Part shown: positions 1-64,000 of the stretch, in pieces
Layout: each line of letters starts with the position of its first letter
Numbering within the stretch: position 1 is the first letter of the stretch
DNA from: Thermoplasmatota archaeon
Lineage (GTDB): Archaea > Thermoplasmatota > Thermoplasmata > Thermoplasmatales > ARK-15
DNA: 64,000 nucleotides
Direction of reading: 5' to 3'
Assembly (NCBI GenBank): GCA_031961865.1
Contig: JAVRLB010000001.1
Coordinates: forward strand, 11,719 to 75,718
Translations under genes and position numbers: made by a program
Notes under the pieces: generated by a model
The model's database searches: none
Told to the model about the DNA's origin: nothing
Seen by the model: only the letters and a program-made list of their open reading frames with translations

Positions 1-79
1 TAAAACAGGTAAGTCGCTCTTGCTACCTAAAATTATTTCAATATCCATAAATAGGAAAAAAAGAAACAGTAAATAAATA

Positions 80-379
80 TTATGTTTTCATGATTACTGC
101 TAAAAATATCAAAAACCCAATAACTACCCCAATGATAGCAGCTCCAGCATAAAATAACGTTGGATATATTATCTGCCCAGTCATAAAGCCAACCTCATGC
201 TGAATGCTGTATTTATATACTATATATATTATTCCAATTATCAGACCTACAACTAATAGTATAGATCCTGCAATTCTGCTCTTTCCACTACCAAAATAGG
301 CTGTAAAAATTCCCAATATAAATAATGTAAGAGCGAACAAAGATATGATAACTCCAATAAACGAATCTAAAGTTAACAT
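80..379 (-). CDS. small integral membrane protein, unknown function
   Basis: 99-aa ORF made almost entirely of hydrophobic helices (LFALTLFILGIFTAYF, ILLVVGLIIGIIYIV, AAIIGVVIGFLIFLAVI). No family motif recognised. Confidence 0.4.
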   Translation of the reverse strand: MLTLDSFIGVIISLFALTLFILGIFTAYFGSGKSRIAGSILLVVGLIIGIIYIVYKYSIQHEVGFMTGQIIYPTLFYAGAAIIGVVIGFLIFLAVIMKT

Positions 380-399
380 TTTTTTGCACCGTCCTAGTT

Positions 400-642
400 T
401 TAGAATTTAATACCTGTTAATGTCTTTGTATCTATAACGCCAGAAATGTTTCTTATCTGGTCCACGACTATTTTTCCTAATTCATTGAAATCTTTAGCAT
501 CTATTTTAGCGATTAAGTCATACTCCCCGAACAATGGATGCAATTCTACAATTTCTTTAATGTTTTTTAATGCATTATATACATCATGCTCTTTTCCCGG
601 CGCAGTACTGATTAACACAAAGCCTACAGCCATTAAAATCAC
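400..642 (-). CDS. stand-alone Lrp/AsnC-type ligand-binding (RAM) domain protein
   Basis: 80 aa with the pattern of the AsnC C-terminal domain: VLISTAPGKEHDVYNALKNIKEIVELHPLFGEYDLIAKIDAKD...ISGVIDTKTLTGI. No HTH is attached. Confidence 0.6.
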   Translation of the reverse strand: MILMAVGFVLISTAPGKEHDVYNALKNIKEIVELHPLFGEYDLIAKIDAKDFNELGKIVVDQIRNISGVIDTKTLTGIKF

Positions 643-709
643 CTATTAAATGTAATATCTATCCATATTATAAAACTTTCTAAATAGGAGCGGGTACAAT
701 CAAGAAATA

Positions 710-854
710 GAAACTGTCAATTCTTAGTTGAAAATTTTACTTACTCTTTGAGAGGATAGAATCTAAGATTACGGTACCGTCGTCATTTTCATTTTTAAGG
801 TGAAGGTAAAAACACAGATATATCTTTGTATATAAACGAAAAGTTGACAATTTC
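710..854 (-). repeat. MITE-like dispersed repeat, copy A (inverted relative to copies B and C)
   Basis: By manual alignment, the reverse complement of 710-840 is roughly 90% identical to 28003-28132. Terminal inverted repeat GAAACTGTCAA (710-720) / TTGACAATTTC (844-854), 10 of 11 complementary. Confidence 0.7.
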
Positions 855-880
855 AAAAATAAAAAAATTTAATAAATACT
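844..880 (+). promoter_or_regulatory. putative promoter module (TTGACAATTTCAAAAA plus A/T-rich TATA-like AAAAATTTAATAAA) upstream of the 906 ATG
   Basis: Near-identical to the module at 28122-28157 upstream of alaX. The TATA-like box lies about 30 nt before the ATG, as expected for a short or absent leader in archaea. Confidence 0.3.
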
Positions 881-905
881 AAAGCTTATGCGAGATGAGT
901 GAAAT

Positions 906-1820
906 ATGAGTGCATATAATGAATTTGTATCAAGTTTATCGGATAAAAGAAAGAATATAGATAATAATATAGATAGATACATTAGAAATAGATACAGTGA
1001 TGAAATATTTGATTTAATAAAATATATTACTAGTCATGGAAAAAGACTACGTGGTTTGCTTTTAACAATTGCGAGCGAAGCATACAACGGAAACAATATA
1101 AAAACTGAAAATCTGGCGGTTAGTGCAGAGCTAGGACATTCAGCCAGTTTAGTCCACGACGACATTATGGATCGCACAAGAGAAAGAAGAGGCACCGAAT
1201 CGTTCTGGGTTAAATATGGCCTTGAAAGGGGTATAATATTACCGCATATTCTTATTTCCGAATCTTTAAATATAGCAAGAAATGAAGGAGAAGAATTTGT
1301 AAGAATTGGTATTTCAACATGGCAAAGAGCCTCTTATGGTCAATATCTTGATTTTATTGCAGAAGAAGAAAAGAATCATGATAAACTCGATTATTTAAAC
1401 GTAATTGATTTAAAGAGCGGGTCCTTATTTGAAGGCGCGGTTGAAACAAGCGCTTACATAGTAAAAGGATCCAAGCAGTTTATAGAAGAAGCCAAGAATT
1501 TTGGGAAGTTGTTAGGAATATCTTATCAGATAAGCGATGATTTCATCGGCGCTATTTTGAGTGAAGAGGGTGGCGGAAGCAACAAGCTTTTTAAATATTA
1601 TATGCTTAAAAAGGGAATAGACATCTCAAATAAAGACAAAACATTTAATTTTGTTTTAGACTGGATAAAAAGAGAATTTAATCAGCTCAATAAGAATAAA
1701 GAGTTTTATCTTACTGATACCTTAAGATTTTTTTTGGTATATTCAATTGTGGAGATATTCAGAGAAACTAATGAATACGTATCACAGGTTAAAGAAACAC
1801 TAGAAAATATTTTAATCTGA
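906..1820 (+). CDS. polyprenyl (geranylgeranyl/farnesylgeranyl) diphosphate synthase family protein
   Basis: First Asp-rich motif LVHDDIMDRTRERRG is present. The second motif region YQISDDFIG is degenerate: the last Asp of DDxxD is Gly. Confidence 0.8.
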   Translation: MSAYNEFVSSLSDKRKNIDNNIDRYIRNRYSDEIFDLIKYITSHGKRLRGLLLTIASEAYNGNNIKTENLAVSAELGHSASLVHDDIMDRTRERRGTESFWVKYGLERGIILPHILISESLNIARNEGEEFVRIGISTWQRASYGQYLDFIAEEEKNHDKLDYLNVIDLKSGSLFEGAVETSAYIVKGSKQFIEEAKNFGKLLGISYQISDDFIGAILSEEGGGSNKLFKYYMLKKGIDISNKDKTFNFVLDWIKREFNQLNKNKEFYLTDTLRFFLVYSIVEIFRETNEYVSQVKETLENILI

Positions 1821-2057
1821 ATTATTCACTTTTTTGTTCTTTAAAGCTTCATCTTCCAGAAGAAGTTCTCCAATCAGATCTTTTATTTTCCATTCGATAG
1901 ACACGGGGGTAGTTACTGCAACAATAGTTTTTTTCAAAGACTCATTATTTTTTAAGACATCGAATATGATATTGATCTCTTTATTTGAAAAGCCATGCAG
2001 AATCATCACCTTTCTTTCTCCAGTAGCAGTATCAGAATCATCTAGTTTTTTAAACAT
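1812..2057 (-). CDS. small conserved protein, DUF3783-like
   Basis: Core MILHGFSNKEINIIFDVLKN...IVAVTTPVSIEWKIKDLIGELLLEDEALK resembles my memory of DUF3783. Start placed at the internal Met (MFKKLDD). The longest ORF extends to 2135. Confidence 0.4.
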   Translation of the reverse strand: MFKKLDDSDTATGERKVMILHGFSNKEINIIFDVLKNNESLKKTIVAVTTPVSIEWKIKDLIGELLLEDEALKNKKVNNSD

Positions 2058-2386
2058 AAATATTGGTAAAAAGATCAGTTTATATAATTTTTTGCAATTA
2101 CAGACGTTGCCTGAAAATTTAGTAACCAGGCACACACGTTTTACTTTTTCTGAAAGTTAAAAAAATACCTATAACTGAAAATGCAAGAAGAATGGAATGA
2201 AGAAGAAGAGGATGATAGCATTGATAGAGGAACGAAGATGATCCTTGATGGCTCACTTTATGGTTCTCTATATAGTGAAAGTATGCTGGAAGTGGCATAC
2301 TAATCCCGGAATATTACAAAAAGTGAAAATTATAGTTCGGTCTGATGGTTTATTACCGTCATAGAGAGAAACGATCCTTTCAACTC

Positions 2387-2512
2387 TTCGTTGATAGCCA
2401 AGGATATATCTGTATTTTTTACATTTGCCTTAGAAATGAAAATGACAACTGTACCGTAATCTGTGTTCCTGCCATCCAAAGATTAAGTAAAATTTTCAAC
2501 TAAGAGTTGACA
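2387..2512 (+). repeat. MITE-like dispersed repeat, copy B
   Basis: Roughly 85-90% identical by manual alignment to 28003-28127. Ends in GTTGACA 27 nt before the NAC ATG. Confidence 0.65.
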
Positions 2513-2538
2513 CCCTCTGAGAAACACAAAATTAAAAA

Positions 2539-2910
2539 ATGGGATTGGAATATAGTATAATTATGATGCACGTAAATGAAAGGCAAATGAAACAGATGAT
2601 GAAAAAGATGGGAATGCAAACTAAAGATATAGAGGCTGAAGAAGTATATATCAAAGGTATTTCCAAAGATTATAAGATCTCAAATCCTAAAATTACAGTT
2701 GTAGAGGTGCAAGGGCAGAAAGTACTGCAGATAATCGGAGATATGAAAGAAATAGATAAAGAAAAACCAGTTTACAATGAAGAAGATCTGAATATTGTAA
2801 TCTCACAAACAAATGTATCCAAAGAAGAGGCTATTGAAGCGTTGAAATCAACTAATGGATCGCCGGCAGAAGCGATAATATACATAATGAATAAACATGG
2901 ATCTAATTGA
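2539..2910 (+). CDS. nac: nascent polypeptide-associated complex protein (archaeal NAC)
   Basis: N-terminal NERQMKQMMKKMGM, NAC beta-barrel region (ITVVEVQGQKVLQIIGD) and a C-terminal UBA-like tail (VSKEEAIEALKSTNGSPAEAIIYIM). The true start may be the MMH at 2563. Confidence 0.85.
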   Translation: MGLEYSIIMMHVNERQMKQMMKKMGMQTKDIEAEEVYIKGISKDYKISNPKITVVEVQGQKVLQIIGDMKEIDKEKPVYNEEDLNIVISQTNVSKEEAIEALKSTNGSPAEAIIYIMNKHGSN

Positions 2911-4252
2911 AGAAGTTTTGAAAAAGATAGTACCTTCGTCACAGCAAAGAAATAAAATTGAAAGAATTGTTGCAGAGACTAAGTCTAAAATAATTTTACA
3001 AATAAAAAAATTGAATTTAAATGCAGATGTGGTGTTGGTTGGGAGCATTGCGAAAGACACTTATATAAACAATACAGATATTGATTTTTTTGTTAGATTT
3101 TCAAAAGAATATGAAGAGTTGTTATTAAAAAAATACATAATAGATATAGGTTCTTCTATCTTTAAGAACTATGAACTTAAATATGCACAGCACCCATACG
3201 TTAGTGGAAAAATAGAAGAGATTGATGTGGAGTTAGTTCCCTGTTATAGGATCGATAACCCAGCCCAGAAAATAAGTACGGTAGATCGTACTCCATTCCA
3301 CACTGAATTTATACTTAGCAATTTAAAAGATTCACAAAAAAACGAGGTTCGTCTACTAAAAGCATTTTTAAAAGGCATTGACATATATGGTGCAGAGGCA
3401 AAAATAGAGGGATTTTCAGGGTATCTTACCGAACTATTAATTTTAAAATACGGAACATTTATCAATTTATTAAAAGAAAGCACTAACTGGTTAGAATATA
3501 CAGTATTAGAATATAATAGAGAGATAGATGAAGAATATAAAAGAGAGCTGATCAAGAAATTTAACAGCCCATTAATCTATATAGATCCAGTGGATAATAA
3601 TAGAAATGTAGCTGCAGCATTATCCAGACACAATTATTCTATGTTTAAATTTGCGGCTATGAGTTTTTTGAAAACTCCTAGTTTATCATTTTTTTTCAGG
3701 AAAGAAAGAAAGATGAGCTATACAGAGATAAAAAAGAAAATCAAGGCCCGTGGCTCAAAAATCAAAATTTTAAAAATGCCAAGACCCGATCTGGTAGATG
3801 ACATATTGTATCCTCAAATATACAGACTCAAGAAAATTATAGAAACCAATTTACAAGATTTTGGCATTATAAATATCTTTCACAGTGTTTCAGAGCAGAA
3901 TATTTTCATAATTATTGAATCAAGCGTTGATAAAATTCCAAAAGTCATAAAGCATGAAGGTCCTCCACTATGGAGCAAAAATATAGCAGATTTTATAGAA
4001 AAATGGAAAGATAATGAAAATGTTTTGAAAGGGCCATTTATAGAAAACAACCGTTTATATATTGATCTCAGAAATGACCAATATTTGTTAGCTGAAAAAT
4101 TAAAATATGAACTAGAGCAGTCAAACATAGGCAAAAATTTAGATTATCTAAAACACAAAGCTGAGATATACAATCTTAATGAGGGAATTAGAATGATCTC
4201 AATTTCTGATTTGTATACTATGTTTGACTATAAGTTTCCATGGGAATATTGA
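2897..4252 (+). CDS. cca: CCA-adding enzyme (archaeal class I tRNA nucleotidyltransferase)
   Basis: 451 aa. Nucleotidyltransferase motif VLVGSIAKDTYINNTDIDFFV, followed by DRTPFHTEF and RLLKAFLKGIDIYGAE, both typical of archaeal CCA enzymes. Confidence 0.9.
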   Translation: MDLIEEVLKKIVPSSQQRNKIERIVAETKSKIILQIKKLNLNADVVLVGSIAKDTYINNTDIDFFVRFSKEYEELLLKKYIIDIGSSIFKNYELKYAQHPYVSGKIEEIDVELVPCYRIDNPAQKISTVDRTPFHTEFILSNLKDSQKNEVRLLKAFLKGIDIYGAEAKIEGFSGYLTELLILKYGTFINLLKESTNWLEYTVLEYNREIDEEYKRELIKKFNSPLIYIDPVDNNRNVAAALSRHNYSMFKFAAMSFLKTPSLSFFFRKERKMSYTEIKKKIKARGSKIKILKMPRPDLVDDILYPQIYRLKKIIETNLQDFGIINIFHSVSEQNIFIIIESSVDKIPKVIKHEGPPLWSKNIADFIEKWKDNENVLKGPFIENNRLYIDLRNDQYLLAEKLKYELEQSNIGKNLDYLKHKAEIYNLNEGIRMISISDLYTMFDYKFPWEY

Positions 4253-4416
4253 ATATATGCACATAAAAATTAGCAACCAGAATAATGAAAGATTAATTTG
4301 CCTTTTAAATACTCAGATTAACATATATTTATTTTCAATATCAAAAAAGGAAAAACTATATATCTTACTATAATTTCTCCTTTTAACACACCCTACCAAC
4401 TAGGGAGGGATTAAAT

Positions 4417-7400
4417 TTGAAGAATCCGAAAAATAAAATATTAGTGATAATAGTAATGTCAGTGTTACTAGCGAGTTCGTTCTTAGTGGCAGCAAATGCA
4501 ACTGCACAGCAACCCACAGAAGGATATATAAGTATAAGTATGATGTATAAAGATACGCAAACAGGCGGAGAAAATCTTTTAAGCAATATAGTGGTAAATT
4601 TGTTAGATTATAATGGGAATGTAATAGCTTCTGAGGTTTCTAATCCGACTGTAATATTCCATGTACCTTTGGGAAACTATATTATAGATGCACCTTCAAT
4701 ATGTTTAGGTAGCTATGTATATGAGGAGGTAAAACAACAAATAACTTTATCGTCAAGCAGTATCAATACTAATCTGACAATGTATAGAACTGCTTTAAAT
4801 AATACTCTGAGCCTAAATGTGTACTCAAACAATGCACCACTTAAAGGCGCTACAGTAAGTTATTATACTACCTATGGCTTAGAATTTTATTCTGGTGTTA
4901 CGAATGTCTCTACAGGTGAAATCACAACTAATGTGACTTATGGGACCGTAAATTTAAAGATATCATATGTAGAAGGCGGTAGTAATAACTATTACTATAC
5001 TTCTGTTTCAGTAACTTCTACTTCTGAATCGCAAACTATTAACGTTGGAAATTACAATCATATATTCGGTACAGTTTTTGATTCTAGCACTGGTTTACCA
5101 GTAAGCAGTACAATAAGAGCAACATTAATAAATCAGAGCAATGATCAACTCTGGCAAACTCTAATTTTCAATCAATATAATTCCAATGGCGGATCTTTTA
5201 ACTTCTACGTACCATCTTCGACAACATATACTGTAGTGTTGACTGCTGATGGTTATAATATAAACACATTTACATCCCAATCAGGATACCATTCAATTAC
5301 ATTGAACAAGGTTCAGAACAATATAATGGAAAGTTATACATTAAGTTCTGATTTTAAAAATTTGACATATACATATTCAATTCAATTAAACAATGAGTCT
5401 GTAATAAGCGGATTTAATTATAATAATATCGGAGTGCTTTATTACCAGCTTAAATATGGAGGATATAACAGTCAAGCAATCTCTCAATATTTCTATAACA
5501 GCATCGAAAAGTACACAAACAATATGATACTCGTAGACAACAACTTTTATCAACTTCAGGGAGTGAGCGTTCAACCATTTACCATAAATTATGCTGGATT
5601 TACAGTCACTGTGAGTGCAACATACACACAGCCTGCAATTAATGTCAGTTCTGCAATATCTCAGTATGGATATATCCCGGTAAATCTAAATATTACGAAT
5701 AGTAACAATGCTGGTGCCAGGTTGAACTACAGTTATTCAATAAACATACCATCTCAATACGAGAGAGTAAATTCAATAAGTGGTGCCAATATTTCTGGTT
5801 ATATAAATAATATTAACATTTACAATGTTTCAACTACTTCGACCATATTATTAAAACTTGAGAAAAGACAGGCTCCAGCTATAGTATTAAATTCTTACGC
5901 ATTCTCATTATACTGGAAAGGCATTCAGAATAATAATTATATATTGAATCAGAGCAGCACTAATTACACAATAATAGTACCTGCCAACAAACCGGTCTCA
6001 TATAATGCAACCAACGTAATCAGTGATATTATTTCTGGTGCAAACGCAAAGAACACAATCTATTACTGGCAGTTTGATAATGGGGCCATAGCAAGTGGAA
6101 CGGGCTTAGCGAATGAAACACAATCACTTACTCCTGGAATACACACTCTTACATTGAGCATTACTGATGTTGCATCCAATACCAATACAACAAATATAAC
6201 AATATATGCGGATGGTGCTTATCCTAATACATATTCTAATATAAAAATTAACAATAAAGTAATAATTAGTTGGACTGTTTCTAATGCAACTAATAAAGTT
6301 GCTTATATAGTTAATGGGCAGTCTGAAACAGCAACAGTTTCAGAGCAAAACGGAGTAAATCAAGCAATACTCTCTGAGATAAAGATCAATGAAACGCAAC
6401 TGTTTGAACTTAGTGCACTTTACACAAATGATACTATTAACGGGCAGATATTATCACATAAGCCGGTAACTGTAGTTTGGGACGTAAACAATACAAAGAT
6501 GTCCGGTAACTTTAATAATGCGTCAATAAACTATCCTACCAGAAATAAAGTAGACTGGATCAATGTCACATACACAGATATAGTAAATAACAGTGTAACT
6601 GTAAGCATACCTGTTAAAGTTATAGACATTATGAAGCCTAATCCAGTAATATTAATGTATAACCAGACAGGAGTGAAAGTTAGTAGCATCCCACAACATT
6701 CAGTCATAAAACTGGATGGCTTGAACTCTACAGATCCTCAGAACGGAGTAATTGTAAGTTACCTTTGGTCTATACACAGCTCAAATGGAACAGCTCTTGC
6801 TAGTGGCACAGCATATAATATTACCAATGGCACTATGACAAGCCCAGTAGTGTATTTAAATTTCTCTAAATATGGTTTATATTATGTATTATTGAATGTT
6901 TCAGATAGATCTGGGAATTACAATGTTTACAATGCAAGTCTACAGGTTACACCAATTGGTCCTGACTTGGTTTTAAATAACTTTAATTGGACTGGCACAT
7001 TTACATCAGGAACAACAAAGTATATTTACGTAAACGTCAGTAATACTGGCAATGCTCCTGCATCACAGTATAATATAATACTTTATGTTAATGGGAAAGT
7101 TTACTCTAATACTTCTTATACAGATCTTTTAAACGGGAAATCAGTTTTACTGAAAATAGCATGGACACCATCATCGCCAGGCAATGCCACATTAAAGGTT
7201 AGGGCATATACTCCTACAGAGCCAGCTATATACCTTGGAGACAATGTTTTGTCCAAGACAGTATCTGTAAACCAGGCAGGTTGGGTATTACCAGCAATAA
7301 TAATCGGCATAATCGTAATAATTGTGGTAGTAGCATTTGTAGCATTTAGATTAAGCAAGAGCAGAGTAGATCAGGCAAAGTTCAAGAAAAAAGGTGCCGT

Positions 7401-7461
7401 TGAAAAAGCTAAACCGAAAGAAGAAAAAAAGACAGGATCTTTTTTCAAAAAGAAAGAGTAA
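4417..7461 (+). CDS. large secreted/membrane-anchored surface glycoprotein (S-layer-like; PKD-like and CARDB-like modules)
   Basis: TTG start 8 nt after the strong SD-like GGGAGGG. Signal peptide KILVIIVMSVLLASSFLVAANATAQQ. Dozens of N-x-S/T sequons. PKD-like YYWQFDNG...HTLTLSITD. CARDB-like PDLVLNNFNW...YIYVNVSNTGNAPA. C-terminal TM helix LPAIIIGIIVIIVVVAFVAF plus a Lys-rich tail. Confidence 0.7.
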   Translation: MKNPKNKILVIIVMSVLLASSFLVAANATAQQPTEGYISISMMYKDTQTGGENLLSNIVVNLLDYNGNVIASEVSNPTVIFHVPLGNYIIDAPSICLGSYVYEEVKQQITLSSSSINTNLTMYRTALNNTLSLNVYSNNAPLKGATVSYYTTYGLEFYSGVTNVSTGEITTNVTYGTVNLKISYVEGGSNNYYYTSVSVTSTSESQTINVGNYNHIFGTVFDSSTGLPVSSTIRATLINQSNDQLWQTLIFNQYNSNGGSFNFYVPSSTTYTVVLTADGYNINTFTSQSGYHSITLNKVQNNIMESYTLSSDFKNLTYTYSIQLNNESVISGFNYNNIGVLYYQLKYGGYNSQAISQYFYNSIEKYTNNMILVDNNFYQLQGVSVQPFTINYAGFTVTVSATYTQPAINVSSAISQYGYIPVNLNITNSNNAGARLNYSYSINIPSQYERVNSISGANISGYINNINIYNVSTTSTILLKLEKRQAPAIVLNSYAFSLYWKGIQNNNYILNQSSTNYTIIVPANKPVSYNATNVISDIISGANAKNTIYYWQFDNGAIASGTGLANETQSLTPGIHTLTLSITDVASNTNTTNITIYADGAYPNTYSNIKINNKVIISWTVSNATNKVAYIVNGQSETATVSEQNGVNQAILSEIKINETQLFELSALYTNDTINGQILSHKPVTVVWDVNNTKMSGNFNNASINYPTRNKVDWINVTYTDIVNNSVTVSIPVKVIDIMKPNPVILMYNQTGVKVSSIPQHSVIKLDGLNSTDPQNGVIVSYLWSIHSSNGTALASGTAYNITNGTMTSPVVYLNFSKYGLYYVLLNVSDRSGNYNVYNASLQVTPIGPDLVLNNFNWTGTFTSGTTKYIYVNVSNTGNAPASQYNIILYVNGKVYSNTSYTDLLNGKSVLLKIAWTPSSPGNATLKVRAYTPTEPAIYLGDNVLSKTVSVNQAGWVLPAIIIGIIVIIVVVAFVAFRLSKSRVDQAKFKKKGAVEKAKPKEEKKTGSFFKKKE

Positions 7462-7472
7462 AACTCTTTCAA

Positions 7473-7502
7473 TTTTTTAATTTTTTTAAAAACTATTTTT
7501 TT
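7473..7502 (+). terminator. oligo-T tract cluster (archaeal intrinsic termination signal)
   Basis: Three T6-T7 runs (7473-7478, 7481-7487, 7496-7502) directly after the surface-protein stop, between convergent genes. Confidence 0.35.
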
Positions 7503-7510
7503 ATTAAATA

Positions 7511-8344
7511 TCATAGAGAGCAGCAGTAATTATGTTTTACAATATTATATCCAAGTGATAATGCATATTTTTCTGTGTTTTTAGAAGGAATAACTATTCC
7601 ATTAAACCCATTATCTATTGCGGCAGTTTCTATTTCAGTCATATATCTTGGTCTCATGCAGCCTAGAACATGTTCTTTATTTATATTATCTTTTGAATAT
7701 TTAAATATATCTTTTATATCTTCTATTTTGGGAGGTGTAATATGTTCCATAGCAGTATGCTTGGTTGGTATCAGAACAATAAATATTATCTTTTTAAAAT
7801 TATCCAGCGTTTTCAGAAAATCAATCGCTCTATATTCTCCATCTATTTTACCCCAATCTATGCCTATAACAATGTGTGGAGTATAATTTATATCAGTTTT
7901 GTCCAGTAATTTTAAGCTTTTAGCATAGTCTTCCACGGTCTTATTAATTCCAAATACATTTTTTATAGTATTGTCAGAACCAACCATATCAAAAGAAACA
8001 TTATCAACTTCCATTTCTTTAAGCATTAATATGTCTTCAGGATCAAGCAATCCAGTATGCACATTAACCATTAGATTAAAATCATGTTTAATCTTTTTTA
8101 TCACATCTTTAAATTTATAAATTGGCAATTTTCCTGTAATGTCAGATCCTCCACTAAGTAAAAAACCAGTGCCGCCAGAGTCTGCTAATTTTTTTGCGGA
8201 ACGGTAAAGAGAATCCTCGGTTGTGGTAGCTAACATAGTCTCTAAATAATAATGATTACAATGCTTGCAGTTAAGAGCACAGGCATTTCCGGTGACTGAA
8301 AACGAAGGAAAATATTTTCCCAGGTAATAAAAATCCAAGATCAC
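7511..8344 (-). CDS. radical SAM protein (BioB/LipA-like small family)
   Basis: CxxxCxxC cluster motif CALNCKHCNHYY near the N-terminus. GGTGFLLSGG glycine-rich SAM motif. About 277 aa, TIM-barrel sized. Confidence 0.7.
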   Translation of the reverse strand: MILDFYYLGKYFPSFSVTGNACALNCKHCNHYYLETMLATTTEDSLYRSAKKLADSGGTGFLLSGGSDITGKLPIYKFKDVIKKIKHDFNLMVNVHTGLLDPEDILMLKEMEVDNVSFDMVGSDNTIKNVFGINKTVEDYAKSLKLLDKTDINYTPHIVIGIDWGKIDGEYRAIDFLKTLDNFKKIIFIVLIPTKHTAMEHITPPKIEDIKDIFKYSKDNINKEHVLGCMRPRYMTEIETAAIDNGFNGIVIPSKNTEKYALSLGYNIVKHNYCCSL

Positions 8345-8501
8345 AAAAACTCAACAAATTATATGACTATATAAAATTTTGGTGGGTTGGCCAAACTATT
8401 TATATCTATTCAAAAGATCGGTAAAAAAGATACATCTACGAAATACTTATATAAGAACAAAGAATATGGGATTGGATAAAAAGTACTATGGTGACATTAA
8501 A

Positions 8502-9212
8502 ATGATTAATGGAGATATTGTTAAGTTCGATTATGAGCTTTGGATTGTGGAAAACGATAAGAAAACACTGTTTGAAACTACACTAGAAGAGGTAGCTAAA
8601 GCTAATGGAATTTACGATCCTAACGTAAAATACAAGCCGATGGTAACTTTTATAGGCAAAAAAATGCTAATTCAAGCCTTTGAAGAAAGTCTTATTAATG
8701 CTGAAGTAGGAAAAGAAGTAGAGCTTACAATCGAGCCTGAAAAGGCATACGGTGTCAGAAATAATAAATTAGTAAAAGTTCACTCATTCAGAGATTTTCA
8801 AAAGGAAAATGTCGAGCCAGAGGTTGGCAAATTTGTAACATTGAACAAGAAAACAGGTAAAGTTTTGAGAGTTACACCAGGAAGAGTAATTGTAGATTAT
8901 AATCATCAACTTGCCGGTAAAACGCTTTTTTATAAGTATATTGTAAGAGAAATTGTGACAGATTTAAAAGACCAGATAAGCAGCATAATCGAGATAAGAT
9001 ATGGTATAGATGTGGATAAATTTGGAATAACAATCAGCGATGACATACAGATAAACTTAGCTGAGAGTGCAAAATATAAGCTAGAATGGGCAACTTCTAA
9101 ATTTGTTATTGTAGGGGATATCAGAGAGAAAACGGACAAAGCCATAAAGTTTATTGAAACATATATCCCAGAGAAAAAGGCGGAAGAAAAAGCAGTAGAA
9201 GAGAAGAAATAA
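8502..9212 (+). CDS. FKBP-type peptidyl-prolyl cis-trans isomerase (long archaeal SlyD-like type)
   Basis: MINGDIVKFDYELW...FEESLINAEVGKEVELTIEPEKAYG...VDYNHQLAGKTLFYKYIV matches the FKBP/IF-domain pattern. ATG at 8502 is preceded by GGTGA. The longest ORF (TTG at 8379) is rejected as the start. Confidence 0.8.
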   Translation: MINGDIVKFDYELWIVENDKKTLFETTLEEVAKANGIYDPNVKYKPMVTFIGKKMLIQAFEESLINAEVGKEVELTIEPEKAYGVRNNKLVKVHSFRDFQKENVEPEVGKFVTLNKKTGKVLRVTPGRVIVDYNHQLAGKTLFYKYIVREIVTDLKDQISSIIEIRYGIDVDKFGITISDDIQINLAESAKYKLEWATSKFVIVGDIREKTDKAIKFIETYIPEKKAEEKAVEEKK

Positions 9213-9351
9213 GATTCTCTCTTTTATCTTATTTATCTAATTGCAATATTACCCTTTAAATATTAACATAAATATGAGATCAAAACCATAAGATTTATAT
9301 TAATTAAGTCTTTATTGAATTTGACATTATAATTAATTAGGAGTAATTGTT

Positions 9352-10422
9352 ATGAATTCATTAGTAAAAGAGCTACTGTCAAAAAATAATAATCCGGTTC
9401 CAGAACAGAGTGTTAGTGAAGATGATACTGAATTAACAGAGCTTTTAAAGCAGTTAAAAACGAGTATCAAGATCATTGGCTGTGGTGGATCTGGGTCAAA
9501 TACTATCACAAGAATATTTGATTCTAATATTAAAGATGTAGAGTTAATTGCTGCAAATACAGATGCTCAACATTTGCTTATTACGAGATCTCAAAAAAAG
9601 ATACTTTTAGGCAAGCGTGCAACTAGAGGATTAGGTGCCGGAGCATTGCCAGAGATTGGTGCAGAAGCTGTAAAAGAAGCTGAAGATATAGTAAGAAAAA
9701 CTATAGCAGGTGCGGATATAGTTTTTGTCACTGCAGGTATGGGTGGCGGTACAGGTACAGGCAGTGCTCCTATTGTGGCTAAGATGGCGAAAGAAGAAGG
9801 AGCATTGGTTATAGCTGTAACAACGTTACCATTTTCCGCAGAGGGCAAATTAAGGATGGATAATGCTTTAATAGGATTAGAGAAACTGAAAGAAAGTGCT
9901 GACACTACTATCGTGATCCCTAACGACAAATTATTGCAGTTGGTTCCAAGGTTACCTTTGAACGCAGCATTCAGGGTAGCAGATGAAGTGTTGATGAGAG
10001 CGATCAGAGGCATATCTGACATGGTTACAAAACCGGGGCTTGTAAATCTGGATTTTAATGATTTAAGGACCATAATGAAAGATGGTGGTATTGCGATGAT
10101 TGGACTTGGAGAGAGCGACAGTGAAAATAGAGCAGAAGAAGCACTCAACGAAGCTTTAAACTCTCCATTGCTGGATATTGACATTTCTGGTGCTACAGGT
10201 GCATTGATAGATGTGGTGGGCGGTGAAAATATGACAATAGAAGAGGCAGAGAAGATTGTTGCAAATGTTTCTGCCAGACTGAACCAACACGCGAAGATTA
10301 TATGGGGCTCATCAGTAAAAGTAGATGCAGGGAATACGATGAGCGTAATGCTTGTGATCACGGGTATAAAAGATGCGCACAGTTTAGATAAGAACAAGGG
10401 AAAACTAGATGTAATAAAATGA
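9352..10422 (+). CDS. ftsZ: cell division protein FtsZ
   Basis: Tubulin signature GGGTGTGSAPIVA, IGCGGSGSNT, NTDAQHL. Confidence 0.95.
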   Translation: MNSLVKELLSKNNNPVPEQSVSEDDTELTELLKQLKTSIKIIGCGGSGSNTITRIFDSNIKDVELIAANTDAQHLLITRSQKKILLGKRATRGLGAGALPEIGAEAVKEAEDIVRKTIAGADIVFVTAGMGGGTGTGSAPIVAKMAKEEGALVIAVTTLPFSAEGKLRMDNALIGLEKLKESADTTIVIPNDKLLQLVPRLPLNAAFRVADEVLMRAIRGISDMVTKPGLVNLDFNDLRTIMKDGGIAMIGLGESDSENRAEEALNEALNSPLLDIDISGATGALIDVVGGENMTIEEAEKIVANVSARLNQHAKIIWGSSVKVDAGNTMSVMLVITGIKDAHSLDKNKGKLDVIK

Positions 10423-10439
10423 GATAGAGGTTAATCAAT

Positions 10440-10661
10440 ATGGGAATATCTGATAAGTTTGATGATTTACAACATGATCTGGATGACAGATTTTCACAGA
10501 TAGGTAAAGGAAAGTATTCTAGAATATTAAAAATGGCACGAAAGCCAACGCATGAAGAGTATATCAGAACTGCAGAAATTACTAGTGCCGGTCTAGCATT
10601 GATTGGTGGTCTAGGATTCCTGATTTATTACATTATGTCTATTCTTGTAAAAATTCCATAA
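10440..10661 (+). CDS. secE: protein translocase subunit SecE / Sec61-gamma
   Basis: 73 aa with a single C-terminal TM (AGLALIGGLGFLIYYIM), preceded by KPTHEEY. Sits in the conserved position directly upstream of spt5-L11. Confidence 0.75.
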   Translation: MGISDKFDDLQHDLDDRFSQIGKGKYSRILKMARKPTHEEYIRTAEITSAGLALIGGLGFLIYYIMSILVKIP

Positions 10662-10673
10662 AGGGTAAAGAAC

Positions 10674-11615
10674 ATGATAACTGCAGACAGCAATGGGCAA
10701 GTTAAATCTGAGAAAGAACCTAAAAACACTGAAAACAAGTTGATAAAGCTAACATTGAGCAAAAAGAACTTTGAGATGTCATCAGGTAGAACGGCAGATA
10801 TAACTGCAACGGTAGAGAATTTTACAGACAACAAAGAGAGTGTTTCTTTTTCTATAAAAAGCACTTTTCACATGCAGAACAGGGATCTAGAATGGACTAT
10901 AAAAACTACCGGGCTCGAAGAATCAAAATCAAAAAATAAGAACTACGTGGGGAAACAGGAGATAAATGATTTAATAAGCGAGAATTTAAATAAGATTTTT
11001 GAAAGAACTATAGAAATCGGAGGAAGAGCGAAAAAGAGTATACTATTGCAGATTAGCACACCAAAAGGGTCTGCACTGGGAGATGCAGCTAATTTTGAGA
11101 TATCTGTATCATTTTTGAGAGACAAAACGATTTATGATACAGATATGGTATCAATAGCTTTAGTGAGCACGATAGTAGCGATAAAAACCTCACTGGGTCA
11201 AGAGGTAGCGGTTGCACAGGATCTTGGCAAAAAAATAGTTATAAACAAGGTTGACTACGTTTATGCAATAATGGTACCTTCTAAGCTAAAAGGTTACATT
11301 TTTGTAGAAACTTTGCATCCAGATCAGATGTTATCTTTTGTAAAAAGCGTAAAAGGAATAAAAGGTGTAGTAAAGGGAGAGATGAATATTGACGAAGTGT
11401 TACACTATTTAACGCCCAAACCAGCGACTGAAGGGTTGATGGTTGGCGGAATTGTAGAACTTATAGACGGTCCGTTTAAAGGGGAAAGAGCAAAGATCAT
11501 AGAGATCGATGCAACTAAAAACAACATTGTAGTGGAACTTATAGAAGCTATAGTTCCAATTCCTTTGAATGTCAGGGCTGATTCTGTAAAATTAATTGAA
11601 AATGCTAAGGAGTGA
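10674..11615 (+). CDS. spt5: transcription elongation factor Spt5 (NusG) with a long N-terminal extension
   Basis: The C-terminal 156 aa is a canonical NGN domain (IVAIKTSLGQE...GYIFVE) plus a KOW domain (GGIVELIDGPFKGERAKIIEID). It is preceded in frame by 157 stop-free codons. Confidence 0.8.
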   Translation: MITADSNGQVKSEKEPKNTENKLIKLTLSKKNFEMSSGRTADITATVENFTDNKESVSFSIKSTFHMQNRDLEWTIKTTGLEESKSKNKNYVGKQEINDLISENLNKIFERTIEIGGRAKKSILLQISTPKGSALGDAANFEISVSFLRDKTIYDTDMVSIALVSTIVAIKTSLGQEVAVAQDLGKKIVINKVDYVYAIMVPSKLKGYIFVETLHPDQMLSFVKSVKGIKGVVKGEMNIDEVLHYLTPKPATEGLMVGGIVELIDGPFKGERAKIIEIDATKNNIVVELIEAIVPIPLNVRADSVKLIENAKE

Positions 11616-11621
11616 TAAAAA

Positions 11622-12098
11622 ATGGCAAACATTGTTAAAAGTTTGGTAGAGGGAGGCAAAGCAACTCCCGGACCACCTTTAGGTCCAGCACTTGGGCCAC
11701 TAGGTGTGAATATAGGGCAGATAATAAAAGAGATAAATGATAAAACAAAACTGTATGAAGGGATGCAGGTGCCAGTAACAATAAAAGTAGACACAGCGAC
11801 GAAGAAATTTGAGATAGAAGTAGGTACCCCTCCAGCCAGTGCGCTAATTATAAAAGAGTTAAAAGTTGAGAAAGGGTCTGGCAATCCGAAGGCTCAGAAA
11901 ATTGGAGATTTAAAGCTAGAACAAGTTTATAAGATTGCAAAAATGAAGATGTCTAATTCTCTATCTTATACTTTAAAAGGAATGGCACTTGAGATTATTG
12001 GATCTTGTGTTTCTCTAGGAGTAACGGTAGAAGGATTGGATCCCAGAGAGATGCAGAAAAAGATCAAGAATGAAGAGGTAAAAGTTCCAGAAAGTTAA
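11622..12098 (+). CDS. rpl11: 50S ribosomal protein L11 (uL11)
   Basis: GGKATPGPPLGPALGPLGVNIGQIIKEIN motif. Conserved operon position. Confidence 0.95.
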   Translation: MANIVKSLVEGGKATPGPPLGPALGPLGVNIGQIIKEINDKTKLYEGMQVPVTIKVDTATKKFEIEVGTPPASALIIKELKVEKGSGNPKAQKIGDLKLEQVYKIAKMKMSNSLSYTLKGMALEIIGSCVSLGVTVEGLDPREMQKKIKNEEVKVPES

Positions 12099-12182
12099 TA
12101 TATACGTAACCATTTCAACTAAAAAAGCTGTAGGAGAGTTTAAAAACTCGAAATAAAAAATACTACAGGGTGGTCAAATAAA

Positions 12183-12827
12183 ATGGATAATGAAAAAGTA
12201 TTAGAAGCAGTTCGAGAAGCTATATCTAAGTCTCCAGAGCGTAAGTTTTTAGAAAGTGTGGAGCTCTCTATTAATTTGCGTTATATAGATTTATCAGATC
12301 CTAAAAAGAGAATAAATGAAGAGATACTTTTACCTAATGGCAGAGGAAAACCTATAAAAGTGGCTGTATTTGCGTCGGGAGAGACTGCATTAAAAGCTGG
12401 TAAGGTAGCGGACAGAGTGATAATGCCAGAAGAGATTGATTCTATTGTAGAAAACAAGAGAAAAGCCAGAAAATTTGCAAACAGTTACGATTATTTTTTG
12501 GCAGAGGCACCGTTAATGACCAAGATAGGTAAGGTATTTGGTATATTTTTAGGGCCTAGAGGCAAGATGGCAAGGCCTATCGGAGTAGGTACAGATCCTG
12601 CACCACTGATTCAGAATCTTAGAAAAACTGTTAAGGCCAGGACGAAAGATAGAAGAACGTTTCAGGTACCGATTGGAGTAAAGACAATGGCTCCTGAGAT
12701 ACTGGCTCAGAATATACAGGAAGTATTGAAAAAAATAACTGCGAAGTTGGACAATGGGGAATATAATATAGATACTCTTTATGTTAAAACTACCATGGGT
12801 CCAGCGATCAAAATTGAGGTGCGATGA
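12183..12827 (+). CDS. rpl1: 50S ribosomal protein L1 (uL1)
   Basis: FLESVELSINL...LPNGRGK...LGPRGKM pattern. Operon position. Confidence 0.95.
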   Translation: MDNEKVLEAVREAISKSPERKFLESVELSINLRYIDLSDPKKRINEEILLPNGRGKPIKVAVFASGETALKAGKVADRVIMPEEIDSIVENKRKARKFANSYDYFLAEAPLMTKIGKVFGIFLGPRGKMARPIGVGTDPAPLIQNLRKTVKARTKDRRTFQVPIGVKTMAPEILAQNIQEVLKKITAKLDNGEYNIDTLYVKTTMGPAIKIEVR

Positions 12828-13684
12828 ATATGGTATCACAACAAAAGATGGAACTCGTAAATGACCTGGTAAAGATGATTTCTGAATATGACGTTGTTGG
12901 TATTGTAGGCATCAGAGGTATACCAGGCACACAGATCAACACAATTAGAAGAACACTTCGCGGTAATGCAAAGATTGTAGTGAGCAAAAACAATTATATA
13001 TCATTAGCATTAAAAGAAGCTGCCAAATCGAAAAACGGGCTTGAAAAGTTAACAGAGCATATCTCTAATCAAACGGGATTGATTCTTGGAAACACAGATC
13101 CCTTCAAATTAGCAAAGATCATCTCTAAATCCAAGACCAAAGCTGCTGCCAAAGGTGGAGAGATAGCTGAAGATGACATTGAAGTTCATGAGGGAGAGAC
13201 ACAGTTTAAACCAGGTCCTATAGTCAGTGATTTTCAGAAAGTAGGAATACCGGCAGCAATAGAAAAAGGAAAGGTAGTGATAAAAAAAGAGCAGAAAGTG
13301 GTATCAAAAGGTGAAGTGATCAGCAAAGACATGGCTCAAATGCTCTCTAAGCTTGAGATATTTCCAGTAACTATAGGATTGGACCTTAAGGCAATATATG
13401 AAGAGGGAATAGTATATAATGCAGATGCCTTGACGGTTGATAGTGATAAGACTTTAGAGATGCTAAGACAGACATCTATGTACGGCACAAGTCTGGCTTT
13501 GAATATAGGATATTTTACAAAGAGCACAGTGCCGATATTTTTGGCAAACGCTCACAGAGAGGCACTTTCACTAGCCGTAAGTAGCAAGATTTATTCATCA
13601 GAATCTATTGCTATATTATTGCAACAGGCAAATTTGAGCATGATGACACTAAATAAAATGTTAGAAAACAAAAATGGAGGTTAA
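12824..13684 (+). CDS. rplP0: 50S ribosomal stalk protein P0 (uL10)
   Basis: 286 aa. ATGA overlap with L1. Position between L1 and P1. [15 protein letters not shown] motif. Confidence 0.9.
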
Positions 13685-13688
13685 GAAA

Positions 13689-13991
13689 ATGGAATATGTA
13701 TACAGTGTATTGATATTGCATACGTTGGGAAAAGAGATTACAGAAGAGAACATTGCAAAGATCATTACAGCAGCTGGAGCTACTCCAGATACTGCTAAGA
13801 TTAAAGCGCTAATCTCTTCTTTAGAAGGCATAAATATAGACGAGGCAATCAAAGCTACTGCATTTGCAGCCGCAGCACCAGCAGCAGCACCGGCCCAACC
13901 TGCAAAAGAAGAGAAGAAAGAAGAGAAGAAAAAAGAAGAAAAGAAAGATGAAGAAGAGGCCATGGCTGGACTTGGATCTCTGTTTGGTTAA
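13689..13991 (+). CDS. rpl12: 50S ribosomal stalk protein P1 (aL12)
   Basis: [11 protein letters not shown]... N-terminus, an Ala/Pro hinge, an [17 protein letters not shown] tail and the terminal MAGLGSLFG motif. GGAGGT SD lies 8 nt upstream of ATG 13689. Confidence 0.9.
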
Positions 13992-14031
13992 ATTAAACAG
14001 AAATCCCTTTTTATTTTTTGGTGGAATTTAG

Positions 14032-14196
14032 ATGGATCTTGCTAAATTGTTTGGAATTATTTTTTTATTTTTGATACCTATCATTATGATTATTTTAAAT
14101 TTTACAATACTGCCAAACATACTACTTTTAATTATCGGGTTCAGCTGGATCGGTACCAGTGTTATCATACTTACTTTAGATAGTAATTCATCTTAA
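14032..14196 (+). CDS. possible 54-aa two-helix membrane peptide (below the ORF-track cutoff)
   Basis: My own translation: MDLAKLFGIIFLFLIPIIMIILNFTILPNILLLIIGFSWIGTSVIILTLDSNSS. The 3' end overlaps the convergent coaBC by 9 nt. Confidence 0.3.
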   Translation: MDLAKLFGIIFLFLIPIIMIILNFTILPNILLLIIGFSWIGTSVIILTLDSNSS

Positions 14197-15372
14197 CATC
14201 ATTTTTAATATTTGAAGTGTTACTTCTGATTTTGAACCGACCAGTTTTTTGTATTTATTCTTTTCAATAAATAGTATTTCAGTATATTCTTTTTTCACTT
14301 TCTTGAGATCATTTGCAATCAAGAACTCAAGATTGTATTTTTTCAGTTTTTCCTGCCCTTTCTTAAGAAGCAAGTCATCAGAGATGTCATATTCAGCCTT
14401 GAATCCAACAAGTACATTTTTATATCTATTTCGCAGTGCTAAAATAAATTTTGGATTTGGCACAAGCTCTATATTTAAAGACTGGTCACTTGAAATTTTT
14501 CCAGCACTTTTTTTAACTGTAAAATCAGATAATGCAGCAGGTACTATTATATAGTCATATTCGAGCATCTTCGGGATATCAGCAATAAGAGAACTTACAC
14601 TGTCAAAATGTTCGGTTTTTATGTATGAGGGAATTAAAACAGAATATGTGCCTATTAGAAGAGTTACATCTGCGCCAAGATAAAAAGCATTTTTTGCCAG
14701 AGCTAATGCCGTTTCTCCAGTAGATAAATTTGAAATTGTGCGAACATCATCTATATATTCCACAGAGCCACCGCCAATAACCAGCACTTTCTTGTTTTTG
14801 TAATCTTCATTTAAAGCTCTTAAAACATATGCAACAATTGTATCATTATCTGCCATCTTCGCTTTGTTTTCTTCTATTTTTGGTGGTACGAAAAGCACAC
14901 CGTATCTCTCTAGAGTTTTGACATTGTTTTTTATAACTGGATTATTATACATTTTGTCATGCATTGCAGGTGCAATAAGAATCTTTATTGAGCCAAGTGC
15001 AGTGGCTGCAAATAGTGATACAGTTGAATCTGCTATACCGTTTGCTATTTTTGAGAGCGTATTTGCTGAACAGGGTGCAATTAAAAGCAGATCTGTTCTA
15101 TCCAAAAGATCTACATGCTCAACGTTTCCTGATATGTAATCTATCACATCATTTCCAGTAGCAAACTTTAAAGAGTCAACAGTAATTATCTTTTTTGCGC
15201 TTTCAGTCATCACTGCCTGAACATCCGCGCCAAATCTGATAAGCTCACGTGCCAGTTTTACAGTTTCTTCTCCGGCTATGGAACCTGTAATGCCCAGAAT
15301 AATCTTCTTGTTCAACAATAAATTGCTCTTTGTACCTTTTATCTTTTCAGAAGGATGCATATCTATACACAA
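14188..15372 (-). CDS. coaBC: bifunctional phosphopantothenoylcysteine decarboxylase / phosphopantothenate-cysteine ligase
   Basis: N-terminal flavoprotein domain (ILGITGSIAG, APCSANTLSKIANGIAD, PAMHDKMY) plus a C-terminal DFP/CoaB domain (ISNLSTGETALALA). Confidence 0.9.
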   Translation of the reverse strand: MCIDMHPSEKIKGTKSNLLLNKKIILGITGSIAGEETVKLARELIRFGADVQAVMTESAKKIITVDSLKFATGNDVIDYISGNVEHVDLLDRTDLLLIAPCSANTLSKIANGIADSTVSLFAATALGSIKILIAPAMHDKMYNNPVIKNNVKTLERYGVLFVPPKIEENKAKMADNDTIVAYVLRALNEDYKNKKVLVIGGGSVEYIDDVRTISNLSTGETALALAKNAFYLGADVTLLIGTYSVLIPSYIKTEHFDSVSSLIADIPKMLEYDYIIVPAALSDFTVKKSAGKISSDQSLNIELVPNPKFILALRNRYKNVLVGFKAEYDISDDLLLKKGQEKLKKYNLEFLIANDLKKVKKEYTEILFIEKNKYKKLVGSKSEVTLQILKMMLR

Positions 15373-15399
15373 TATAAATAAACTTATAAATTTTTGTTT

Positions 15400-16113
15400 T
15401 TAAAGTTCAAAATTGGTCTTAATATAATCTATAAGCCTGTCCGTGATGAGTTTGTTTAGCTGATCACCAAGCTCAGGTGTTGCACCTTCAGGATCACTCA
15501 ACGTCCCATAAGTGTAATATTCTCTGATATCTTTGAGTACCATATACTTTTTTTCTGTTTTTTTCTTTTCGTATTTCCACTCTTTTTTTACAAGTTCAGG
15601 AGCAATTGCCATTACCCTGGAAGTTTCTATTATCCCGGCATGTGAATCTGTTTCAGGCACCAATCTCCCACGATACTCGTAAGCAATATCATAATCTGAG
15701 AGAACCATGATCTTAATATGGTAAATATCTAGAATTTCATCTGCTGCAAGGTTCAAAGCTGCCATATGCAATTTGCTGGCGTGACCGGACAATATGACAA
15801 TATTTTTGACGCCAGTTTTGCAAACGGCATTTAAAATATCAAATACCAGCATTTTTAAGGTTTCAAAATTTATTGATATTGTGCCCTTAAAAGAATTCAT
15901 TGTCTTGGTCCATCCATAACTGATAGGAGGTAAAATAATGGCGCCAATTCGGTCAGAAATCTGTTCTGCAATATAATATGGTTGGATCATATCCGAGCTT
16001 AAAGGTAAATGTGGGCCATGCTCTTCTACAGAGCCTATTGGCAATATCACTACAGTTTTATCATTAAGCATCTTTTCAAGTTCTGTGTATGTTAGGTTAT
16101 CCCATCTTATCAT
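15400..16113 (-). CDS. creatininase-family amidohydrolase
   Basis: LPIGSVEEHGPHLPLSSD and SGHASK...HAGIIETS motifs of the creatinine amidohydrolase/ArfB family. Confidence 0.8.
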   Translation of the reverse strand: MIRWDNLTYTELEKMLNDKTVVILPIGSVEEHGPHLPLSSDMIQPYYIAEQISDRIGAIILPPISYGWTKTMNSFKGTISINFETLKMLVFDILNAVCKTGVKNIVILSGHASKLHMAALNLAADEILDIYHIKIMVLSDYDIAYEYRGRLVPETDSHAGIIETSRVMAIAPELVKKEWKYEKKKTEKKYMVLKDIREYYTYGTLSDPEGATPELGDQLNKLITDRLIDYIKTNFEL

Positions 16114-16235
16114 GTTGATCGTTTACTATTATTAATCATTTCATTTATAAACATTTCCATATCATCTATATACTGAGTTTTTTTTTCAGGAACTGTTAAA
16201 TCTCTGGAATTTAATAAAGCCCATCTCAGGCTTTG

Positions 16236-16662
16236 TCACATCTTAGTTGATACGATCTGACTTGCGATCATCTGCTCCACATCTTTTGACTGCTTCATCG
16301 CTTCACTTGATCTCCCTTTTTCCATGTTATGGAGGGATCGTGTCAGCATTGTCCAAACACGTCTCGCTATGTTTATTGCCGCATTTATGTCTCGATCTAT
16401 TATCCCACAAATCGTACACTTCAGGATTCTTCCTTGTCCTTTTCACTCATTTACACATCCCTAACATTCCCTGCTCGTGTTCCTTGTTTCTTTTCTTGAT
16501 CCTTACCACTTCTGAAAGATCATATATCTCTTGATGATCTTCATTGCCAACTATTACGTTTTTCAGATTTCTATCTACTCCAACCGTATTTGTATATTCT
16601 ATAAATTCTGGATCATTGGTATCTTTTGTTCTCTCTCTTATAAGCTCAGATATGTTAACTGA
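16236..16662 (-). pseudogene. tnpB: decayed TnpB (IS200/IS605 OrfB) remnant
   Basis: My translation of the minus strand gives a RuvC-I region (...EYTNTVGVDRNLKNVIVGNEDHQEIYDLSEV...), then a stop and frameshift. A zinc-finger/RuvC-III end follows (KCTICGIIDRDINAAINIARRVW...GRSSEAMKQS). Most of the roughly 400-aa protein is missing. Confidence 0.6.
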
Positions 16663-16859
16663 CTAATTTTTGTTAAATTGCTTAAGCGCAGTATAAAATA
16701 GCTCAAATTTAAGTGACATGCATAGTGCAAAGTGTATATTTCATGTTTTTGTTGCTCAAAATCTTGTTTTTATCAACGGAGATTTGATAACATCCTCTCT
16801 CAAAAAGTTTATTATATATGTAAACATTTACGAATTTTGAATTAAAGGTGAATGAGAGA

Positions 16860-17249
16860 ATGACTAGTTTCAAGATAGTAATAGCAGATCCTAAAAATGG
16901 AAAAAGTTATAAAAAAGAACTTGCCAGTCCTCAAGCAGATGCACTGGTAGGCAAAAAGATAGGTGAAGAGATAGACGGTTTATTGTTAGACCTAGCAGAA
17001 TATAAACTGAAGATCATGGGCGGAACAGACAAAGATGGTTTTCCAATGCGCTCTGATCTTGCTGGTGGAGTTAGAAAATCGTTACTTGTAACTAAAGGAT
17101 TTGGTTTTAATCCTAAAAAAGAGGGAGCAAGAAAGAAGAAAATGTTTCGTGGGAACATGATTAATCCTGATATTGTGCAGATCAACATGGTAATTACCCA
17201 GTACGGATCTAAAAGCTTGGAAGAGAGCAATAAAGAAGGTGCTTCATGA
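16860..17249 (+). CDS. rps6e: 30S ribosomal protein S6e (eS6)
   Basis: [18 protein letters not shown]...[17 protein letters not shown]...FRGNMI matches the S6e pattern. ATG at 16860 is preferred over the GTG at 16848. Confidence 0.9.
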
Positions 17250-18478
17250 AAGCGCTACCAGAACAGTCTGAATTAAATATCGGAATGGTGGGCCATGTTG
17301 ATCATGGCAAAACTACGTTGACTAAGGCTCTAACTGGAGTATGGACCGATACTTACAGTGAAGAAATAAAAAGAGGAATATCCATTAAACTTGGATATGC
17401 AGATACTGCATTTTACACATGTACCGATGAAAATGGAGAACTTATTTACACTACAGATCCGGACAAAAGATGTGTAAAAGGAGTGAAACTGAGAAGAGTG
17501 GTCAGCTTTGTAGATGCTCCTGGCCACGAAACACTAATGGCAACTATGTTGTCTGGTGCCGCGATTATGAACGGAGCACTGCTTTTAGTTGCAGCAAATC
17601 AAACATGCCCGTTACCACAGACAAAAGAGCATTTAATGGCACTAGAAATTATGGGGCTTAAGAATATTGTGATTGTTCAGAATAAGATAGATCTCGTAAC
17701 TGATGAGAGAGCAAGAGAAAACTATCAGGAGATAAAAAGATTTGTTAAAGGCACTATTGCCGAGAACGCTCCCATAATACCGGTAAGTGCACATCATGAT
17801 GCCAATATAGATTTGTTAATTGAAGCAATAGAAGAAACTATTCCTACTCCTAAATTCGATAAAAGCAAAAGTCCCAGAATGTATATAGCAAGATCTTTCG
17901 ACGTAAATCGCCCTGGAAGTGATATAAACAAGCTTGTGGGTGGTGTGATTGGAGGGTCTTTAATACAGGGAGTTTTCAATATCGGAGATGAGATTGAGAT
18001 TATGCCTGGATTTCAGGTAACTAAAGGAAGAAAAACGATATGGGAACCAATTTACACAACAGTTAGAACGTTAGTAGCATCTGGCAAGATGGTAGATAGT
18101 GTTAAACCAGGTGGATTGATTGCAATAGGGACAGGTCTGGATCCAGCTCTTACCAAGGCAGATGGTCTTACTGGCAGAGTTGCTGGAGCTCCCGGTACAT
18201 TGCCAAAAGATATAGATGAGATATCTGTGGATATTCATTTATTAGAAAATGTAGTAGGACATACTACGGAAATCAAGGTTGAAAATATAAGAACTAATGA
18301 AGCATTGATGATAAGTGTAGGAACTGCTACTACGGTGGGCATTGTAAAAAGTGCAAGGACAGATATAGCAGACATATCTCTAAAAAATCCGATTGTAGCA
18401 GAAAAAGGGCAGAGAATCTCAATAAGCAGAAAGATTACAAATAGATGGCGATTGATAGGATATGGTATTATCAGATAG
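17246..18478 (+). CDS. eif2g: translation initiation factor aIF2 gamma subunit
   Basis: GTPase motifs [15 protein letters not shown] and NKIDL. Zinc-knuckle region. ATGA overlap with S6e. Confidence 0.95.
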
Positions 18479-19055
18479 TGTCTATTTTCAGCTGCGTGGT
18501 TTTATTTGAAAAATAGGGATATAAACCATATTTTTGAATTATGATCATTGTCAGAATATCCATGAACTCTGGGCCATAATCTTTCTTTGGAATATACGCA
18601 GGCATATTCTTCGGAATGCTAATATTTAACTTTTCAAAGATTTCAAGAGTTTCTTTTCTTTCTTCTCCAAATATTTTTTCAGCGTAAGTGGGCCTGCCAA
18701 CATCACATTTATCGAGCTCATACTTTAAAATTGGGCGCTTAAATAACTTATAAAGTATGTATAATGCAACATCTGAAGATTCAGGATGCTCGGACACATA
18801 AGTGCCTATTATATCATATATTGATTTTTCCTTTACAGAGGCAACACTGTATACTTTTGACGGCTTGATATCTTTCTCTCTTAAGATATTCATGTCCTGT
18901 AGCGCATAAAGATATCCAGTTAAGACCAGTCTATGTATCTTATTTCCCCTTTTTTCTAGTTCTTTAATAATGGAAGTTATGGACATTCCATCGTCTGCAA
19001 GGATCTCAAGTATCTGGTCTTTTATGGATTTTAAAACAATATCTTTTTTCAACAT
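18471..19055 (-). CDS. conserved hypothetical protein with an N-terminal winged-helix-like domain
   Basis: 194 aa. [24 protein letters not shown]...[14 protein letters not shown] looks like a wHTH. The remainder is unassigned. Confidence 0.45.
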
Positions 19056-19156
19056 AATTTCGTGCCTTTGAAGGTTATGAATGTTCTAGTAAAAAAGTTT
19101 TACTATGATATATATATTACTGTAGTATAATCTTAAATTTGATTTCCGGAGATACT

Positions 19157-20485
19157 CTATTTTCGATCTTCTAGAACATTCTTTATGACTGTTTCTATGA
19201 TCTTTTCAGACTCTCCAAGATAGCTTTCTGGAGCGGTCAGTGATTCTAGCTCTTCTTTTGTAATTATTTTAGATATCTCTGGAATATTGAGCAACGCTTC
19301 ATCTATCCTTTTATTTTGCATTGCAGCCAATCTAACAAACTCATGAGCTTGCTGCCTTCCAAGCCCTTTTTTTGTCAAGGCTACAATTATAGGTTCGTCC
19401 ATAATAAAGTATCTAGCTTTTTCTAGATTATTATACATTACATCTTCATTGACTATGAGCGTATTTAAAACATTTTTCATTTTGATTAGAATATCATCGA
19501 TCAATACACAGCTGTGCGGGATTATGAATCTTTCAGAGGCACTATTTGTCAGATCCCGCTCATGCCATAAAATTGCAGATTCATGCATCGGTACTATAAA
19601 ACCACGTATAATTCTTGCTAAACTGCATATATTCTCAGAAACTATTGGGTTCTGTTTGTGTGCCATAGTGCTGGACCCTACTTGCTTTTCTTTGTCAAAA
19701 TATTCAGATACCTCTCCTATCTCAGGTCTCTGCAGATTTCGGATCTCGGTGGCAATTTTTTCGAGGGTGGTAGCTATATTTGAAATTATAGAAATGAACT
19801 CTATGTATCTGTCTCTCTCTACTACCTGCGTTGTGGCAAGATCTAAATTAATGCCTAAGCGCTCGGATACGATCTTCTGTATATTCTCTGTATATGGCTC
19901 AAATCCTGCACCTGTTCCAACTGCTCCAAGCATTTTACCCACAATTATGCGTGATTCAGCTTCTTTGACCCTCGTTAAATGTCTGTGAATCTCGTCTAAA
20001 TATACAGCTAGTTTTAATCCAAAAGTGATTGGCAAAGCCCATTGCCCATGTGTTCTGCCCAGCATAATCGTGTTCTTATATTGTTTAGACTTATCAATAA
20101 GCACGTTTTCTAGATCTATAAGATCCTGTTTCAGTATTTTGATAAACTCCTTGAATTGTATGGCTGTCGAAGTATCTATTATATCATTTGATGTAGCGCC
20201 TAAATGTAAGTATTTTCCAGAGTTTCCAGCCTGTTCGGTTAGCGCTAGCACCAACGCCATTACATCATGTTTTGTCTGCGCTTCAAAAACCTTGATTCTA
20301 TCTATATTGACATTCATAGACGCTTTTTCAATGATCTCAAAATCTTGCTTGCTGATCAATCCTAATTTGAAATAGGAGTAGGCTAATGCTACTTCTACTT
20401 TTAACATGTAATCATATTTTTTAGACTCGCTAAAAATGTCTTTTACAATATCTCTACCATATCTGTATTCAATTGGGCAGATCAT
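19157..20485 (-). CDS. purB: adenylosuccinate lyase
   Basis: Fumarate-lyase signature GSSTMAHKQNP. N-terminal PIEYRYG typical of PurB. 442 aa. Confidence 0.95.
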   Translation of the reverse strand: MICPIEYRYGRDIVKDIFSESKKYDYMLKVEVALAYSYFKLGLISKQDFEIIEKASMNVNIDRIKVFEAQTKHDVMALVLALTEQAGNSGKYLHLGATSNDIIDTSTAIQFKEFIKILKQDLIDLENVLIDKSKQYKNTIMLGRTHGQWALPITFGLKLAVYLDEIHRHLTRVKEAESRIIVGKMLGAVGTGAGFEPYTENIQKIVSERLGINLDLATTQVVERDRYIEFISIISNIATTLEKIATEIRNLQRPEIGEVSEYFDKEKQVGSSTMAHKQNPIVSENICSLARIIRGFIVPMHESAILWHERDLTNSASERFIIPHSCVLIDDILIKMKNVLNTLIVNEDVMYNNLEKARYFIMDEPIIVALTKKGLGRQQAHEFVRLAAMQNKRIDEALLNIPEISKIITKEELESLTAPESYLGESEKIIETVIKNVLEDRK

Positions 20486-20500
20486 AATTATACATAAATA

Positions 20501-21268
20501 TTAATCTGTATTTATATCTTGAGAATTTTTAGCCTGTATGATCACAAAATCACTTTTTGAAACAACATTTTCAGAGCTCCTAGAATTTATACAATCTAAA
20601 AACTTTCTGAACCCCAGCTCAAATTCTTTATCAGTCAAAACAGCTAGAGTAGATAAATATTTTTTTCGTACTCTTTCTATATACTCCTCTTTTTTATAAA
20701 CAGTTTCATCATTAAAGCTTTCAATGTTTACTTTATATCCAATATCTTCAAGCAAGATCTTAAGAGCATTAATATCCTGAAACCTGGCAAGATCTATCTC
20801 AATGAACCTTGGAAACTGATCCAGACAAAGAGATTTAGGCCAGTTTATTATATGCTCACGTGAAACAGTTACAATGATCAAAGATCCATTTTTGGCTAGC
20901 ATAGTCTTCAGTTTTCTAAGCAACGATTCTAAATTCTGCAGATGATGTATAACAAATACTAGCAAAATAAGGTCAAAACAACAATCTTGAAATTTTAAGT
21001 TATCGAGATCATCTTTTAACCATGAAACATGGTCATACTTCTTAGCCGCTATATCTAACATTTTTGTAGAGTTATCAATACCCGTAATTTTAGCACCGGT
21101 CATGAGCTGCATTGTTATCGAGATTCTGCCAGTTCCACATCCTAAATCTAAAACTTTTGAAGAACAATCTATCTTCTGAAGATTCAGGATCGTTTTTATT
21201 AGCTTTATCGGCACATCCTTTCCTCTTGTATCCTCAAAATCATTAGCTAATTCATCATAATGTACCAT
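20501..21268 (-). CDS. class I SAM-dependent methyltransferase
   Basis: Motif I VLDLGCGTGRIS and post-I GIDNS. 255 aa. Confidence 0.8.
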   Translation of the reverse strand: MVHYDELANDFEDTRGKDVPIKLIKTILNLQKIDCSSKVLDLGCGTGRISITMQLMTGAKITGIDNSTKMLDIAAKKYDHVSWLKDDLDNLKFQDCCFDLILLVFVIHHLQNLESLLRKLKTMLAKNGSLIIVTVSREHIINWPKSLCLDQFPRFIEIDLARFQDINALKILLEDIGYKVNIESFNDETVYKKEEYIERVRKKYLSTLAVLTDKEFELGFRKFLDCINSRSSENVVSKSDFVIIQAKNSQDINTD

Positions 21269-21573
21269 GCTCTAGATAATCAAAACTCGATATTTCTAGT
21301 TTTTTATGCGATCTTTTTAAGATTCATTGAATTTTGTGGCACGCATTTTTGATAGTGACAAAGCTAAACGGCATACTATCGAAATCTGTGAACTTTAGCC
21401 TTTTTAGATTCAAGCATAAGATCAAATGTTTTCTCCATAGTTTTTTGCCCAATAACTTGAAAATGATACAATATAGCATCATAAAAATTTTATTGAATCC
21501 TATAATCAAAGATTAGTTGAGAACCTCATATATGCAAAACCTTTTTAAAATGAAAGTTATTAAGGGTTATGAT

Positions 21574-21649
21574 GGGCCCGTAGCTTAGATCGGTAGAGCG
21601 TTCGGCTCTTAACCGAATGGTCGAGGGTTCAAATCCCTCCGAGCCCGCC
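21574..21649 (+). tRNA. tRNA-Lys (anticodon CUU)
   Basis: Hand-folded cloverleaf. D stem GCTT/AGAGC region, anticodon stem TTCGG/CCGAA, loop CTCTTAA, T arm GAGGG-TTCAAAT-CCCTC. The acceptor GGGCCCG/CGAGCCC has one C-A mismatch at 5:68. Confidence 0.88.
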
Positions 21650-21970
21650 TATTCTTTAGTAAGTAATGGGATATCTTTTCATCTACTTTTTTTCGTCTTT
21701 ATACTTGACTTTCGCAAAATAGTGAAATGAAAAACATCAAAATATTATGCATTTAAATGATCTTTTAGCTATTTTATTGACATTTTATGTAGTGTGTTTA
21801 TTATTCTTTCTGGATATGTTATACCTATTTTTTTCAAGATCTATCCCATATTTTCTGATCTTAGCGTTATTATGCCTTCCGCCACTCTTTAGATTTTTCT
21901 GCTGACTCCGTTTTTTATATCTTTTGTTTGGCATATTTCAGATTTTTCCTTTAGCAGGGCAGTAAGGTAA

Positions 21971-23423
21971 ATACTTAACTCGGAATATTTTTAGGGAACA
22001 GCTCTGGTTTCAGATCGAGGGTTTCCGCAAGTTCCCTCGCCTTCTTTGGCATCTCTGCCATTATAGCCCTCTCGCCCACATCGATCATGTATATCTTTGA
22101 TAACTGCAGCAATGCGTCTTTCACACTGATTTTTCTGTTGATCTGCTTTTTCTTCAGCAGTTTCAGGATCCTGTAATAAACAAGGAGTGATATGAAGGAG
22201 AGAAACACATAACCCTTGAGTGTGTCATCGTCCTGCAGATATGGTGTGTCGACCTGCAGAAGGTTCTTGAATACATCAAATGCCTCTTCCACATCATTTC
22301 TGGATTTGTAAAGCTCGAAGATGGTCTGTGGTCTCATCCCTGTATTAGTAAGTACAGCGATCTTCCCAGCCTTCTCCAGTGAAAATTGAGGATTCTTTCC
22401 TGCATCCAGAAGAGAATAGTACTCATTCTCCTCCTGTGCTCTGAGGAGAATGTCCTCGAACACATGTACAGTGTAGTTGTTAACTGTCTTGTATGCATAT
22501 TTTATGGTTCTTTTTCGGAACATGAAGAATCCGGCTGGCTGCATAGAATAATCCGGAATATTAGAATTTCTTCTCAAAGGGGTTATGAAATACAGTCCAT
22601 GGGTATCCATCTTCCCAAAGTTGTCATCGTCAATGAATCCTCTGTCCATGACGAAAAGTGTACCTGCAGGCAGTTCCTCTTCTGTCTTTCTAAGTGTATC
22701 GATGTCAGGTACACTTCCAGGTACCAGTCTGATATAGCAGGGCTCGTCCCTGAGCCGGGAAAAGCCCATGATGATCCTGATCATGGGTAAATGTAGATCG
22801 CTGTTATTATAACCGAATTCAGCCATACTTATCCCGGAGGAATATGAGAATAATGCCGAGGTGTCATAGGCAATAATCTCATTCTTCTTCATGAGTTTCA
22901 TGAATATGGCCTTCTGCCCTGCCTGATCCTTCCCTATACGCTTCATCATAGAGGACAGTGATTTAGGAGATATCTCCGGTAATGTCTTCGAGAGCCAAGT
23001 TTTCTCTACCCAGATTTTCAGTGATTTCATTGGTACCGGAAATATGATCCGGTTAAGAGAAAATGCCATGATTCTCATGAGATCACGGGGGAACTGCCCT
23101 CTCAATGATGAGATTACATCATCCATGAGTGACCATGCTAGCTCAATATGACCAATCTCATACACACCCTTCACTGATACTATGTCCCTTACTCTTTTTG
23201 GATCTCCGTTGATCATCTTTCCAACATATTTTGAGACCTTGTGCCTCTTTTTGTGATCAGCATCCCAAACCATTGAGCTTTCGTAAACATACTCATACTT
23301 ACCAATTTTTTTAATTTCTCTGGTCATGATCAGTATATAGGGAACACATAACAGTATAAGAATCTTTCTATAAATACAGAGAAATAAGTTAACTGTTCCC
23401 TAAAAAGTGTAAGAGTTTATGGT
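21971..23423 (-). mobile_element. IS element, IS1634/IS4-type, about 1.45 kb
   Basis: Single transposase ORF. Perfect 14-bp terminal inverted repeat TTTTTAGGGAACAG (21988-22001) / CTGTTCCCTAAAAA (23393-23406), extendable to about 31 bp at 22 of 31 matches. Visibly higher G+C than the flanks. Confidence 0.7.
21975..23327 (-). CDS. DDE transposase, IS4 superfamily (IS1634-like)
   Basis: Intact Y-x2-R-x3-E-x6-K signature (YKSRNDVEEAFDVFK). DDE candidates AYDTSAL and LFVMDRGF. The N-terminal KIGKYEYVYES...KVSKYVGKM resembles IS1634-type N-termini. Confidence 0.85.
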   Translation of the reverse strand: MTREIKKIGKYEYVYESSMVWDADHKKRHKVSKYVGKMINGDPKRVRDIVSVKGVYEIGHIELAWSLMDDVISSLRGQFPRDLMRIMAFSLNRIIFPVPMKSLKIWVEKTWLSKTLPEISPKSLSSMMKRIGKDQAGQKAIFMKLMKKNEIIAYDTSALFSYSSGISMAEFGYNNSDLHLPMIRIIMGFSRLRDEPCYIRLVPGSVPDIDTLRKTEEELPAGTLFVMDRGFIDDDNFGKMDTHGLYFITPLRRNSNIPDYSMQPAGFFMFRKRTIKYAYKTVNNYTVHVFEDILLRAQEENEYYSLLDAGKNPQFSLEKAGKIAVLTNTGMRPQTIFELYKSRNDVEEAFDVFKNLLQVDTPYLQDDDTLKGYVFLSFISLLVYYRILKLLKKKQINRKISVKDALLQLSKIYMIDVGERAIMAEMPKKARELAETLDLKPELFPKNIPS

Positions 23424-23654
23424 ACATGGATATTCATAAGGCCATAAAATTAATTAATGGAAATGGAATACTTGATTCGACAATAGAACTTTTTTCATAG
23501 GATTAATTATAGTAATTACTATATACAGAATAAACAGTTCGGTAAATCACAATAATACGAGTTTCCCAAGATAAACTGAATCGATATTTCTAACGGTCTT
23601 TTACAGCCATGATAGTGGTAAAAATTTTATATAATTATTAGATATTGCTATCTT

Positions 23655-26600
23655 ATGTATAAAAAGTTAATTTCTTTCGCCATTTCTCTTTTGATCATTA
23701 TTTCGGCCATAACATTTATCTCAGATAACGGTAAATCAAATAATGATGCCTTAAAACCACTTACAGTAATAGGAAGCGGGATCAAATCCCCAGGCTTTCT
23801 GTATGAAACTCTTCTATTAAACAACAATTCTCTTATTATGGGAAATTATATAAGGGACCTGATAGGCAATAAACCCGCAAATGAATTTTATGATCCATTG
23901 AAAAATTTGATTTTTGTCTCATACTATTATTCGAATAATGTTTCTCTTTTCAATGCTTCCAGTTTGCAATTTTTAAAAAATATAACATTGCCATTTTCTG
24001 ATGCTGGTTTTATATTAAATAATAAAAACGGAAACATTTTAATCTATTCCTATTTGTCAAAAGATTTAATTATACTAAATAAAACAGATGAGGAAATCGG
24101 AAATGTTTCATTGGGTAATCCACCAACAAATCTAATATTCGATCAAAAAAATAACATAATTTATAGTCTGGAAGAAAGTGGAACAATAGAACTTTTTAAC
24201 GCTTCCACATTCGCTGAAATAAAACAACTTGACCTATTCACGGTGAGCATGTCGTATAATCCAATTAATGGTTATGTTTATGTTTTGAATTTGAACGACA
24301 CTTCTGATACTCTAATTTTCATAAATAATACCAGGATCGTCAAATGTATACCTTTGAACCTCATAGGATTAAGTCTAACTGTAGACTATTTAAATAACAT
24401 TGTACTAGTTCAAAGCCAACAAAATACTGACGAATTCAATGGATCCACTGGGTCTTGGATTCAGTCTATACCTGATGATTATTCAATTCTGACTAACTTA
24501 TATTATTGCCCTGTTAATGGTTACATATATGCAATATCCTACGCTTTAAGTCAAATTAGCGTTTTTAGTATAAATGGTACTTATATTACATCCTTCAATA
24601 CTGATTCCCTGCCTTCAATATCTCAACAGGGTATAATTTATGATTATGCAATGCAATCAATATTATTGTTAGATACTGGATCAGATAGCATTTCTATTAT
24701 ACCCTTAAACATTTATACAGTTAATTTCCATGAAAATGGTTTAGAAAGTGGAACTGAATGGTCAGTTACACTTAACGGAATTACCAAAGAATCTCTAAAT
24801 GATACAATTTCATTTATAGTAGGGAATGGAACTTATTCCTACAGCGTAGAAGTTCCAACTGGTTATAATTTGACAAATAGCAGTGGAATAATAAATGTAA
24901 GTGGTGATATCTTATTTATTGACTTAAATTTTGTTAGTCCACAAACTCTGTACAGGATTAATGTATATTCAGCCGGTCTGCCGGTTGGTGCAGAATGGAA
25001 GATAACTATTGGTAATGCTACCCAGGTAACATACAATCTAGCTGACAACGCTTTATTCCAATATGACTTTATGACGTTATATTTGCCAGCCGGTACATAT
25101 AAGTACTCAATATTTTCCCCAGGATATCATGTTGTATCTCCATTTCCAATCAATTGGACCTGGCCATCTTCTAGTCTACATCAACCTTATATAAACTCAT
25201 TGACAAACTTGTCATCAAGTGGATATATCCATATAGATAATTTCCAAGCTTTCTATGATCTCATAGCATATTTTAGAATAACCACATATAAAATTGTGTT
25301 TGAGGAGAGAGGGCTTCCCAAGGGTACTTATTGGTATGTTAATCTCAACAATGTTACTTTTGGGAGCAATAAAAATGTAATAATTTTTAATTTACCAAAT
25401 GGGACATATAATCTTAATATAGCTACTGCAGGCACTTCTTCTTCCCTTGCAGAACCATTTGGAGCTTCGTTGGATATTATCAATGGATTCAATTCAACAG
25501 TAACCAATATAACCATTAAAATTGATTCCGCCGGTAAACAAATAAATGTTACATTTACCAGAAATTATTCATATGTTTATGCAAACTTTACTTTTTTACA
25601 ATATCCAACTTTCTATCCTAAGGCTATTACCATTAATAATATAACACTCTACTCGGTATTCAACAACAATATATCATTCCTTTTGCCAAAAGGCAATTAT
25701 TCCGCTCACATTTTATCTATAATCATGGATAATGAGATCCCACCAGTTTGGGGGACTTCTTTTAATAGTTGGTTATGTCAATACAAGAACTTCTCTCTGC
25801 AGAGTAATTTGAACATAAACGTAACATTCCTTCCTCCAAAGGGATACTATGCTGTTAAAATAGTTTCACGTATGAATCCAGATAATTCAAGTTTATTAGC
25901 TCTGATTCAAAATAAATCAATTAATTATAATTATTTAATGTCAGAGAATGGCACAATTTTAACTTATCTTCCAAACGGTACCTATTCAATTTCTGGTGTA
26001 CTTATGTATTCTAACTTTTCATATAATTTGTCCCTGCAATACAATAACTACGATAATTTTTATACATACTTTCCTAATTCATTACTTGTTTCATATCAAA
26101 TTAATTCATACTTCTATTCTGAAAAAAATTTTACTGTAAAAGGGCAAAATGAAACAGTTTATATTAATTTCCTTAAGAAATATGCGATCGCATTTAATGT
26201 TTCAGGATTGTTGCAAGGAGAAGAGATACAGATTACAATAAACGGAGAACACATAATTTCCGAAAATAATCTGATAAGCATTCTTGTTCCCAATGGATCA
26301 TATAATTATTCCGTTAACGTTATTGGAGCAAATGGCCAAATTTATCTTCAAAATGGTTCTGGGAATATACTGGTAAATGGTAGTAATGTGGCGATATTCG
26401 TGACAATTATCAGGCCTGCATATCTTACCGGTTATGTTACACCTTCTAACGCAACCATAGAGATCAATGGATTAACATATATTGTAAAAAATGGAACTTT
26501 CAATATAACACTAAAGCCTGGGATTTACCAGATAATTGCATCTGCTCAGGGATATAATACTTATGTGAAGAATATAACTTTGAACTCCTCGGAGATAAAA

Positions 26601-26738
26601 TCTTTAAACATACACCTTACTAAGAAAACGAATCAGGCACCTAATTTTGGAACTGCAGCAATCGTAAGTATTATCATAACTATAATAGCAATCGGAATAA
26701 TTTCTTCACTTATTTTCAGACAGAGGAGTAAAAAATAA
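23655..26738 (+). CDS. large membrane-anchored surface glycoprotein with beta-propeller-like and repeated GLPxGTxW modules
   Basis: N-terminal signal/anchor LISFAISLLIIISAITFI. YVTN-like repeats (NPINGYVYVLN, CPVNGYIYAIS). At least four repeats of about 85 aa (YTVNFHENGLESGTEWSVTLNG, YRINVYSAGLPVGAEWKITIGN, YKIVFEERGLPKGTYWYVNLNN, YAIAFNVSGLLQGEEIQITING). CarboxypepD_reg-like GYVTPSNATIEINGL...IIASAQGYNTY. C-terminal TM AAIVSIIITIIAIGIISSLIF. Very many N-x-S/T sequons. Confidence 0.7.
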   Translation: MYKKLISFAISLLIIISAITFISDNGKSNNDALKPLTVIGSGIKSPGFLYETLLLNNNSLIMGNYIRDLIGNKPANEFYDPLKNLIFVSYYYSNNVSLFNASSLQFLKNITLPFSDAGFILNNKNGNILIYSYLSKDLIILNKTDEEIGNVSLGNPPTNLIFDQKNNIIYSLEESGTIELFNASTFAEIKQLDLFTVSMSYNPINGYVYVLNLNDTSDTLIFINNTRIVKCIPLNLIGLSLTVDYLNNIVLVQSQQNTDEFNGSTGSWIQSIPDDYSILTNLYYCPVNGYIYAISYALSQISVFSINGTYITSFNTDSLPSISQQGIIYDYAMQSILLLDTGSDSISIIPLNIYTVNFHENGLESGTEWSVTLNGITKESLNDTISFIVGNGTYSYSVEVPTGYNLTNSSGIINVSGDILFIDLNFVSPQTLYRINVYSAGLPVGAEWKITIGNATQVTYNLADNALFQYDFMTLYLPAGTYKYSIFSPGYHVVSPFPINWTWPSSSLHQPYINSLTNLSSSGYIHIDNFQAFYDLIAYFRITTYKIVFEERGLPKGTYWYVNLNNVTFGSNKNVIIFNLPNGTYNLNIATAGTSSSLAEPFGASLDIINGFNSTVTNITIKIDSAGKQINVTFTRNYSYVYANFTFLQYPTFYPKAITINNITLYSVFNNNISFLLPKGNYSAHILSIIMDNEIPPVWGTSFNSWLCQYKNFSLQSNLNINVTFLPPKGYYAVKIVSRMNPDNSSLLALIQNKSINYNYLMSENGTILTYLPNGTYSISGVLMYSNFSYNLSLQYNNYDNFYTYFPNSLLVSYQINSYFYSEKNFTVKGQNETVYINFLKKYAIAFNVSGLLQGEEIQITINGEHIISENNLISILVPNGSYNYSVNVIGANGQIYLQNGSGNILVNGSNVAIFVTIIRPAYLTGYVTPSNATIEINGLTYIVKNGTFNITLKPGIYQIIASAQGYNTYVKNITLNSSEIKSLNIHLTKKTNQAPNFGTAAIVSIIITIIAIGIISSLIFRQRSKK

Positions 26739-26977
26739 TCGGGTCTATAATGAATTAATAGGTTTATCTTCCATACTTGTTCGTCCCTTCTTTGGGTGCA
26801 CAGAAGAAGTATCCTTCCTGTTACGTGAGATTTATGTTTTGTGTCTCACGTGGGTTATACAAAATTCTTATCACTATCTTCATCAATAGTGCCTGAAAGG
26901 TTTGGTACCATAAGAAACAAGTGTTATTATTGAATCTTAAATAATAAATTTTTCAGATCATCGGATGTGTGACGTAA

Positions 26978-27190
26978 TTATTCTTTCTTGTCTTTCCTGA
27001 ATGTACTATCATTCTTTGTGATTATCACGTAAACCCTTCTTCCAATGTATCTTTTTGGAATGTCAGCCTTCCCTGACATTCCTATGGGGGTTACTGTCCT
27101 CTCAAGGAATCCCTCTATCTCATCATCCTTTAGAATAAGCTTTCCATTCTCCAGTTCCAGTCTCCTCACCATGGTCACATGGTTATTCAT
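26978..27190 (-). CDS. small AbrB/SpoVT-like protein (DUF2080, 'putative transposon-encoded protein' family)
   Basis: 70 aa. The pattern ...FLERTVTPIGMSGKADIPKRYIGRRVYVIITK matches my recollection of archaeal DUF2080. Confidence 0.5.
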   Translation of the reverse strand: MNNHVTMVRRLELENGKLILKDDEIEGFLERTVTPIGMSGKADIPKRYIGRRVYVIITKNDSTFRKDKKE

Positions 27191-27225
27191 AGATAATTAT
27201 CTAACGTTTCGTTTTATACTTAATG

Positions 27226-27675
27226 GTGCCGAAGATATTCGATGATGACATAAAGTATAAGCTTGAAGTGATCAACGGCATACTTGGCAAGAAATATAAG
27301 CTCGAGCACCCGAAGGAGGAGAGGGATTGGAGGAATCATCAAGTTCTGTCTATTCAACCTTTATGGTATCTGGAAGAAAATTGACTGTGGATGAAATTGC
27401 CAAAATAACATCATATTCAATTGCCAGATTTCTTTCTTCCCTGAACAACCTTATTGAGAATGGGCTTGTTGAAAAGCACAAGGAGAATGGAGTTATAAAA
27501 TATTCATCAAACCTGAATTTCGTTGATCTATTCGAAATAAGGAGTAAGGTAATAATGGAAAATACCTTGAACCTCTCGTTGAAGTTTCAGGAAAATACAT
27601 TCTGACAAACATTTGGATGAATTGCAGAAATACGTTAAAAACATGTATGAATATTTTCAGGATTTTTACACATAA
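27226..27675 (+). pseudogene. frameshifted winged-helix (GbsR/MarR-like) regulator gene
   Basis: Three consecutive coding-looking segments in alternating frames. Segment 1, 27226-27384 (VPKIFDDDIKYKLEVINGILGKKYKLEHPKEERD...). Segment 2, 27327-27605 (...GRKLTVDEIAKITSYSIARFLSSLNNLIENGLVEKHKENG...). Segment 3, 27607-27675 (KHLDELQKYVKNMYEYFQDFYT). The middle segment carries the HTH. Confidence 0.35.
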
Positions 27676-27855
27676 TAGTAAAAATTTCATATGTTTTCAT
27701 AAATAAGCTTATATTTTAATTTGAAAATTTTTTGAGATCTTTTTCCTGGTATAAGATATGTTATCAAAAATACAGTTCAGACAAATGGATTTATTTTTTT
27801 AATATATTTAATTGTGCAAATTAAAGGACATTTTTTGATATGTATCTAAATCCCC

Positions 27856-27929
27856 ATAATTAAAATGGGCCCGACCGGATTCGAACCGGTGATCTTCGCC
27901 GTGTAAGGGCAACGTCATAACCTGCTAGA
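27856..27929 (-). tRNA. tRNA-Val (anticodon UAC)
   Basis: Reverse complement folds as GGGCTCG-TG-GTCT..ATGAC-TTGCC-CTTACAC-GGCGA-AGATC-ACCGG-TTCGAAT-CCGGT-CGGGCCC-A. Confidence 0.9.
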
Positions 27930-28002
27930 CCACGAGCCCAGTTCAGTGTAAGTGTATATATTTGCGATATTAAATCTTTTCTTGTTTGGAGCCTGTTAAA
28001 TG

Positions 28003-28132
28003 TTCGTTGATAGACAAAGATATAACTGTGTTTTTAGCTTCACCTTAAAAATGAAAATGACGACGGTACCGTAATCTGTCTTCCTGCCATCCAAAGAGTA
28101 AGTAAAATTTTCAACTAAGAATTGACAGTTTC
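28003..28132 (+). repeat. MITE-like dispersed repeat, copy C
   Basis: See copies A and B. Ends in TTGACAGTTTC at 28122-28132. Confidence 0.7.
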
Positions 28133-28157
28133 AAAAAACAGAAAAATTTAAACATTT
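28122..28157 (+). promoter_or_regulatory. putative promoter module (TTGACAGTTTCAAAAA plus AAAAATTTAAAC TATA-like) upstream of alaX
   Basis: 15 of 16 identity with 844-859, followed by a similar A/T box. The TATA-like element lies about 25-30 nt before ATG 28176. Confidence 0.3.
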
Positions 28158-28175
28158 AGTTAGTATTAATCAATT

Positions 28176-28889
28176 ATGAAAACTGAACCTTTGTATTATT
28201 ATGATTCTTACCTAAAAGAATTTGAAGCCAAGATCATAGATATCTCTGAAAATAAGGTGGTGCTGGACAAGACCGCTTTTTATCCAGAAGGTGGTGGACA
28301 ACCTGCAGATTTTGGGATTTTGAAGATAGGTAATAAAAGTCTTAAAGTTTTAAATACTGTAAAAGATTCTGATATTATATATCATATTTTGGATTCTTCC
28401 CCCGATAAGGATCTGATCTCTTCAACTGCCTATGGTATCATAGACTGGGACAGAAGATATGCACATATGAGGTATCATACTGCAATTCACATCTTGAGTG
28501 GAGTATTGTTCAAAAAATATAACGCTAAAATCACGGGATCTCAGATCGGTGAAGATAGGGCAAGAATGGATATAAATTATGAGGCATTGAATAGAGATCT
28601 ATTACCAATTATTGAAAATGATGCAAATGATATTGTAAAGAAGAGTCTGCCTGTTACTGTAAGATTCGAAGACCCGAAAAACCTGGATTTTAATAATATT
28701 GTCAGGGTAAAACTGGATCTTTTGCCTGAAAATCTAGAAACTGTGAGATTGATAGATATCGAGGGCTTTGATTATCAGGCAGATGGGGGAACGCATGTAA
28801 AAAATACTGCCGAAGTTGGAGCTATCAAAATTGTAAAATATGAAAGTAAGGGCAAAGCAAATAAGCGAATTTATGTTTCTCTAGAATGA
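28176..28889 (+). CDS. alaX: alanyl-tRNA editing protein AlaX (AlaXM type)
   Basis: tRNA_SAD editing motifs: HTAIHILSG (HxxxH) and DGGTHV. N-terminal beta-barrel [13 protein letters not shown]. 237 aa. Confidence 0.85.
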
Positions 28890-29963
28890 GAAAAATTTTC
28901 TTTTTTTGTTAGTTTCGCCATCAAATTCTGCCAGCAGTTCTCTCTGCCTGGACGTTAAAGATGTAGGGATCTCAACTTCAATATGCACAAAAAGGTCTCC
29001 ATTACCTATATGCCTCATTCTGGGCATACCTTTTCCTCTAAGTTTCATTATTGTTCCAGGCTGTGTTCCAGCCGGGATCTTTAATTTTTCAGTGCCGTCA
29101 AGAGTCTCTATTTCCAGTTCATCACCAAGTGCAGCTTTTACAAATGAAATTTTTTTGATAGTATGCAGATCGTCTCCATCTCTTTCAAACCTGGGATCTG
29201 GTCGAATGCGAACGATCACATACAGATCTCCACTCTGTCTTTTCCCCATCTCTCCTTTATCTGCGATTCTGAGCCTTGCACCATCCTGTATCCCTTTCGG
29301 GATTTTGACAGTAAGTTTTTCAGTGACATTTATCTTACCAGTGCCATTACATTTTTTGCATTTTTCCTCTATAATATATCCTTTTCCTCCACATACATGG
29401 CAAGGTTGTACAGTAACATACTGCATGAATCCGTGCACAGTCTGCTTTCTTATTTTTCCAGTTCCTTTACATAGGGGGCATGTTTTTGTTTTTCCATCTT
29501 TGGCGCCAGTACCGTTACATGCATCGCAGGTTTTTGATCGATTGTATGATATGTCTTTTTCCACTCCTGTATACGCATCTTTAAGAGTTATGTCAACGGC
29601 AATGCCAATATCTTTGCCAGTACCGCTATCTTCCTCATCATAAAAGTTTCCACCAAAACCCTTAAAAAACTGGTTGAAGAGATCTGATATATCCTCAAAG
29701 TGTGTAAAATTGCTCCAGTCAAATCCCTGAGATCCAAACTTTATGCCCTCTTCACCATATTGGTCATATCTCTGTCTTTTTTCATCATCCATTAGCACTT
29801 CGTAAGCTTCGCTGATCTCTTTGAATTTTTCTTCTGCCTCTTTTTTATTGTTAGGGTTGAGATCTGGGTGATACTTTTTAGCGAGCTCTCTGTATGCTCT
29901 TTTTATCTCATCTTTACTCGCAGTTTTGGATACACCCAGAATTTCATAGTAGTCTTTGCTCAT
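28881..29963 (-). CDS. dnaJ: molecular chaperone DnaJ
   Basis: J domain with KYHPD. Four CxxCxGxG zinc repeats ([32 protein letters not shown]). Confidence 0.95.
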
Positions 29964-31777
29964 TCTTTTTCACTTTTATCTTTGTACTCTGCATCAACGG
30001 TCTCATCTGTTTTTTTCTCTTCTTTGGGCCCTGCCTGCTGGTACATCGAAGCGCCAGCTTCCTGAATTTCTTTATTCAGTTTTTCAGAAGATTCTCTTAT
30101 TTTCTGATAATCTTTTGATTCAATTGCAGATTTCAGATCTTTGATTGCATCTTGAACCTTGTTTTTAGTTTCTTGTGGGATCTTGTCTCCATATTCATTT
30201 AATGTTTTTTCACTGGCATAAACCAGACTTTCAGCATTGTTAATCAGATCAATTTCTTCTTTTCTTTTCTTATCTTCTTCAGCAAATTTTTCTGCCTCTT
30301 TCTTCATCTTTTCAATTTCTTCTTTTGTCAGCTTGGTTGAAGCACTTATCGATATGCTTTTTTGTTTTCCGGTTGCTTTATCCTGGGCAGTAACATTCAG
30401 TATCCCATTTGCATCAATATCGAACGTTACTTCGATCTGTGGCACTCCTCTGGGAGCAGGCGGAATGCCTTCCAGATTGAACATACCTAAAGATACATTG
30501 TCTTTTGCTAACGTTCGCTCTCCCTGAACCACATGAATTGTGACTACAGTTTGAAAATCTGCAGCAGTAGAGAAAATTTGAGATTTTTTTGTCGGGATAG
30601 TTGTGTTTGCTGGAATTAAAGGTGTAGCAACGCCTCCGAGTGTCTCGACGCTCAAGGTTAGAGGTGTGACATCTAACAGTACAATATCTTTTACTTCTCC
30701 TGCAAGAACTCCGCCCTGCAATGCAGCGCCCAATGCTACGCATTCCATTGGATCCACGCCACGCTCAATTTTCTTGCCTAAAAACTCCTCTATAACTTTC
30801 TGCACGATCGGCATTCTTGTAGGTCCACCTACAAATATTACTTTATCTATGTCTTTTTTATCCAACTTTGCATTCTCTAAAGCATTAGTAATGGAAATTT
30901 TAGTTTTCTCTACAATTGGAGATACAAGCTCTTCTAGCTGGGCACGTGTAATCTGCATTACAAGATGTTTTGGTCCATCTTGATTTGCAGTGATATATGG
31001 TAAATTTACTTCTGTGGCAGTTGAAGTTGATAGCTCAATCTTCGCTTTTTCAGCAGCATCTCTGATTCTTATAAAAGCACTTTTATCTTTTTTGAGATCT
31101 ATTCCTTCTTTCTTTTTAAAATCATTGATTATAAAATCTATAATTGCGTTATCCATATCTGTGCCGCCTAGTTGAGTGTCTCCAGCAGTGGATAACACTT
31201 CAAACACTCCACCACCAAATTCCATGATTGTTACATCGAGTGTTCCTCCACCGAAGTCGTAAACAAGTATTTTCTGCTCTTTTTCCAATTTATCTATACC
31301 ATAGGCCAATGAAGCTGCAGTAGGCTCATTAATTATTCTGACTACTTCAAGTCCAGCAATCGCGCCAGCATCTTTAGTAGCCTGCCTCTGGTTATCATTA
31401 AAATATGCTGGTACAGTGATTACTGCTTTACTTACTTTTTCTCCCAAAAATGATTCAGCATCTTTCTTAATCTTTTGAAGAATAAATGCGGATATCTGTT
31501 GAGGAGTATACTCTTTCCCAAATATTTTATATTTATAATCTGTTCCCATCTTTCTTTTTGCAGCATATATTGTGCCTTCAGGATTTAAAAGTGCCTGCCT
31601 TCTTGCAGGTTCTCCGACCAGTAACTGTCCATCTTTTGTAAAAGCCACATAACTTGGAAAGGCTTTGCCACCTATGCTTATTCCTTCAGCGCTAGGAATT
31701 ATAGTTGGTTTTCCAGATATAATAACTGCTGCAGCTGAATTGCTCGTTCCTAGATCTATTCCTAATATTTTTTCCAT
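29960..31777 (-). CDS. dnaK: molecular chaperone DnaK (Hsp70)
   Basis: [27 protein letters not shown] signatures. 605 aa. ATGA-type overlap with dnaJ. Confidence 0.97.
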
Positions 31778-31784
31778 ATTTAAT

Positions 31785-32348
31785 TCACCTCTTTTTCAAA
31801 ACTTTAACTTTAGCGGGTTTTAATAGTGAATCATATAAAAGATACCCTCTTTTATATTCTTCTATTATAGTCCCATCTTCCCCATCGCCTTCTTCTGTAG
31901 CGATAACTTCGTGATAGAATGGATCAAACCTCTTGTTTTTTGTATCAATCTTCTTCACACCGAATCTTGTCAGTGTGTTCCATAAATGCTGTGTTATTCC
32001 TGAAACAGCATTATAAAACTGGTCTTTTACGCTTGATTTTTCTAAAGCTAGCTCCAGATTTTCTAGATCGTCCAGAAGATCGAGTATCAATTTTCTGTTC
32101 GCAGATTTTATGAATTCATCTTCTCCTCTCTGTATTACTTTCTGATAATTCTCAAAATCAGCCTGCATTCTTAATAACTTATCATTATATCCTTTAATGC
32201 TTTCATCTAACGATTTTATCTTTTTTTCAAGTTCTTCAATTACCGCATCTTTTTTGGCCAGTGAATCAGTACATTGTTGAAGCTTATTTTTCATTACTTC
32301 TTTTGTTTCTGTTTTCTTAGGCATATTGATCCATCCTGAAACTCTCAT
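31785..32348 (-). CDS. grpE: nucleotide exchange factor GrpE
   Basis: Coiled-coil N-terminus, [11 protein letters not shown] and FDPFYHEVI motifs. Located upstream of dnaK. The start may be the MPKK Met at 32324. Confidence 0.9.
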
Positions 32349-32615
32349 TCGGTATTTTATTTCTTCTATATATACCTTTCTTAAAATAAATCATTTTGTG
32401 ATATTAACTTGGCTTTTTGGCTATTATACTGATTTTTTCCATATATATCTTTTTAATATAATTTTTTTTATAAACCTTGAGATTGCCTAAGAATAAATAG
32501 TTAGAAAAGAGAAGATCCTAACGAATGACAAGAGCCACCAAAAGAAAAGCCAGAAGAAATAAATTTTTATCAAAAACGCAGGATAGTGATTAGAGATATG
32601 GATTCAACAAATCGT

Positions 32616-33023
32616 TTATCGCAGGCTAACAGGCTGAGCAGAGGTTGGGTCAGGTTCGACAAACACGGCAGTGCCAAAAGCCAAGACTTCTGTAGTGGCA
32701 TTACCTATTTCTGAGGTGTCGAAGCCCACTGACAATACTGCATTGGCACCAAGGCTCTTGGCGTTGTCACAAAGACGCAGAAGAGCAGTATGACGAGCCT
32801 GTTCTAGAAGTTTTGTGTAAATCTTTATTTCTCCTCCTGCCCAACTTCTGAAGTAGGCTCCAATGTTTTGACCTAATCCTCGCGACCGTACAATAAGGCC
32901 AAAGGTGGTTCCTATAACCTTAGTTACGCGATATCCTGGAACGAACGGCGTGGTAACTACAAGAATGTCCTTAGGTGGAACAATGAGCGGATTAGATTCA
33001 ATAGATGATGTATCATTTGACAT
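32616..33023 (-). CDS. YbjQ/UPF0145 (DUF74) family protein
   Basis: GYRVTKVIGTTFGLIVRSRG...GGEIKIYTKLLEQARHTALLRL...LGANAVLSVGFDTSEI...VLAFGTAV is the typical YbjQ pattern. Noticeably higher G+C than the neighbours. Confidence 0.8.
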   Translation of the reverse strand: MSNDTSSIESNPLIVPPKDILVVTTPFVPGYRVTKVIGTTFGLIVRSRGLGQNIGAYFRSWAGGEIKIYTKLLEQARHTALLRLCDNAKSLGANAVLSVGFDTSEIGNATTEVLAFGTAVFVEPDPTSAQPVSLR

Positions 33024-33178
33024 TAAAAAAAGTATAGCTTTATTTAATATATAAACTTTAAAATAGCTTTTTTATCTTGTAAAATCGTAAAATAACTCAT
33101 TTTATTTAATTCAGATATTTTACAACTAATTTTATATACTCATAACCTATCTCAAATATATAAACAGCGAGGATTTAT

Positions 33179-33520
33179 ATGCCATATTATAAAAAGAATA
33201 ATGAAAGTACTGAAATGGAGATTACGAGAGTGCCATTGCCTAATAAGAATAATGGCGAGCTATTTGGAATAGTTGACAAGCTGCTGGGTAGTGCAAGAAT
33301 GACAGTAATGTGTGAAGATGGTAAGGCTAGGACGATCAGAGTTCCAGGGAAAATCAAGAAGAAAATGTGGATTAAAGAGGGAGATCTAGTAATACTAAAA
33401 CCTTGGAGCTTTCAAGATGATAAGGGAGATATCGTCTATAGATACTCTCACACACAAGCCTCTTATTTGAGTAGAAATAGGCTATTGCCTGAAATTTTGG
33501 ATGTATTTGGAAAAGCATGA
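33179..33520 (+). CDS. eif1a: translation initiation factor aIF1A
   Basis: S1-like OB fold: GELFGIVDKLLGSARMTVMCEDGKARTIRVPGKIKKKMWIKEGDLVIL. Confidence 0.9.
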   Translation: MPYYKKNNESTEMEITRVPLPNKNNGELFGIVDKLLGSARMTVMCEDGKARTIRVPGKIKKKMWIKEGDLVILKPWSFQDDKGDIVYRYSHTQASYLSRNRLLPEILDVFGKA

Positions 33521-34281
33521 TAAATGAAGATTATAGAGAATATGTTAACAGAAAAATAAAGATTGAGAGGCAGATAAAAAGTTCGGAAGATCGCAATACC
33601 TATGACGAAGTATTTGACAAGAGAACAATGCTGGCATTTTATTATCTTTTTAACCATAGAATATTGGATACACTTAATTATTCAATATCTACGGGGAAAG
33701 AAGCGAATGTTTTCATAGGACAAAAAGATGGAAAATCATATGCTGTTAAAGTTTACAGAACTTCAAATGCCAATTTTAATGCGATAATTAACTATATTGA
33801 AGGAGATTACAGATTCGATAAAGTTAAAAAAACTAAAGATAACATAATCTATTTATGGGCACAAAAAGAGTTTAAAAATCTTGAGATCATGCATAAATAT
33901 CATGTTCGCGTTCCGAAGCCGATAATATCTTATCAAAATATATTGATCATGCAATATCTAGGCACATCTAAATCTCCTGCCCCAATCATAAAAGATGTGA
34001 AATTAGAAGATCCGGCAAACGTATTCGAGGAGGTAAAGAAATCCATCTTGCTAATTGTAAATAAGGCGAAACTGGTTCACAGCGATCTCAGTGAATATAA
34101 TATTCTATATTATAGAAAATTGCCATATATAATAGATGTAGGACAGAGTGTACCTTTAAATCATCCTTTAGCCATAGAGTTTTTAAGGAGAGACATAGAA
34201 AATATAGTAAAATATTTTAATAAGTATGGCTTGAAGATTAAAGAAGATGAAATATTTAAAGGATTGAAATTTGGCGATTGA
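33517..34281 (+). CDS. rio1: RIO-type serine/threonine protein kinase (Rio1)
   Basis: STGKEANVF, AVKVYR, LVHSDLSEYNIL, IDVGQSV motifs. ATGA overlap with aIF1A. Confidence 0.9.
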   Translation: MINEDYREYVNRKIKIERQIKSSEDRNTYDEVFDKRTMLAFYYLFNHRILDTLNYSISTGKEANVFIGQKDGKSYAVKVYRTSNANFNAIINYIEGDYRFDKVKKTKDNIIYLWAQKEFKNLEIMHKYHVRVPKPIISYQNILIMQYLGTSKSPAPIIKDVKLEDPANVFEEVKKSILLIVNKAKLVHSDLSEYNILYYRKLPYIIDVGQSVPLNHPLAIEFLRRDIENIVKYFNKYGLKIKEDEIFKGLKFGD

Positions 34282-34282
34282 G

Positions 34283-34819
34283 ATGTTTTATTTAAAAGTT
34301 CCAAAGATGAGAATTGGTGCATTGATAGGAAGGAACGGAGAGACCAAAGAAACTATAGAGCGCTCTACAGATACAAAACTAGAGATAGACTCTGAGGATG
34401 GATCTGTAGTGGTAGATGACACTGGCAGTGATCCTATATCTGCAATGAAATGCAGGGACATAGTTCAGGCTATAGGGCGTGGTTTTTCACCTAAAAATGC
34501 ATTTAAACTATTCAACGAAGACATGTTTTTAGAGGTTATTGATTTGAAAGATTTTTATGGTAAGCGTGAAAAAAAAGTTCATGTGGCGAGGTCTAGAGTT
34601 ATCGGCACTGATGGAAAGGTGAGAAGAACTATAGAAGAATTGACAGGATCGAATGTTTCTGTGTATGGCAACACGATATCCATAATTGGCAACTTTGATG
34701 AAATTGAGCTTGCAAAAAAGTCAGTTGAAATGTTGTTGGAAGGTAGCAAACATTCGACAGTATACAAGTTTTTGGAAGCAAAGAACAGGGATGAAAAGCA
34801 TAAAGTAGACTATTATTAG
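34283..34819 (+). CDS. KH-domain RNA-binding protein (Dim2/Pno1-like)
   Basis: Two KH motifs (IGALIGRNGETKETIE, VIGTDGKVRRTIEELTG). Conserved position after rio1. ATG at 34283 is preferred to the TTG at 34271. Confidence 0.75.
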   Translation: MFYLKVPKMRIGALIGRNGETKETIERSTDTKLEIDSEDGSVVVDDTGSDPISAMKCRDIVQAIGRGFSPKNAFKLFNEDMFLEVIDLKDFYGKREKKVHVARSRVIGTDGKVRRTIEELTGSNVSVYGNTISIIGNFDEIELAKKSVEMLLEGSKHSTVYKFLEAKNRDEKHKVDYY

Positions 34820-35388
34820 ACCTTAGAATGTGATTCCCCGAAATAGATGGCGCTCGCAATTATATGAGATATTCTTACAGGCTCTGGAACGGCGCCCTTG
34901 ACTGTAAATAACTTAATAATTTTTACAGCATCTAAATCATCAATTCCTAAATATTGGGTAAAAATTTCGGAGTTATTATTTATAATTTTATGAATTTCTA
35001 ATTTTTTCATCAAATCTAGTTTCATTTCCCAGCCTGAAAAATGTTTTTTAAGAGCGGCCTCAATTTTTTGAAAATCAGGCATTTTCCTGGATATTGTAAT
35101 TATCGGAATACTGTATTTTTTGTATACTTTTTCCAGATCAAGAACATTAAATCCTCCGAAAGTAATGCCATTTGTGAAAATTACACGGATTTGATCCAAA
35201 AACTTTGAAGTTTCAAGAAGTTCAATTAACTTAGATGTTACATCATCTCCATCTACATTTATAGATTTTACTATGATACCTTCTATATATGCCTGTGCCC
35301 GCATCACAGTGCCTACAATTCCACTTTTTTCGGATCTAAGCTTGAACGGTAGATCGTCTATACCCAGTGCTCTTATATTTTTTTTCAT
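34816..35388 (-). CDS. DUF99/UPF0215 family protein
   Basis: ALGIDDLPF...VGTVMRAQAYIEGI...VDGDDVT...IFTNGITFGGFNVLDL pattern of UPF0215. Confidence 0.7.
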   Translation of the reverse strand: MKKNIRALGIDDLPFKLRSEKSGIVGTVMRAQAYIEGIIVKSINVDGDDVTSKLIELLETSKFLDQIRVIFTNGITFGGFNVLDLEKVYKKYSIPIITISRKMPDFQKIEAALKKHFSGWEMKLDLMKKLEIHKIINNNSEIFTQYLGIDDLDAVKIIKLFTVKGAVPEPVRISHIIASAIYFGESHSKV

Positions 35389-35391
35389 GTC

Positions 35392-35745
35392 TTATAACAG
35401 TGGTAGCGATGATGTAATCTTATCCAGAAATTCTTCTTTGTCTGGTCCTATACCAAGGCAAGTAATAGTCCCGGGAGGCACTTCTGTCAGTCCTGCATCT
35501 GTGATAAGAGCAGTAACAAACCCTATGGCTTCTGCCTTTTCTTTCAATAAAAACAGCTCTTTTTCATTTTTAACCTTTAAAACCACCTTTTTCTGGCCTT
35601 CTCTGTACCATCCTTTAAAAACATCCGGGATTCTATCTTTAGCTTTAATTGCGCATTCTACAGAAGCATGTGCCACCTGTGCCGCTAACTTACCTTTAGA
35701 TAGGGTAAGATCATCTCTTACAACAATAACAAGTTTATATTCCAT
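35392..35745 (-). CDS. pth2: peptidyl-tRNA hydrolase Pth2
   Basis: KLVIVVRDDLTLSKGKLAAQVAHAS...ITDAGLTEVPPGTITCLGIGP. Confidence 0.92.
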   Translation of the reverse strand: MEYKLVIVVRDDLTLSKGKLAAQVAHASVECAIKAKDRIPDVFKGWYREGQKKVVLKVKNEKELFLLKEKAEAIGFVTALITDAGLTEVPPGTITCLGIGPDKEEFLDKITSSLPLL

Positions 35746-35976
35746 CTTAGATTACATATATCAAAATTGTATTTAATATTTTACGATATTAGATAATTTA
35801 ACAAGTAGTTTTTTTTGATAAAAAAGATATAACTATTAAGTTGTGAGCGCCCAGACAAGATATTATTTTTTGTGTTATAAAATGATATAGATCTGGACTG
35901 AGCGGTTGTGGTTATAACAGTTAAATAGATATATATAATTAGCATATCTTTCTTAAAATAATAAAGGTGCTAAAAA

Positions 35977-36363
35977 ATGTCATGGAAAGATGTAGAAGTA
36001 AGAGAACTGAAAGAAGGACATTATATAATTATCGACGATGAGCCTTGCAAAATTGTAGAATTCACAACATCCAAGCCAGGGAAACATGGCGAGGCAAAAG
36101 CCAGGATAGTTGCAATTGGGGTTTTCAACAACCAGAAAAAAAATGTGGTATATCCGGTAAAGCATAAGGTTAAGTCCCCAATTATAGAGAAAAAGAATGC
36201 ACAGGTGCTATCTGTTCAGGAAAACACAGTGCAGTTGATGGATACATCAACCTATGAAACTTTTGAGATGGATATACCTGAAGAGTTTAAAGGGCAGATT
36301 GTCGCAGGCTCAGAGATACAGTACTGGGAAGCGCTTGGAAAAAGAAAGATAATGAAAACATAA
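35977..36363 (+). CDS. eif5a: translation initiation factor aIF5A
   Basis: Hypusine loop [18 protein letters not shown]. 128 aa. Confidence 0.95.
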
Positions 36364-36370
36364 GATAAAT

Positions 36371-37231
36371 ATGCCACATCTGTTAAAATATGCGGATTCT
36401 AATGCAGATTTTGAAGAAGCAGAGTTTGTGATATTTGGAGTTCCGTTTGATGGAACTACTACATATCGTGGGGGCGCGAGATTTGCACCTAATGCGATCA
36501 GAGAAGCATCAATCAACATAGAATCTTTTATCTTTGAAAAAAAGTTTAGCATGAATAATGTAAAAATGCATGATATGGGTAATATGGAAGAAAAAGGATA
36601 TGTTGAGGATGTGATATCAGAGGTAGAGTTCTATGTTAATGATATTCTTGACAGATCTAAGTTTCCAATTATGCTGGGTGGAGAGCACTCTATAACCACA
36701 GGTATTGCAAAAGCACTTAAAGAGAGAGATGCAGCAATAGTTTTTTTAGACGCGCATCTGGACTTTAGGAAAGAATATCTGGGAGTAAAATATAGTCATG
36801 CATGCGTTGCAAGGCGCAGTTATGAACTTTTAGGAAACAATAGAACAGCAGCATTTGGAATAAGATCCATTTCTGAAGAAGAATACTATGAGGCATTAGA
36901 AAAAAAATATTTTTATATTTCTGCTTACAATTTCAGAATCCTTGGCTGGAAAAATGCCATTAATCAAATTTTAGAGAATATTTCCTCTAAAAAAATATTT
37001 TTGTCATTGGATATTGACGGTATAGATCCTTCATTTGCGCCAGCAGTAGCCACTCCCGAACCATACGGGTTAGATCCTTATGATGTGAAGCAGATAATAG
37101 ATTATCTTGGTGATAGGTTGATTGGTGCAGATATTGTTGAGATCTCTCCGCATTATGATCAAGGCAATACTGCAATGCTTGGGGCAAGATTGTTGCAGGA
37201 AATAGTATCTTCTAAAAATATGAAAAAATAG
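36371..37231 (+). CDS. speB: agmatinase (arginase/ureohydrolase family)
   Basis: Mn-binding motifs GGEHSIT, LDAHLDF and SLDIDGIDPSFAP. Directly downstream of aIF5A. Confidence 0.85.
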   Translation: MPHLLKYADSNADFEEAEFVIFGVPFDGTTTYRGGARFAPNAIREASINIESFIFEKKFSMNNVKMHDMGNMEEKGYVEDVISEVEFYVNDILDRSKFPIMLGGEHSITTGIAKALKERDAAIVFLDAHLDFRKEYLGVKYSHACVARRSYELLGNNRTAAFGIRSISEEEYYEALEKKYFYISAYNFRILGWKNAINQILENISSKKIFLSLDIDGIDPSFAPAVATPEPYGLDPYDVKQIIDYLGDRLIGADIVEISPHYDQGNTAMLGARLLQEIVSSKNMKK

Positions 37232-37288
37232 GATTTTTACAGTTTTCATAGAAAAATTTATAATACAAAATATTAATAATGCCTTTAA

Positions 37289-37969
37289 ATGAAAGCAGAT
37301 TTTCTGGCGGGATATAAGCAGGCTTCAGAATCAATTATTCGCGAGTTAAAGGAGCTCTTAGATAAAATGCAGATTGACGAGCCTGCCAAGAAAGAGCTTT
37401 TAATGTTTATAAATGAAAAGCAGAAAAAAATGATGATATTGGAAAAGAATCTAAAATCAAGAGCTATGCAGAAACCAGATTATAATTTATCGTTGGGGAA
37501 ATCATATATAATCAATGAAAAGAAACCAAAGTTAGTATTTAGCATATTCAAGCAGGTACTTGACAAGAACTATCCAGGCATATGTGTGTCAAGGATGCAC
37601 CCTTCAACACTGGATATATATAAAAATTACCCGAATGTGAACTATTACTGGCTCACAAAATTAGACAGGGGTACAAATAGTTTAGGAGCTAAAGAGTTAC
37701 CAGTCACAGATCTCAGCAAAATCTCATCAAAAGTGCAGGAATTTCTGTCACAAAATAATAACAGCATCATTCTTTTGGACGGGATAGAATCCATGATAAA
37801 TAACACTAATTTTAATTCTGTATTAAAGATGGTAGAAAGTTTAAAAGATTACGTGTCAGAAAATCATGGTATTTTGCTGGTCACTTTAGATTTTGATATA
37901 TTAGATGAAAAGCAAAAAAGTTTTATTATGAAAGAGTTTGAATATGTATTTGAAGAAACAAAAAAATAA
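37289..37969 (+). CDS. DUF835 domain protein
   Basis: C-terminal pattern PGICVSRMHPS...YYWLT...IILLDGIESMINNTNFNSVLKMVESLKDYV...LLVTLD, as I remember for DUF835. Confidence 0.5.
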   Translation: MKADFLAGYKQASESIIRELKELLDKMQIDEPAKKELLMFINEKQKKMMILEKNLKSRAMQKPDYNLSLGKSYIINEKKPKLVFSIFKQVLDKNYPGICVSRMHPSTLDIYKNYPNVNYYWLTKLDRGTNSLGAKELPVTDLSKISSKVQEFLSQNNNSIILLDGIESMINNTNFNSVLKMVESLKDYVSENHGILLVTLDFDILDEKQKSFIMKEFEYVFEETKK

Positions 37970-38485
37970 TCAGTTTTTAAACTGATTAATCTCTATTTTG
38001 CAAGGGGTAGGTAGCTTCATGGTTGCTTTTCTAAAAGCTTCTTTGGCCTTATCTAAATTTTGAGAATCAATTCTTAGCAAAAATAATACCTCTCCTGCTT
38101 TTACTCTGGCCGCTGTGCCAACAGGTCTACCAAATGCCAAGCTCATGCCACTTGATATTCTATCTGCTCCAGCACCAGTAGCCATTTTATGTTCTCTTAA
38201 TATGTGGTGAGGATATTTGATAATTTTCAAATAATAGTTAACTGTACCAACAGCAGACATCAAATATTTATTTGCAGAGATCCTGGCAGCTTCTAGGGAG
38301 GTATGTCTGATCTGGCAAGATTCAACGGCTCTAAGCAACAATTCATATTCAAAGCGAGTTTGATTTTTAAGATCTCCATGCTCAAACTGTTGAATTCTAG
38401 AGGCTGGGACTCCGGAAATATACTCTCTTCTCGAATATGCTGGTCCTGTTATCTGTCGATACATTCGGCCTGGTTTTTTTGTCAT
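37970..38485 (-). CDS. rpl10e: 50S ribosomal protein L10e (uL16)
   Basis: MTKKPGRMYRQITGPAYSRREYISGVP... and RMSLAFGRPVGTAARV. Start placed at the second Met. Confidence 0.9.
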   Translation of the reverse strand: MTKKPGRMYRQITGPAYSRREYISGVPASRIQQFEHGDLKNQTRFEYELLLRAVESCQIRHTSLEAARISANKYLMSAVGTVNYYLKIIKYPHHILREHKMATGAGADRISSGMSLAFGRPVGTAARVKAGEVLFLLRIDSQNLDKAKEAFRKATMKLPTPCKIEINQFKN

Positions 38486-38580
38486 ATAAGTACACACCTT
38501 TTTTTTCTTACATATTAAGTGAGTATATTAATTTTTTGAATTATTTTTGTATAACTAACTTATAGATAAACTATTTAAAT

Positions 38581-38934
38581 ATGTATTCATTTAGAGAAAT
38601 CATGAACACAAAAGAGTGGATCTTTCGCGGTACCATTTCTTTACTTATATTAAGATATTTATTGGACGGGCAATCACATGGTTATGCACTGCAGAAAAAG
38701 ATTTCGGAAGATGTTAAATATAATTTACCGGCCGGAATGATCTATACGCTTTTAAAATCGTTAGAAAAGAAAAAATTCATAATGGAGAGCGTAGATACTA
38801 AATCAAAAGGAAGAGTCAAAAAGACATATGTAATTACTGAGCGTGGCAGATCATTTTTAAAGAATCACAGAGAACCTCTTTTGATTGCTTACAAGATATT
38901 AGGAGAATTAATTACAGTAACATCACAAATGTAA
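38581..38934 (+). CDS. PadR-family transcriptional regulator
   Basis: LLILRYLLDGQSHGYALQKKI...GMIYTLLKSLEKKKFI...KKTYVITERG. Confidence 0.8.
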   Translation: MYSFREIMNTKEWIFRGTISLLILRYLLDGQSHGYALQKKISEDVKYNLPAGMIYTLLKSLEKKKFIMESVDTKSKGRVKKTYVITERGRSFLKNHREPLLIAYKILGELITVTSQM

Positions 38935-39024
38935 ATTAACGGTTTCAAAAATTAAAAAACTATCAGAAAAATTTATTAATGAATTACATATAATCCATCA
39001 AATTGCTATTTAGAGGAATTTATT

Positions 39025-39381
39025 ATGACAACTAAAACGAATATTGAGCTGATAGATCTTATCAACAATTTAAAAAAGCAGTCGTTAGATGAAAAAGTGA
39101 AGATTTGGAAAGATGTAGCAATCAGGTTAGAAAAGCCTTTAAAGAATTTTGCAGCAGTAAATGTGAGCAAAATTGAAAGATATGCTAAGAATGAAGATAC
39201 TATATTAATACCCGGCAAAGTATTGGGTGCTGGAAATTTAAATAAAAAATTAACTGTAATTGCATACAGGTTTTCAAAAGAGGCTAAAGAGAAGATAGAG
39301 GCTATGGGAGGAAAAACTTTGAGCATAAAAGATGCTTTAGTTCAGAATCCAAAAGGAAGTAATATAAGGATATTCAGGTGA
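39025..39381 (+). CDS. rpl18e: 50S ribosomal protein L18e (eL18)
   Basis: Sequence pattern (IWKDVAIRLEKP...AVNVSKIERY...VLGAG) and the conserved L18e-L13-S9-RpoN order. Confidence 0.9.
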   Translation: MTTKTNIELIDLINNLKKQSLDEKVKIWKDVAIRLEKPLKNFAAVNVSKIERYAKNEDTILIPGKVLGAGNLNKKLTVIAYRFSKEAKEKIEAMGGKTLSIKDALVQNPKGSNIRIFR

Positions 39382-39387
39382 GCTCAG

Positions 39388-39801
39388 ATGGATATAATTG
39401 ATGCTGATGGACTGATAGTAGGAAGACTCTCATCGATTGTTGCAAAAAAACTATTGGATGGGGGAAATGTAGTGATAGTAAATGCGGATAAGGCTATAAT
39501 CATTGGAAGAAAAGATAATATTATACAAAGATACAAAGCGAAGTATGAGCGAGGATCTATAAGAAAAGGTCCTTTTTTCCCAAGGATGCCAGATCGTATA
39601 TTAAGGAGAACAGTCAGAGGAATGTTACCAATGAAAAGTTCACATGGCAAGAGTGCCTATAAAAACCTGATGGTTTACATTGGAGTTCCGAAAGAGTATG
39701 CAGATAGTAAGAGGGTAGTAATTGAAGAAGCGAAAAATGAGAAAGTTAAAGGATTCATGACTTTAAAAGAGATATCCAAGCAGTTAGGAGCTAAATTATA
39801 A
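39388..39801 (+). CDS. rpl13: 50S ribosomal protein L13 (uL13)
   Basis: IIDADGLIVGRLSSIVAKKLL...RTVRGMLP. Confidence 0.92.
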   Translation: MDIIDADGLIVGRLSSIVAKKLLDGGNVVIVNADKAIIIGRKDNIIQRYKAKYERGSIRKGPFFPRMPDRILRRTVRGMLPMKSSHGKSAYKNLMVYIGVPKEYADSKRVVIEEAKNEKVKGFMTLKEISKQLGAKL

Positions 39802-39820
39802 AAAGTGAGGGTAAATAAAT

Positions 39821-40219
39821 ATGAAAACGGTAGTATCAAGTGGGAAAAGAAAAACTGCCATTGCGAAGGCAGTAGTTAGAGAAGGTAAAGGAATTGTAAG
39901 AATAAACAAACAGTTGCTGGATGTATACACACCAGAGCTTGCAAGATTGAAGATCAAAGAGCCATTATTACTTATTGGTGAAAAACTTAATTCTATAGAC
40001 ATAGACATAAACGTATCTGGCGGTGGAGTAATAGGGCAAGCTGACGCAAGCAGAACTGCAATAGCAAGAGCTATTTTACAGTATTTTGACGATCCGACTA
40101 TTAAGGACATTTATAGAGAGTATGATAGAACGCTATTAGTAAACGATGTTAGAAGAAAGATGCCCAAGTTACCAATGGGTCGCGGTGCCAGAAAGAAAAA
40201 ACAGAAATCTTACAGGTGA
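39821..40219 (+). CDS. rps9: 30S ribosomal protein S9 (uS9)
   Basis: SGKRKTAIAKAVVREGKG...GGGVIGQADASRTAIARA...C-terminal KKQKSYR. Confidence 0.95.
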   Translation: MKTVVSSGKRKTAIAKAVVREGKGIVRINKQLLDVYTPELARLKIKEPLLLIGEKLNSIDIDINVSGGGVIGQADASRTAIARAILQYFDDPTIKDIYREYDRTLLVNDVRRKMPKLPMGRGARKKKQKSYR

Positions 40220-40226
40220 GAATACT

Positions 40227-40448
40227 ATGATAATTCCTGTAAGGTGCTATTCGTGTGGTAGGGTCATAGCTTCGGATTACATGAACTTTAAAGAGAAAGT
40301 TGATGAAATCCGGAAAAAAGAGAACAGAGATCCAACCGTGGAAGAGATCAAAAACATTTTTGAGCAGATTGGGGTCAGAAGATACTGCTGCAAAAGAATG
40401 ATAGTATCTCATATAGATCTGATCGATGAGGTTATTCCATTTGACTGA
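40227..40448 (+). CDS. rpoN: DNA-directed RNA polymerase subunit N (Rpo10)
   Basis: MIIPVRCYSCGRVI...RRYCCKRM zinc motif. The true start is the internal ATG of track ORF 40146..40448. Confidence 0.9.
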   Translation: MIIPVRCYSCGRVIASDYMNFKEKVDEIRKKENRDPTVEEIKNIFEQIGVRRYCCKRMIVSHIDLIDEVIPFD

Positions 40449-40456
40449 AATCAAGC

Positions 40457-40531
40457 GGGGCCGTGGGGTAGATTGGTCCATCCTACCAGCCTGGGGCGCT
40501 GGCGACCCGGATTCAAATTCCGGCGGCCCCA
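40457..40531 (+). tRNA. tRNA-Pro (anticodon GGG)
   Basis: Hand fold: acceptor GGGGCCG/CGGCCCC, anticodon stem CCAGC/GCTGG with loop CTGGGGC, T arm CCGGA-TTCAAAT-TCCGG, discriminator A. Confidence 0.9.
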
Positions 40532-40623
40532 TATTGACACAGTCATCTTTTTAACGAAAAGTTATAAATAAAGATATTGTATCTTGTTATAGATGCGTTC
40601 ATTGAAAAGAGGTGTGAACATAA

Positions 40624-41646
40624 ATGAACATGAACATAATTTTGAAAAATGTGCAGGAGGTAATAACCAGAAAGGAGCTTGAAGATCTAGCAGAAAGAGG
40701 TACTAAAATTAAGGGATATGTTGGTTTTGAGCCGTCAGGGTTTGTGCATTTAGGAACTGGGTTGATATGTGGCAACAAAATCAAGGATTTAGCAGATCAG
40801 GGAATTGATGTTACAGTATTGCTTGCAGACTGGCACGCATACATCAATGATAAACTGGGCGGGGACATGGACAAGATCAGGATTTCTGGGGAGTATATGA
40901 AGCAATCTTTCTTAAAGTTAGGTGTACCAAGCTCTGTAAAATTCATATTTGCGGATGAGCTTGTAAACCGAAGAGAATACTGGGAAAAAGTGATCAAGGT
41001 TGCTAAAAGGACATCTTTAAAGAGGGTAAAAAGAGCTATGAGCATAATGGGCAGAAAGGAGGATGAAGCAGATTTAGATTCATCAAAGATAATTTATCCA
41101 TTTATGCAGGTTGCAGATATATTTGATCTGGATGTGGATATAGCATATGGTGGCATGGATCAGAGGCATGCGCATATGCTTGCAAGAGAAATTGCACCAA
41201 AGCTTAACTATAAAGTTCCTATTGCAATACATACACCTTTATTACCCGGCTTGCAGGGAACTGGAAGAATGGATCCTGTGGAATCCAAGATGAGCAAAAG
41301 CAAGCCAAACAGCAGTATAAATGTTCATGAAAATGCAGATATCATACGTGCAAAGATCTCGAAAACATACTGCCAAGAGAAGGATATTATAAATAATCCG
41401 CTCTTGAAAATTGCGGAGTATATTATATTTCCATATTATAAAGACAGCATCACGATAAAAAGGGAAGAAAAATTTGGGGGGGATATTACAGTTAGCAGTT
41501 ATAGAGAACTAGAGCAAAATTTTGCAGAAGGATTGATTCATCCGCTAGACCTCAAAAACTCAATTGCAGATGAGCTTATTGAGATATTAAAGCCTACGAG
41601 CGAGTATTTTTCGAAACATACAGATCTGATAGAAGGAATAAAGTGA
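40624..41646 (+). CDS. tyrS: tyrosine--tRNA ligase (archaeal type)
   Basis: Collinear with my memory of M. jannaschii TyrRS: GFEPSG.VHLG, LLADWHAY, YPFMQVADI, GGMDQRHAHMLARE, KMSKSKP, EKFGGDITVSSYRELE, HPLDLKN. Confidence 0.93.
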   Translation: MNMNIILKNVQEVITRKELEDLAERGTKIKGYVGFEPSGFVHLGTGLICGNKIKDLADQGIDVTVLLADWHAYINDKLGGDMDKIRISGEYMKQSFLKLGVPSSVKFIFADELVNRREYWEKVIKVAKRTSLKRVKRAMSIMGRKEDEADLDSSKIIYPFMQVADIFDLDVDIAYGGMDQRHAHMLAREIAPKLNYKVPIAIHTPLLPGLQGTGRMDPVESKMSKSKPNSSINVHENADIIRAKISKTYCQEKDIINNPLLKIAEYIIFPYYKDSITIKREEKFGGDITVSSYRELEQNFAEGLIHPLDLKNSIADELIEILKPTSEYFSKHTDLIEGIK

Positions 41647-41651
41647 TAAAT

Positions 41652-42584
41652 ATGCTTGAAAAAGTTGTTAAAGATATTAAATTAAGTGAAGACATGAAAC
41701 TATCTGAGCTTCTAGAGTATTATAAGGAATCTGGAGGTTTTACATCAGCAAAGCTTGGCACTGCCGAAGAAATATTGATCAAAATGTTTAAGGACAAGAG
41801 CACCACAAAGTTTCTATCCTTTCCTGCAGATATAATATCGACAGGAACAAGAGGAGTTATTAAAGAGCTTGTAAAACGAAAACTGGTAGATGTTATTATC
41901 ACTACCTGTGGCACGCTTGACCATGATCTTGCCAGGTCTTTTAAGCCATATTATCAGGGCTCATTTATGCTTGATGATGCCATATTGTATCAGAAAGGCA
42001 TAAACAGGTTAGGCAATGTTCTTATCCCTAATGATAGTTATGGGATAATTATAGAATCAAAAATGCAGGAATTTTTAGAAAATTTAACTACTACAAAAAA
42101 AACGTGGGGTGTGCGAGAACTGGTTTACGAGCTTGGTAAATATATCAATGATAAAGACTCTATACTTTACTGGGCAAGCAAGAACAACATACCAGTATTT
42201 GTGCCGGGAATAACTGATGGTGCAGTAGGGTCTCAGCTCTGGAGCTACTGGGAACGAAACCGGGATTTTAGCATTGACTTGCTGCTAGATGAGCATGAAC
42301 TATCTGATTTTATTTTCAGTGCAAAAAAAACCGGTGCGCTGATGATAGGAGGTGGCATCTCCAAGCATCATACAATCTGGTGGAACCAGTTTAAAGGTGG
42401 ACTGGACTATGCAGTATATATTACTACTGCTGAAGAATATGATGGATCTCTTTCTGGTGCAAGGTTAAGAGAAGCGGTATCATGGGGCAAAATTAAAGCA
42501 AAAGCAAAGTATATAACAGTTGAAGGAGATGCAACTATAATATTGCCGATATTAGTCGGCTCAATAATTTCAAAATTAAGGTGA
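41652..42584 (+). CDS. dys: deoxyhypusine synthase
   Basis: ITTCGTLDHD, GITDGAVGSQ, IGGGISKHH, EAVSWGKI motifs. ATG at 41652 is 6 nt after the tyrS stop. Confidence 0.9.
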   Translation: MLEKVVKDIKLSEDMKLSELLEYYKESGGFTSAKLGTAEEILIKMFKDKSTTKFLSFPADIISTGTRGVIKELVKRKLVDVIITTCGTLDHDLARSFKPYYQGSFMLDDAILYQKGINRLGNVLIPNDSYGIIIESKMQEFLENLTTTKKTWGVRELVYELGKYINDKDSILYWASKNNIPVFVPGITDGAVGSQLWSYWERNRDFSIDLLLDEHELSDFIFSAKKTGALMIGGGISKHHTIWWNQFKGGLDYAVYITTAEEYDGSLSGARLREAVSWGKIKAKAKYITVEGDATIILPILVGSIISKLR

Positions 42585-42589
42585 TAAAG

Positions 42590-43363
42590 ATGGTCAAAAT
42601 AGGTATAATAGGTGGTTCTGGAATAACAGAGATGTTTAAGCCAGAAAGCACAAAGAAGATAGATACGCCTTACGGGCCTCCGTCTGGCGATCTAGAGATA
42701 GGCGAGATTAACGGTGTGAAAATAGCCTTTTTGCAGAGACATGGCAAAGGGCATAGAATTCCACCGCACAAGATAAACTATAAGGCGAACATATATGCGA
42801 TGTACAGCGAGGGTGTTGAAAAGGTCATAGCCATAAGCGCAGTAGGATCATTGAAAGAAGAGTACAGGCCTGGAGAGCTAGCTTTTCCAGATCAGTTCAT
42901 AGATTTTACAAAATCGAGAGAATACACATATTTTAATGGCCCAACAGTTGCACACATTTCTATGGCAGATCCATTCTGCGAGTCATTGAGGAGCATTGTT
43001 ATAAGCTCTGCTCAGAAACTGAATATTAATTCACATAAAGCTGGTACATACATATGTATAGAAGGGCCAAGATTTTCAACAAGAGCAGAATCTAAAATGT
43101 TCCGAAATTTTGCAGATTTAATAGGAATGACTTTAGTGCCAGAAATAAATTTAGCAAGAGAGCTTGGCATGTGCTATTTATCTATTGCAACGATAACAGA
43201 TTATGATGTATGGGCTGAAAAGCCAGTAACTGCAGGCGAGGTAACGAAAGTTGTTAAAGAAAATGAGTTTAAGGTGAAAAACATACTTAATGATTCTATA
43301 AAAGCTATTAATAATGATAATTCCTGTGACTGCAAAAAAGATATAAACATTGCAAAAATGTAG
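42590..43363 (+). CDS. mtnP: S-methyl-5'-thioadenosine phosphorylase
   Basis: IGIIGGSG, FLQRHGKGHRIPPHKINYKANI, GMTLVPE, ATITDYD motifs of the MTAP/PNP family. Confidence 0.9.
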   Translation: MVKIGIIGGSGITEMFKPESTKKIDTPYGPPSGDLEIGEINGVKIAFLQRHGKGHRIPPHKINYKANIYAMYSEGVEKVIAISAVGSLKEEYRPGELAFPDQFIDFTKSREYTYFNGPTVAHISMADPFCESLRSIVISSAQKLNINSHKAGTYICIEGPRFSTRAESKMFRNFADLIGMTLVPEINLARELGMCYLSIATITDYDVWAEKPVTAGEVTKVVKENEFKVKNILNDSIKAINNDNSCDCKKDINIAKM

Positions 43364-43375
43364 GATTTGAACAAA

Positions 43376-44602
43376 ATGAAATTTAAATTTTTTGGCGGAG
43401 CCGAAGAGATCGGAAGCCTAGGCGTATTATTAGAGCTTGAAAAAAATAAGATTTTGATAGAGTATGGAATAACACCCACAAAACCTCCTGCATATCCTAT
43501 CGAAGCTCCTAATGTAGATGCAATACTATTAACGCATGCGCATCTAGACCACTCAGGAATGGTACCATTTCAGTCTAACAAATATAATATTCCAATATAT
43601 CTGACTGCAGTCACTAGAGATCTGGCTAGACTGCTTTTTTACGATTCTGTGAAAGTAGCAGACCTGGAAGGTTTTTATAGTCCTTACAACAACGAAGATC
43701 TTGAAGCAATAGAAGAAAATTACATGTCAATAGCATACAACAAATCATTCATGATCAAAGATGTGGAGATCACAGGGCATTCTGCAGGGCATATTCCAGG
43801 ATCAACAATGTATATGATTGATGATTCTCAAAAGATCCTTTTTACTGGAGATCTGCAGACTATAGATACAGAACTTCTCAAAGGATGCAAAAGTTATTCT
43901 GCAGACACACTTTTTATCGAATCAACATACGCGGGAAAAGAGCATCCTTCACGTGCAAGTACAGAACGCGAATTTCTGGGAAAGATAGAGGAAGTACTTG
44001 ATCGAAGAGGAAAGGTAATAATTCCTGCATTTGCAGTGGGCAGAACTCAGGAGCTTATGCTGGTTCTAAAAAAACTGGATCGAGAGTTTTATGTAGATGG
44101 TATGAGCAATACTGTAAACCATATTCTAAAACATTATCCTGGGTACATCAAAGATGCAAAAGAGTTCAGTGAGGTCAGAAAGTTAGCCATTCCAGTGACC
44201 AGAAAAAAAGATAGAAAAGAGGCACTGGAAAACGGTTTAATAATAACTACCAGCGGTATGTTAGAAGGTGGTCCGGTGCTGGGGTATCTGGCACAGATAA
44301 AAGATGACGCTAAAAATGCAATATTGTTTACAGGATATCAGGTAGAGAACACTAATGGTAGAATGTTACTGGAAACAGGTATACTGGATCTGTATGGAGT
44401 AAGATCCAGAGTAATGGCCGAGATACACAAATATGATTTTTCAGCGCATGCCTCGCATTCTGAGCTCGTAAAATTTATAAAGAGCACGAAGGCAGAGAAT
44501 GTGGTTCTGTTTCATGGAGATCACAGAGAAGCGTTAGCACAGGATCTGGACAGTAACGTAATACTTCCTGTTAAAGGAGAAACGTATGAGTTAAAAGAAT
44601 GA
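43376..44602 (+). CDS. MBL-fold beta-CASP ribonuclease (aCPSF2-like)
   Basis: HAHLDHSG metallo-beta-lactamase motif. Beta-CASP motifs (FSAHASHSEL, LFHGD). About 410 aa without KH domains. Confidence 0.8.
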   Translation: MKFKFFGGAEEIGSLGVLLELEKNKILIEYGITPTKPPAYPIEAPNVDAILLTHAHLDHSGMVPFQSNKYNIPIYLTAVTRDLARLLFYDSVKVADLEGFYSPYNNEDLEAIEENYMSIAYNKSFMIKDVEITGHSAGHIPGSTMYMIDDSQKILFTGDLQTIDTELLKGCKSYSADTLFIESTYAGKEHPSRASTEREFLGKIEEVLDRRGKVIIPAFAVGRTQELMLVLKKLDREFYVDGMSNTVNHILKHYPGYIKDAKEFSEVRKLAIPVTRKKDRKEALENGLIITTSGMLEGGPVLGYLAQIKDDAKNAILFTGYQVENTNGRMLLETGILDLYGVRSRVMAEIHKYDFSAHASHSELVKFIKSTKAENVVLFHGDHREALAQDLDSNVILPVKGETYELKE

Positions 44603-44606
44603 TAAG

Positions 44607-45251
44607 ATGAGCATAAAAATAATAAATTATGTGGTAGGCGCATTGGAAACGAACTCATATCTTGTTTTTGATACTGATACAGGAGAGGCGATGATCATAG
44701 ATCCAGGGTCTGAACCAGAGAGACTTTACAAAAATATAAAAGATGAAAATTTGCACTTAAAATATATTATAGCCACACACGGTCATTTTGATCATGTTTT
44801 AGGCGTTAACAGATTGAGGGCTTTAACAGGAGCAAAGTCCTGTATTAGTGCCAAAGATATAGAAACTATGAAATATTTACTATCAAGAGGGCTTTTTGTT
44901 GTAACATCAGAATCGATAGAAAATCCGATATTCGATTTTTATATAGATGAAAACAGCGACTTTAAGATTGGAAATACTATATTCAGAGTGATTGCGACTC
45001 CAGGGCATAGTCCTGGTGGTATATGCATTTACACTGAAGGAATACTGTTTTCCGGAGACACACTTTTTTATAGAGGCGTGGGAAGAACGGATATTCCGGA
45101 GGGCAATGATAAGCTATTACAAAAATCACTTTTGAAATTGATGGAACTAGATTCAGAGACTGTTGTATATCCCGGTCATGGTCCTGCTACCAAAATAGGG
45201 GATGAGAGAAAATACAATCATTTTGTTTTAAGTATATTAAAAAATAAATAA
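44607..45251 (+). CDS. MBL-fold metallo-hydrolase (glyoxalase II-like)
   Basis: ATHGHFDH, TPGHSPGG, GDTLF, PGHG motifs. Confidence 0.8.
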   Translation: MSIKIINYVVGALETNSYLVFDTDTGEAMIIDPGSEPERLYKNIKDENLHLKYIIATHGHFDHVLGVNRLRALTGAKSCISAKDIETMKYLLSRGLFVVTSESIENPIFDFYIDENSDFKIGNTIFRVIATPGHSPGGICIYTEGILFSGDTLFYRGVGRTDIPEGNDKLLQKSLLKLMELDSETVVYPGHGPATKIGDERKYNHFVLSILKNK

Positions 45252-45292
45252 AGTTAAAGAACATGTATGAGTTCTCTCTTTTTAGATTGTAA

Positions 45293-46621
45293 ATGTCAGT
45301 AAACGATAAAAAACGCAGGGATATTACAGCTAAACAGAATAAGAAGTATCTCTGGTTTTTAAGTTACGTACTATCCAATATTTCCAGTGGTTTAATAAGC
45401 CCTCTTATTCCTCTTTTTGTAGTTTTATATCTTCATTCGAGTGTTTTTTATGTTGGCCTGGCATCTTCAATTGCGTCCATAGCTACTGTTCCTGCACTTA
45501 TATTCTGGGGTAATCTTTCGGATGCTATAGGAAAAAGGAAAATATTCATAGTGATAGGATTTATAGGTTCATTTGCCTCTTTGCTTCTAGTTATTCTGGC
45601 GCATATGATATGGACATATATAGGAGTGCTGGCACTATTTCAATTTATTGCAATGGCTGCAACTCCGGTCTCTACACTATTAATATTAGAAAATACCAAA
45701 AATGAAGAATGGGCAGCAATGCTCGCCAAGTTTAACTGGTACTCATATATTGGGCTTATTATTGGTCTTATCTCCGGTACCTTACTTATATGGACTTACG
45801 CATCTGGATCTGAAACTATACTACCAATGTTATATGTACTTTCTGCTTTGGTGTACCTGAGTGCCGGCATATCTGCAATAATAATACTTCCAGAATCTGT
45901 GCAAAAACTGAAAAGATCTGGATTATCAATTTTTTCAGTTCGTTTAGTAGAGAGAATCAGATATTTTCCAGGTAGCATTTTGCACATTATATCTTTAAAA
46001 AATCTTAAGAAAAGTAAGCCATTACTCCCAAAAACACGCAATTATATTTTCATCACCGCTTTATTGATGTTAGGATTTCAGGTTTTTTTTGTACCTTATC
46101 CCGTATACTTGATTGAAAAACTGAATGCAACTGAAAATCAGATATTTATAATGTATCTTTTAAATAACATCTTCTCTGCAATAGGGTTTAGGGTAGCTAA
46201 TAGATACGTCACTAGATTCGGGCTCAGAAAAACAATTTCAATGTCTCTTTTCACGAGAATGTTCCTTATAGGGATTGTAGCGGTTATTGCTTTTATATCT
46301 ATATCCACAGTGTCAATACTATACCTGTTTATTCTTATATACGGGCTTATGGGATTTACATGGAGCTTTATTGGGCTTTCATGGGTTACATCAGTTTCAA
46401 AGATCGCATTGCCTGAAAATAGAGGAAAAGCTATTGGTTTTTATAACTCGCTTCTTGGTATAGGGCAGGTTGCAGGAGCTTCAATTTCAGGAGTGTTAGC
46501 ATATTACATTAGCTATAGTTTTGATTTTTTGACAGCTATAATTATTATATTTATAGGTTCAATCGTAATTTCGGGCTTTTACATACACAATCCAGAGATA
46601 GAAAAGACTACTGCTACATAG
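45293..46621 (+). CDS. MFS transporter
   Basis: About 12 hydrophobic segments. GNLSDAIGKRK loop 2-3 motif. Confidence 0.8.
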   Translation: MSVNDKKRRDITAKQNKKYLWFLSYVLSNISSGLISPLIPLFVVLYLHSSVFYVGLASSIASIATVPALIFWGNLSDAIGKRKIFIVIGFIGSFASLLLVILAHMIWTYIGVLALFQFIAMAATPVSTLLILENTKNEEWAAMLAKFNWYSYIGLIIGLISGTLLIWTYASGSETILPMLYVLSALVYLSAGISAIIILPESVQKLKRSGLSIFSVRLVERIRYFPGSILHIISLKNLKKSKPLLPKTRNYIFITALLMLGFQVFFVPYPVYLIEKLNATENQIFIMYLLNNIFSAIGFRVANRYVTRFGLRKTISMSLFTRMFLIGIVAVIAFISISTVSILYLFILIYGLMGFTWSFIGLSWVTSVSKIALPENRGKAIGFYNSLLGIGQVAGASISGVLAYYISYSFDFLTAIIIIFIGSIVISGFYIHNPEIEKTTAT

Positions 46622-46753
46622 CTTAAAGTTAATAGAAAACTCTAAAAAGTAATAATATATATATTACCTTGTAATATTCATTAAATATAGTTAGGGAAGT
46701 CCCTATTGAAATATTAGAAAAAAAATATCTGGAAAAACAAAGGTGATTTAAAG

Positions 46754-47977
46754 ATGATAGACCAATTTATGATAAATATAAAAGATGTGAAAGACGCAGA
46801 GAAGACTTTGAAGGGTGTTGCAAAGTTGACACCAGTGGAGCATTCAAGAATATTTTCAGAAATGTCCGGGAATGATGTGTATCTAAAACTTGAAAATTTA
46901 CAGACTACAGGCTCATTTAAGTTAAGAGGCGCATATAATAGAATGTATCATGCTACCGAAGAAGAACGGAAGAGAGGGATAGTAGCGACGAGTGCGGGCA
47001 ATCATTCACAGGGAGTTGCTTATGCTGCCAAATTATTGAACGTAAAAGCCACAATTTTCATGCCAGTTTTTACTAGTCCATCAAAAATAATAGCAACAAA
47101 AAACTATGGTGCAGAAATCCAGCTTTATGGAGAAACATACGATGAGTGCAACAAAAAAGCAATTGAATATGCTGAAAAAAATAACAAGGTATTTGTCCAC
47201 TCTTTTAACGATCCTTATGTCATAGCAGGCCAAGCGACGATTGGGATGGAAATTTATGAACAAATAAAAGATCTGGATGCAGTAGTAGTTCCAATTGGTG
47301 GTGGGGGTCTAATTTCAGGCATAGCATTTGCATTAAAATCTCTCAACAACAAAATAAAAGTAATCGGTGTAGAAGCTGAAGGAGCTTCATCCATGAAATA
47401 TTCTGTAGAAAAAGGAGAAATAGAGCCACTGGTAAAACTTGATACTATTGCTGATAGCATTGCTGTAAAAATACCAGGGCCATTAACTTTAGACATGGTT
47501 AAGTTATATGTGGATGAGCTTTTAACAGTTAAAGATGAAGAAATAGCAAATGCCATGTATTTGCTTTTGACAAGAAATAAAATGGTAACAGAGCCTGCAG
47601 GTGCCGCTTCACTGGCTGCTATTTTGTCAGGGAAGATAAAAATGAAAAATAAGAAGATTTGCGCAGTGATCAGTGGTGGTAATGTGGACTTTAATTTGCT
47701 CACACAAGTAACGCAGAAAGGCCTTTTAAACGAAAAACTCATGATAAAGATATCTGTGACTATTCCAGACAAGCCAGGTTCTCTAAAGCAGATATTGAAC
47801 TATCTCTCAGAGAGGCAGACAAATGTTCAGGATATTTCGATCGATAGAATTGAAAACGATGTGCCGGCAGGAATGGCAAAGATCAATATTATAGTGCAGA
47901 CTATTGGCGCTGAAAATATCAGAGATATAGTTAACTTTCTGAAAGCGCAGAATATAGTATTTAAGATATCAGATTAA
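46754..47977 (+). CDS. ilvA: threonine ammonia-lyase (PLP-dependent) with a C-terminal ACT-like domain
   Basis: PLP-lysine motif TGSFKLRGA, GNHSQGVA, GGGGLISG. The C-terminal approximately 80 aa is regulatory-domain-like. Confidence 0.88.
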   Translation: MIDQFMINIKDVKDAEKTLKGVAKLTPVEHSRIFSEMSGNDVYLKLENLQTTGSFKLRGAYNRMYHATEEERKRGIVATSAGNHSQGVAYAAKLLNVKATIFMPVFTSPSKIIATKNYGAEIQLYGETYDECNKKAIEYAEKNNKVFVHSFNDPYVIAGQATIGMEIYEQIKDLDAVVVPIGGGGLISGIAFALKSLNNKIKVIGVEAEGASSMKYSVEKGEIEPLVKLDTIADSIAVKIPGPLTLDMVKLYVDELLTVKDEEIANAMYLLLTRNKMVTEPAGAASLAAILSGKIKMKNKKICAVISGGNVDFNLLTQVTQKGLLNEKLMIKISVTIPDKPGSLKQILNYLSERQTNVQDISIDRIENDVPAGMAKINIIVQTIGAENIRDIVNFLKAQNIVFKISD

Positions 47978-47986
47978 AATTTAAGT

Positions 47987-48017
47987 AAGATAGATTGCAT
48001 ATCTATCTTATATTTTT
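47987..48017 (+). terminator. hairpin plus T-run after ilvA
   Basis: Perfect 9-bp stem AAGATAGAT (47987-47995) / ATCTATCTT (48001-48009), 5-nt loop, then ATATTTTT. Confidence 0.3.
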
Positions 48018-48452
48018 GCAGGTATAAAACATAGCTGTTTTAGTGGCTATTTTACACTATTTCAAAGGTAACTTTGTCGCTGAAGCAGGAATCCCACTGT
48101 GTCATATGGGATGAAAAAGACTTATATTGCATTAATCAGACATCGTTTATAGATGAATTCAGTTATTCTACTACATTTTCCTGCAATATAATTGATAGCA
48201 CATATGTTGATATTTTCTTTTTTGTATCTACAGTCATTTGATCTGAGCTGGGTCCAAAAGTTATGCAGTAAATACCGGTTTTTTTATTTAATTTACATAG
48301 AGCCTCTTCGCAATGCTGAGTAATGTTTGTAAACGCCGTTTTTGGTAAAATCTATTCAGCATTTACAGTCAGAAAAGGTTTTTTGAAATTACCTTTATAA
48401 AGAACAAAGTTTATTTAGTCACTTAGAAATCATCATTAAACTGGTGATATGA

Positions 48453-49106
48453 ATGATTAAAGGAATAATTTTTGATATAGATGGCACCATTTTAGATTCA
48501 TTTGAATCTATTTACCTTTCTCTATCAAATATACTTAAAAAATACAATGTTGAGGATCTAACCAGGGAAGAACTAAAGGCAATGATGGATTATATGTCAT
48601 TTGAAGATATAGTCTTAAATTTAGCAAAGAAATATAATATTCTTGATTCTGAAAAAATATTAGAGTTGAGTAAAGATTATATAGCATATTTTAAAAAATC
48701 GATAAAGGTTGATTCAAAGATCTTTCCAGGAATAGATTATGCTATTAAACTACTATCAGAAAGATTCAAATTAGGAATAATTTCTTACAATCCAAAAGAT
48801 ATTGTTAAAATACAATTATTAGATTTTGACCTATTAAAATATTTTCCATTTGTAATGGGGTATGAAGATGTAAATGGTCACAAAAGAGCTGGAATTATAG
48901 AATTTTCCAGATATTATGGCATAGATCTAAAAGAGATCGTATATATTGGGGATCAGCCGAAGGATATAATAGAAGCACGGATGGCTGGAGCAAGATCTAT
49001 AGCAGTTACTTACGGAGTCAGTAAATATGATACATTGTTAAAAGAGCATCCAGATTATTTTGCAGATAATGCAGAAGAGCTCCTTGAAATTATTCAAAAA
49101 AATTGA
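48453..49106 (+). CDS. HAD-superfamily phosphatase (phosphoglycolate phosphatase-like)
   Basis: Motif I IIFDIDGTILDS. Motif IV YIGDQPKDI. 217 aa. Confidence 0.85.
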   Translation: MIKGIIFDIDGTILDSFESIYLSLSNILKKYNVEDLTREELKAMMDYMSFEDIVLNLAKKYNILDSEKILELSKDYIAYFKKSIKVDSKIFPGIDYAIKLLSERFKLGIISYNPKDIVKIQLLDFDLLKYFPFVMGYEDVNGHKRAGIIEFSRYYGIDLKEIVYIGDQPKDIIEARMAGARSIAVTYGVSKYDTLLKEHPDYFADNAEELLEIIQKN

Positions 49107-49185
49107 AATGCTATATTTCCGTCATATAAATAGATTGAACATTTTTTCTTATAATAATATCTTTTTTAGAATTTTTTTTAAAAAT

Positions 49186-49208
49186 TATAATAATTTATAA
49201 TTATTATA
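49186..49208. promoter_or_regulatory. perfect 10+3+10 palindrome, candidate operator upstream of the aminotransferase-RLP operon
   Basis: TATAATAATT-TAT-AATTATTATA, 48-70 nt upstream of ATG 49256. Confidence 0.25.
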
Positions 49209-49255
49209 CTAGACTTTTAATAAAGTATATATAGAATCATTTGAATTAATTTTTT

Positions 49256-50617
49256 ATGGTTTTTAATCCCAAATTTATAAAAAAAGAGGAGATTGAAAAG
49301 TTATTAACTGAAGTTACACAGGAAGAATTTTATAATGCGAGGGCAAAATCACTTACACCTTTGAAAGATACTATTTTATTAAAAGGAGAAGGTCCTTACG
49401 TAACTGATATAAATGGCAATAAATATCTAGATATGACAGCTCAAGCATGGACATTGAATTCAGGGTATTTAAATGAGGATATAATGTACAGTGTTTATTC
49501 ACAGATGCACTATCTTACCCATGTAAGATATGGGTACCCAACCATACCAAGAATAAAACTGATAAATACTTTAACAGAGCTTTTTGGATTTGAGAAAGTA
49601 GCTTTCAACAATGAAGGCGGTGGTTTAGCAATAGAAGCAGCAATGAAACTCGCGATGGTAAACAGGCCAGGCAAAAAAGTTTTTATTATGAGTTATAGAG
49701 GATACCATGGCTCTACATTGGCGACCATACCTGCCGGAAACCCTCTGCCATCAGCAATAAGATTTGACGGATTTGGTGCTGAGCATTTTAAAAAGATACC
49801 TTATCCATATTGTTATAGATGCCCTTTTAACAAACAATTTGGAGAATGCGAGTTTGAATGCTTGACTTCTTTAGAAAATTTATTGATGTATGATAACAAT
49901 AATGATATTGCGGCCCTGATCATAGAACCTATGCAAGGGCCTGGTGGCCAAATACCTTCACCTCCAGGATATTTAGAGAGACTGAAAAAGATAGTTCATG
50001 AAAATGATCTACTTTTAGTATTTGATGAATCTCAAACAACTTTCGGGAGAATAGGTAGATGGTCAGCTTCAGAATACTATAATGTAAAGCCAGATATAAT
50101 GACCACTACAAAGGCTTTAGGTGGGGGTTTTCCGCTTGGTGCAATTCTTGCAACAAAAGATTTGAGCGGTTTTACGGAAGGAGAAGAACATACCACATTC
50201 GGGAGTGATCCGGTGTTATTTGCCGCATCTCTAGCAAGCATAGAAGTAACCAAGAGAATGAAGCTCTTAGAAAATTCGGAAAAGGTTGGAGGATATATTT
50301 TGAAGAGACTTAATGAAATGAAAGAAAATCATAAGCTTATTGGGGATGTTAGAGGTGTAGGATTATTTATTGGTATTGAATTGGTAAAGGATAAAAAAAC
50401 AAAGATTCCTGCCACTGAAGAGACCGAGCTTATTATACATTACGCGTATGAGAAAAAAGTGATATTTGACTTTTCAATGCCACAAATTAGCAGGAACGAA
50501 TTTTCATTCAGGAACGTACTGAAAATTAAGCCTCCGCTGATAATCACTGAAGAAGAAGCAGATCACGCTTTGAATGTTTTTGAAGATAGCCTGACAAGAG
50601 TGGAGCGGGAGGAATAA
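49256..50617 (+). CDS. class-III (omega) PLP-dependent aminotransferase
   Basis: FNNEGGGLAIEAAMKLA, LVFDESQTTFGRIGRW, PLP-lysine context TTTKALGGGFPLGA. 453 aa. Confidence 0.9.
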   Translation: MVFNPKFIKKEEIEKLLTEVTQEEFYNARAKSLTPLKDTILLKGEGPYVTDINGNKYLDMTAQAWTLNSGYLNEDIMYSVYSQMHYLTHVRYGYPTIPRIKLINTLTELFGFEKVAFNNEGGGLAIEAAMKLAMVNRPGKKVFIMSYRGYHGSTLATIPAGNPLPSAIRFDGFGAEHFKKIPYPYCYRCPFNKQFGECEFECLTSLENLLMYDNNNDIAALIIEPMQGPGGQIPSPPGYLERLKKIVHENDLLLVFDESQTTFGRIGRWSASEYYNVKPDIMTTTKALGGGFPLGAILATKDLSGFTEGEEHTTFGSDPVLFAASLASIEVTKRMKLLENSEKVGGYILKRLNEMKENHKLIGDVRGVGLFIGIELVKDKKTKIPATEETELIIHYAYEKKVIFDFSMPQISRNEFSFRNVLKIKPPLIITEEEADHALNVFEDSLTRVEREE

Positions 50618-50621
50618 AACA

Positions 50622-52121
50622 ATGACTGAAGATCAGATTTTAGTCTTTGATATAGGCACAAGCAAGATCAAAGCAGGCGTTTATAATGAGCAAGGGATAA
50701 AAATTGCAGAGTCAGCAACGGAAATGGATATAAATTATCCTGCCGAAGGATGGGCTGAACAAGATCCAGAAAAATGGATGCATAATATAATAGAATTGTC
50801 AAAAGAGATTTTGAAGAAGATGGAGCAAGTAAACATAAAAGGTATTGGAGTTACTGGGCAGTTGATGGGACTAGTGCCTGTGAATATGGACATGAAACAT
50901 TTAAGAAATGCAATAATCTGGTTAGATTCAAGGGCAGAGCAGGAAGCAGAAGAGATACTATCCAGCATTTCAGTTATGGATTTTCTTGAGATGACTGGAG
51001 GAATACCAACCGGAAAAGATGTGATAGCCAAAATTTTATGGTTAAAAAACCATGAGCCTCAAATTTTTGATAAAACCAGGTATTTCTTAGATGTGAAAGA
51101 TTATATACTTTATAGATTGACCAACAATATAGTAACGGATATCAGCACTGCAGCTGTGAGGGGGCTGATAGATGTAAGGATTAAAAACTGGTCAGAAACG
51201 CTATGTAACATAATTGGTACAACACCAGATAAACTGCCAGTTATTACCGAAACTAAGAGTGTTATAGGCAATTTGAAAAATGAGAAGCTGTTGAATCTTG
51301 GGATTAGCAAAGAGGTAGAAGTTATAAATGGAGCAGGTGACGCGTTTGTTACACCATTTGGCGCAGGTGCAGTAAGAGATGGAAAAGCACATTATTACCT
51401 TGGTACTTCGAGCTGGGTCAGCACACATGTTTCAGATTCTCTAATGAATGAGGATAGAGGAATTGGAAGTGTTTATTCTGCAATTCCAGGAAAATGGCTT
51501 TTAATCTCAGAATCGGAAAGTGCAGGATCTTGTCTCGACTGGTTTATGTCAAATATATATAAAGCAAAAGATGACAAAGCTTACAGGGAAGTTAATGAGA
51601 GAGTATTAAAATCTAAACCGGGATCAAAAAACCTTATTTTCCTGCCATGGTTATATGGAGAGCGATCGCCAGTTCTGGATGTATATGCACGGGGAGGGTT
51701 TGTAAATCTGAGCTTGGACCATAATATAAACGATCTTTCTAGGTCTGTGATGGAAGGTGTTGCAATGAATGCAAGGTGGATGGTTGATGGAATCTCTGAA
51801 ACAGGCATTAATTTTCCATCCATAAATGTGGTAGGTGGGGGAGCGAAGAGTGAAGTATGGATGCAAATTCTATCAGATGTATTAAAGATTGAAGTGAATA
51901 GGGTAGCAGATCCTCAAAATGTCACTCTTAGGGGAAGCGCAATGCTAACATTGCTAGGATTAAATTACTTTAAAAATGTTGAAGAAAGTGAGAGCATAAT
52001 AAAGATTGATACAACATTTGTTCCAAATCCGGATAATGCAAATGTATATGATAAGCTGTATGAAAACTATAAGAAAATATATTCTTCATTAAAGGAAATA
52101 TTTGAGAATCTGAATAGTTAG
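50622..52121 (+). CDS. FGGY-family carbohydrate kinase (xylulokinase/gluconokinase-like)
   Basis: ILVFDIGTSKIKAGVY, GWAEQDPEKW, IIWLDSRA, VVGGGAKSEVWMQILSDV. GGAGG SD upstream, 4 nt after the aminotransferase stop. Confidence 0.9.
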   Translation: MTEDQILVFDIGTSKIKAGVYNEQGIKIAESATEMDINYPAEGWAEQDPEKWMHNIIELSKEILKKMEQVNIKGIGVTGQLMGLVPVNMDMKHLRNAIIWLDSRAEQEAEEILSSISVMDFLEMTGGIPTGKDVIAKILWLKNHEPQIFDKTRYFLDVKDYILYRLTNNIVTDISTAAVRGLIDVRIKNWSETLCNIIGTTPDKLPVITETKSVIGNLKNEKLLNLGISKEVEVINGAGDAFVTPFGAGAVRDGKAHYYLGTSSWVSTHVSDSLMNEDRGIGSVYSAIPGKWLLISESESAGSCLDWFMSNIYKAKDDKAYREVNERVLKSKPGSKNLIFLPWLYGERSPVLDVYARGGFVNLSLDHNINDLSRSVMEGVAMNARWMVDGISETGINFPSINVVGGGAKSEVWMQILSDVLKIEVNRVADPQNVTLRGSAMLTLLGLNYFKNVEESESIIKIDTTFVPNPDNANVYDKLYENYKKIYSSLKEIFENLNS

Positions 52122-52136
52122 AGGTTGGTGATTTAG

Positions 52137-53492
52137 ATGAATAAAGAGTATTTGAAAAAATTGTATGGTGAAGAGAATTTAGTTGAAAAATTATCCGATC
52201 CCGAATCTTTGCCTGAAGGCATAGATAAAGAAGATTATGTGATAGGGACATATCTATTAAAAACAAAGAGAGCATGGAAAATAAGAGAGCTTTCAAAAGC
52301 GCTGGCAATAGAACAATCAACAGGAACATGGCTGCCGGTACCGGGTGAAACTCCAGAAGTGAGAATGCAGTCTGTCGCAAAGGTAATAGGAATCTATGAA
52401 TTACCAGATTATGAAACTGAAGTTCCAGAGGATGTTAAAGAAAGAACCTATGTTGTAAGAATAGCATTTCCATTCATAAATTTTGGCATGCAGATACCCA
52501 TGATGCTTTCTACAGTTGTGGGAAATATATCTCTTGCAGGGCAGATAAAAGTTCTGGACATAGAATTTCCAGAAAGTTTTGTAAAAGGCTTCAAAGGCCC
52601 AAAGTTCGGCATTGAGGGCATAAGAAAGCTTTTAAATGTGAAAGAAAGGCCTTTGTTATTAAACATGATCAAACCCTGCACTGGTTTTCCTCCGGATGTT
52701 GGTGCCAAATATTTCTATGAAGCAGCAAAAGGAGGTGTAGATATCATAAAGGATGATGAGTTGCTCGCAAACGCATCATTTAACAAGTTGGAAGATCGTA
52801 TTGTTAAATATATGGAAGCAGCTGACAGAGCCAGTTCTGAAAAAGGCGAGAAAACTCTCTACACAATTAACATAACAGATACATACCCGAAAATCATTGA
52901 AAATGCTGAAAAAGTGATTGAGCTCGGAGCTAACGCATTGATGGTAAATGTTTATACTGCTGGGTTTCCTGCCTTACAAGCACTGGCAGAGGATAGCAGC
53001 ATCAAAGTACCAGTATTAGCGCACATGGACTTTGCAGGAACTATGTATCAATCACCAGTGTATGGTGTTACTTCCCCTATAATTTTAGGGAAGTTACCGA
53101 GATTGGCTGGTGCGGACATGATGATCTTCCCTGCACCATATGGGAAGGCATTTTATCTTAAAGAAAAAGCCATAAGAACAGGAAGAGCAATGACTGACAT
53201 ATTCTATAATCTAAAGCCTACATTTCCTGCGCCAAGCGGTGGAATTGCACATCCAATGGTACCTGACATAATAAAAGATTTTGGGAAAGATGTGATCATA
53301 GCAGCTGGAGGAGCTATACATGGGCATTCTAACGGGCCGGCTGCTGGAGCCAGAGCTTTCAGAGCCATAATAGATGCAATAGTAAGTGGGAATACCCTTG
53401 ACAGTGTAGCGGAAGAAAATGCAGAAGTGGCAATGGCAATAGAAGACATGTTAAAGTCTATAAAAGAACTGAGAAAAATAGTAGGTGAATAA
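52137..53492 (+). CDS. RuBisCO large-subunit-like protein (form IV-like RLP)
   Basis: EQSTGTW, VVGNIS, RPLLLNMIKPCTG, GGVDIIKDDE, VLAHMD, PSGG and AGGAIHGH align to the RuBisCO large-chain motifs. K177, R295 and H327 equivalents are substituted. Confidence 0.85.
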   Translation: MNKEYLKKLYGEENLVEKLSDPESLPEGIDKEDYVIGTYLLKTKRAWKIRELSKALAIEQSTGTWLPVPGETPEVRMQSVAKVIGIYELPDYETEVPEDVKERTYVVRIAFPFINFGMQIPMMLSTVVGNISLAGQIKVLDIEFPESFVKGFKGPKFGIEGIRKLLNVKERPLLLNMIKPCTGFPPDVGAKYFYEAAKGGVDIIKDDELLANASFNKLEDRIVKYMEAADRASSEKGEKTLYTINITDTYPKIIENAEKVIELGANALMVNVYTAGFPALQALAEDSSIKVPVLAHMDFAGTMYQSPVYGVTSPIILGKLPRLAGADMMIFPAPYGKAFYLKEKAIRTGRAMTDIFYNLKPTFPAPSGGIAHPMVPDIIKDFGKDVIIAAGGAIHGHSNGPAAGARAFRAIIDAIVSGNTLDSVAEENAEVAMAIEDMLKSIKELRKIVGE

Positions 53493-53510
53493 TAAAAAGA
53501 GGTGAAAAAA

Positions 53511-53876
53511 ATGGTAAGTGTACCATCGTTTTTATTAAAAAAGTTGTATGTAAAAAATAGCCTGAAAAATACAGAAAATGGATTTCAGTTTGAGCTGAAA
53601 AATGTGCTTGCAGAAGCAACAATAATATCCGGGATAAAAATCTATCTGAATGACAAACCTATAGACCAGAAAAACATCTCTTTATCTGTTAGAGATAGCT
53701 CTATAAAATCAGAGGATATTAATATAGGCAATTCGATAAAATTCTCTGTAGGAAATTCTGTTATAGTGAAGGTTACAGATAAACCATTAACACCATCACA
53801 GTACAAGATAGATATAAAGACTGAATCCAAAGAATTTGGAGAAATTGCTTTCTCTGTCCAAGATTCTGTCGCATGA
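53511..53876 (+). CDS. 121-aa protein of unknown function, operon-internal
   Basis: GAGGTGA SD 7 nt upstream of ATG 53511. The stop overlaps the MFS start (ATGA). Predicted all-beta, with no motif recognised. Confidence 0.55.
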   Translation: MVSVPSFLLKKLYVKNSLKNTENGFQFELKNVLAEATIISGIKIYLNDKPIDQKNISLSVRDSSIKSEDINIGNSIKFSVGNSVIVKVTDKPLTPSQYKIDIKTESKEFGEIAFSVQDSVA

Positions 53877-55048
53877 AAACTAAATTTTCAGTTACTTTTA
53901 TTTTTTTCTCGTACCTTTTATTAGTTGCATTAAACCAATTTTTATGGATCAATTTTGTGACATTGAGCAACAATGTGGCATCTGCATATCAGGTGTCGGT
54001 ATTCGATGTGGGGTTACTGGCAATAGTTTTTCCGATTGTATATGTTATTGTTTCGATACCATCAGGTATTATAATAGATAAAAAAGGCTATAAGTTTAGC
54101 CTGTTAGTCGGTGCATTGTTCATGACCATTTTTTCAGTCGTCAGAATTGCACAAAGCACCTATTTATTTCTGTTAGTTGGGCAAATTGGAATTGCCATTG
54201 CACAACCGTTTTTTAATAACAGTGTCTCTAAACTTGCAACTTCTGAGTATTCTCCAGAAAAAGCGCCTATTATTATAGGGTTAGGATCGCTAGCAATATT
54301 TGTTGGTGTAGCTCTCGGAATGATTTTACCACCAGTAATGATCATGTATATGAGCATACAAAAAATTGTATACGCCACGACAATAGTATCTGTAATAATA
54401 TTTTTCATATTCTTAATATCTTTGATAATGATAGGCAAAACAAAGGAGATAAAGAGCGAGACAAAACTCAATTTTTTAAAGATAGTGAAAATAAGACAAA
54501 TATTAATTTTTGCAATAATAGCATTTGTGGGAATGGGAATTTTTAATGGTATGCTGACCTGGATACAGCCTATTCTTACACATTTCAATTTCAGTGATAT
54601 ACAGATAGGAATTATCGGGCTTGCTATAGTAGTTGCAGGAGTTTTCGGGAGCGTCATAATACCCGGAATGGTCACTAAATTCCACAAAAGAAAGATTTTC
54701 ATCTATCTTGCATTTGCAGTTTCTACCCCCATTTTATTGATATTCGTATTTGTATCTAATTTTTATTTGCTGGTTACCATAAGCGCATTGCTCGGGTTCT
54801 TTATGCTAGGTGCATTTCCACTTTTGATTGACTGGGGGACTCTCTTATCAGGGGCTCAACTAGCAGGATCTACCACTTCACTGATTTGGTTATTGGGGCA
54901 GATTGGCGGATTTGTGATACCTATAGTAATGGGATCTGTCGGGCCGCTTTCTCCCAACAATGACTACTTTTATGCCCTATTATTCGATGGGGTAATGTTT
55001 ATAATACTATTCCCGCTGATAGTAAAGTTAAAAGAAACAGATAGCTAG
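53873..55048 (+). CDS. MFS transporter
   Basis: 391 aa, about 12 TM segments. Translationally coupled to the preceding ORF. Confidence 0.8.
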   Translation: MKTKFSVTFIFFSYLLLVALNQFLWINFVTLSNNVASAYQVSVFDVGLLAIVFPIVYVIVSIPSGIIIDKKGYKFSLLVGALFMTIFSVVRIAQSTYLFLLVGQIGIAIAQPFFNNSVSKLATSEYSPEKAPIIIGLGSLAIFVGVALGMILPPVMIMYMSIQKIVYATTIVSVIIFFIFLISLIMIGKTKEIKSETKLNFLKIVKIRQILIFAIIAFVGMGIFNGMLTWIQPILTHFNFSDIQIGIIGLAIVVAGVFGSVIIPGMVTKFHKRKIFIYLAFAVSTPILLIFVFVSNFYLLVTISALLGFFMLGAFPLLIDWGTLLSGAQLAGSTTSLIWLLGQIGGFVIPIVMGSVGPLSPNNDYFYALLFDGVMFIILFPLIVKLKETDS

Positions 55049-55824
55049 AGAATGATCTCCAAATCACCTGTCTTATGATCCCAATAATACTTGAATAAAC
55101 TGTTTATCCAATTTATCTCATTTTCTCTTTCTGCATAAAATGTGGTACTATAATCTATATCTCCATTTGAGAAAGGTATGTTGAATTCTCCACTGTTTTC
55201 GTCTACTAATATTGCCATCTCAACAGTATCAACAAATCTAACTCTGATCTTTCCACTTTTTTTATATTCAATGCTTTCCAAAACATCAAAAAACTCTTTT
55301 TTTGCATTTTTCTGAAGCAATAATCTAATCTCAACACCATGATCTATCATTTTTTTGATGGGCTCTATAAATGAGGTAAAAATTTCTTTGGTCATAATAT
55401 GCTCATACGTATGTGTTTTTCCAAATCTCTCTACTGTTAAATTAAATCCTTCAATGGTTCCTTCTACAATCTTGATGTTCTTTAGCTCTCCAATTGAAGC
55501 CTGAAATTGTATAGGTATAAAATTTAGATCATGATTTTCGAGAATGTAACTATAATTTTCCAAAAATAAAAAGTTTTGAAGTTGCGTCATAATGATCTTT
55601 CCACTGGTAGTAAGTGAATACTCATTTTTATTGCCTTTATAAATGATACCGGCAGAAATTAATCTTTTTAAATTTCTATAAATTTCTGGTTTCGGTATAC
55701 TCATGAACTTTGAAAAACCTTTTAAATTTTGATTATGGTAACTCAATATATTCAAAATCTTCAATCTATGCTCATTAGAAAGTTCAAATAAAAGTTCTGA
55801 TAAATCTATCTTGTTTTTATCCAT
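55045..55824 (-). CDS. ArsR-type wHTH regulator with a DUF1724-like (FilR1-type) C-terminal domain
   Basis: N-terminal LLFELSNEHRLKILNIL...IYRNLKRLISAGIIY, followed by ENHDLNFIPIQFQASIGELKNIKIV, as in DUF1724 regulators. Confidence 0.7.
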   Translation of the reverse strand: MDKNKIDLSELLFELSNEHRLKILNILSYHNQNLKGFSKFMSIPKPEIYRNLKRLISAGIIYKGNKNEYSLTTSGKIIMTQLQNFLFLENYSYILENHDLNFIPIQFQASIGELKNIKIVEGTIEGFNLTVERFGKTHTYEHIMTKEIFTSFIEPIKKMIDHGVEIRLLLQKNAKKEFFDVLESIEYKKSGKIRVRFVDTVEMAILVDENSGEFNIPFSNGDIDYSTTFYAERENEINWINSLFKYYWDHKTGDLEIIL

Positions 55825-55910
55825 ACTTATTTTATATTCATTACCATTCTGCTATATAAATATTTTTAAAACCATCCTATTTTCAAAAATTTATTCATTT
55901 TTAATAACTG

Positions 55911-57068
55911 TTATTGATGCGATTTATATTCCTCTTTTATCTTATCTAATAATGATGGCTGATTAAATATCTCCAGTATTGTATCTATTGAAACATCAAT
56001 TCCTTTTAAAAGGTTCTCTCCAGCTCTGTCTGGATTTACAGCCTCTCTGAAATCATCAGAATGCCCCGCTATGTTCTTAAATCCTACCTCAATATCTATA
56101 TGCCCCGTAGGAACTACATTGCTTACATTTGCTTCATCTGAACTTCCTGAAGCTAGACTCATATCTAAATCAAGATTTTCCGGTATTATATTCATTTTTT
56201 TGAGAGAGTTCTCAAGCAGTTTATTTATTACACGGTTCGTTTTATAATCTTCATAAAGAGGGGTAATTTCTTTGATATTAACTTCTACTCCATAGGCTTT
56301 ACCAATGTTCATAATCACATTTTCTACTTTATCCTCTAACACTCTAAGAAATGCACTAACACTGGATCTCAGATCTATTTCCATTACCGCTCTGTCAGGA
56401 ACGATGTTTGTTGCTTTACCTCCTTCCTTAAAAATCATGCCGATCACTGCATGTTTATCAATTTTTATCCAGCTTCTGAGATTATTAATGCCTATATAAC
56501 TCATTACCGCTGCATCAAGGGCATTTGCACCCTCTTGTGGAGAATCTGCCATATGTGCTGTTTTACCCTTAAATAATACCTCTAAAGTAATGTCTGCTAA
56601 TGTTTTTGAACCCACTCTCCATCGATCATCCGGATGCATACCGATCACAAAATCAATATCTCTAAATGCACCGTTTTTAACCATTATGGCTTTACTGCCT
56701 GCATATTTTCCCCTTCCCTCTTCTGCAGGTGTGCCAAACACTACTATTTTTCCTTTTTTAATTATATTGCTTAAGCGTATTGCAGTACCGTAAGCCCAAG
56801 CAGATATTAGATTATGACCACAAGAATGACCATTTGGAAGTGCATCGTATTCTGCTAAAAGGCCTACAACGGGAGCTCCTGCACCAAATTCTGCTCTAAA
56901 TGCAGTTTCCATACCAAGATAAGGATACTGAACATCAAAGCCATGTTTTCTAAAAGAATCTACCAGCAATTTAGATGATTTGAATTCTTCACTTCCTAGC
57001 TCTGCAAATTCATAAATTTTTTTAGAAATGCCCAAAATTTCATTCTTGAACATATCCTCATATTCCAT
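55911..57068 (-). CDS. M20-family amidohydrolase (M20D/AbgB-like)
   Basis: EYDALPNGHSCGHNLI, GTPAEEG, GMHP motifs. 385 aa. Confidence 0.85.
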   Translation of the reverse strand: MEYEDMFKNEILGISKKIYEFAELGSEEFKSSKLLVDSFRKHGFDVQYPYLGMETAFRAEFGAGAPVVGLLAEYDALPNGHSCGHNLISAWAYGTAIRLSNIIKKGKIVVFGTPAEEGRGKYAGSKAIMVKNGAFRDIDFVIGMHPDDRWRVGSKTLADITLEVLFKGKTAHMADSPQEGANALDAAVMSYIGINNLRSWIKIDKHAVIGMIFKEGGKATNIVPDRAVMEIDLRSSVSAFLRVLEDKVENVIMNIGKAYGVEVNIKEITPLYEDYKTNRVINKLLENSLKKMNIIPENLDLDMSLASGSSDEANVSNVVPTGHIDIEVGFKNIAGHSDDFREAVNPDRAGENLLKGIDVSIDTILEIFNQPSLLDKIKEEYKSHQ

Positions 57069-57318
57069 AGAGTATCATTAGCCTAAGTAATATTTAATAT
57101 TTGTTAATCTCTCTGATTTGTTGAATAAAGCTTACTTTATCATAGAATAGGCTCTGAATTTTTTGAGTGTTAAAGCAAACGAGTTCTATTTGCTTTTTTT
57201 AATGTTCTGACAAATATGCTTTGTTTATTTATCAGAACCCACCTATATACAGGAAATTATTTCTGGAAACTACATATCACAAAAATTATATACAGTTTTT
57301 AGTATTACTTCTAATGAG

Positions 57319-59277
57319 GTGAATTTTACGAGCGATGAAAGTAAAACAACAGCAGAACAGATAGCAGAAAAAGTATCAATACAATCAGATAGAAAACTGA
57401 GAAAGGCGTTGTCATTCCAGGATCTATTTTTCTTGTCATTAGGTGGTATGATAGGTTCTGGATGGCTAGTCGCAATTGGATATGGAGCTTCTATAGCTGG
57501 CCCCGCAATAATACTATCATGGATTATAGGTGGAGTAATTATATTATTTATAGCACTTACCTTTGCAGAGATATCAAGTGCGATACCAAAAAGCGGTGCA
57601 ATAGTTAGATATCCACAGCTTGCCTTGGGTGGATATACAGGATATATAGTCAGCTGGGCCTACTTTTTAGGTGCAGCCAGTATGCCTCCAGTAGAAGCAG
57701 AAGCAACACTAATTTATGCAAATAGCTATTTACCTAGTACTTTAAAAACAGTTTCTGGAATCAGCGGGCATTTAACGACTATCGGTATTTTGTTTGGAAT
57801 AGTCCTTATGGTCGTATATTTCTTCTTAAACTATCTCGGGATCAAATTTTTAGGCAAATTCAATACTTATGTCTCATGGTTCAAGCTGATCATACCAGTT
57901 ATTACATTCATCATAGTATTCATATTTTTGTATCACAGTGATAATTTAACAGGATTCGGATTTATGCCCTATGGATCATCAATGATACTTTATGCAATTC
58001 CAACTGCAGGAATAATATTTTCATATATCGGTTTCAGACAGGCTTTACAGTTTGGTGGAGAAGCGAAAAATCCACAGAGAGATATACCAAGAGCAATAAT
58101 ATTTTCTGTGTTAATAGTAATGGTGATCTATGTGCTGATTGAACTTGCTTTTATTGGCGCTGTTAACTGGACCAGTGCTGGTGTAGTTGTTGGAGAGTGG
58201 TCTACAATAGGGCCGGCAAATGCGTTAGGTTCAACACCGTTATTGCCAATTCTAAAATATAGCGGTATTGCGGGAATAGTTGCATTTTCTTATTTCTTAA
58301 TGATTGACGCCTGGATATCTCCGTCAGGTACGGGTTGGATATATGAAGGTAACGCATCGAGAGTTGCTTACGGAATATCTTCAAATGGTGTGTTTCCAAG
58401 AACATTTTTAAACGTAACTCAAAAAACAAGAATTCCATTATACGCTCTTTTATTAACATTATTTGTTGGTATATTGCTACTATTTAGTTTCTCTTCTTGG
58501 TACGTGTTTGTTGGATTTATCACCAGCATAACAGTGATCACATATGTGATAGGCCCAATAGCAATCTATGCGTTTAGAAAACATGCACCGGAACTTAAAA
58601 AGCCATTTAAGCTAAGGATGGCAGGAGTCGTTGCACCTATTGCGTTTATAGGTGCTGGCTTGATCGTATATTGGTCCGGCATAAAAACACTAGGGCTTGT
58701 CTACTCTACAATATTTGTAGGTATTCCATTATTCTATTTCCTTTACGGAACAGTTAAGTTAGAATTATCAAAGGCATACGCGTATGCAGTAGGTATTATT
58801 GGTGTGATCATTGCTGCTATCTTGGATGTATTAGAATACTTTTATGTATTATATCCATCATCGTCAGAATCTTTGGCTACTAATGAAAAATACTTCATAG
58901 TTATATGGATAGTTCAACTGATACTGATATTCGGCATTACATTAGCTACCCAGAGAAAAGTTAAAGAAGAGCACAAAAAAATGTTCAAGTCATCATACTG
59001 GCTTTTGATATTCATATTCTTCTCATATCTTGTCTCATATATAGGCGCTTATGGATACACACTTTTATTCACAAAAACTGTAACGATTGCCCAGACACAT
59101 GGCCCTGCTAAAGTAGTTACTACAGCACCAAGCGCATTGCTTGCTTATCCTTACGATACGATACTAATGATCATTGTTTTTGCAATAATATACGTCTTGG
59201 GCCTCAGAGCAACATATAAAACAGAAGATATAGAAGATGTGATAGAAGAACAAAAGGAATTAGAACAGGCACAATAA
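57319..59277 (+). CDS. APC-superfamily amino acid/polyamine permease with an extended C-terminal membrane domain
   Basis: LSLGGMIGSGW... APC N-terminal motif. More than 12 hydrophobic segments. GTG start inferred because there is no in-frame ATG nearby. Confidence 0.8.
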   Translation: MNFTSDESKTTAEQIAEKVSIQSDRKLRKALSFQDLFFLSLGGMIGSGWLVAIGYGASIAGPAIILSWIIGGVIILFIALTFAEISSAIPKSGAIVRYPQLALGGYTGYIVSWAYFLGAASMPPVEAEATLIYANSYLPSTLKTVSGISGHLTTIGILFGIVLMVVYFFLNYLGIKFLGKFNTYVSWFKLIIPVITFIIVFIFLYHSDNLTGFGFMPYGSSMILYAIPTAGIIFSYIGFRQALQFGGEAKNPQRDIPRAIIFSVLIVMVIYVLIELAFIGAVNWTSAGVVVGEWSTIGPANALGSTPLLPILKYSGIAGIVAFSYFLMIDAWISPSGTGWIYEGNASRVAYGISSNGVFPRTFLNVTQKTRIPLYALLLTLFVGILLLFSFSSWYVFVGFITSITVITYVIGPIAIYAFRKHAPELKKPFKLRMAGVVAPIAFIGAGLIVYWSGIKTLGLVYSTIFVGIPLFYFLYGTVKLELSKAYAYAVGIIGVIIAAILDVLEYFYVLYPSSSESLATNEKYFIVIWIVQLILIFGITLATQRKVKEEHKKMFKSSYWLLIFIFFSYLVSYIGAYGYTLLFTKTVTIAQTHGPAKVVTTAPSALLAYPYDTILMIIVFAIIYVLGLRATYKTEDIEDVIEEQKELEQAQ

Positions 59278-59302
59278 ATATCCTTTTTTTTATTTTTTAA
59301 GA

Positions 59303-60844
59303 TTATAAGAATAATTTAGGTACGGTTTTATCCACGTTTACAACTAGCACTTTTGCATGATCTCCCTCTTTTAACCACTCTATTTCTTTCAGACTAGAAT
59401 CAGCGACCATTACATCTATTCCAAAGCCTTTAACTATATTTTCTATATTCAGGTTTAAAGTTAAATATTCTGCATTTTCAAGCTCCGGATAATAGCTTTT
59501 TGCAAAGCTCTTTAAAATATTATATCCTCCATTATTTAATACCAGATATTTTACTGGAAGATGATATTTTTTAGCAGTCCAAAGACTCTGGATCGTGTAC
59601 ATGAAAGCTCCATCTCCAACAATCTCCAGTACCTTGTCGCTGTGCATTGCTATTCCCAGAGATGCGGCGTTGGCCCAACCCAGTTGCCCGCTTTTTGCAG
59701 TAAAATAGCGGTTAGGTCCATATCCAAAAATGGAGCGAACAACATAAGATGAGGAAATTGACTCATCCACTATTGTATACCCTGCAAAGTATTTTTTTGC
59801 AATGTACATTACATAATTTACACCCATCACTTTTTTCTCCCTCGCTACCTTGTTTGCAAATGTGAGGTCATCTGGCCTTTTAAAATTAGATTTCTTAACT
59901 GCATGAATCTTAAATTCTTTTAAAAACAGTTTTGGGTTCATTATGTAAGAATCTCCAATCTTATTTGACACCCCAAAGCCAACGAATATTAGGTCTTTAC
60001 CAGGCAATGGTGGGGAAGGCAAATACGGATAAAATGTAAGGTCTCCTCCAACAAATAGTATTAGATCATGTTCTAAAAGCTTTAAGTTTATCAGCGTGGT
60101 TCCAGGCATAAGGTCTCCGGCATAAGAGCTATGATCAGAATTAAAAACGGACCTGCTGGACAGAGGCTCACCATAAACAGGGCAACCAGTATGCTCTGCT
60201 AATTCTTCAGCTTCTTTAAATGCATTAAACAGATCGATTTCATATCCAAATACAATTGCAGGGTTCCTGGCCGCATTAAACCTATTGGCAATCTGTAGCA
60301 CCGATTCGGTATCTAAAAGAGTATTCTCTGAATTATGCTCGACATATTTAGAATAGTTGGCATTCTGATCCATTACATCCATAGGAAACGACAAAAAAAC
60401 TGGGCCCATAGGCGGGGTCAGAGCTATATTTTTAGCTTTTTTTATGGCAGGGGCAATATCTTCAACATTGTGTACTTCATACTTATATTTAACGGCATCA
60501 CCTATTACTGAAATAAGATCATAGTACAGTATAGGGTCATAAAACATGTGTCTTGTATCTTGTTGTCCAGCAGTGATAACTATTGGTGTGTGATTCTGTT
60601 TAGCAGTATATATAAAAGCCATAGAATTTGCAAGACCAGGCAAAGTATGCAGATTTACCAGGCTTGCTTTTTTCAGGAACTGGGACCTTCCATCAGCCAT
60701 TCCTACAGCAATAGAATCATGGAGAGTAAGCACATAATCTTTCACATTTCTCAACATCGGCAATTCTGTAGTACCCGGGTTTCCAAATACAGGATACAAA
60801 TCTAAATCTTCCAGAACTCTGCTGAAAATTTCAGAGCCTTTCAT
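59303..60844 (-). CDS. thiamine-diphosphate-dependent enzyme (benzoylformate decarboxylase / acetolactate synthase-like)
   Basis: N-terminal VFGNPGTTELP (catalytic Glu). C-terminal TPP motif GDGAFMY...NNGGY. 513 aa. Confidence 0.85.
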   Translation of the reverse strand: MKGSEIFSRVLEDLDLYPVFGNPGTTELPMLRNVKDYVLTLHDSIAVGMADGRSQFLKKASLVNLHTLPGLANSMAFIYTAKQNHTPIVITAGQQDTRHMFYDPILYYDLISVIGDAVKYKYEVHNVEDIAPAIKKAKNIALTPPMGPVFLSFPMDVMDQNANYSKYVEHNSENTLLDTESVLQIANRFNAARNPAIVFGYEIDLFNAFKEAEELAEHTGCPVYGEPLSSRSVFNSDHSSYAGDLMPGTTLINLKLLEHDLILFVGGDLTFYPYLPSPPLPGKDLIFVGFGVSNKIGDSYIMNPKLFLKEFKIHAVKKSNFKRPDDLTFANKVAREKKVMGVNYVMYIAKKYFAGYTIVDESISSSYVVRSIFGYGPNRYFTAKSGQLGWANAASLGIAMHSDKVLEIVGDGAFMYTIQSLWTAKKYHLPVKYLVLNNGGYNILKSFAKSYYPELENAEYLTLNLNIENIVKGFGIDVMVADSSLKEIEWLKEGDHAKVLVVNVDKTVPKLFL

Positions 60845-61785
60845 CAGATCACCCTGAACTGTGGCTCTATGCCTTGACTGTATCTAAGCACATTAGATAT
60901 GGTTTCAGTCAAAAATCTTCTCTGGCTCTCTACTGTTACGCCTGCTATATGTGGAGAAAATAAGACATTATCTAACTTAAACAACTCGGATTCAAAATCA
61001 GGTGGCTCTTTGTTATAGACATCTAATCCTGCCTTTAATCCCTTGGTCTTAATCGCCTTTATTAGCGCTTTTTCATCAACGATCTCTCCGCGTGCGGTAT
61101 TAATAAAAATAGCACCATCTTTCATTATTGAAAATTCATGATCGGAAAACATATGTGTTGTCTTTTCTGTCAGTGGTAAGTGTAATGAGATTATGTCAGA
61201 GTTTTTTAGAAGGTATTCAAAATCAGTATATTGAATACCCAATTGTTCTTCGAGCTCTTCAGGTAACCTGTTAATATCATAATAGATTATACCTACCTCA
61301 AATGGAATTAGACGTTCTACTAGCTTTACGCCGATTTTTCCCATCCCTACAATTCCTACTACTTTTCCCATCAAATCCATAGATCCTGTGATTAAAGGCC
61401 AGTTTTTAGATCTAAGCTGATGATCTAAAAACTTAATATCTTTTAAGAATGCTAACATCATTGCGATTACATGTTCTGCCACGCTTTCTTTGTTGGCAAT
61501 GGGAATATTGCATAACATTATGTTCTTCTTTTTTAGATATTCCACATCTACATTATCATAACCTGTGCTAGCTACCTGTACAAATTTTAAATTTGGCATG
61601 CGGTCTATCATCTCTTTACGCACAGGAGTAAAAGTAGTAACTACAAGCACTTCGACATCACTTGATTCTAATGAACTGTCAGCAGTTATTTGCATTTCAG
61701 GTAATATTTGGGATACAGTAGCTTTAATTTCTTCAGTAGGTATAAAACTTGGAATTATTGTTAAATATTTCATAAATTTATACAT
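60844..61785 (-). CDS. D-isomer-specific 2-hydroxyacid dehydrogenase
   Basis: NAD motif GIVGMGKIGVKLVERL, NTARGEIVD, SPHIAG catalytic His. Overlaps the downstream TPP enzyme by 1 nt. Confidence 0.9.
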   Translation of the reverse strand: MYKFMKYLTIIPSFIPTEEIKATVSQILPEMQITADSSLESSDVEVLVVTTFTPVRKEMIDRMPNLKFVQVASTGYDNVDVEYLKKKNIMLCNIPIANKESVAEHVIAMMLAFLKDIKFLDHQLRSKNWPLITGSMDLMGKVVGIVGMGKIGVKLVERLIPFEVGIIYYDINRLPEELEEQLGIQYTDFEYLLKNSDIISLHLPLTEKTTHMFSDHEFSIMKDGAIFINTARGEIVDEKALIKAIKTKGLKAGLDVYNKEPPDFESELFKLDNVLFSPHIAGVTVESQRRFLTETISNVLRYSQGIEPQFRVI

Positions 61786-61915
61786 AATTTCTCTAATATT
61801 TATATGTTTCTTAAAATTATATCAGAAATCAAACTAAAAAGAGCCCTAAAAAATATGGGCCAAAACTTGTGATCTTTGAAAATATTTATATACAGATTTA
61901 TTTATTATATACATC

Positions 61916-63472
61916 ATGACTAAAAGCCAGGTTGTTTTTGCTGGTGTTTTTGGGGTAGCATCATTAGCAACACTGGGCGTAGGTGTTAATAACGCGAACC
62001 TTGCAGAGATTATTACTATTGTAGGTATCTATGTTCATGCTTGGTTTTTGTCTTTTGCACTTGGACTGCCACTAGTAGTACTTACTTATGAGGCACTGGC
62101 AATAAGGAAAAAAGATCCTGAATATATGAGAGCTGCTATAAGAGGCAGTAGAGTATGGGGAATATCTTTTGCTACAGGCGCAGTTACTGGGACACTGGTA
62201 GAATTTGGGCTTGTACAGATATGGCCTGGATCGCTATTAGCAATTGGCACATTCTTTTTTGCGCCTATGTTTATAGAGCTTTTTGCATTTATGACAGAAA
62301 TTGTGTTTCTTGGACTTTACCTGTATACCTGGGATCAGTTTAAATATAAGTGGAAGCACTGGGTACTTGGAATAGGGGTGGGAGTAGGATCTATCTGGTC
62401 AGGGTTTCAAATATTAACGGTAAATGCTTGGATGAATGTTCCATGGGGTACCGGCTCAATAGTGAAACAAGTATTGCCATGGGAACCTAATTTAGGGCCA
62501 AATGTTGTAAACAATCAGGCTCTTTTAAAAATATTTAGTTTGTTGCCCACTACAGGCTCTAGTGTATTAGGTAACCTTAGCACGGTCCAAACTCTTGGGC
62601 AGTTGCTTACAGATCCGTTTATCTCATTTTTCTCACCTGACGCGATACCACTATTTTTGCACACAGTAACAGCTGCAATAATCGTAATAGGATTCTTAGC
62701 ATGTTTTATTCTGGCAGTAAAGTATTTCAAAAACAAATCTAAAAAAGCTTATTACGCCAAGCTCATAAAAATACCATTTGGGGTAGCTGCCATTGCATCT
62801 TTATTGCAGCCACTTTTTGGGGACTTTGAAGGTAGAGTCGAATATACATATATGTATACCAAGTTTCTGGCATTAGAAGGTATCCCAGCACAGGGTGGAA
62901 CTAATCCAATTATTAGCATATTACTGTACGGCAATCCCAATCACTTTTTCTATGGATTCGACTATTTGAAAACACTTGTTTCACAGTCTATTTCCCCTGG
63001 AATGGCGCTTTATACAATAAACTTTGCACAACAGAACCAGTACTGGCTCAGTCCTCTCTACTTGATCATGGTAATATTTGGAGTTATTTTGTTTATATTT
63101 GGTATTATTTATTTTGGACTTTTTTCTAAGATCTTAAACAAACTTGTTAGAACGGTGCTAAGGAGAGATACTATAGATGTACTGTTTTACGGGTCACTTG
63201 TACTACCTTTTATTGCAATAACAGCCGCAATTGTAGGATGGATGGTTAGAGAAGTAGGCAGACACCCCTGGAGCGTCCTGGGGCTTATCACATATAATGA
63301 AATTGTGACTCCTGTCAATCTAACAATATCTTATCTTGCGTTGATATTATTTATTGAGCTTTCAATTTTCATTGGTGGAACTATCGCAATGTACGTATCG
63401 TTTCAGTGGAAAGTCAAGGAAAAAACAATATCTATAGAACCAGAAGCAGAATTACCAGGTGATAAAAAATGA
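61916..63472 (+). CDS. cydA: cytochrome bd-type oxidase subunit I (CydA)
   Basis: TM1 His (YVHAWFLSFALGLP), WGISFATGAVTGTLVEFG, NAWMNVPWG motifs. 518 aa. Confidence 0.85.
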   Translation: MTKSQVVFAGVFGVASLATLGVGVNNANLAEIITIVGIYVHAWFLSFALGLPLVVLTYEALAIRKKDPEYMRAAIRGSRVWGISFATGAVTGTLVEFGLVQIWPGSLLAIGTFFFAPMFIELFAFMTEIVFLGLYLYTWDQFKYKWKHWVLGIGVGVGSIWSGFQILTVNAWMNVPWGTGSIVKQVLPWEPNLGPNVVNNQALLKIFSLLPTTGSSVLGNLSTVQTLGQLLTDPFISFFSPDAIPLFLHTVTAAIIVIGFLACFILAVKYFKNKSKKAYYAKLIKIPFGVAAIASLLQPLFGDFEGRVEYTYMYTKFLALEGIPAQGGTNPIISILLYGNPNHFFYGFDYLKTLVSQSISPGMALYTINFAQQNQYWLSPLYLIMVIFGVILFIFGIIYFGLFSKILNKLVRTVLRRDTIDVLFYGSLVLPFIAITAAIVGWMVREVGRHPWSVLGLITYNEIVTPVNLTISYLALILFIELSIFIGGTIAMYVSFQWKVKEKTISIEPEAELPGDKK

Positions 63473-64000
63473 TTTTTCCATCTTTTTCCGGGGCCGTATT
63501 ATTGGCATTTTATTTGCTTGGATTTACATTGATAGCTCATCTTTTCTTAGTTAACATAGTACTTGGTATTGCAATATTAGTACCATTTTTAGAATGGAGA
63601 AGCTATAAGAAGAATGATCCTGAACTTTTAACTTTGTCTCAGAGGCTATTCAAATATCTGGCAGTATCAGAGCTTGTAGCTGGTGTTTGGGCTACTTGGG
63701 TAACTATAATTTTAGCAGGGTACTGGAGCACGTTATTGTTTATTGCAACATCGAAGTTATTTATGCCAATTACCATCGCATTAATTGGAATCTTAATTTC
63801 AATACCCAGTATGGCATCATATTACTATCTATGGGGTAAAGTGAGGCGGTCAGTACATCTATTAATCGGCGGATTAATGATCATTGGAGCGGCGATGGTA
63901 CCCATAGGGTTTAACTATATCTTTACCTTTATAGATGATCCTGTAGGACTAAACTCCGCAAATGTATGGAACGTGATGTTTAATCCTCTGTATCCAGATT
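63469..64000 (+). CDS. cytochrome bd second subunit, 5' partial (runs off the window); CydB or CydA-prime-like
   Basis: ATGA overlap with cydA. My translation: MIFPSFSGAVLLAFYLLGFTLIAHLFLVNIVLGIAILVPFLEW...VAGVWATWVTIILAGYW... It stays open to the window end and is entirely hydrophobic helices. Confidence 0.6.
   Translation, partial: MIFPSFSGAVLLAFYLLGFTLIAHLFLVNIVLGIAILVPFLEWRSYKKNDPELLTLSQRLFKYLAVSELVAGVWATWVTIILAGYWSTLLFIATSKLFMPITIALIGILISIPSMASYYYLWGKVRRSVHLLIGGLMIIGAAMVPIGFNYIFTFIDDPVGLNSANVWNVMFNPLYPD

Follow-up and report, generated by a model that had tools for sequence, protein, structure and literature searches.

A family of ~145-bp MITE-like elements beside promoters in a Thermoplasmata archaeon

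The repeat family and the genes beside it

The window (the whole stretch of DNA analysed, 64,000 nucleotides with a GC content of ~34%) contains three copies of a short repeat with the features of a miniature inverted-repeat transposable element (MITE). All three are matched by a single family profile, with E values between 1e-44 and 1e-48:

710-854, minus strand: MITE copy A, 145 bp, profile E = 2.6e-44
2373-2517, plus strand: MITE copy B, 145 bp, profile E = 4e-47, with the NAC gene downstream
27989-28132, plus strand: MITE copy C, 144 bp, profile E = 1.2e-47

The first-pass annotation of this DNA had proposed three copies, and all were found about where it placed them, with copy A in reverse orientation as claimed. 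Its interval for copy A (710-854) was right, whereas those for copy B (2387-2512) and copy C (28003-28132) were too short: shortfalls range from 5 to 14 nt, slight on both sides of copy B and 14 nt at the left of copy C. A repeat finder aligned A with C at 86% identity over 101 nt and at 100% over another 41 nt, and B with C at 82% over 125 nt. The window has three occurrences of a 29-nt core pattern, and 100 shuffles produced none.

Copy A is placed between two divergent genes, one encoding a RAM-domain (Lrp/AsnC-like) protein and the other a polyprenyl synthase that starts at 906. The RAM-domain gene starts with GTG at 642 or ATG at 633; the mechanical list of open reading frames probably mis-sets this start, and the ATG at 633 is preceded by AGGTGA. 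The start of the NAC gene (region 2539-2563) is probably mis-set in the same list: 2560 is more likely than 2539, given that the family profile match begins at residue 13 and that relatives are 107-115 aa long. Copy C lies between the divergent promoters of tRNA-Val and alaXM, with one end towards the AlaXM start (ATG at 28176) and the other facing the tRNA gene (27865-27940, minus strand). For AlaXM and NAC, identical or near-identical proteins are known from metagenome-assembled genomes designated 'Thermoplasmata archaeon'; look-ups found no identical product on record for the terminal open reading frames of the window, the RAM-domain protein or the polyprenyl synthase.

The terminal inverted repeats reported for copy A, GAAACTGTCAA.../...TTGACAATTTC, are present, and across the family they are longer, forming imperfect repeats of about 22-25 bp (left, GAGCCTGTCAACTCTTCGTTGA; right, TCAACTAAGAGTTGACACCCTC). 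The statement that no copy contains an open reading frame is true in substance, the only ones being mechanical frames of 49-52 aa that overlap copy B by chance and are unconserved among copies. It had also been claimed that in every case a start codon lies ahead of the end bearing TTGACA. The copies do adjoin gene starts, but TTGACA is part of the inverted repeat and occurs at both ends, so that the claim adds nothing beyond adjacency.

In order to place the window copies among their relatives we used 32 loci (L001-L032) fetched from metagenome contigs and related assemblies. A single right-end 20-mer, matched exactly, served to retrieve all metagenome copies; a scan of metagenome contigs found it in 18 contigs of a single metagenome (JABEBX01). 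A profile search over all fetched sequence gave 22 hits, which reduce to ~15 independent loci beyond the window, a sample that is biased toward one subfamily by its retrieval through a single right-end 20-mer and in which the invariance of that stretch is a matter of construction. Together with the three copies in the window, these loci show the repeat dispersed in unrelated contexts, and they supply the further copies for which the first-pass annotation had proposed a search. Among species-representative genomes the exact 20-mer had only a chance match, inside a coding region of Pacearchaeota, which means either that the family is absent from them or that its members differ in that 20-mer. 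Scans of viral contigs (with two patterns), plasmids and phages found no match to the element, and a literature search for the element sequences returned nothing relevant.

Copies are 138-146 bp long, have a GC content of 30-38% and share a mean pairwise identity of 83%. In every full copy both ends fit a 22-nt consensus with 0-6 mismatches. A minority subtype ends in GAAAT/GAAAC; this is found in copy A and in L012, while the termini of copy C are of mixed type (GAGCC at the left and GAAAC at the right). The central ~40 nt are variable and fall into three recurring types, each common to several loci. Three of the metagenome contigs (L007, L013 and L024) terminate within a copy, which indicates that the element breaks short-read assemblies of this population.

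Target duplications, empty sites and probable exchange between copies

If the repeat has spread by transposition, then copies might be expected to be flanked by short duplications of the target, and related genomes to hold the corresponding sites without the element. Both are found. The first-pass annotation had suggested a non-autonomous transposon and proposed that duplications and empty sites be sought, and none of the conditions that it named for refuting this reading applies. Copy B is flanked as follows:

2365-2372: left target-site duplication of copy B, AGAGAAAC
2518-2525: right target-site duplication of copy B, TGAGAAAC

The two agree at 7 of 8 positions in the window and at 8 of 8 in the orthologous locus L020. 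Perfect 8-bp duplications also flank the element in L009 (AAAACTCT), L012 (CTTATTAG), L019 (GAGTATAG) and L023 (TCTAAAAT), which brings the total to five loci, counting the orthologue of copy B. One locus matches at 7 of 8 positions and another at 6 of 8; the remainder are degraded or recombined, a recognisable duplication being missing in about half of the copies. The 8-mers that flank copy A agree at just five of eight positions, which suggests that it is an old insertion, and copy C has no target-site duplication.

The insertion of copy B is common to L020, L021 and L025 and missing from L029-L031, in which a single AGAGAAAC is followed by the same promoter and NAC gene. To the left of copy B, collinearity with these element-free genomes is lost, so the empty site is clean at the right junction only. 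A synteny breakpoint adjoins copy B: ~280 bp to its left (window ~2096-2372) are missing from L029-L031, and from ~2195 on the left flank travels with the MITE in L020 and L025, the sequence further upstream being wholly different. The site of copy C is unoccupied in L026 and L028, where an unbroken spacer of ~75 nt separates the TATA boxes of tRNA-Val and alaXM. Across ~87 kb of fetched loci from related Thermoplasmata, most of it syntenic, no copy was found.

MITEs have been defined as elements of less than 500 bp with inverted repeats of 4-30 bp and direct repeats that fade with age, AT-rich and intergenic (PMC10969869). By its size, inverted repeats, duplications, empty sites and absence of coding capacity, the repeat is a MITE in this sense.

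The history of the copy C locus appears to be more involved. Four of the fetched loci (L001-L003 and L032) encode an AlaXM protein identical to that of the window and carry a different element in the same spacer:

2752-2898 of L001, also in L002, L003 and L032: ~150-bp MITE-like element with an unrelated interior, beside the tRNA-Val promoter

Its ends are related to those of the family (GGAGGCTGTCATTT... / ...TCAAAGAACATTTGATAAGATC, also read as GAGGCTGTCATTTATTCATTGA / TCAAAGAACATTTGATAAGATC), and no copy was found elsewhere in the fetched data. Copy C has the left junction of this ~150-bp element (GTTTGG, including an extra GTTTG), and its locus is without 57 nt of the native spacer. On these junctions the simplest reading would be an insertion followed by a deletion. 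Copy C may first have inserted at AAAAAACA, beside the alaXM promoter, at a time when the ~150-bp element was already present in the genome; recombination between the left ends of the two would then have deleted the intervening DNA.

Other loci point to exchange of the same kind. L010 shares its right flank, and not its left, with L017 and L022. Between window copy C and L008, and again between L017 and L022, the flanks are near-identical and 12-20 substitutions are confined to the central 33-45 nt, where they switch between the three core types of the family. These differences reflect either gene conversion between copies or chimeras of metagenome assembly. We infer that copies recombine with one another. 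Such recombination, among copies and with related elements, could account for lost duplications and rearranged flanks, with the central ~40 nt probably free to vary and to be swapped among copies.

One further arrangement resembles a larger element at first sight:

573-1434 of L016: a left and a right MITE half around a gene for a 197-aa membrane-anchored protein on the opposite strand

We considered this as an 860-bp autonomous element and rejected it: the pieces are two half-copies, the gene does not encode a transposase and the flanking 8-mers are mismatched. The arrangement is either a recombinant or a pair of truncated copies, and gene capture is possible.

Native promoters and the position of insertions

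In archaea, a promoter is made up of a BRE, rich in purines or in A, and a TATA box that follows it and lies ~26 nt ahead of the transcription start. Sequences of this kind lie just outside the window copies:

2526-2537, plus strand: native NAC promoter, an A-rich BRE-like ACAAAA followed by the TATA-like TTAAAA
28141-28152, plus strand: native alaXM promoter, GAAAAA followed by TTTAAA
27969-27980, minus strand: native tRNA-Val promoter, AAAAGA followed by TTTAAT
863-873, plus strand: native polyprenyl synthase promoter, AAAAA followed by TTTAAT

The A-rich stretch and TATA motif of the neighbouring genes sit 9-20 nt outside the element. The NAC hexamer begins 15 nt past the end of copy B, and the same sequence is present in the element-free L029-L031. 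At copy C, the alaXM hexamer begins 15 nt past the right end, the ATG at 28176 lies 29 nt further on, and that promoter is unchanged in the element-free L026 and L028; the tRNA-Val hexamer begins 15 nt past the left end, and the tRNA has its 5' end 34 nt further on. The polyprenyl synthase hexamer begins 14 nt past the end of copy A (854) and is present in L029 and L030, which lack the MITE. Given that the A-rich stretch and TATA box at loci A, B and C also occur in element-free genomes, these promoters are native and were not donated by the element.

At many loci the sequence outward from the element follows a common layout: 8 variable nucleotides (the duplication), ~6 A-rich nucleotides and then TTTAAA, TTTAAT or TTAAAA. 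One way to quantify this layout is to count the element ends beyond which a hexamer of the form TT[TA]A[AT][AT] starts at a distance of 14-16 nt. By this rule a TATA-like hexamer is found at 11 of 31 ends and at 10 of 16 independent loci; four additional ends have the hexamer at 12 or 17 nt. The corresponding background frequencies are as follows:

Per end, all intergenic sites: 3.9% with a hexamer at 14-16 nt
Per site, either side: 7.7% with a hexamer at 14-16 nt
Promoter-safe sites within 40 nt of a motif: 14.8% with a hexamer at 14-16 nt

Compared to these backgrounds, 10 of 16 loci corresponds to p values between 4e-8 and 2e-5, for a rule that was found post hoc, on the same 16 loci, which are a small sample drawn through a single 20-mer. 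At most of these loci the hexamer is followed, ~29-50 nt on, by a start codon or tRNA, a distance that would fit leaderless or short-leader genes. The ~150-bp element beside tRNA-Val shows the same 15-nt spacing. A further, doubtful candidate lies in the spacer between the RAM-domain and polyprenyl synthase genes, which measures 648 bp in L029 and L030 as against 264 bp in the window:

8137-8219 of L029, also in L030: possible 83-bp mini-element with ends TGTCAATT...AATTGACA

Read from the sequence, one end of this candidate would be about 14-15 nt from the TATA hexamer of the RAM-domain gene.

Taken as a whole, the repeat is best explained as a ~145-bp non-coding, AT-rich MITE of a Thermoplasmata archaeon that is mobilized in trans, usually sits at the upstream edge of promoters and is carried as a tolerated passenger; we put the probability of this reading at roughly 0.88. 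We infer a DDE-type transposase acting in trans. Encoded elsewhere, it would bind both ends and move the MITE, and a staggered 8-bp cut at insertion would leave the 8-bp target-site duplications. Usually the 8-bp target adjoins the A-rich, BRE-like stretch and the TATA box on the upstream side. The end of the element then comes to lie 14-16 nt from the TATA hexamer and roughly 44 nt upstream of the transcription start, and the host promoter remains intact, since the sequence ahead of the A-rich stretch is restored by the duplication. The MITE is a passenger beside promoters rather than a source of them, an effect that has been shown in part.

Insertion position is the sole aspect of the family that goes beyond the routine and that might interest the specialist. 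As the cause of the spacing we favour target choice at the upstream edge of the promoter, because the peak is narrow and several loci have ample free spacer. A more specific proposal is that the transposase of this family, and of at least two related elements with similar ends, targets the promoter edge and cuts the 8 bp that adjoin the BRE-like stretch and TATA box on the upstream side. Its cue would be either the A-rich/TATA sequence itself or DNA to which TBP and TFB are bound. This proposal is tentative, and we would give it somewhat less than even odds. Comparable behaviour is known from Ty3 and Ty1 at Pol III genes and from Tf1 at Pol II promoters, all LTR retrotransposons, in which transcription factors tether the integrase. 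As with these, insertion occurs at a fixed short distance from the initiation machinery and coding sequence is spared; unlike them, the element is a DNA MITE for which a tether is a hypothesis, and the pattern could be explained if the A-rich/TATA sequence alone were recognized. If the proposal is true, then it would describe a prokaryotic DNA-transposon counterpart of the promoter-tethered integration of Ty3, Ty1 and Tf1.

It is also possible that insertion is random and that purifying selection alone, in a compact genome, has left only those copies that spare promoters and coding sequences. The genome is gene-dense (~20% of the loci used is intergenic) and divergent spacers are short, with ~75 nt between the TATA boxes of tRNA-Val and alaXM. 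However, promoter-safe sites within 40 nt of a hexamer have it at 14-16 nt in only 14.8% of cases, compared to the 10 of 16 loci observed, and several loci offer more than 100 nt of free upstream spacer. Moreover, within that 75-nt spacer two different but related elements each sit at the extreme edge, beside a promoter. We put survival alone, too, below even odds as the cause of the spacing, and regard it as a serious alternative to target choice; selection against insertions that disrupt promoters could produce part of the pattern. Should the spacing reflect target choice and not survival bias, the family would be one of few archaeal examples of promoter-directed transposition, and the element would offer a natural guide to promoters in genomes for which there are no transcript data.

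The first-pass annotation had raised the possibility that the element donates an outward promoter or transcription-factor site, in which case copies of such a mobile regulatory cassette would be retained for their function. Each window copy does adjoin a gene start, but the TATA boxes and A-rich stretches of the neighbours are flanking sequence that element-free genomes also have; as read from the sequence, no TATA-like hexamer faces outward at either terminus. In 10 of ~13 loci that could be judged, the right end has a gene start ahead of it within 250 nt; against this, the TATA-adjacent ends divide into six right and five left by the strict rule, so that any bias in orientation is weak. A 10-bp internal palindrome, ACGGTACCGT, which would speak for such a cassette, is found in some copies and is missing from the GGGGCTGTACC subfamily. 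TTGACA, for its part, is the bacterial -35 motif and has no role in archaeal transcription; the host being an archaeon, its reading as a -35 box is irrelevant. We consider it very improbable that the repeat is a promoter cassette.

An RNA gene fares worse still. The same annotation had named a conserved cis-regulatory cassette or small RNA gene as its alternative to a transposon, and it is true that the copies contain a conserved internal TTAAAA hexamer and T-runs, that the central ~40 nt differ among copies and that orthologous loci differ chiefly in this segment, all of which could describe a family of small non-coding RNA genes with an internal promoter and a variable, target-recognizing centre. 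The three recurring central types, however, fit exchange between copies, and transposition, not an RNA gene, explains the inverted repeats, 8-bp duplications and empty sites. Nor is there a sign of conserved structure in the analysis of folding and covariation that the annotation had proposed. The RNAalifold consensus is weak at -7.7 kcal/mol, none of 24 predicted pairs has double-sided (compensatory) change, and the two ends of the element are the only parts predicted to pair consistently. Z-scores for the folds of single copies relative to shuffles (-0.08, -3.0, +0.9, -0.3 and -1.6) scatter around 0. A search of the copies against Rfam gave no family at the gathering threshold or at E<=5. 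With the palindrome unconserved as well, neither a structured RNA nor a riboswitch-like element is indicated, and a small RNA family strikes us as highly improbable.

Related systems and other mobile DNA

IS200/IS605 elements insert beside a short fixed motif and have neither target-site duplications nor terminal inverted repeats, so that a non-autonomous derivative of this palindrome-associated type, moved single-stranded by a Y1 transposase, is scarcely credible for a family with inverted repeats of 22-25 bp and five loci with perfect 8-bp duplications of unrelated sequence, even though each end has a subterminal hairpin (TCAAC-N5-GTTGA).

The MITE reading places the repeat in a well-known class, to which it adds one family, from a Thermoplasmata lineage known only from metagenomes. 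As far as the review's account of them extends, the repeat resembles the MITEs SM1-SM4 of Sulfolobus solfataricus (Redder, She & Garrett 2001, as cited in PMC10969869) in being short, non-coding, multi-copy and mostly intergenic, in having inverted repeats with direct repeats around younger copies, and in presumably being mobilized in trans by an IS transposase. The likeness is one of description, with no sequence relationship expected, and the host is different, Thermoplasmata not being among the MITE-bearing archaea named in that review (PMC10969869).

The family also resembles the Correia elements of Neisseria, and other bacterial MITEs that affect genes, in its size class (~100-160 bp), its inverted repeats and its location near gene starts. 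Correia elements duplicate the dinucleotide TA, and we know of no description of a fixed distance to the TATA box for the Sulfolobus MITEs. Correia elements contain promoter sequences of their own, of sigma-70 type (PMC10969869). In the present family, by contrast, the promoter lies in the flank, the duplicated target measures 8 bp and the host transcribes in the archaeal manner, with TBP and TFB.

According to the ISfinder classification, duplications of 8 bp are made by the ISH1 group of the IS5 family, by IS256 and by IS1595. The repeat shares with these families the 8-bp duplication and inverted repeats of ~20-25 bp that start with GAG or GA. The GAG(G/C)CTGT with which the MITE begins presumably resembles the ends of many IS5-family elements, and we take this as a lead.

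In order to find an autonomous partner, we scanned the window and the 32 loci for inverted repeats of the family with up to 6 mismatches and with a looser terminal motif. No pair at the scale of an insertion sequence, and no transposase gene or autonomous element between such ends, was found in the window or fetched loci; a cognate IS is usual for MITEs, but the definition does not require one. In L022 (3264-5340) ~2 kb beside a MITE copy contain no open reading frame of at least 80 aa, no Rfam family and no notable tandem repeat, and translation in six frames revealed nothing either. The only IS or transposase in the window is the following:

21977-23417: IS1634-family insertion sequence (NCBIfam), ~1441 bp
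21975-23327, minus strand: its 450-aa DDE_Tnp_1 transposase

This element has 25-bp inverted repeats (AACTCGGAATATTTTTAGGGAACAG / CTGTTCCCTAAAAAGTGTAAGAGTT) that are unrelated to the ends of the MITE, and it was rejected as a partner.

At the level of the population, the MITE accounts for assembly breaks, marks differences between strains in flanks and synteny, and provides a strain-level insertion marker.

A larger strain difference surrounds the IS1634 element:

~21705-27845: strain-specific island, ~6.1 kb, between tRNA-Lys and tRNA-Val

Besides the insertion sequence, the island contains a gene for a 1027-aa protein rich in N-glycosylation motifs, an Lrs14/TrmB-like gene and a DUF2080 'transposase-associated' gene (26978-27190). 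The exact IS1634 transposase protein is on record in one other contig only, at the same locus, and in L026-L028 the tRNA-Lys and tRNA-Val genes are adjacent, without the island.

Follow-up and report, generated by a model that had tools for sequence, protein, structure and literature searches.

The window analyzed here is a 64,000-nucleotide stretch of a contig from a Thermoplasmatota archaeon, and at positions 52,137–53,492 of its forward strand it encodes a 451-residue homologue of the RuBisCO large chain. The ATG of this gene stands 6 nt downstream of a GGTGA Shine-Dalgarno sequence. The product matches Pfam RuBisCO_large (5.9e-49) and RuBisCO_large_N (1e-10), with the N-terminal alpha/beta domain (PF02788) and the TIM barrel (PF00016) both exceeding their cut-offs, and its AlphaFold2 model (pLDDT 89.7, pTM 0.89) superposes on structures of RuBisCO and RuBisCO-like proteins (RLPs) with TM scores of 0.8–0.9. 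Based on Pfam, the residue signature described below and the model, we refer to the protein as a form IV RLP.

Directly upstream, with a stop codon 15 nt before the RLP start, is the gene of an FGGY-family carbohydrate kinase (50,622–52,121, forward strand; 499 residues, Pfam FGGY_N and FGGY_C), which presumably makes the substrate of the RLP. The best NCBIfam match of the kinase is XylB (TIGR01312), at a score of 352.7 for a cut-off of 380.25, and among PDB structures the kinase comes nearest to E. coli xylulokinase (2itm) and a gluconate kinase (3gbt). Another 4 nt upstream lies the gene of a class-III (fold-type I) PLP aminotransferase-family protein (49,256–50,617, forward strand; 453 residues, Pfam Aminotran_3 1.7e-82), which reached no NCBIfam equivalog cut-off and which has omega-transaminases, racemases and phospho-lyases of a generic kind as its neighbours in the PDB. 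Naming its substrate via homologues was tried and abandoned, as these bear generic names only and one of them, 51% identical, is found away from any RLP. Downstream of the RLP, a small all-beta protein of 121 residues (53,511–53,876, forward strand; PF25653, 'HMG-CoA_red_N') starts at the ATG at 53,511, behind a GGTGA Shine-Dalgarno sequence, and not at the listed GTG at 53,502. Its stop is overlapped by 4 nt by the start of an MFS transporter (53,873–55,048, forward strand; 391 residues, Pfam MFS_1), presumed to import the substrate. Convergent with these genes is that of a TrmB-like transcriptional regulator (55,045–55,824, reverse strand; 259 residues, weak NCBIfam TrmBL2 match, 2.1e-5), a candidate sugar-responsive regulator of which a homologue is likewise placed in L014 and L017 as well as in related Thermoplasmata loci. 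At the other end, 149 nt upstream of the aminotransferase gene, a HAD-superfamily (HAD-IA) phosphatase-like protein is encoded (48,453–49,106, forward strand; 217 residues, Pfam HAD_2 1.1e-31). Conservation of this position is confined to L001, L002, L091 and L092, all of them Thermoplasmata loci, and the protein is possibly an operon member in Thermoplasmata only.

Active-site residues are given in the numbering of spinach RbcL, which is sound because the reference sequence (475 residues) is 100% identical to PDB entries 8ruc and 1ir1. The register was taken from a MAFFT alignment, with which an independent pairwise BLASTP alignment (28% identity, E 5e-33) agrees. The RLP keeps E60 (E59 in its own numbering), T65 (T64), W66 (W65), N123 (N130), K175 (K179), P176 (P180), the carbamate and metal residues K201 (K205), D203 (D207) and E204 (E208), H294 (H296), K334 (K337), S379/G380/G381 (367–369) and G403/G404 (391/392). 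Substituted are K177 (C181), R295 (M297) and H327 (I330), and also T173 (M177), H298 (A300) and L335 (A338). The first-pass annotation of this DNA, aligned by eye, had listed E60, T65, N123, K175, K201/D203/E204, H294, K334, S379–G381 and G403/G404 as kept, and had named Cys for K177, Met for R295 and the lack of His at 327, while allowing for an error of register. MAFFT and BLASTP confirm these assignments, and the proper alignment offers no equivalents of K177, R295 or H327; the substitutions of T173, H298 and L335 were absent from that list.

Among 33 aligned family sequences, which are 55–96% identical to the query, 97 of the 451 positions are invariant. As all eight chemistry positions (E59, N130, K179, K205, D207, E208, H296 and K337) fall among them, for which the chance is about 5e-6, the residue pattern is not a matter of chance. 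M177 and M297 are invariant as well, C181 is present in 32 of the 33 sequences and all of them have V or I at position 330, while the proximal-phosphate residues T64, G368, G369, G391 and G392 are invariant and S367 is found in 32/33. In spinach numbering, the clade signature reads E60 N123 M173 K175 C177 K201 D203 E204 H294 M295 A298 I/V327 K334. We take T65, G381, G403 and G404 to be ligands of the C1 phosphate of RuBP, and R295, H298 and H327 to be those of its C5 (distal) phosphate. Judged by these residues, the carbamate/metal and proximal-phosphate sites are intact in the RLP, which makes a monophosphorylated 2-keto substrate a reasonable proposal; the earlier suggestion of a 2-keto-phosphate bound at a Lys-Mg site can thus be kept in this form.

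The same annotation had considered some 30 N-terminal residues to be atypical of large subunits. This did not hold, since 58 residues precede the E60 equivalent as compared to 59 in spinach and the N-terminus is, therefore, not an addition to canonical large subunits; it is longer, by about 31 residues, only than that of MtnW, the 2,3-diketo-5-methylthiopentyl-1-phosphate enolase (also YkrW). About 15 N-terminal residues (MNKEYLKKLYGEENL) are found in the Thermoplasmata sub-clade only, and the ESLPEG(I/V)D motif that follows them is conserved clade-wide. The loop 6 region, from K334 to S379, counts 29 residues in the RLP and 28–31 in form III-like sequences. A gap of 11+4 residues after K334, present when the RLP is aligned to spinach, was considered as a deletion common to the RLP and MtnW and then rejected, as form III-like representatives are equally short; the gap is, therefore, a form I insertion and is uninformative on RLP membership.

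Five canonical active-site positions of the protein are substituted, or six when L335 is included, and its closest solved relatives are RLPs, as is characteristic of form IV. With form III RuBisCO (Pyrococcus horikoshii 2cwx; Thermococcus kodakarensis 1geh/3a12) it has the fold in common, at about 30% identity and TM 0.83–0.90 to 3a12/2cwx, together with E60, T65, W66, N123, K175, K201, D203, E204, H294, K334, S379–G381, G403/G404 and the length of loop 6. It differs by T173M, K177C, R295M, H298A, H327I and L335A. The RuBP site is thus incomplete throughout the clade, with apolar residues (M297, A300, I330, C181 and M177) in place of the distal C5-phosphate residues R295, H298 and H327 and of K177 and T173. 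As the distal-phosphate site is gone, and as the form III model TIGR03326 gives a score of 270.7 for a cut-off of 497.45, we assign the RLP on sequence grounds to form IV and not to the form III carboxylases, which is also what the first-pass annotation had argued.

By the same kind of evidence, the RLP is a member of a form IV clade without a characterised representative. The clade comprises proteins of anaerobic archaea and bacteria that are 54–96% identical to the query and in which the signature is essentially fixed. In metagenome contigs, 576 of 600 pattern matches encode relatives of the RLP, and a single-protein search of genome contigs with the RLP yielded 4 loci. A neighbour-joining tree, which is a rough distance tree and from which branching order is not read, places the clade as a tight cluster separate from MtnW-like and RuBisCO-signature sequences. 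JGI labels the clade as methionine-salvage enolase, while some NCBI and nr records name ribulose 1,5-bisphosphate carboxylase; by the residue and cut-off tests, both annotations are wrong. Full-text literature searches revealed no paper on the clade or the operon.

The gene neighbourhood was analyzed in 88 family loci, 42 of which are well flanked. An FGGY kinase is encoded at most 6 kb from the RLP in 34 of the 42 well-flanked loci, 23 of which have the two genes side by side on one strand; among the hosts are Thermoplasmata, Hadarchaeales and Chloroflexi/Anaerolineae. As a sugar kinase gene nearly always neighbours that of the RLP, the reaction of the RLP is probably on a sugar phosphate. 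All RLP-linked kinases that were scored fall below the XylB cut-off of 380.25 (e.g., L007 329.6 and L009 322.4), as compared to 606.9 for the true XylB of L093. Thermoplasmata apart, the RLP-linked kinases are about 61% identical to one another, whereas the window kinase is only about 36% identical to those of other loci, the latter a point against the reading that we prefer below. Theionarchaeal loci contain the RLP and the small protein only, with no kinase nearby, and none of the partners is found in 5 of the 42 well-flanked loci, both of which also count against that reading. We consider the conserved FGGY-kinase operon, which went unnoticed in the first-pass annotation, to be the strongest clue at hand.

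The remaining partners vary more. A class-III aminotransferase is present in 20 of the 42 well-flanked loci and a saccharopine-dehydrogenase-like protein in 8, and the two never occur together in this set. The window aminotransferase is about 53% identical to its homologues at other family loci, and members of its subfamily (about 51% identity) are also found away from any RLP, e.g., in an Asgard genome, which is a further point against the preferred reading. Downstream of the RLP, other loci have an MFS gene or a DUF401/TIGR00529 membrane protein, and the transporter and the small protein are each confined to a minority of loci. Class II aldolases resembling fuculose-1-phosphate and ribulose-1-phosphate aldolases occur at 5 clade loci, within the operon at L044 and fused to a class-III PLP domain at L083, and point to ketose-phosphate intermediates. 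A 462-residue product encoded between kinase and RLP in some Chloroflexi-type loci (L027) was considered as a pathway component and discarded as a coiled-coil insertion. Of five sister RLP lineages with the E60/N123/K334 signature that we inspected, four echo the theme of the neighbourhood with other parts. The sets found are Fe-ADH, Zn-ADH, FGGY and a sugar ABC transporter; the small protein, FGGY, a class II aldolase and a class-III aminotransferase (P0122, with the aminotransferase 51–57% identical to homologues at family loci); a class I/II aminotransferase, FGGY and HAD (P0137); and Zn-ADH with an AP_endonuc_2 TIM-barrel protein and no kinase.

Foldseek pairs the small protein (AlphaFold2 pLDDT 92.7) best with C-glycoside deglycosidase beta subunits (8qvc_B, 9m3b_B and 7dre_B; TM 0.68–0.74, E 5e-7 to 7e-6, probability 1.00). 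With these subunits (DgpB, DfgB, CarC-type) it shares a predicted beta-sandwich fold, and its homologues give weak PF19906 (CGDB) matches, although sequence identity is only 6–17%. The deglycosidase beta subunits partner a metal-dependent TIM-barrel enzyme, and the catalytic domain of the RLP is a metal-dependent TIM barrel too. An AP_endonuc_2 (xylose-isomerase-like) alpha-subunit gene is absent from the window operon and from the Pfam-annotated family loci. The small protein adjoins the RLP in 13 of the 88 family loci, where the order of the genes takes three forms, and it also accompanies a true XylB in a setting that lacks a nearby RLP. Going by the modelled fold, it is possibly an accessory subunit.

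The reading that we prefer, to which we assign a probability of roughly 45%, is that the RLP is a Mg-carbamate enolising enzyme that acts on the keto-sugar monophosphate of the kinase within a compact operon. From the residues, fold, clade and gene linkage observed, we infer the following order of steps, class of substrate and outcome of enolisation. The transporter would import a sugar-like compound and the aminotransferase would interconvert an amine with a carbonyl, a step that in other lineages would be taken by the saccharopine-dehydrogenase-like protein or an alcohol dehydrogenase, between amine or alcohol and carbonyl. The FGGY kinase would then yield a keto-sugar monophosphate. The RLP would hold the phosphate of this substrate in the proximal-phosphate site (T65, S379–G381, G403/G404) and its 2-keto/3-hydroxy (or diketo) group on the Mg2+ held by carbamylated K201, D203 and E204, while the apolar former distal-phosphate pocket (M173, C177, M295, A298, I/V327) would accommodate an uncharged tail. 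Proton abstraction by the carbamate would leave an enediolate bound to the metal, and K175, H294 or K334 would assist in its reprotonation. The net result would be an isomerisation, epimerisation or tautomerisation, with the product passing to central metabolism.

To our knowledge, all characterised RLPs use a carbamate-Mg enediolate step, and a dedicated kinase step directly ahead of the RLP is familiar from the D-apiose pathways. In their work on D-apiose catabolism, Carter et al. 2018 are said to describe a dedicated sugar or sugar-acid kinase that makes the phosphorylated keto substrate for the RLP. The RLPs concerned, OiaX (3-oxo-isoapionate-4-phosphate decarboxylase) and a transcarboxylase/hydrolase, follow the same kinase-then-RLP logic, but the kinase there is of the DUF1537 type as compared to FGGY here, and the RLP lineages differ. 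The OiaX model NF042437 gives our protein 189.7 for a cut-off of 700. It should also be noted that the nearest relatives of the window kinase are XylB, GntK and LsrK. As these enzymes place the phosphate on the hydroxyl remote from the carbonyl, it is not certain that the product carries a 1-phosphate next to its keto group. A review of the family likewise describes the carbamate-Mg enediolate step as shared by the characterised RLPs.

The residues E60, N123 and K334 would not be needed for a simple proton shuffle, and their retention hints at a reaction beyond isomerisation. The RLP might use this RuBisCO triad for carbon-carbon chemistry on a monophosphorylated ketose, namely, carboxylation with cleavage (to 3-phosphoglycerate and a hydroxy-acid), retro-aldol cleavage, or decarboxylation or transcarboxylation of a keto-acid phosphate. 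We regard this as unlikely. In its favour, E60, N123, K175, K201, D203, E204, H294 and K334 are all invariant, with the triad lost in MtnW, loop 6 matches form III-like sequences in length, and related lineages grade towards true RuBisCO, P0133 keeping K177 and R295 too. Most loci are without an aldolase, so that the product must enter central metabolism directly, and RLP decarboxylases, transcarboxylases and one oxygenase are already on record (review). On the other hand, K177 and T173, universal in carboxylases, are replaced, the flanks of loop 6 read PAPYGKA as compared to GTVVGKL in RuBisCO, and no RLP is known from biochemical work to carboxylate a ketose monophosphate; the retained residues could simply be ligands of a substrate hydroxyl or carboxylate. 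The first-pass annotation had argued for an RLP of the enolase or isomerase type. Of this, form IV membership stands, while an enolase of the MtnW type, given the Asn in place of Lys98 discussed below and scores under the cut-offs, does not. Since the enolisation and carboxylation residues are kept and loop 6 is of the same length, 'isomerase or enolase' should be considered a preference that leaves room for such chemistry.

A broader version, which we hold to be distinctly unlikely, would extend carboxylase-type or other carbon-carbon chemistry on an FGGY-supplied ketose monophosphate to the whole clade and its E60/N123/K334-keeping relatives, maybe as a heteromer in which the small beta-sandwich protein serves as a dedicated subunit unrelated to RbcS. 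As an example, a 5-deoxy- or 5-methylthio-pentulose 1-phosphate might be converted to 3-phosphoglycerate and a hydroxy-acid, which would then be oxidised or transaminated. If true, anaerobic archaea and bacteria would possess a new route of salvage or catabolism that depends on CO2 but not on oxygen, and these proteins would represent an extant intermediate stage between RLPs and true RuBisCO.

The best solved matches of the RLP are the MtnW structures 2oek/2oem of Geobacillus kaustophilus (39% identity, E 4e-89, TM 0.83–0.92); that of Bacillus subtilis MtnW is 2zvi. The check proposed in the first-pass annotation, superposition of an AlphaFold model on MtnW and form III, thus gave TM 0.83–0.92 and 0.83–0.90, respectively. 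Common to the RLP and MtnW are K175, K201, D203, E204, H294, the proximal-phosphate site and an apolar distal-phosphate site. The two differ in that the RLP keeps E60, K334 and P176, where MtnW has Gly and Ser for the first two. At the position of MtnW Lys98 (RuBisCO N123), the query and every clade member have Asn, as compared to Lys in 17 of 17 MtnW-like representatives, including G. kaustophilus 2oek and Bacillus cereus 3fk4. Imker et al. 2007 reportedly identified K98 of the Geobacillus protein as the general base of MtnW. As Asn replaces Lys98, E60 and K334 are kept and both MtnW models miss their cut-offs (NF007095, PRK09549.1, 386.2 for 409; TIGR03332, 347.8 for 513.6), the protein is, by its sequence features, not MtnW.

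It is likewise doubtful that the RLP is an MtnW-type tautomerase of a 2,3-diketo-alkyl 1-phosphate (DK-MTP-1-P or a 5-deoxy analogue) in a methionine-salvage-like pathway, by which anaerobes would recycle SAM by-products. The closeness of the solved MtnW enzymes, the narrow miss for NF007095 and the apolar distal pocket would suit this reading, as would neighbours of the clade and its sisters that resemble mtn families, namely, a kinase, a class II aldolase (MtnB family), HAD (MtnX family) and aminotransferases (MtnE role). The catalytic Lys is, however, Asn in every clade member, and the linked kinase is FGGY and not MtnK. The association with mtnK, mtnA, mtnB, mtnX or mtnD typical of MtnW is absent among the recurrent neighbours, which include no MtnA-like or MtnD-like gene; family-level analogues are sporadic only, with class II aldolases in 5 of 88 loci and HAD in Thermoplasmata only. 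The aldolase-family neighbours moreover favour fuculose-phosphate/ribulose-1-phosphate aldolase models over MtnB (177 vs 84). A bona fide MTA phosphorylase (MTAP), a further point in favour of this reading, is encoded in the window 8.8 kb upstream, at 42,581–43,363 (score 412, cut-off 382). It was considered as a pathway partner and rejected as a conserved neighbour because no MTAP homologue is found in the non-Thermoplasmata loci examined.

The RLP of the Rhodospirillum rubrum type is reported to be a 5-methylthioribulose-1-phosphate 1,3-isomerase, which handles a ketose 1-phosphate with an apolar tail via an enediolate. It is improbable that our RLP acts similarly on 5-methylthioribulose-1-phosphate or 5-deoxyribulose-1-phosphate and disposes of the carbon of MTA or 5'-deoxyadenosine via xylulose-5-phosphate analogues. 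The apolar tail pocket beside an intact proximal-phosphate site, a kinase related to xylulokinases, the MTA phosphorylase in the same genome region and a reaction type already known for RLPs are in keeping with it. Against this, the short DeepYkr-type chain 3qfw (378 residues) matches the RLP at only E 1e-38, as compared to 4e-89 for MtnW, and the gene context is different. No cupin/methylsulfurylase is found among the recurrent neighbours, an FGGY kinase would be superfluous in a phosphorylase route, and the transporters of the operon suggest an imported substrate.

Finally, that the RLP is a genuine, divergent form III RuBP carboxylase is scarcely credible: the RuBisCO fold, the complete carbamate/metal site and E60, N123 and K334 would fit, yet R295, H298, H327, K177 and T173 are replaced in every clade member, TIGR03326 is far from its cut-off (271 vs 497), and the recurrent neighbours, unlike those of form III, include none of the Pfam families expected of the nucleotide-salvage partners AMP phosphorylase and ribose-1,5-bisphosphate isomerase or of phosphoribulokinase.

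Few RLPs have an assigned reaction, these being an enolase, an isomerase, a decarboxylase/transcarboxylase and an oxygenase (review). The clade described here is large and spans several archaeal and bacterial phyla of anoxic habitats. A corrected annotation is important when the metabolism of Thermoplasmata, Theionarchaea, Hadarchaeales and Anaerolineae is reconstructed, where the genes of the clade are at present taken for 'methionine salvage' or 'RuBisCO'. The tight kinase-RLP operon offers an experimental handle, as identifying the substrate of the kinase would lead to that of the RLP. Judged by its alignment, the RLP retains all the residues with which RuBisCO enolises its substrate and adds CO2, the distal-phosphate site being its sole loss, and the ancestry of RuBisCO and the origin of carboxylation would thereby become testable.

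The RLP, a RuBisCO-like (form IV) protein, is encoded at 52137-53492 (+) by an ORF of 451 codons, with GGTGA at -6 from its ATG and a gap of 15 nt from the stop of the upstream gene, and both RuBisCO large-chain domains are matched in Pfam. Contigs of two NCBI assemblies encode the identical protein and a Thermoplasmata MAG encodes a 96%-identical one, which makes the host an uncultured Thermoplasmata archaeon; the G+C content of the window is 34.8%. Residues are numbered after spinach RbcL, which by PDB comparison is identical to 8ruc/1ir1 across all 475 residues. The register was taken from a MAFFT alignment of the RLP with spinach, two MtnW-type PDB sequences and twelve relatives, and from separate pairwise BLASTP; the two agree for the RLP and spinach. 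The RLP retains E60, T65, W66, N123, K175, P176, K201, D203, E204, H294, K334, S379-G381 and G403/G404, and carries T173M, K177C, R295M, H298A, H327I and L335A. The kept and substituted residues listed in the first-pass annotation are thus correct, with the changes at T173, H298 and L335 overlooked. The unusual N-terminal segment that it proposed is not borne out, as spinach E60 corresponds to RLP residue 59 and the N-terminus is therefore as long as that of a canonical large subunit; it is longer, by ~31 residues, than that of MtnW only. Some 15 N-terminal residues are particular to the Thermoplasmata sub-clade and are followed by an ESLPEG(I/V)D..E.Y motif that is kept clade-wide.

Only 21.5% of positions are invariant in an alignment of 33 family sequences. 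All eight chemistry residues are nonetheless invariant, as are the replacements M173 and M295, while C177 occurs in 32 of the 33 and position 327 is V or I throughout. Because these residues are fixed in so variable a background, the signature, judged from this alignment, is under selection rather than in decay. In RuBisCO, the K201-carbamate, D203 and E204 provide the Mg2+ ligands and the base, K175 and H294 take part in acid/base chemistry, T65, G381, G403 and G404 grip the phosphate next to the carbonyl, and R295, H298 and H327 grip the far phosphate. In the RLP, the metal, acid/base and near-phosphate groups are intact, whereas the far-phosphate group has become Met, Ala and Ile/Val, with Cys at 177 and Met at 173. 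In the alignment, this pocket resembles the apolar one that receives the methylthio tail in MtnW, the DK-MTP-1-P enolase of methionine salvage. With those three groups preserved and the far-phosphate group now apolar, the most economical reading, to which we assign a probability of about 0.45, is that the substrate would be a monophosphorylated keto compound with an uncharged tail, which would be enolised on the RLP metal and then reprotonated to an isomer or epimer. A review of RLPs describes the enediolate step as common.

A methionine-salvage-like enolase seems unlikely: the neighbouring genes resemble mtn genes at the family level, but the MtnW lysine is missing. At the position of Lys98 in Geobacillus MtnW, reportedly the general base of that enzyme, the RLP has Asn in the alignment, and MtnW has Gly and Ser where the RLP retains E60 and K334. 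The RLP scores 386.2 against a cut-off of 409 and 347.8 against 513.6 on the two MtnW equivalog models. Of the enolase/isomerase-type assignment made in the first pass, isomerisation or epimerisation is favoured and the carbamate/metal site is intact, while enolase cannot be taken to mean MtnW. C-C chemistry through the retained E60, N123 and K334 triad is similarly unlikely, and an R. rubrum-type 1,3-isomerase for SAM by-products more doubtful still; a minor share of the probability is given to none of the readings set out here. A true carboxylase is barely credible; the earlier argument against a form III carboxylase holds, with 270.7 bits on TIGR03326 (cut-off 497.45) and the three C5-phosphate ligands of RuBP lost. 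OiaX, the RLP decarboxylase of D-apiose catabolism, was also rejected as an identity, the RLP scoring 190 on its model against a cut-off of 700.

The AlphaFold2 model of the RLP is confident (pLDDT 89.7) and superposes about equally on MtnW (39% identity), the Chlorobium RLP (31%) and form III enzymes (~30%). RLP-specific deletions after K334 were considered and discarded, as the residues missing there come from an insertion in form I, loop 6 being equally long in form III-like sequences. Since that length is shared, what separates the RLP from a form III enzyme is essentially K177, T173, the loop-6 flanks and the distal-phosphate pocket.

Cluster representatives were searched exhaustively with HMMER, which gave 2137 relatives, and the active-site signature was tabulated for 96 full-length ones. 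On a rough NJ tree, the RLP's own clade, with the signature E-N-M-K-C-...-M-A-V/I-K, is a tight cluster. The surrounding lineages (43-53% identity) keep E60, N123, K175 and K334, with 295, 298 and 327 variable; K177 persists in some of them, and R295 as well in lineage P0133 alone. MtnW-like sequences (G60, K123, P295, L327, S334) form a separate group, and sequences with the full RuBisCO signature another.

The chief new evidence comes from the gene neighbourhood. In the window, the RLP lies in a series of genes on one strand, in order a HAD phosphatase (48453-49106, +), a class-III aminotransferase (49256-50617, +), an FGGY kinase (50622-52121, +), the RLP, a small protein (53511-53876, +) and an MFS transporter (53873-55048, +), with a convergent TrmB-like regulator (55045-55824). 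From the aminotransferase through the transporter, genes overlap or are separated by at most 18 nt; the HAD gene is 149 nt from the aminotransferase. An M20 amidohydrolase (55911-57068, -) lies just past the regulator, and at an Asgard locus (L104, 8564-9817) an aminotransferase homologue with 51% identity adjoins an M20 peptidase, away from any RLP; these neighbours hint at a common amino compound as a possible substrate of the aminotransferase subfamily.

Across the clade, 88 non-redundant loci including the window were collected from genome and metagenome contigs and their neighbours scored by clustering and seeded tblastn, partner counts being confined to the 42 whose flanks extend 3.5 kb or more upstream and 2 kb or more downstream. 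An FGGY kinase lies within 6 kb of the RLP in 34 of these 42, directly adjacent on the same strand in 23. The aminotransferase is found in 20 and, in its place, a saccharopine-dehydrogenase-like NAD(P) protein in 8, so that 28/42 have one or the other and none of the 42 both. Fewer loci have a transporter (MFS or a DUF401/TIGR00529 membrane protein) or the small protein. Among the hosts that the sources name are Thermoplasmata, Theionarchaea, Methanofastidiosa, Hadarchaeales, Caldisericia and Chloroflexi/Anaerolineae. Class II aldolases occur at five clade loci; their top models are ribulose-1-P aldolase, fuculose-P aldolase and L-ribulose-5-P 4-epimerase, all below cut-off, with MtnB lower. 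One is within an operon (L044: aldolase, aminotransferase, kinase, RLP, MFS). At L083, a 781-aa fusion of class II aldolase-family and HemL-like class-III PLP domains (7518-9863, -) lies directly upstream of the RLP, a 'Rosetta stone' that, by its domain matches, links the aldolase to aminotransferase or aminomutase steps.

Since the RLP-linked kinases outside Thermoplasmata (L007, L009, L026 and others) are ~61% identical among themselves, and no RLP-linked kinase tested reaches the XylB cut-off, they constitute an FGGY subfamily of their own. The Thermoplasmata kinase, including that of the window, is only ~36% identical to kinases of other clade loci, as against ~57% for the RLPs and ~53% for the aminotransferases in the same comparison, which suggests displacement by another FGGY paralogue or unusually fast divergence.

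The small protein (121 aa; Pfam PF25653, 'HMG-CoA reductase N-terminal domain') starts at a Shine-Dalgarno-preceded ATG at 53511, in agreement with database gene calls; the ORF listing began at GTG 53502. Its AlphaFold2 model is confident (pLDDT 92.7), with a predicted beta-sandwich whose closest structural matches are beta subunits of C-glycoside deglycosidases, which pair with a metal-dependent TIM-barrel enzyme. At Theionarchaeal loci without a nearby kinase the small protein still adjoins the RLP, so an accessory subunit of the RLP would fit. At L093-L096, a 37%-identical bacterial homologue directly follows a genuine xylulokinase (L093: 4285-5814 and 6001-6360; TIGR01312 score 607, cut-off 380), with no RLP in the 6 kb flank fetched on each side. 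The small protein is a candidate component, and could be an accessory subunit of either the RLP or the kinase.

Gene neighbourhoods were examined for five sister lineages. P0122 (51% identical) has an amino-acid-type ABC transporter, small protein, RLP, FGGY, class II aldolase, Rrf2 and class-III aminotransferase; P0125 (47%) has GntR, Fe-ADH, RLP, Zn-ADH, FGGY and a sugar ABC transporter; and P0137 (44%) has a 2-hydroxyacid dehydrogenase, ComB-like phosphatase, RLP, class I/II aminotransferase, FGGY and HAD. In P0124 (48%), on a short contig, a SorC-type sugar-binding regulator is the only RLP neighbour, and P0133 (45%), which keeps K177 and R295, has a Zn-ADH and an AP_endonuc_2 TIM-barrel protein without any kinase. 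Clade and sisters would share one theme built from different parts: a keto-sugar phosphate made by an FGGY kinase, on which the RLP acts, and an enzyme interconverting carbonyl and amine or alcohol.

Elsewhere in the window, a benzoylformate-decarboxylase-like ThDP enzyme (59303-60844, -) adjoins a D-2-hydroxyacid/phosphoglycerate-dehydrogenase-like gene (60844-61785, -), ~6 kb downstream of the RLP on the opposite strand; the synteny recurs only at L001, a closely related Thermoplasmata locus. A bona fide S-methyl-5'-thioadenosine phosphorylase (MTAP; 42581-43363, +; 412 bits, cut-off 382) lies 8.8 kb from the RLP, immediately preceded by deoxyhypusine synthase (41643-42584, +), with an arginase/agmatinase-family gene (36371-37231, +) a few kb upstream; together these resemble a polyamine/hypusine gene group. 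None of the non-Thermoplasmata family loci searched carries an MTAP homologue. A DDE_Tnp_1 transposase (21975-23327, -), ~330 bp from tRNA-Lys(CTT) (21574-21649, +), may mark an insertion sequence or the edge of an integrated element. Two ~1000-aa proteins (4417-7461, +; 23655-26738, +), whose sole match is CARDB or a sub-threshold CarboxypepD_reg-like domain near the C-terminus, are probably large surface proteins. A DnaK-DnaJ pair, which makes up a bacterial-type Hsp70 system, is encoded by this archaeon at 28881-31777 (-).

The RLP belongs to a known superfamily and to the known category 'RLP'. Going by the alignments and gene neighbourhoods, the clade signature is distinct and fixed and the conserved operon is unlike any characterised RLP system; our literature search found no publication on the clade. 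In JGI, members of the clade carry the name 2,3-diketo-5-methylthiopentyl-1-phosphate enolase (DK-MTP-1-P enolase); in some NCBI and nr records they are entered as ribulose 1,5-bisphosphate carboxylase. The residue and cut-off tests contradict both names, which are likely a systematic mis-annotation with effects on metabolic reconstructions. The RLP retains the full carboxylation residue set, and the kinase offers a direct experimental route to its function.
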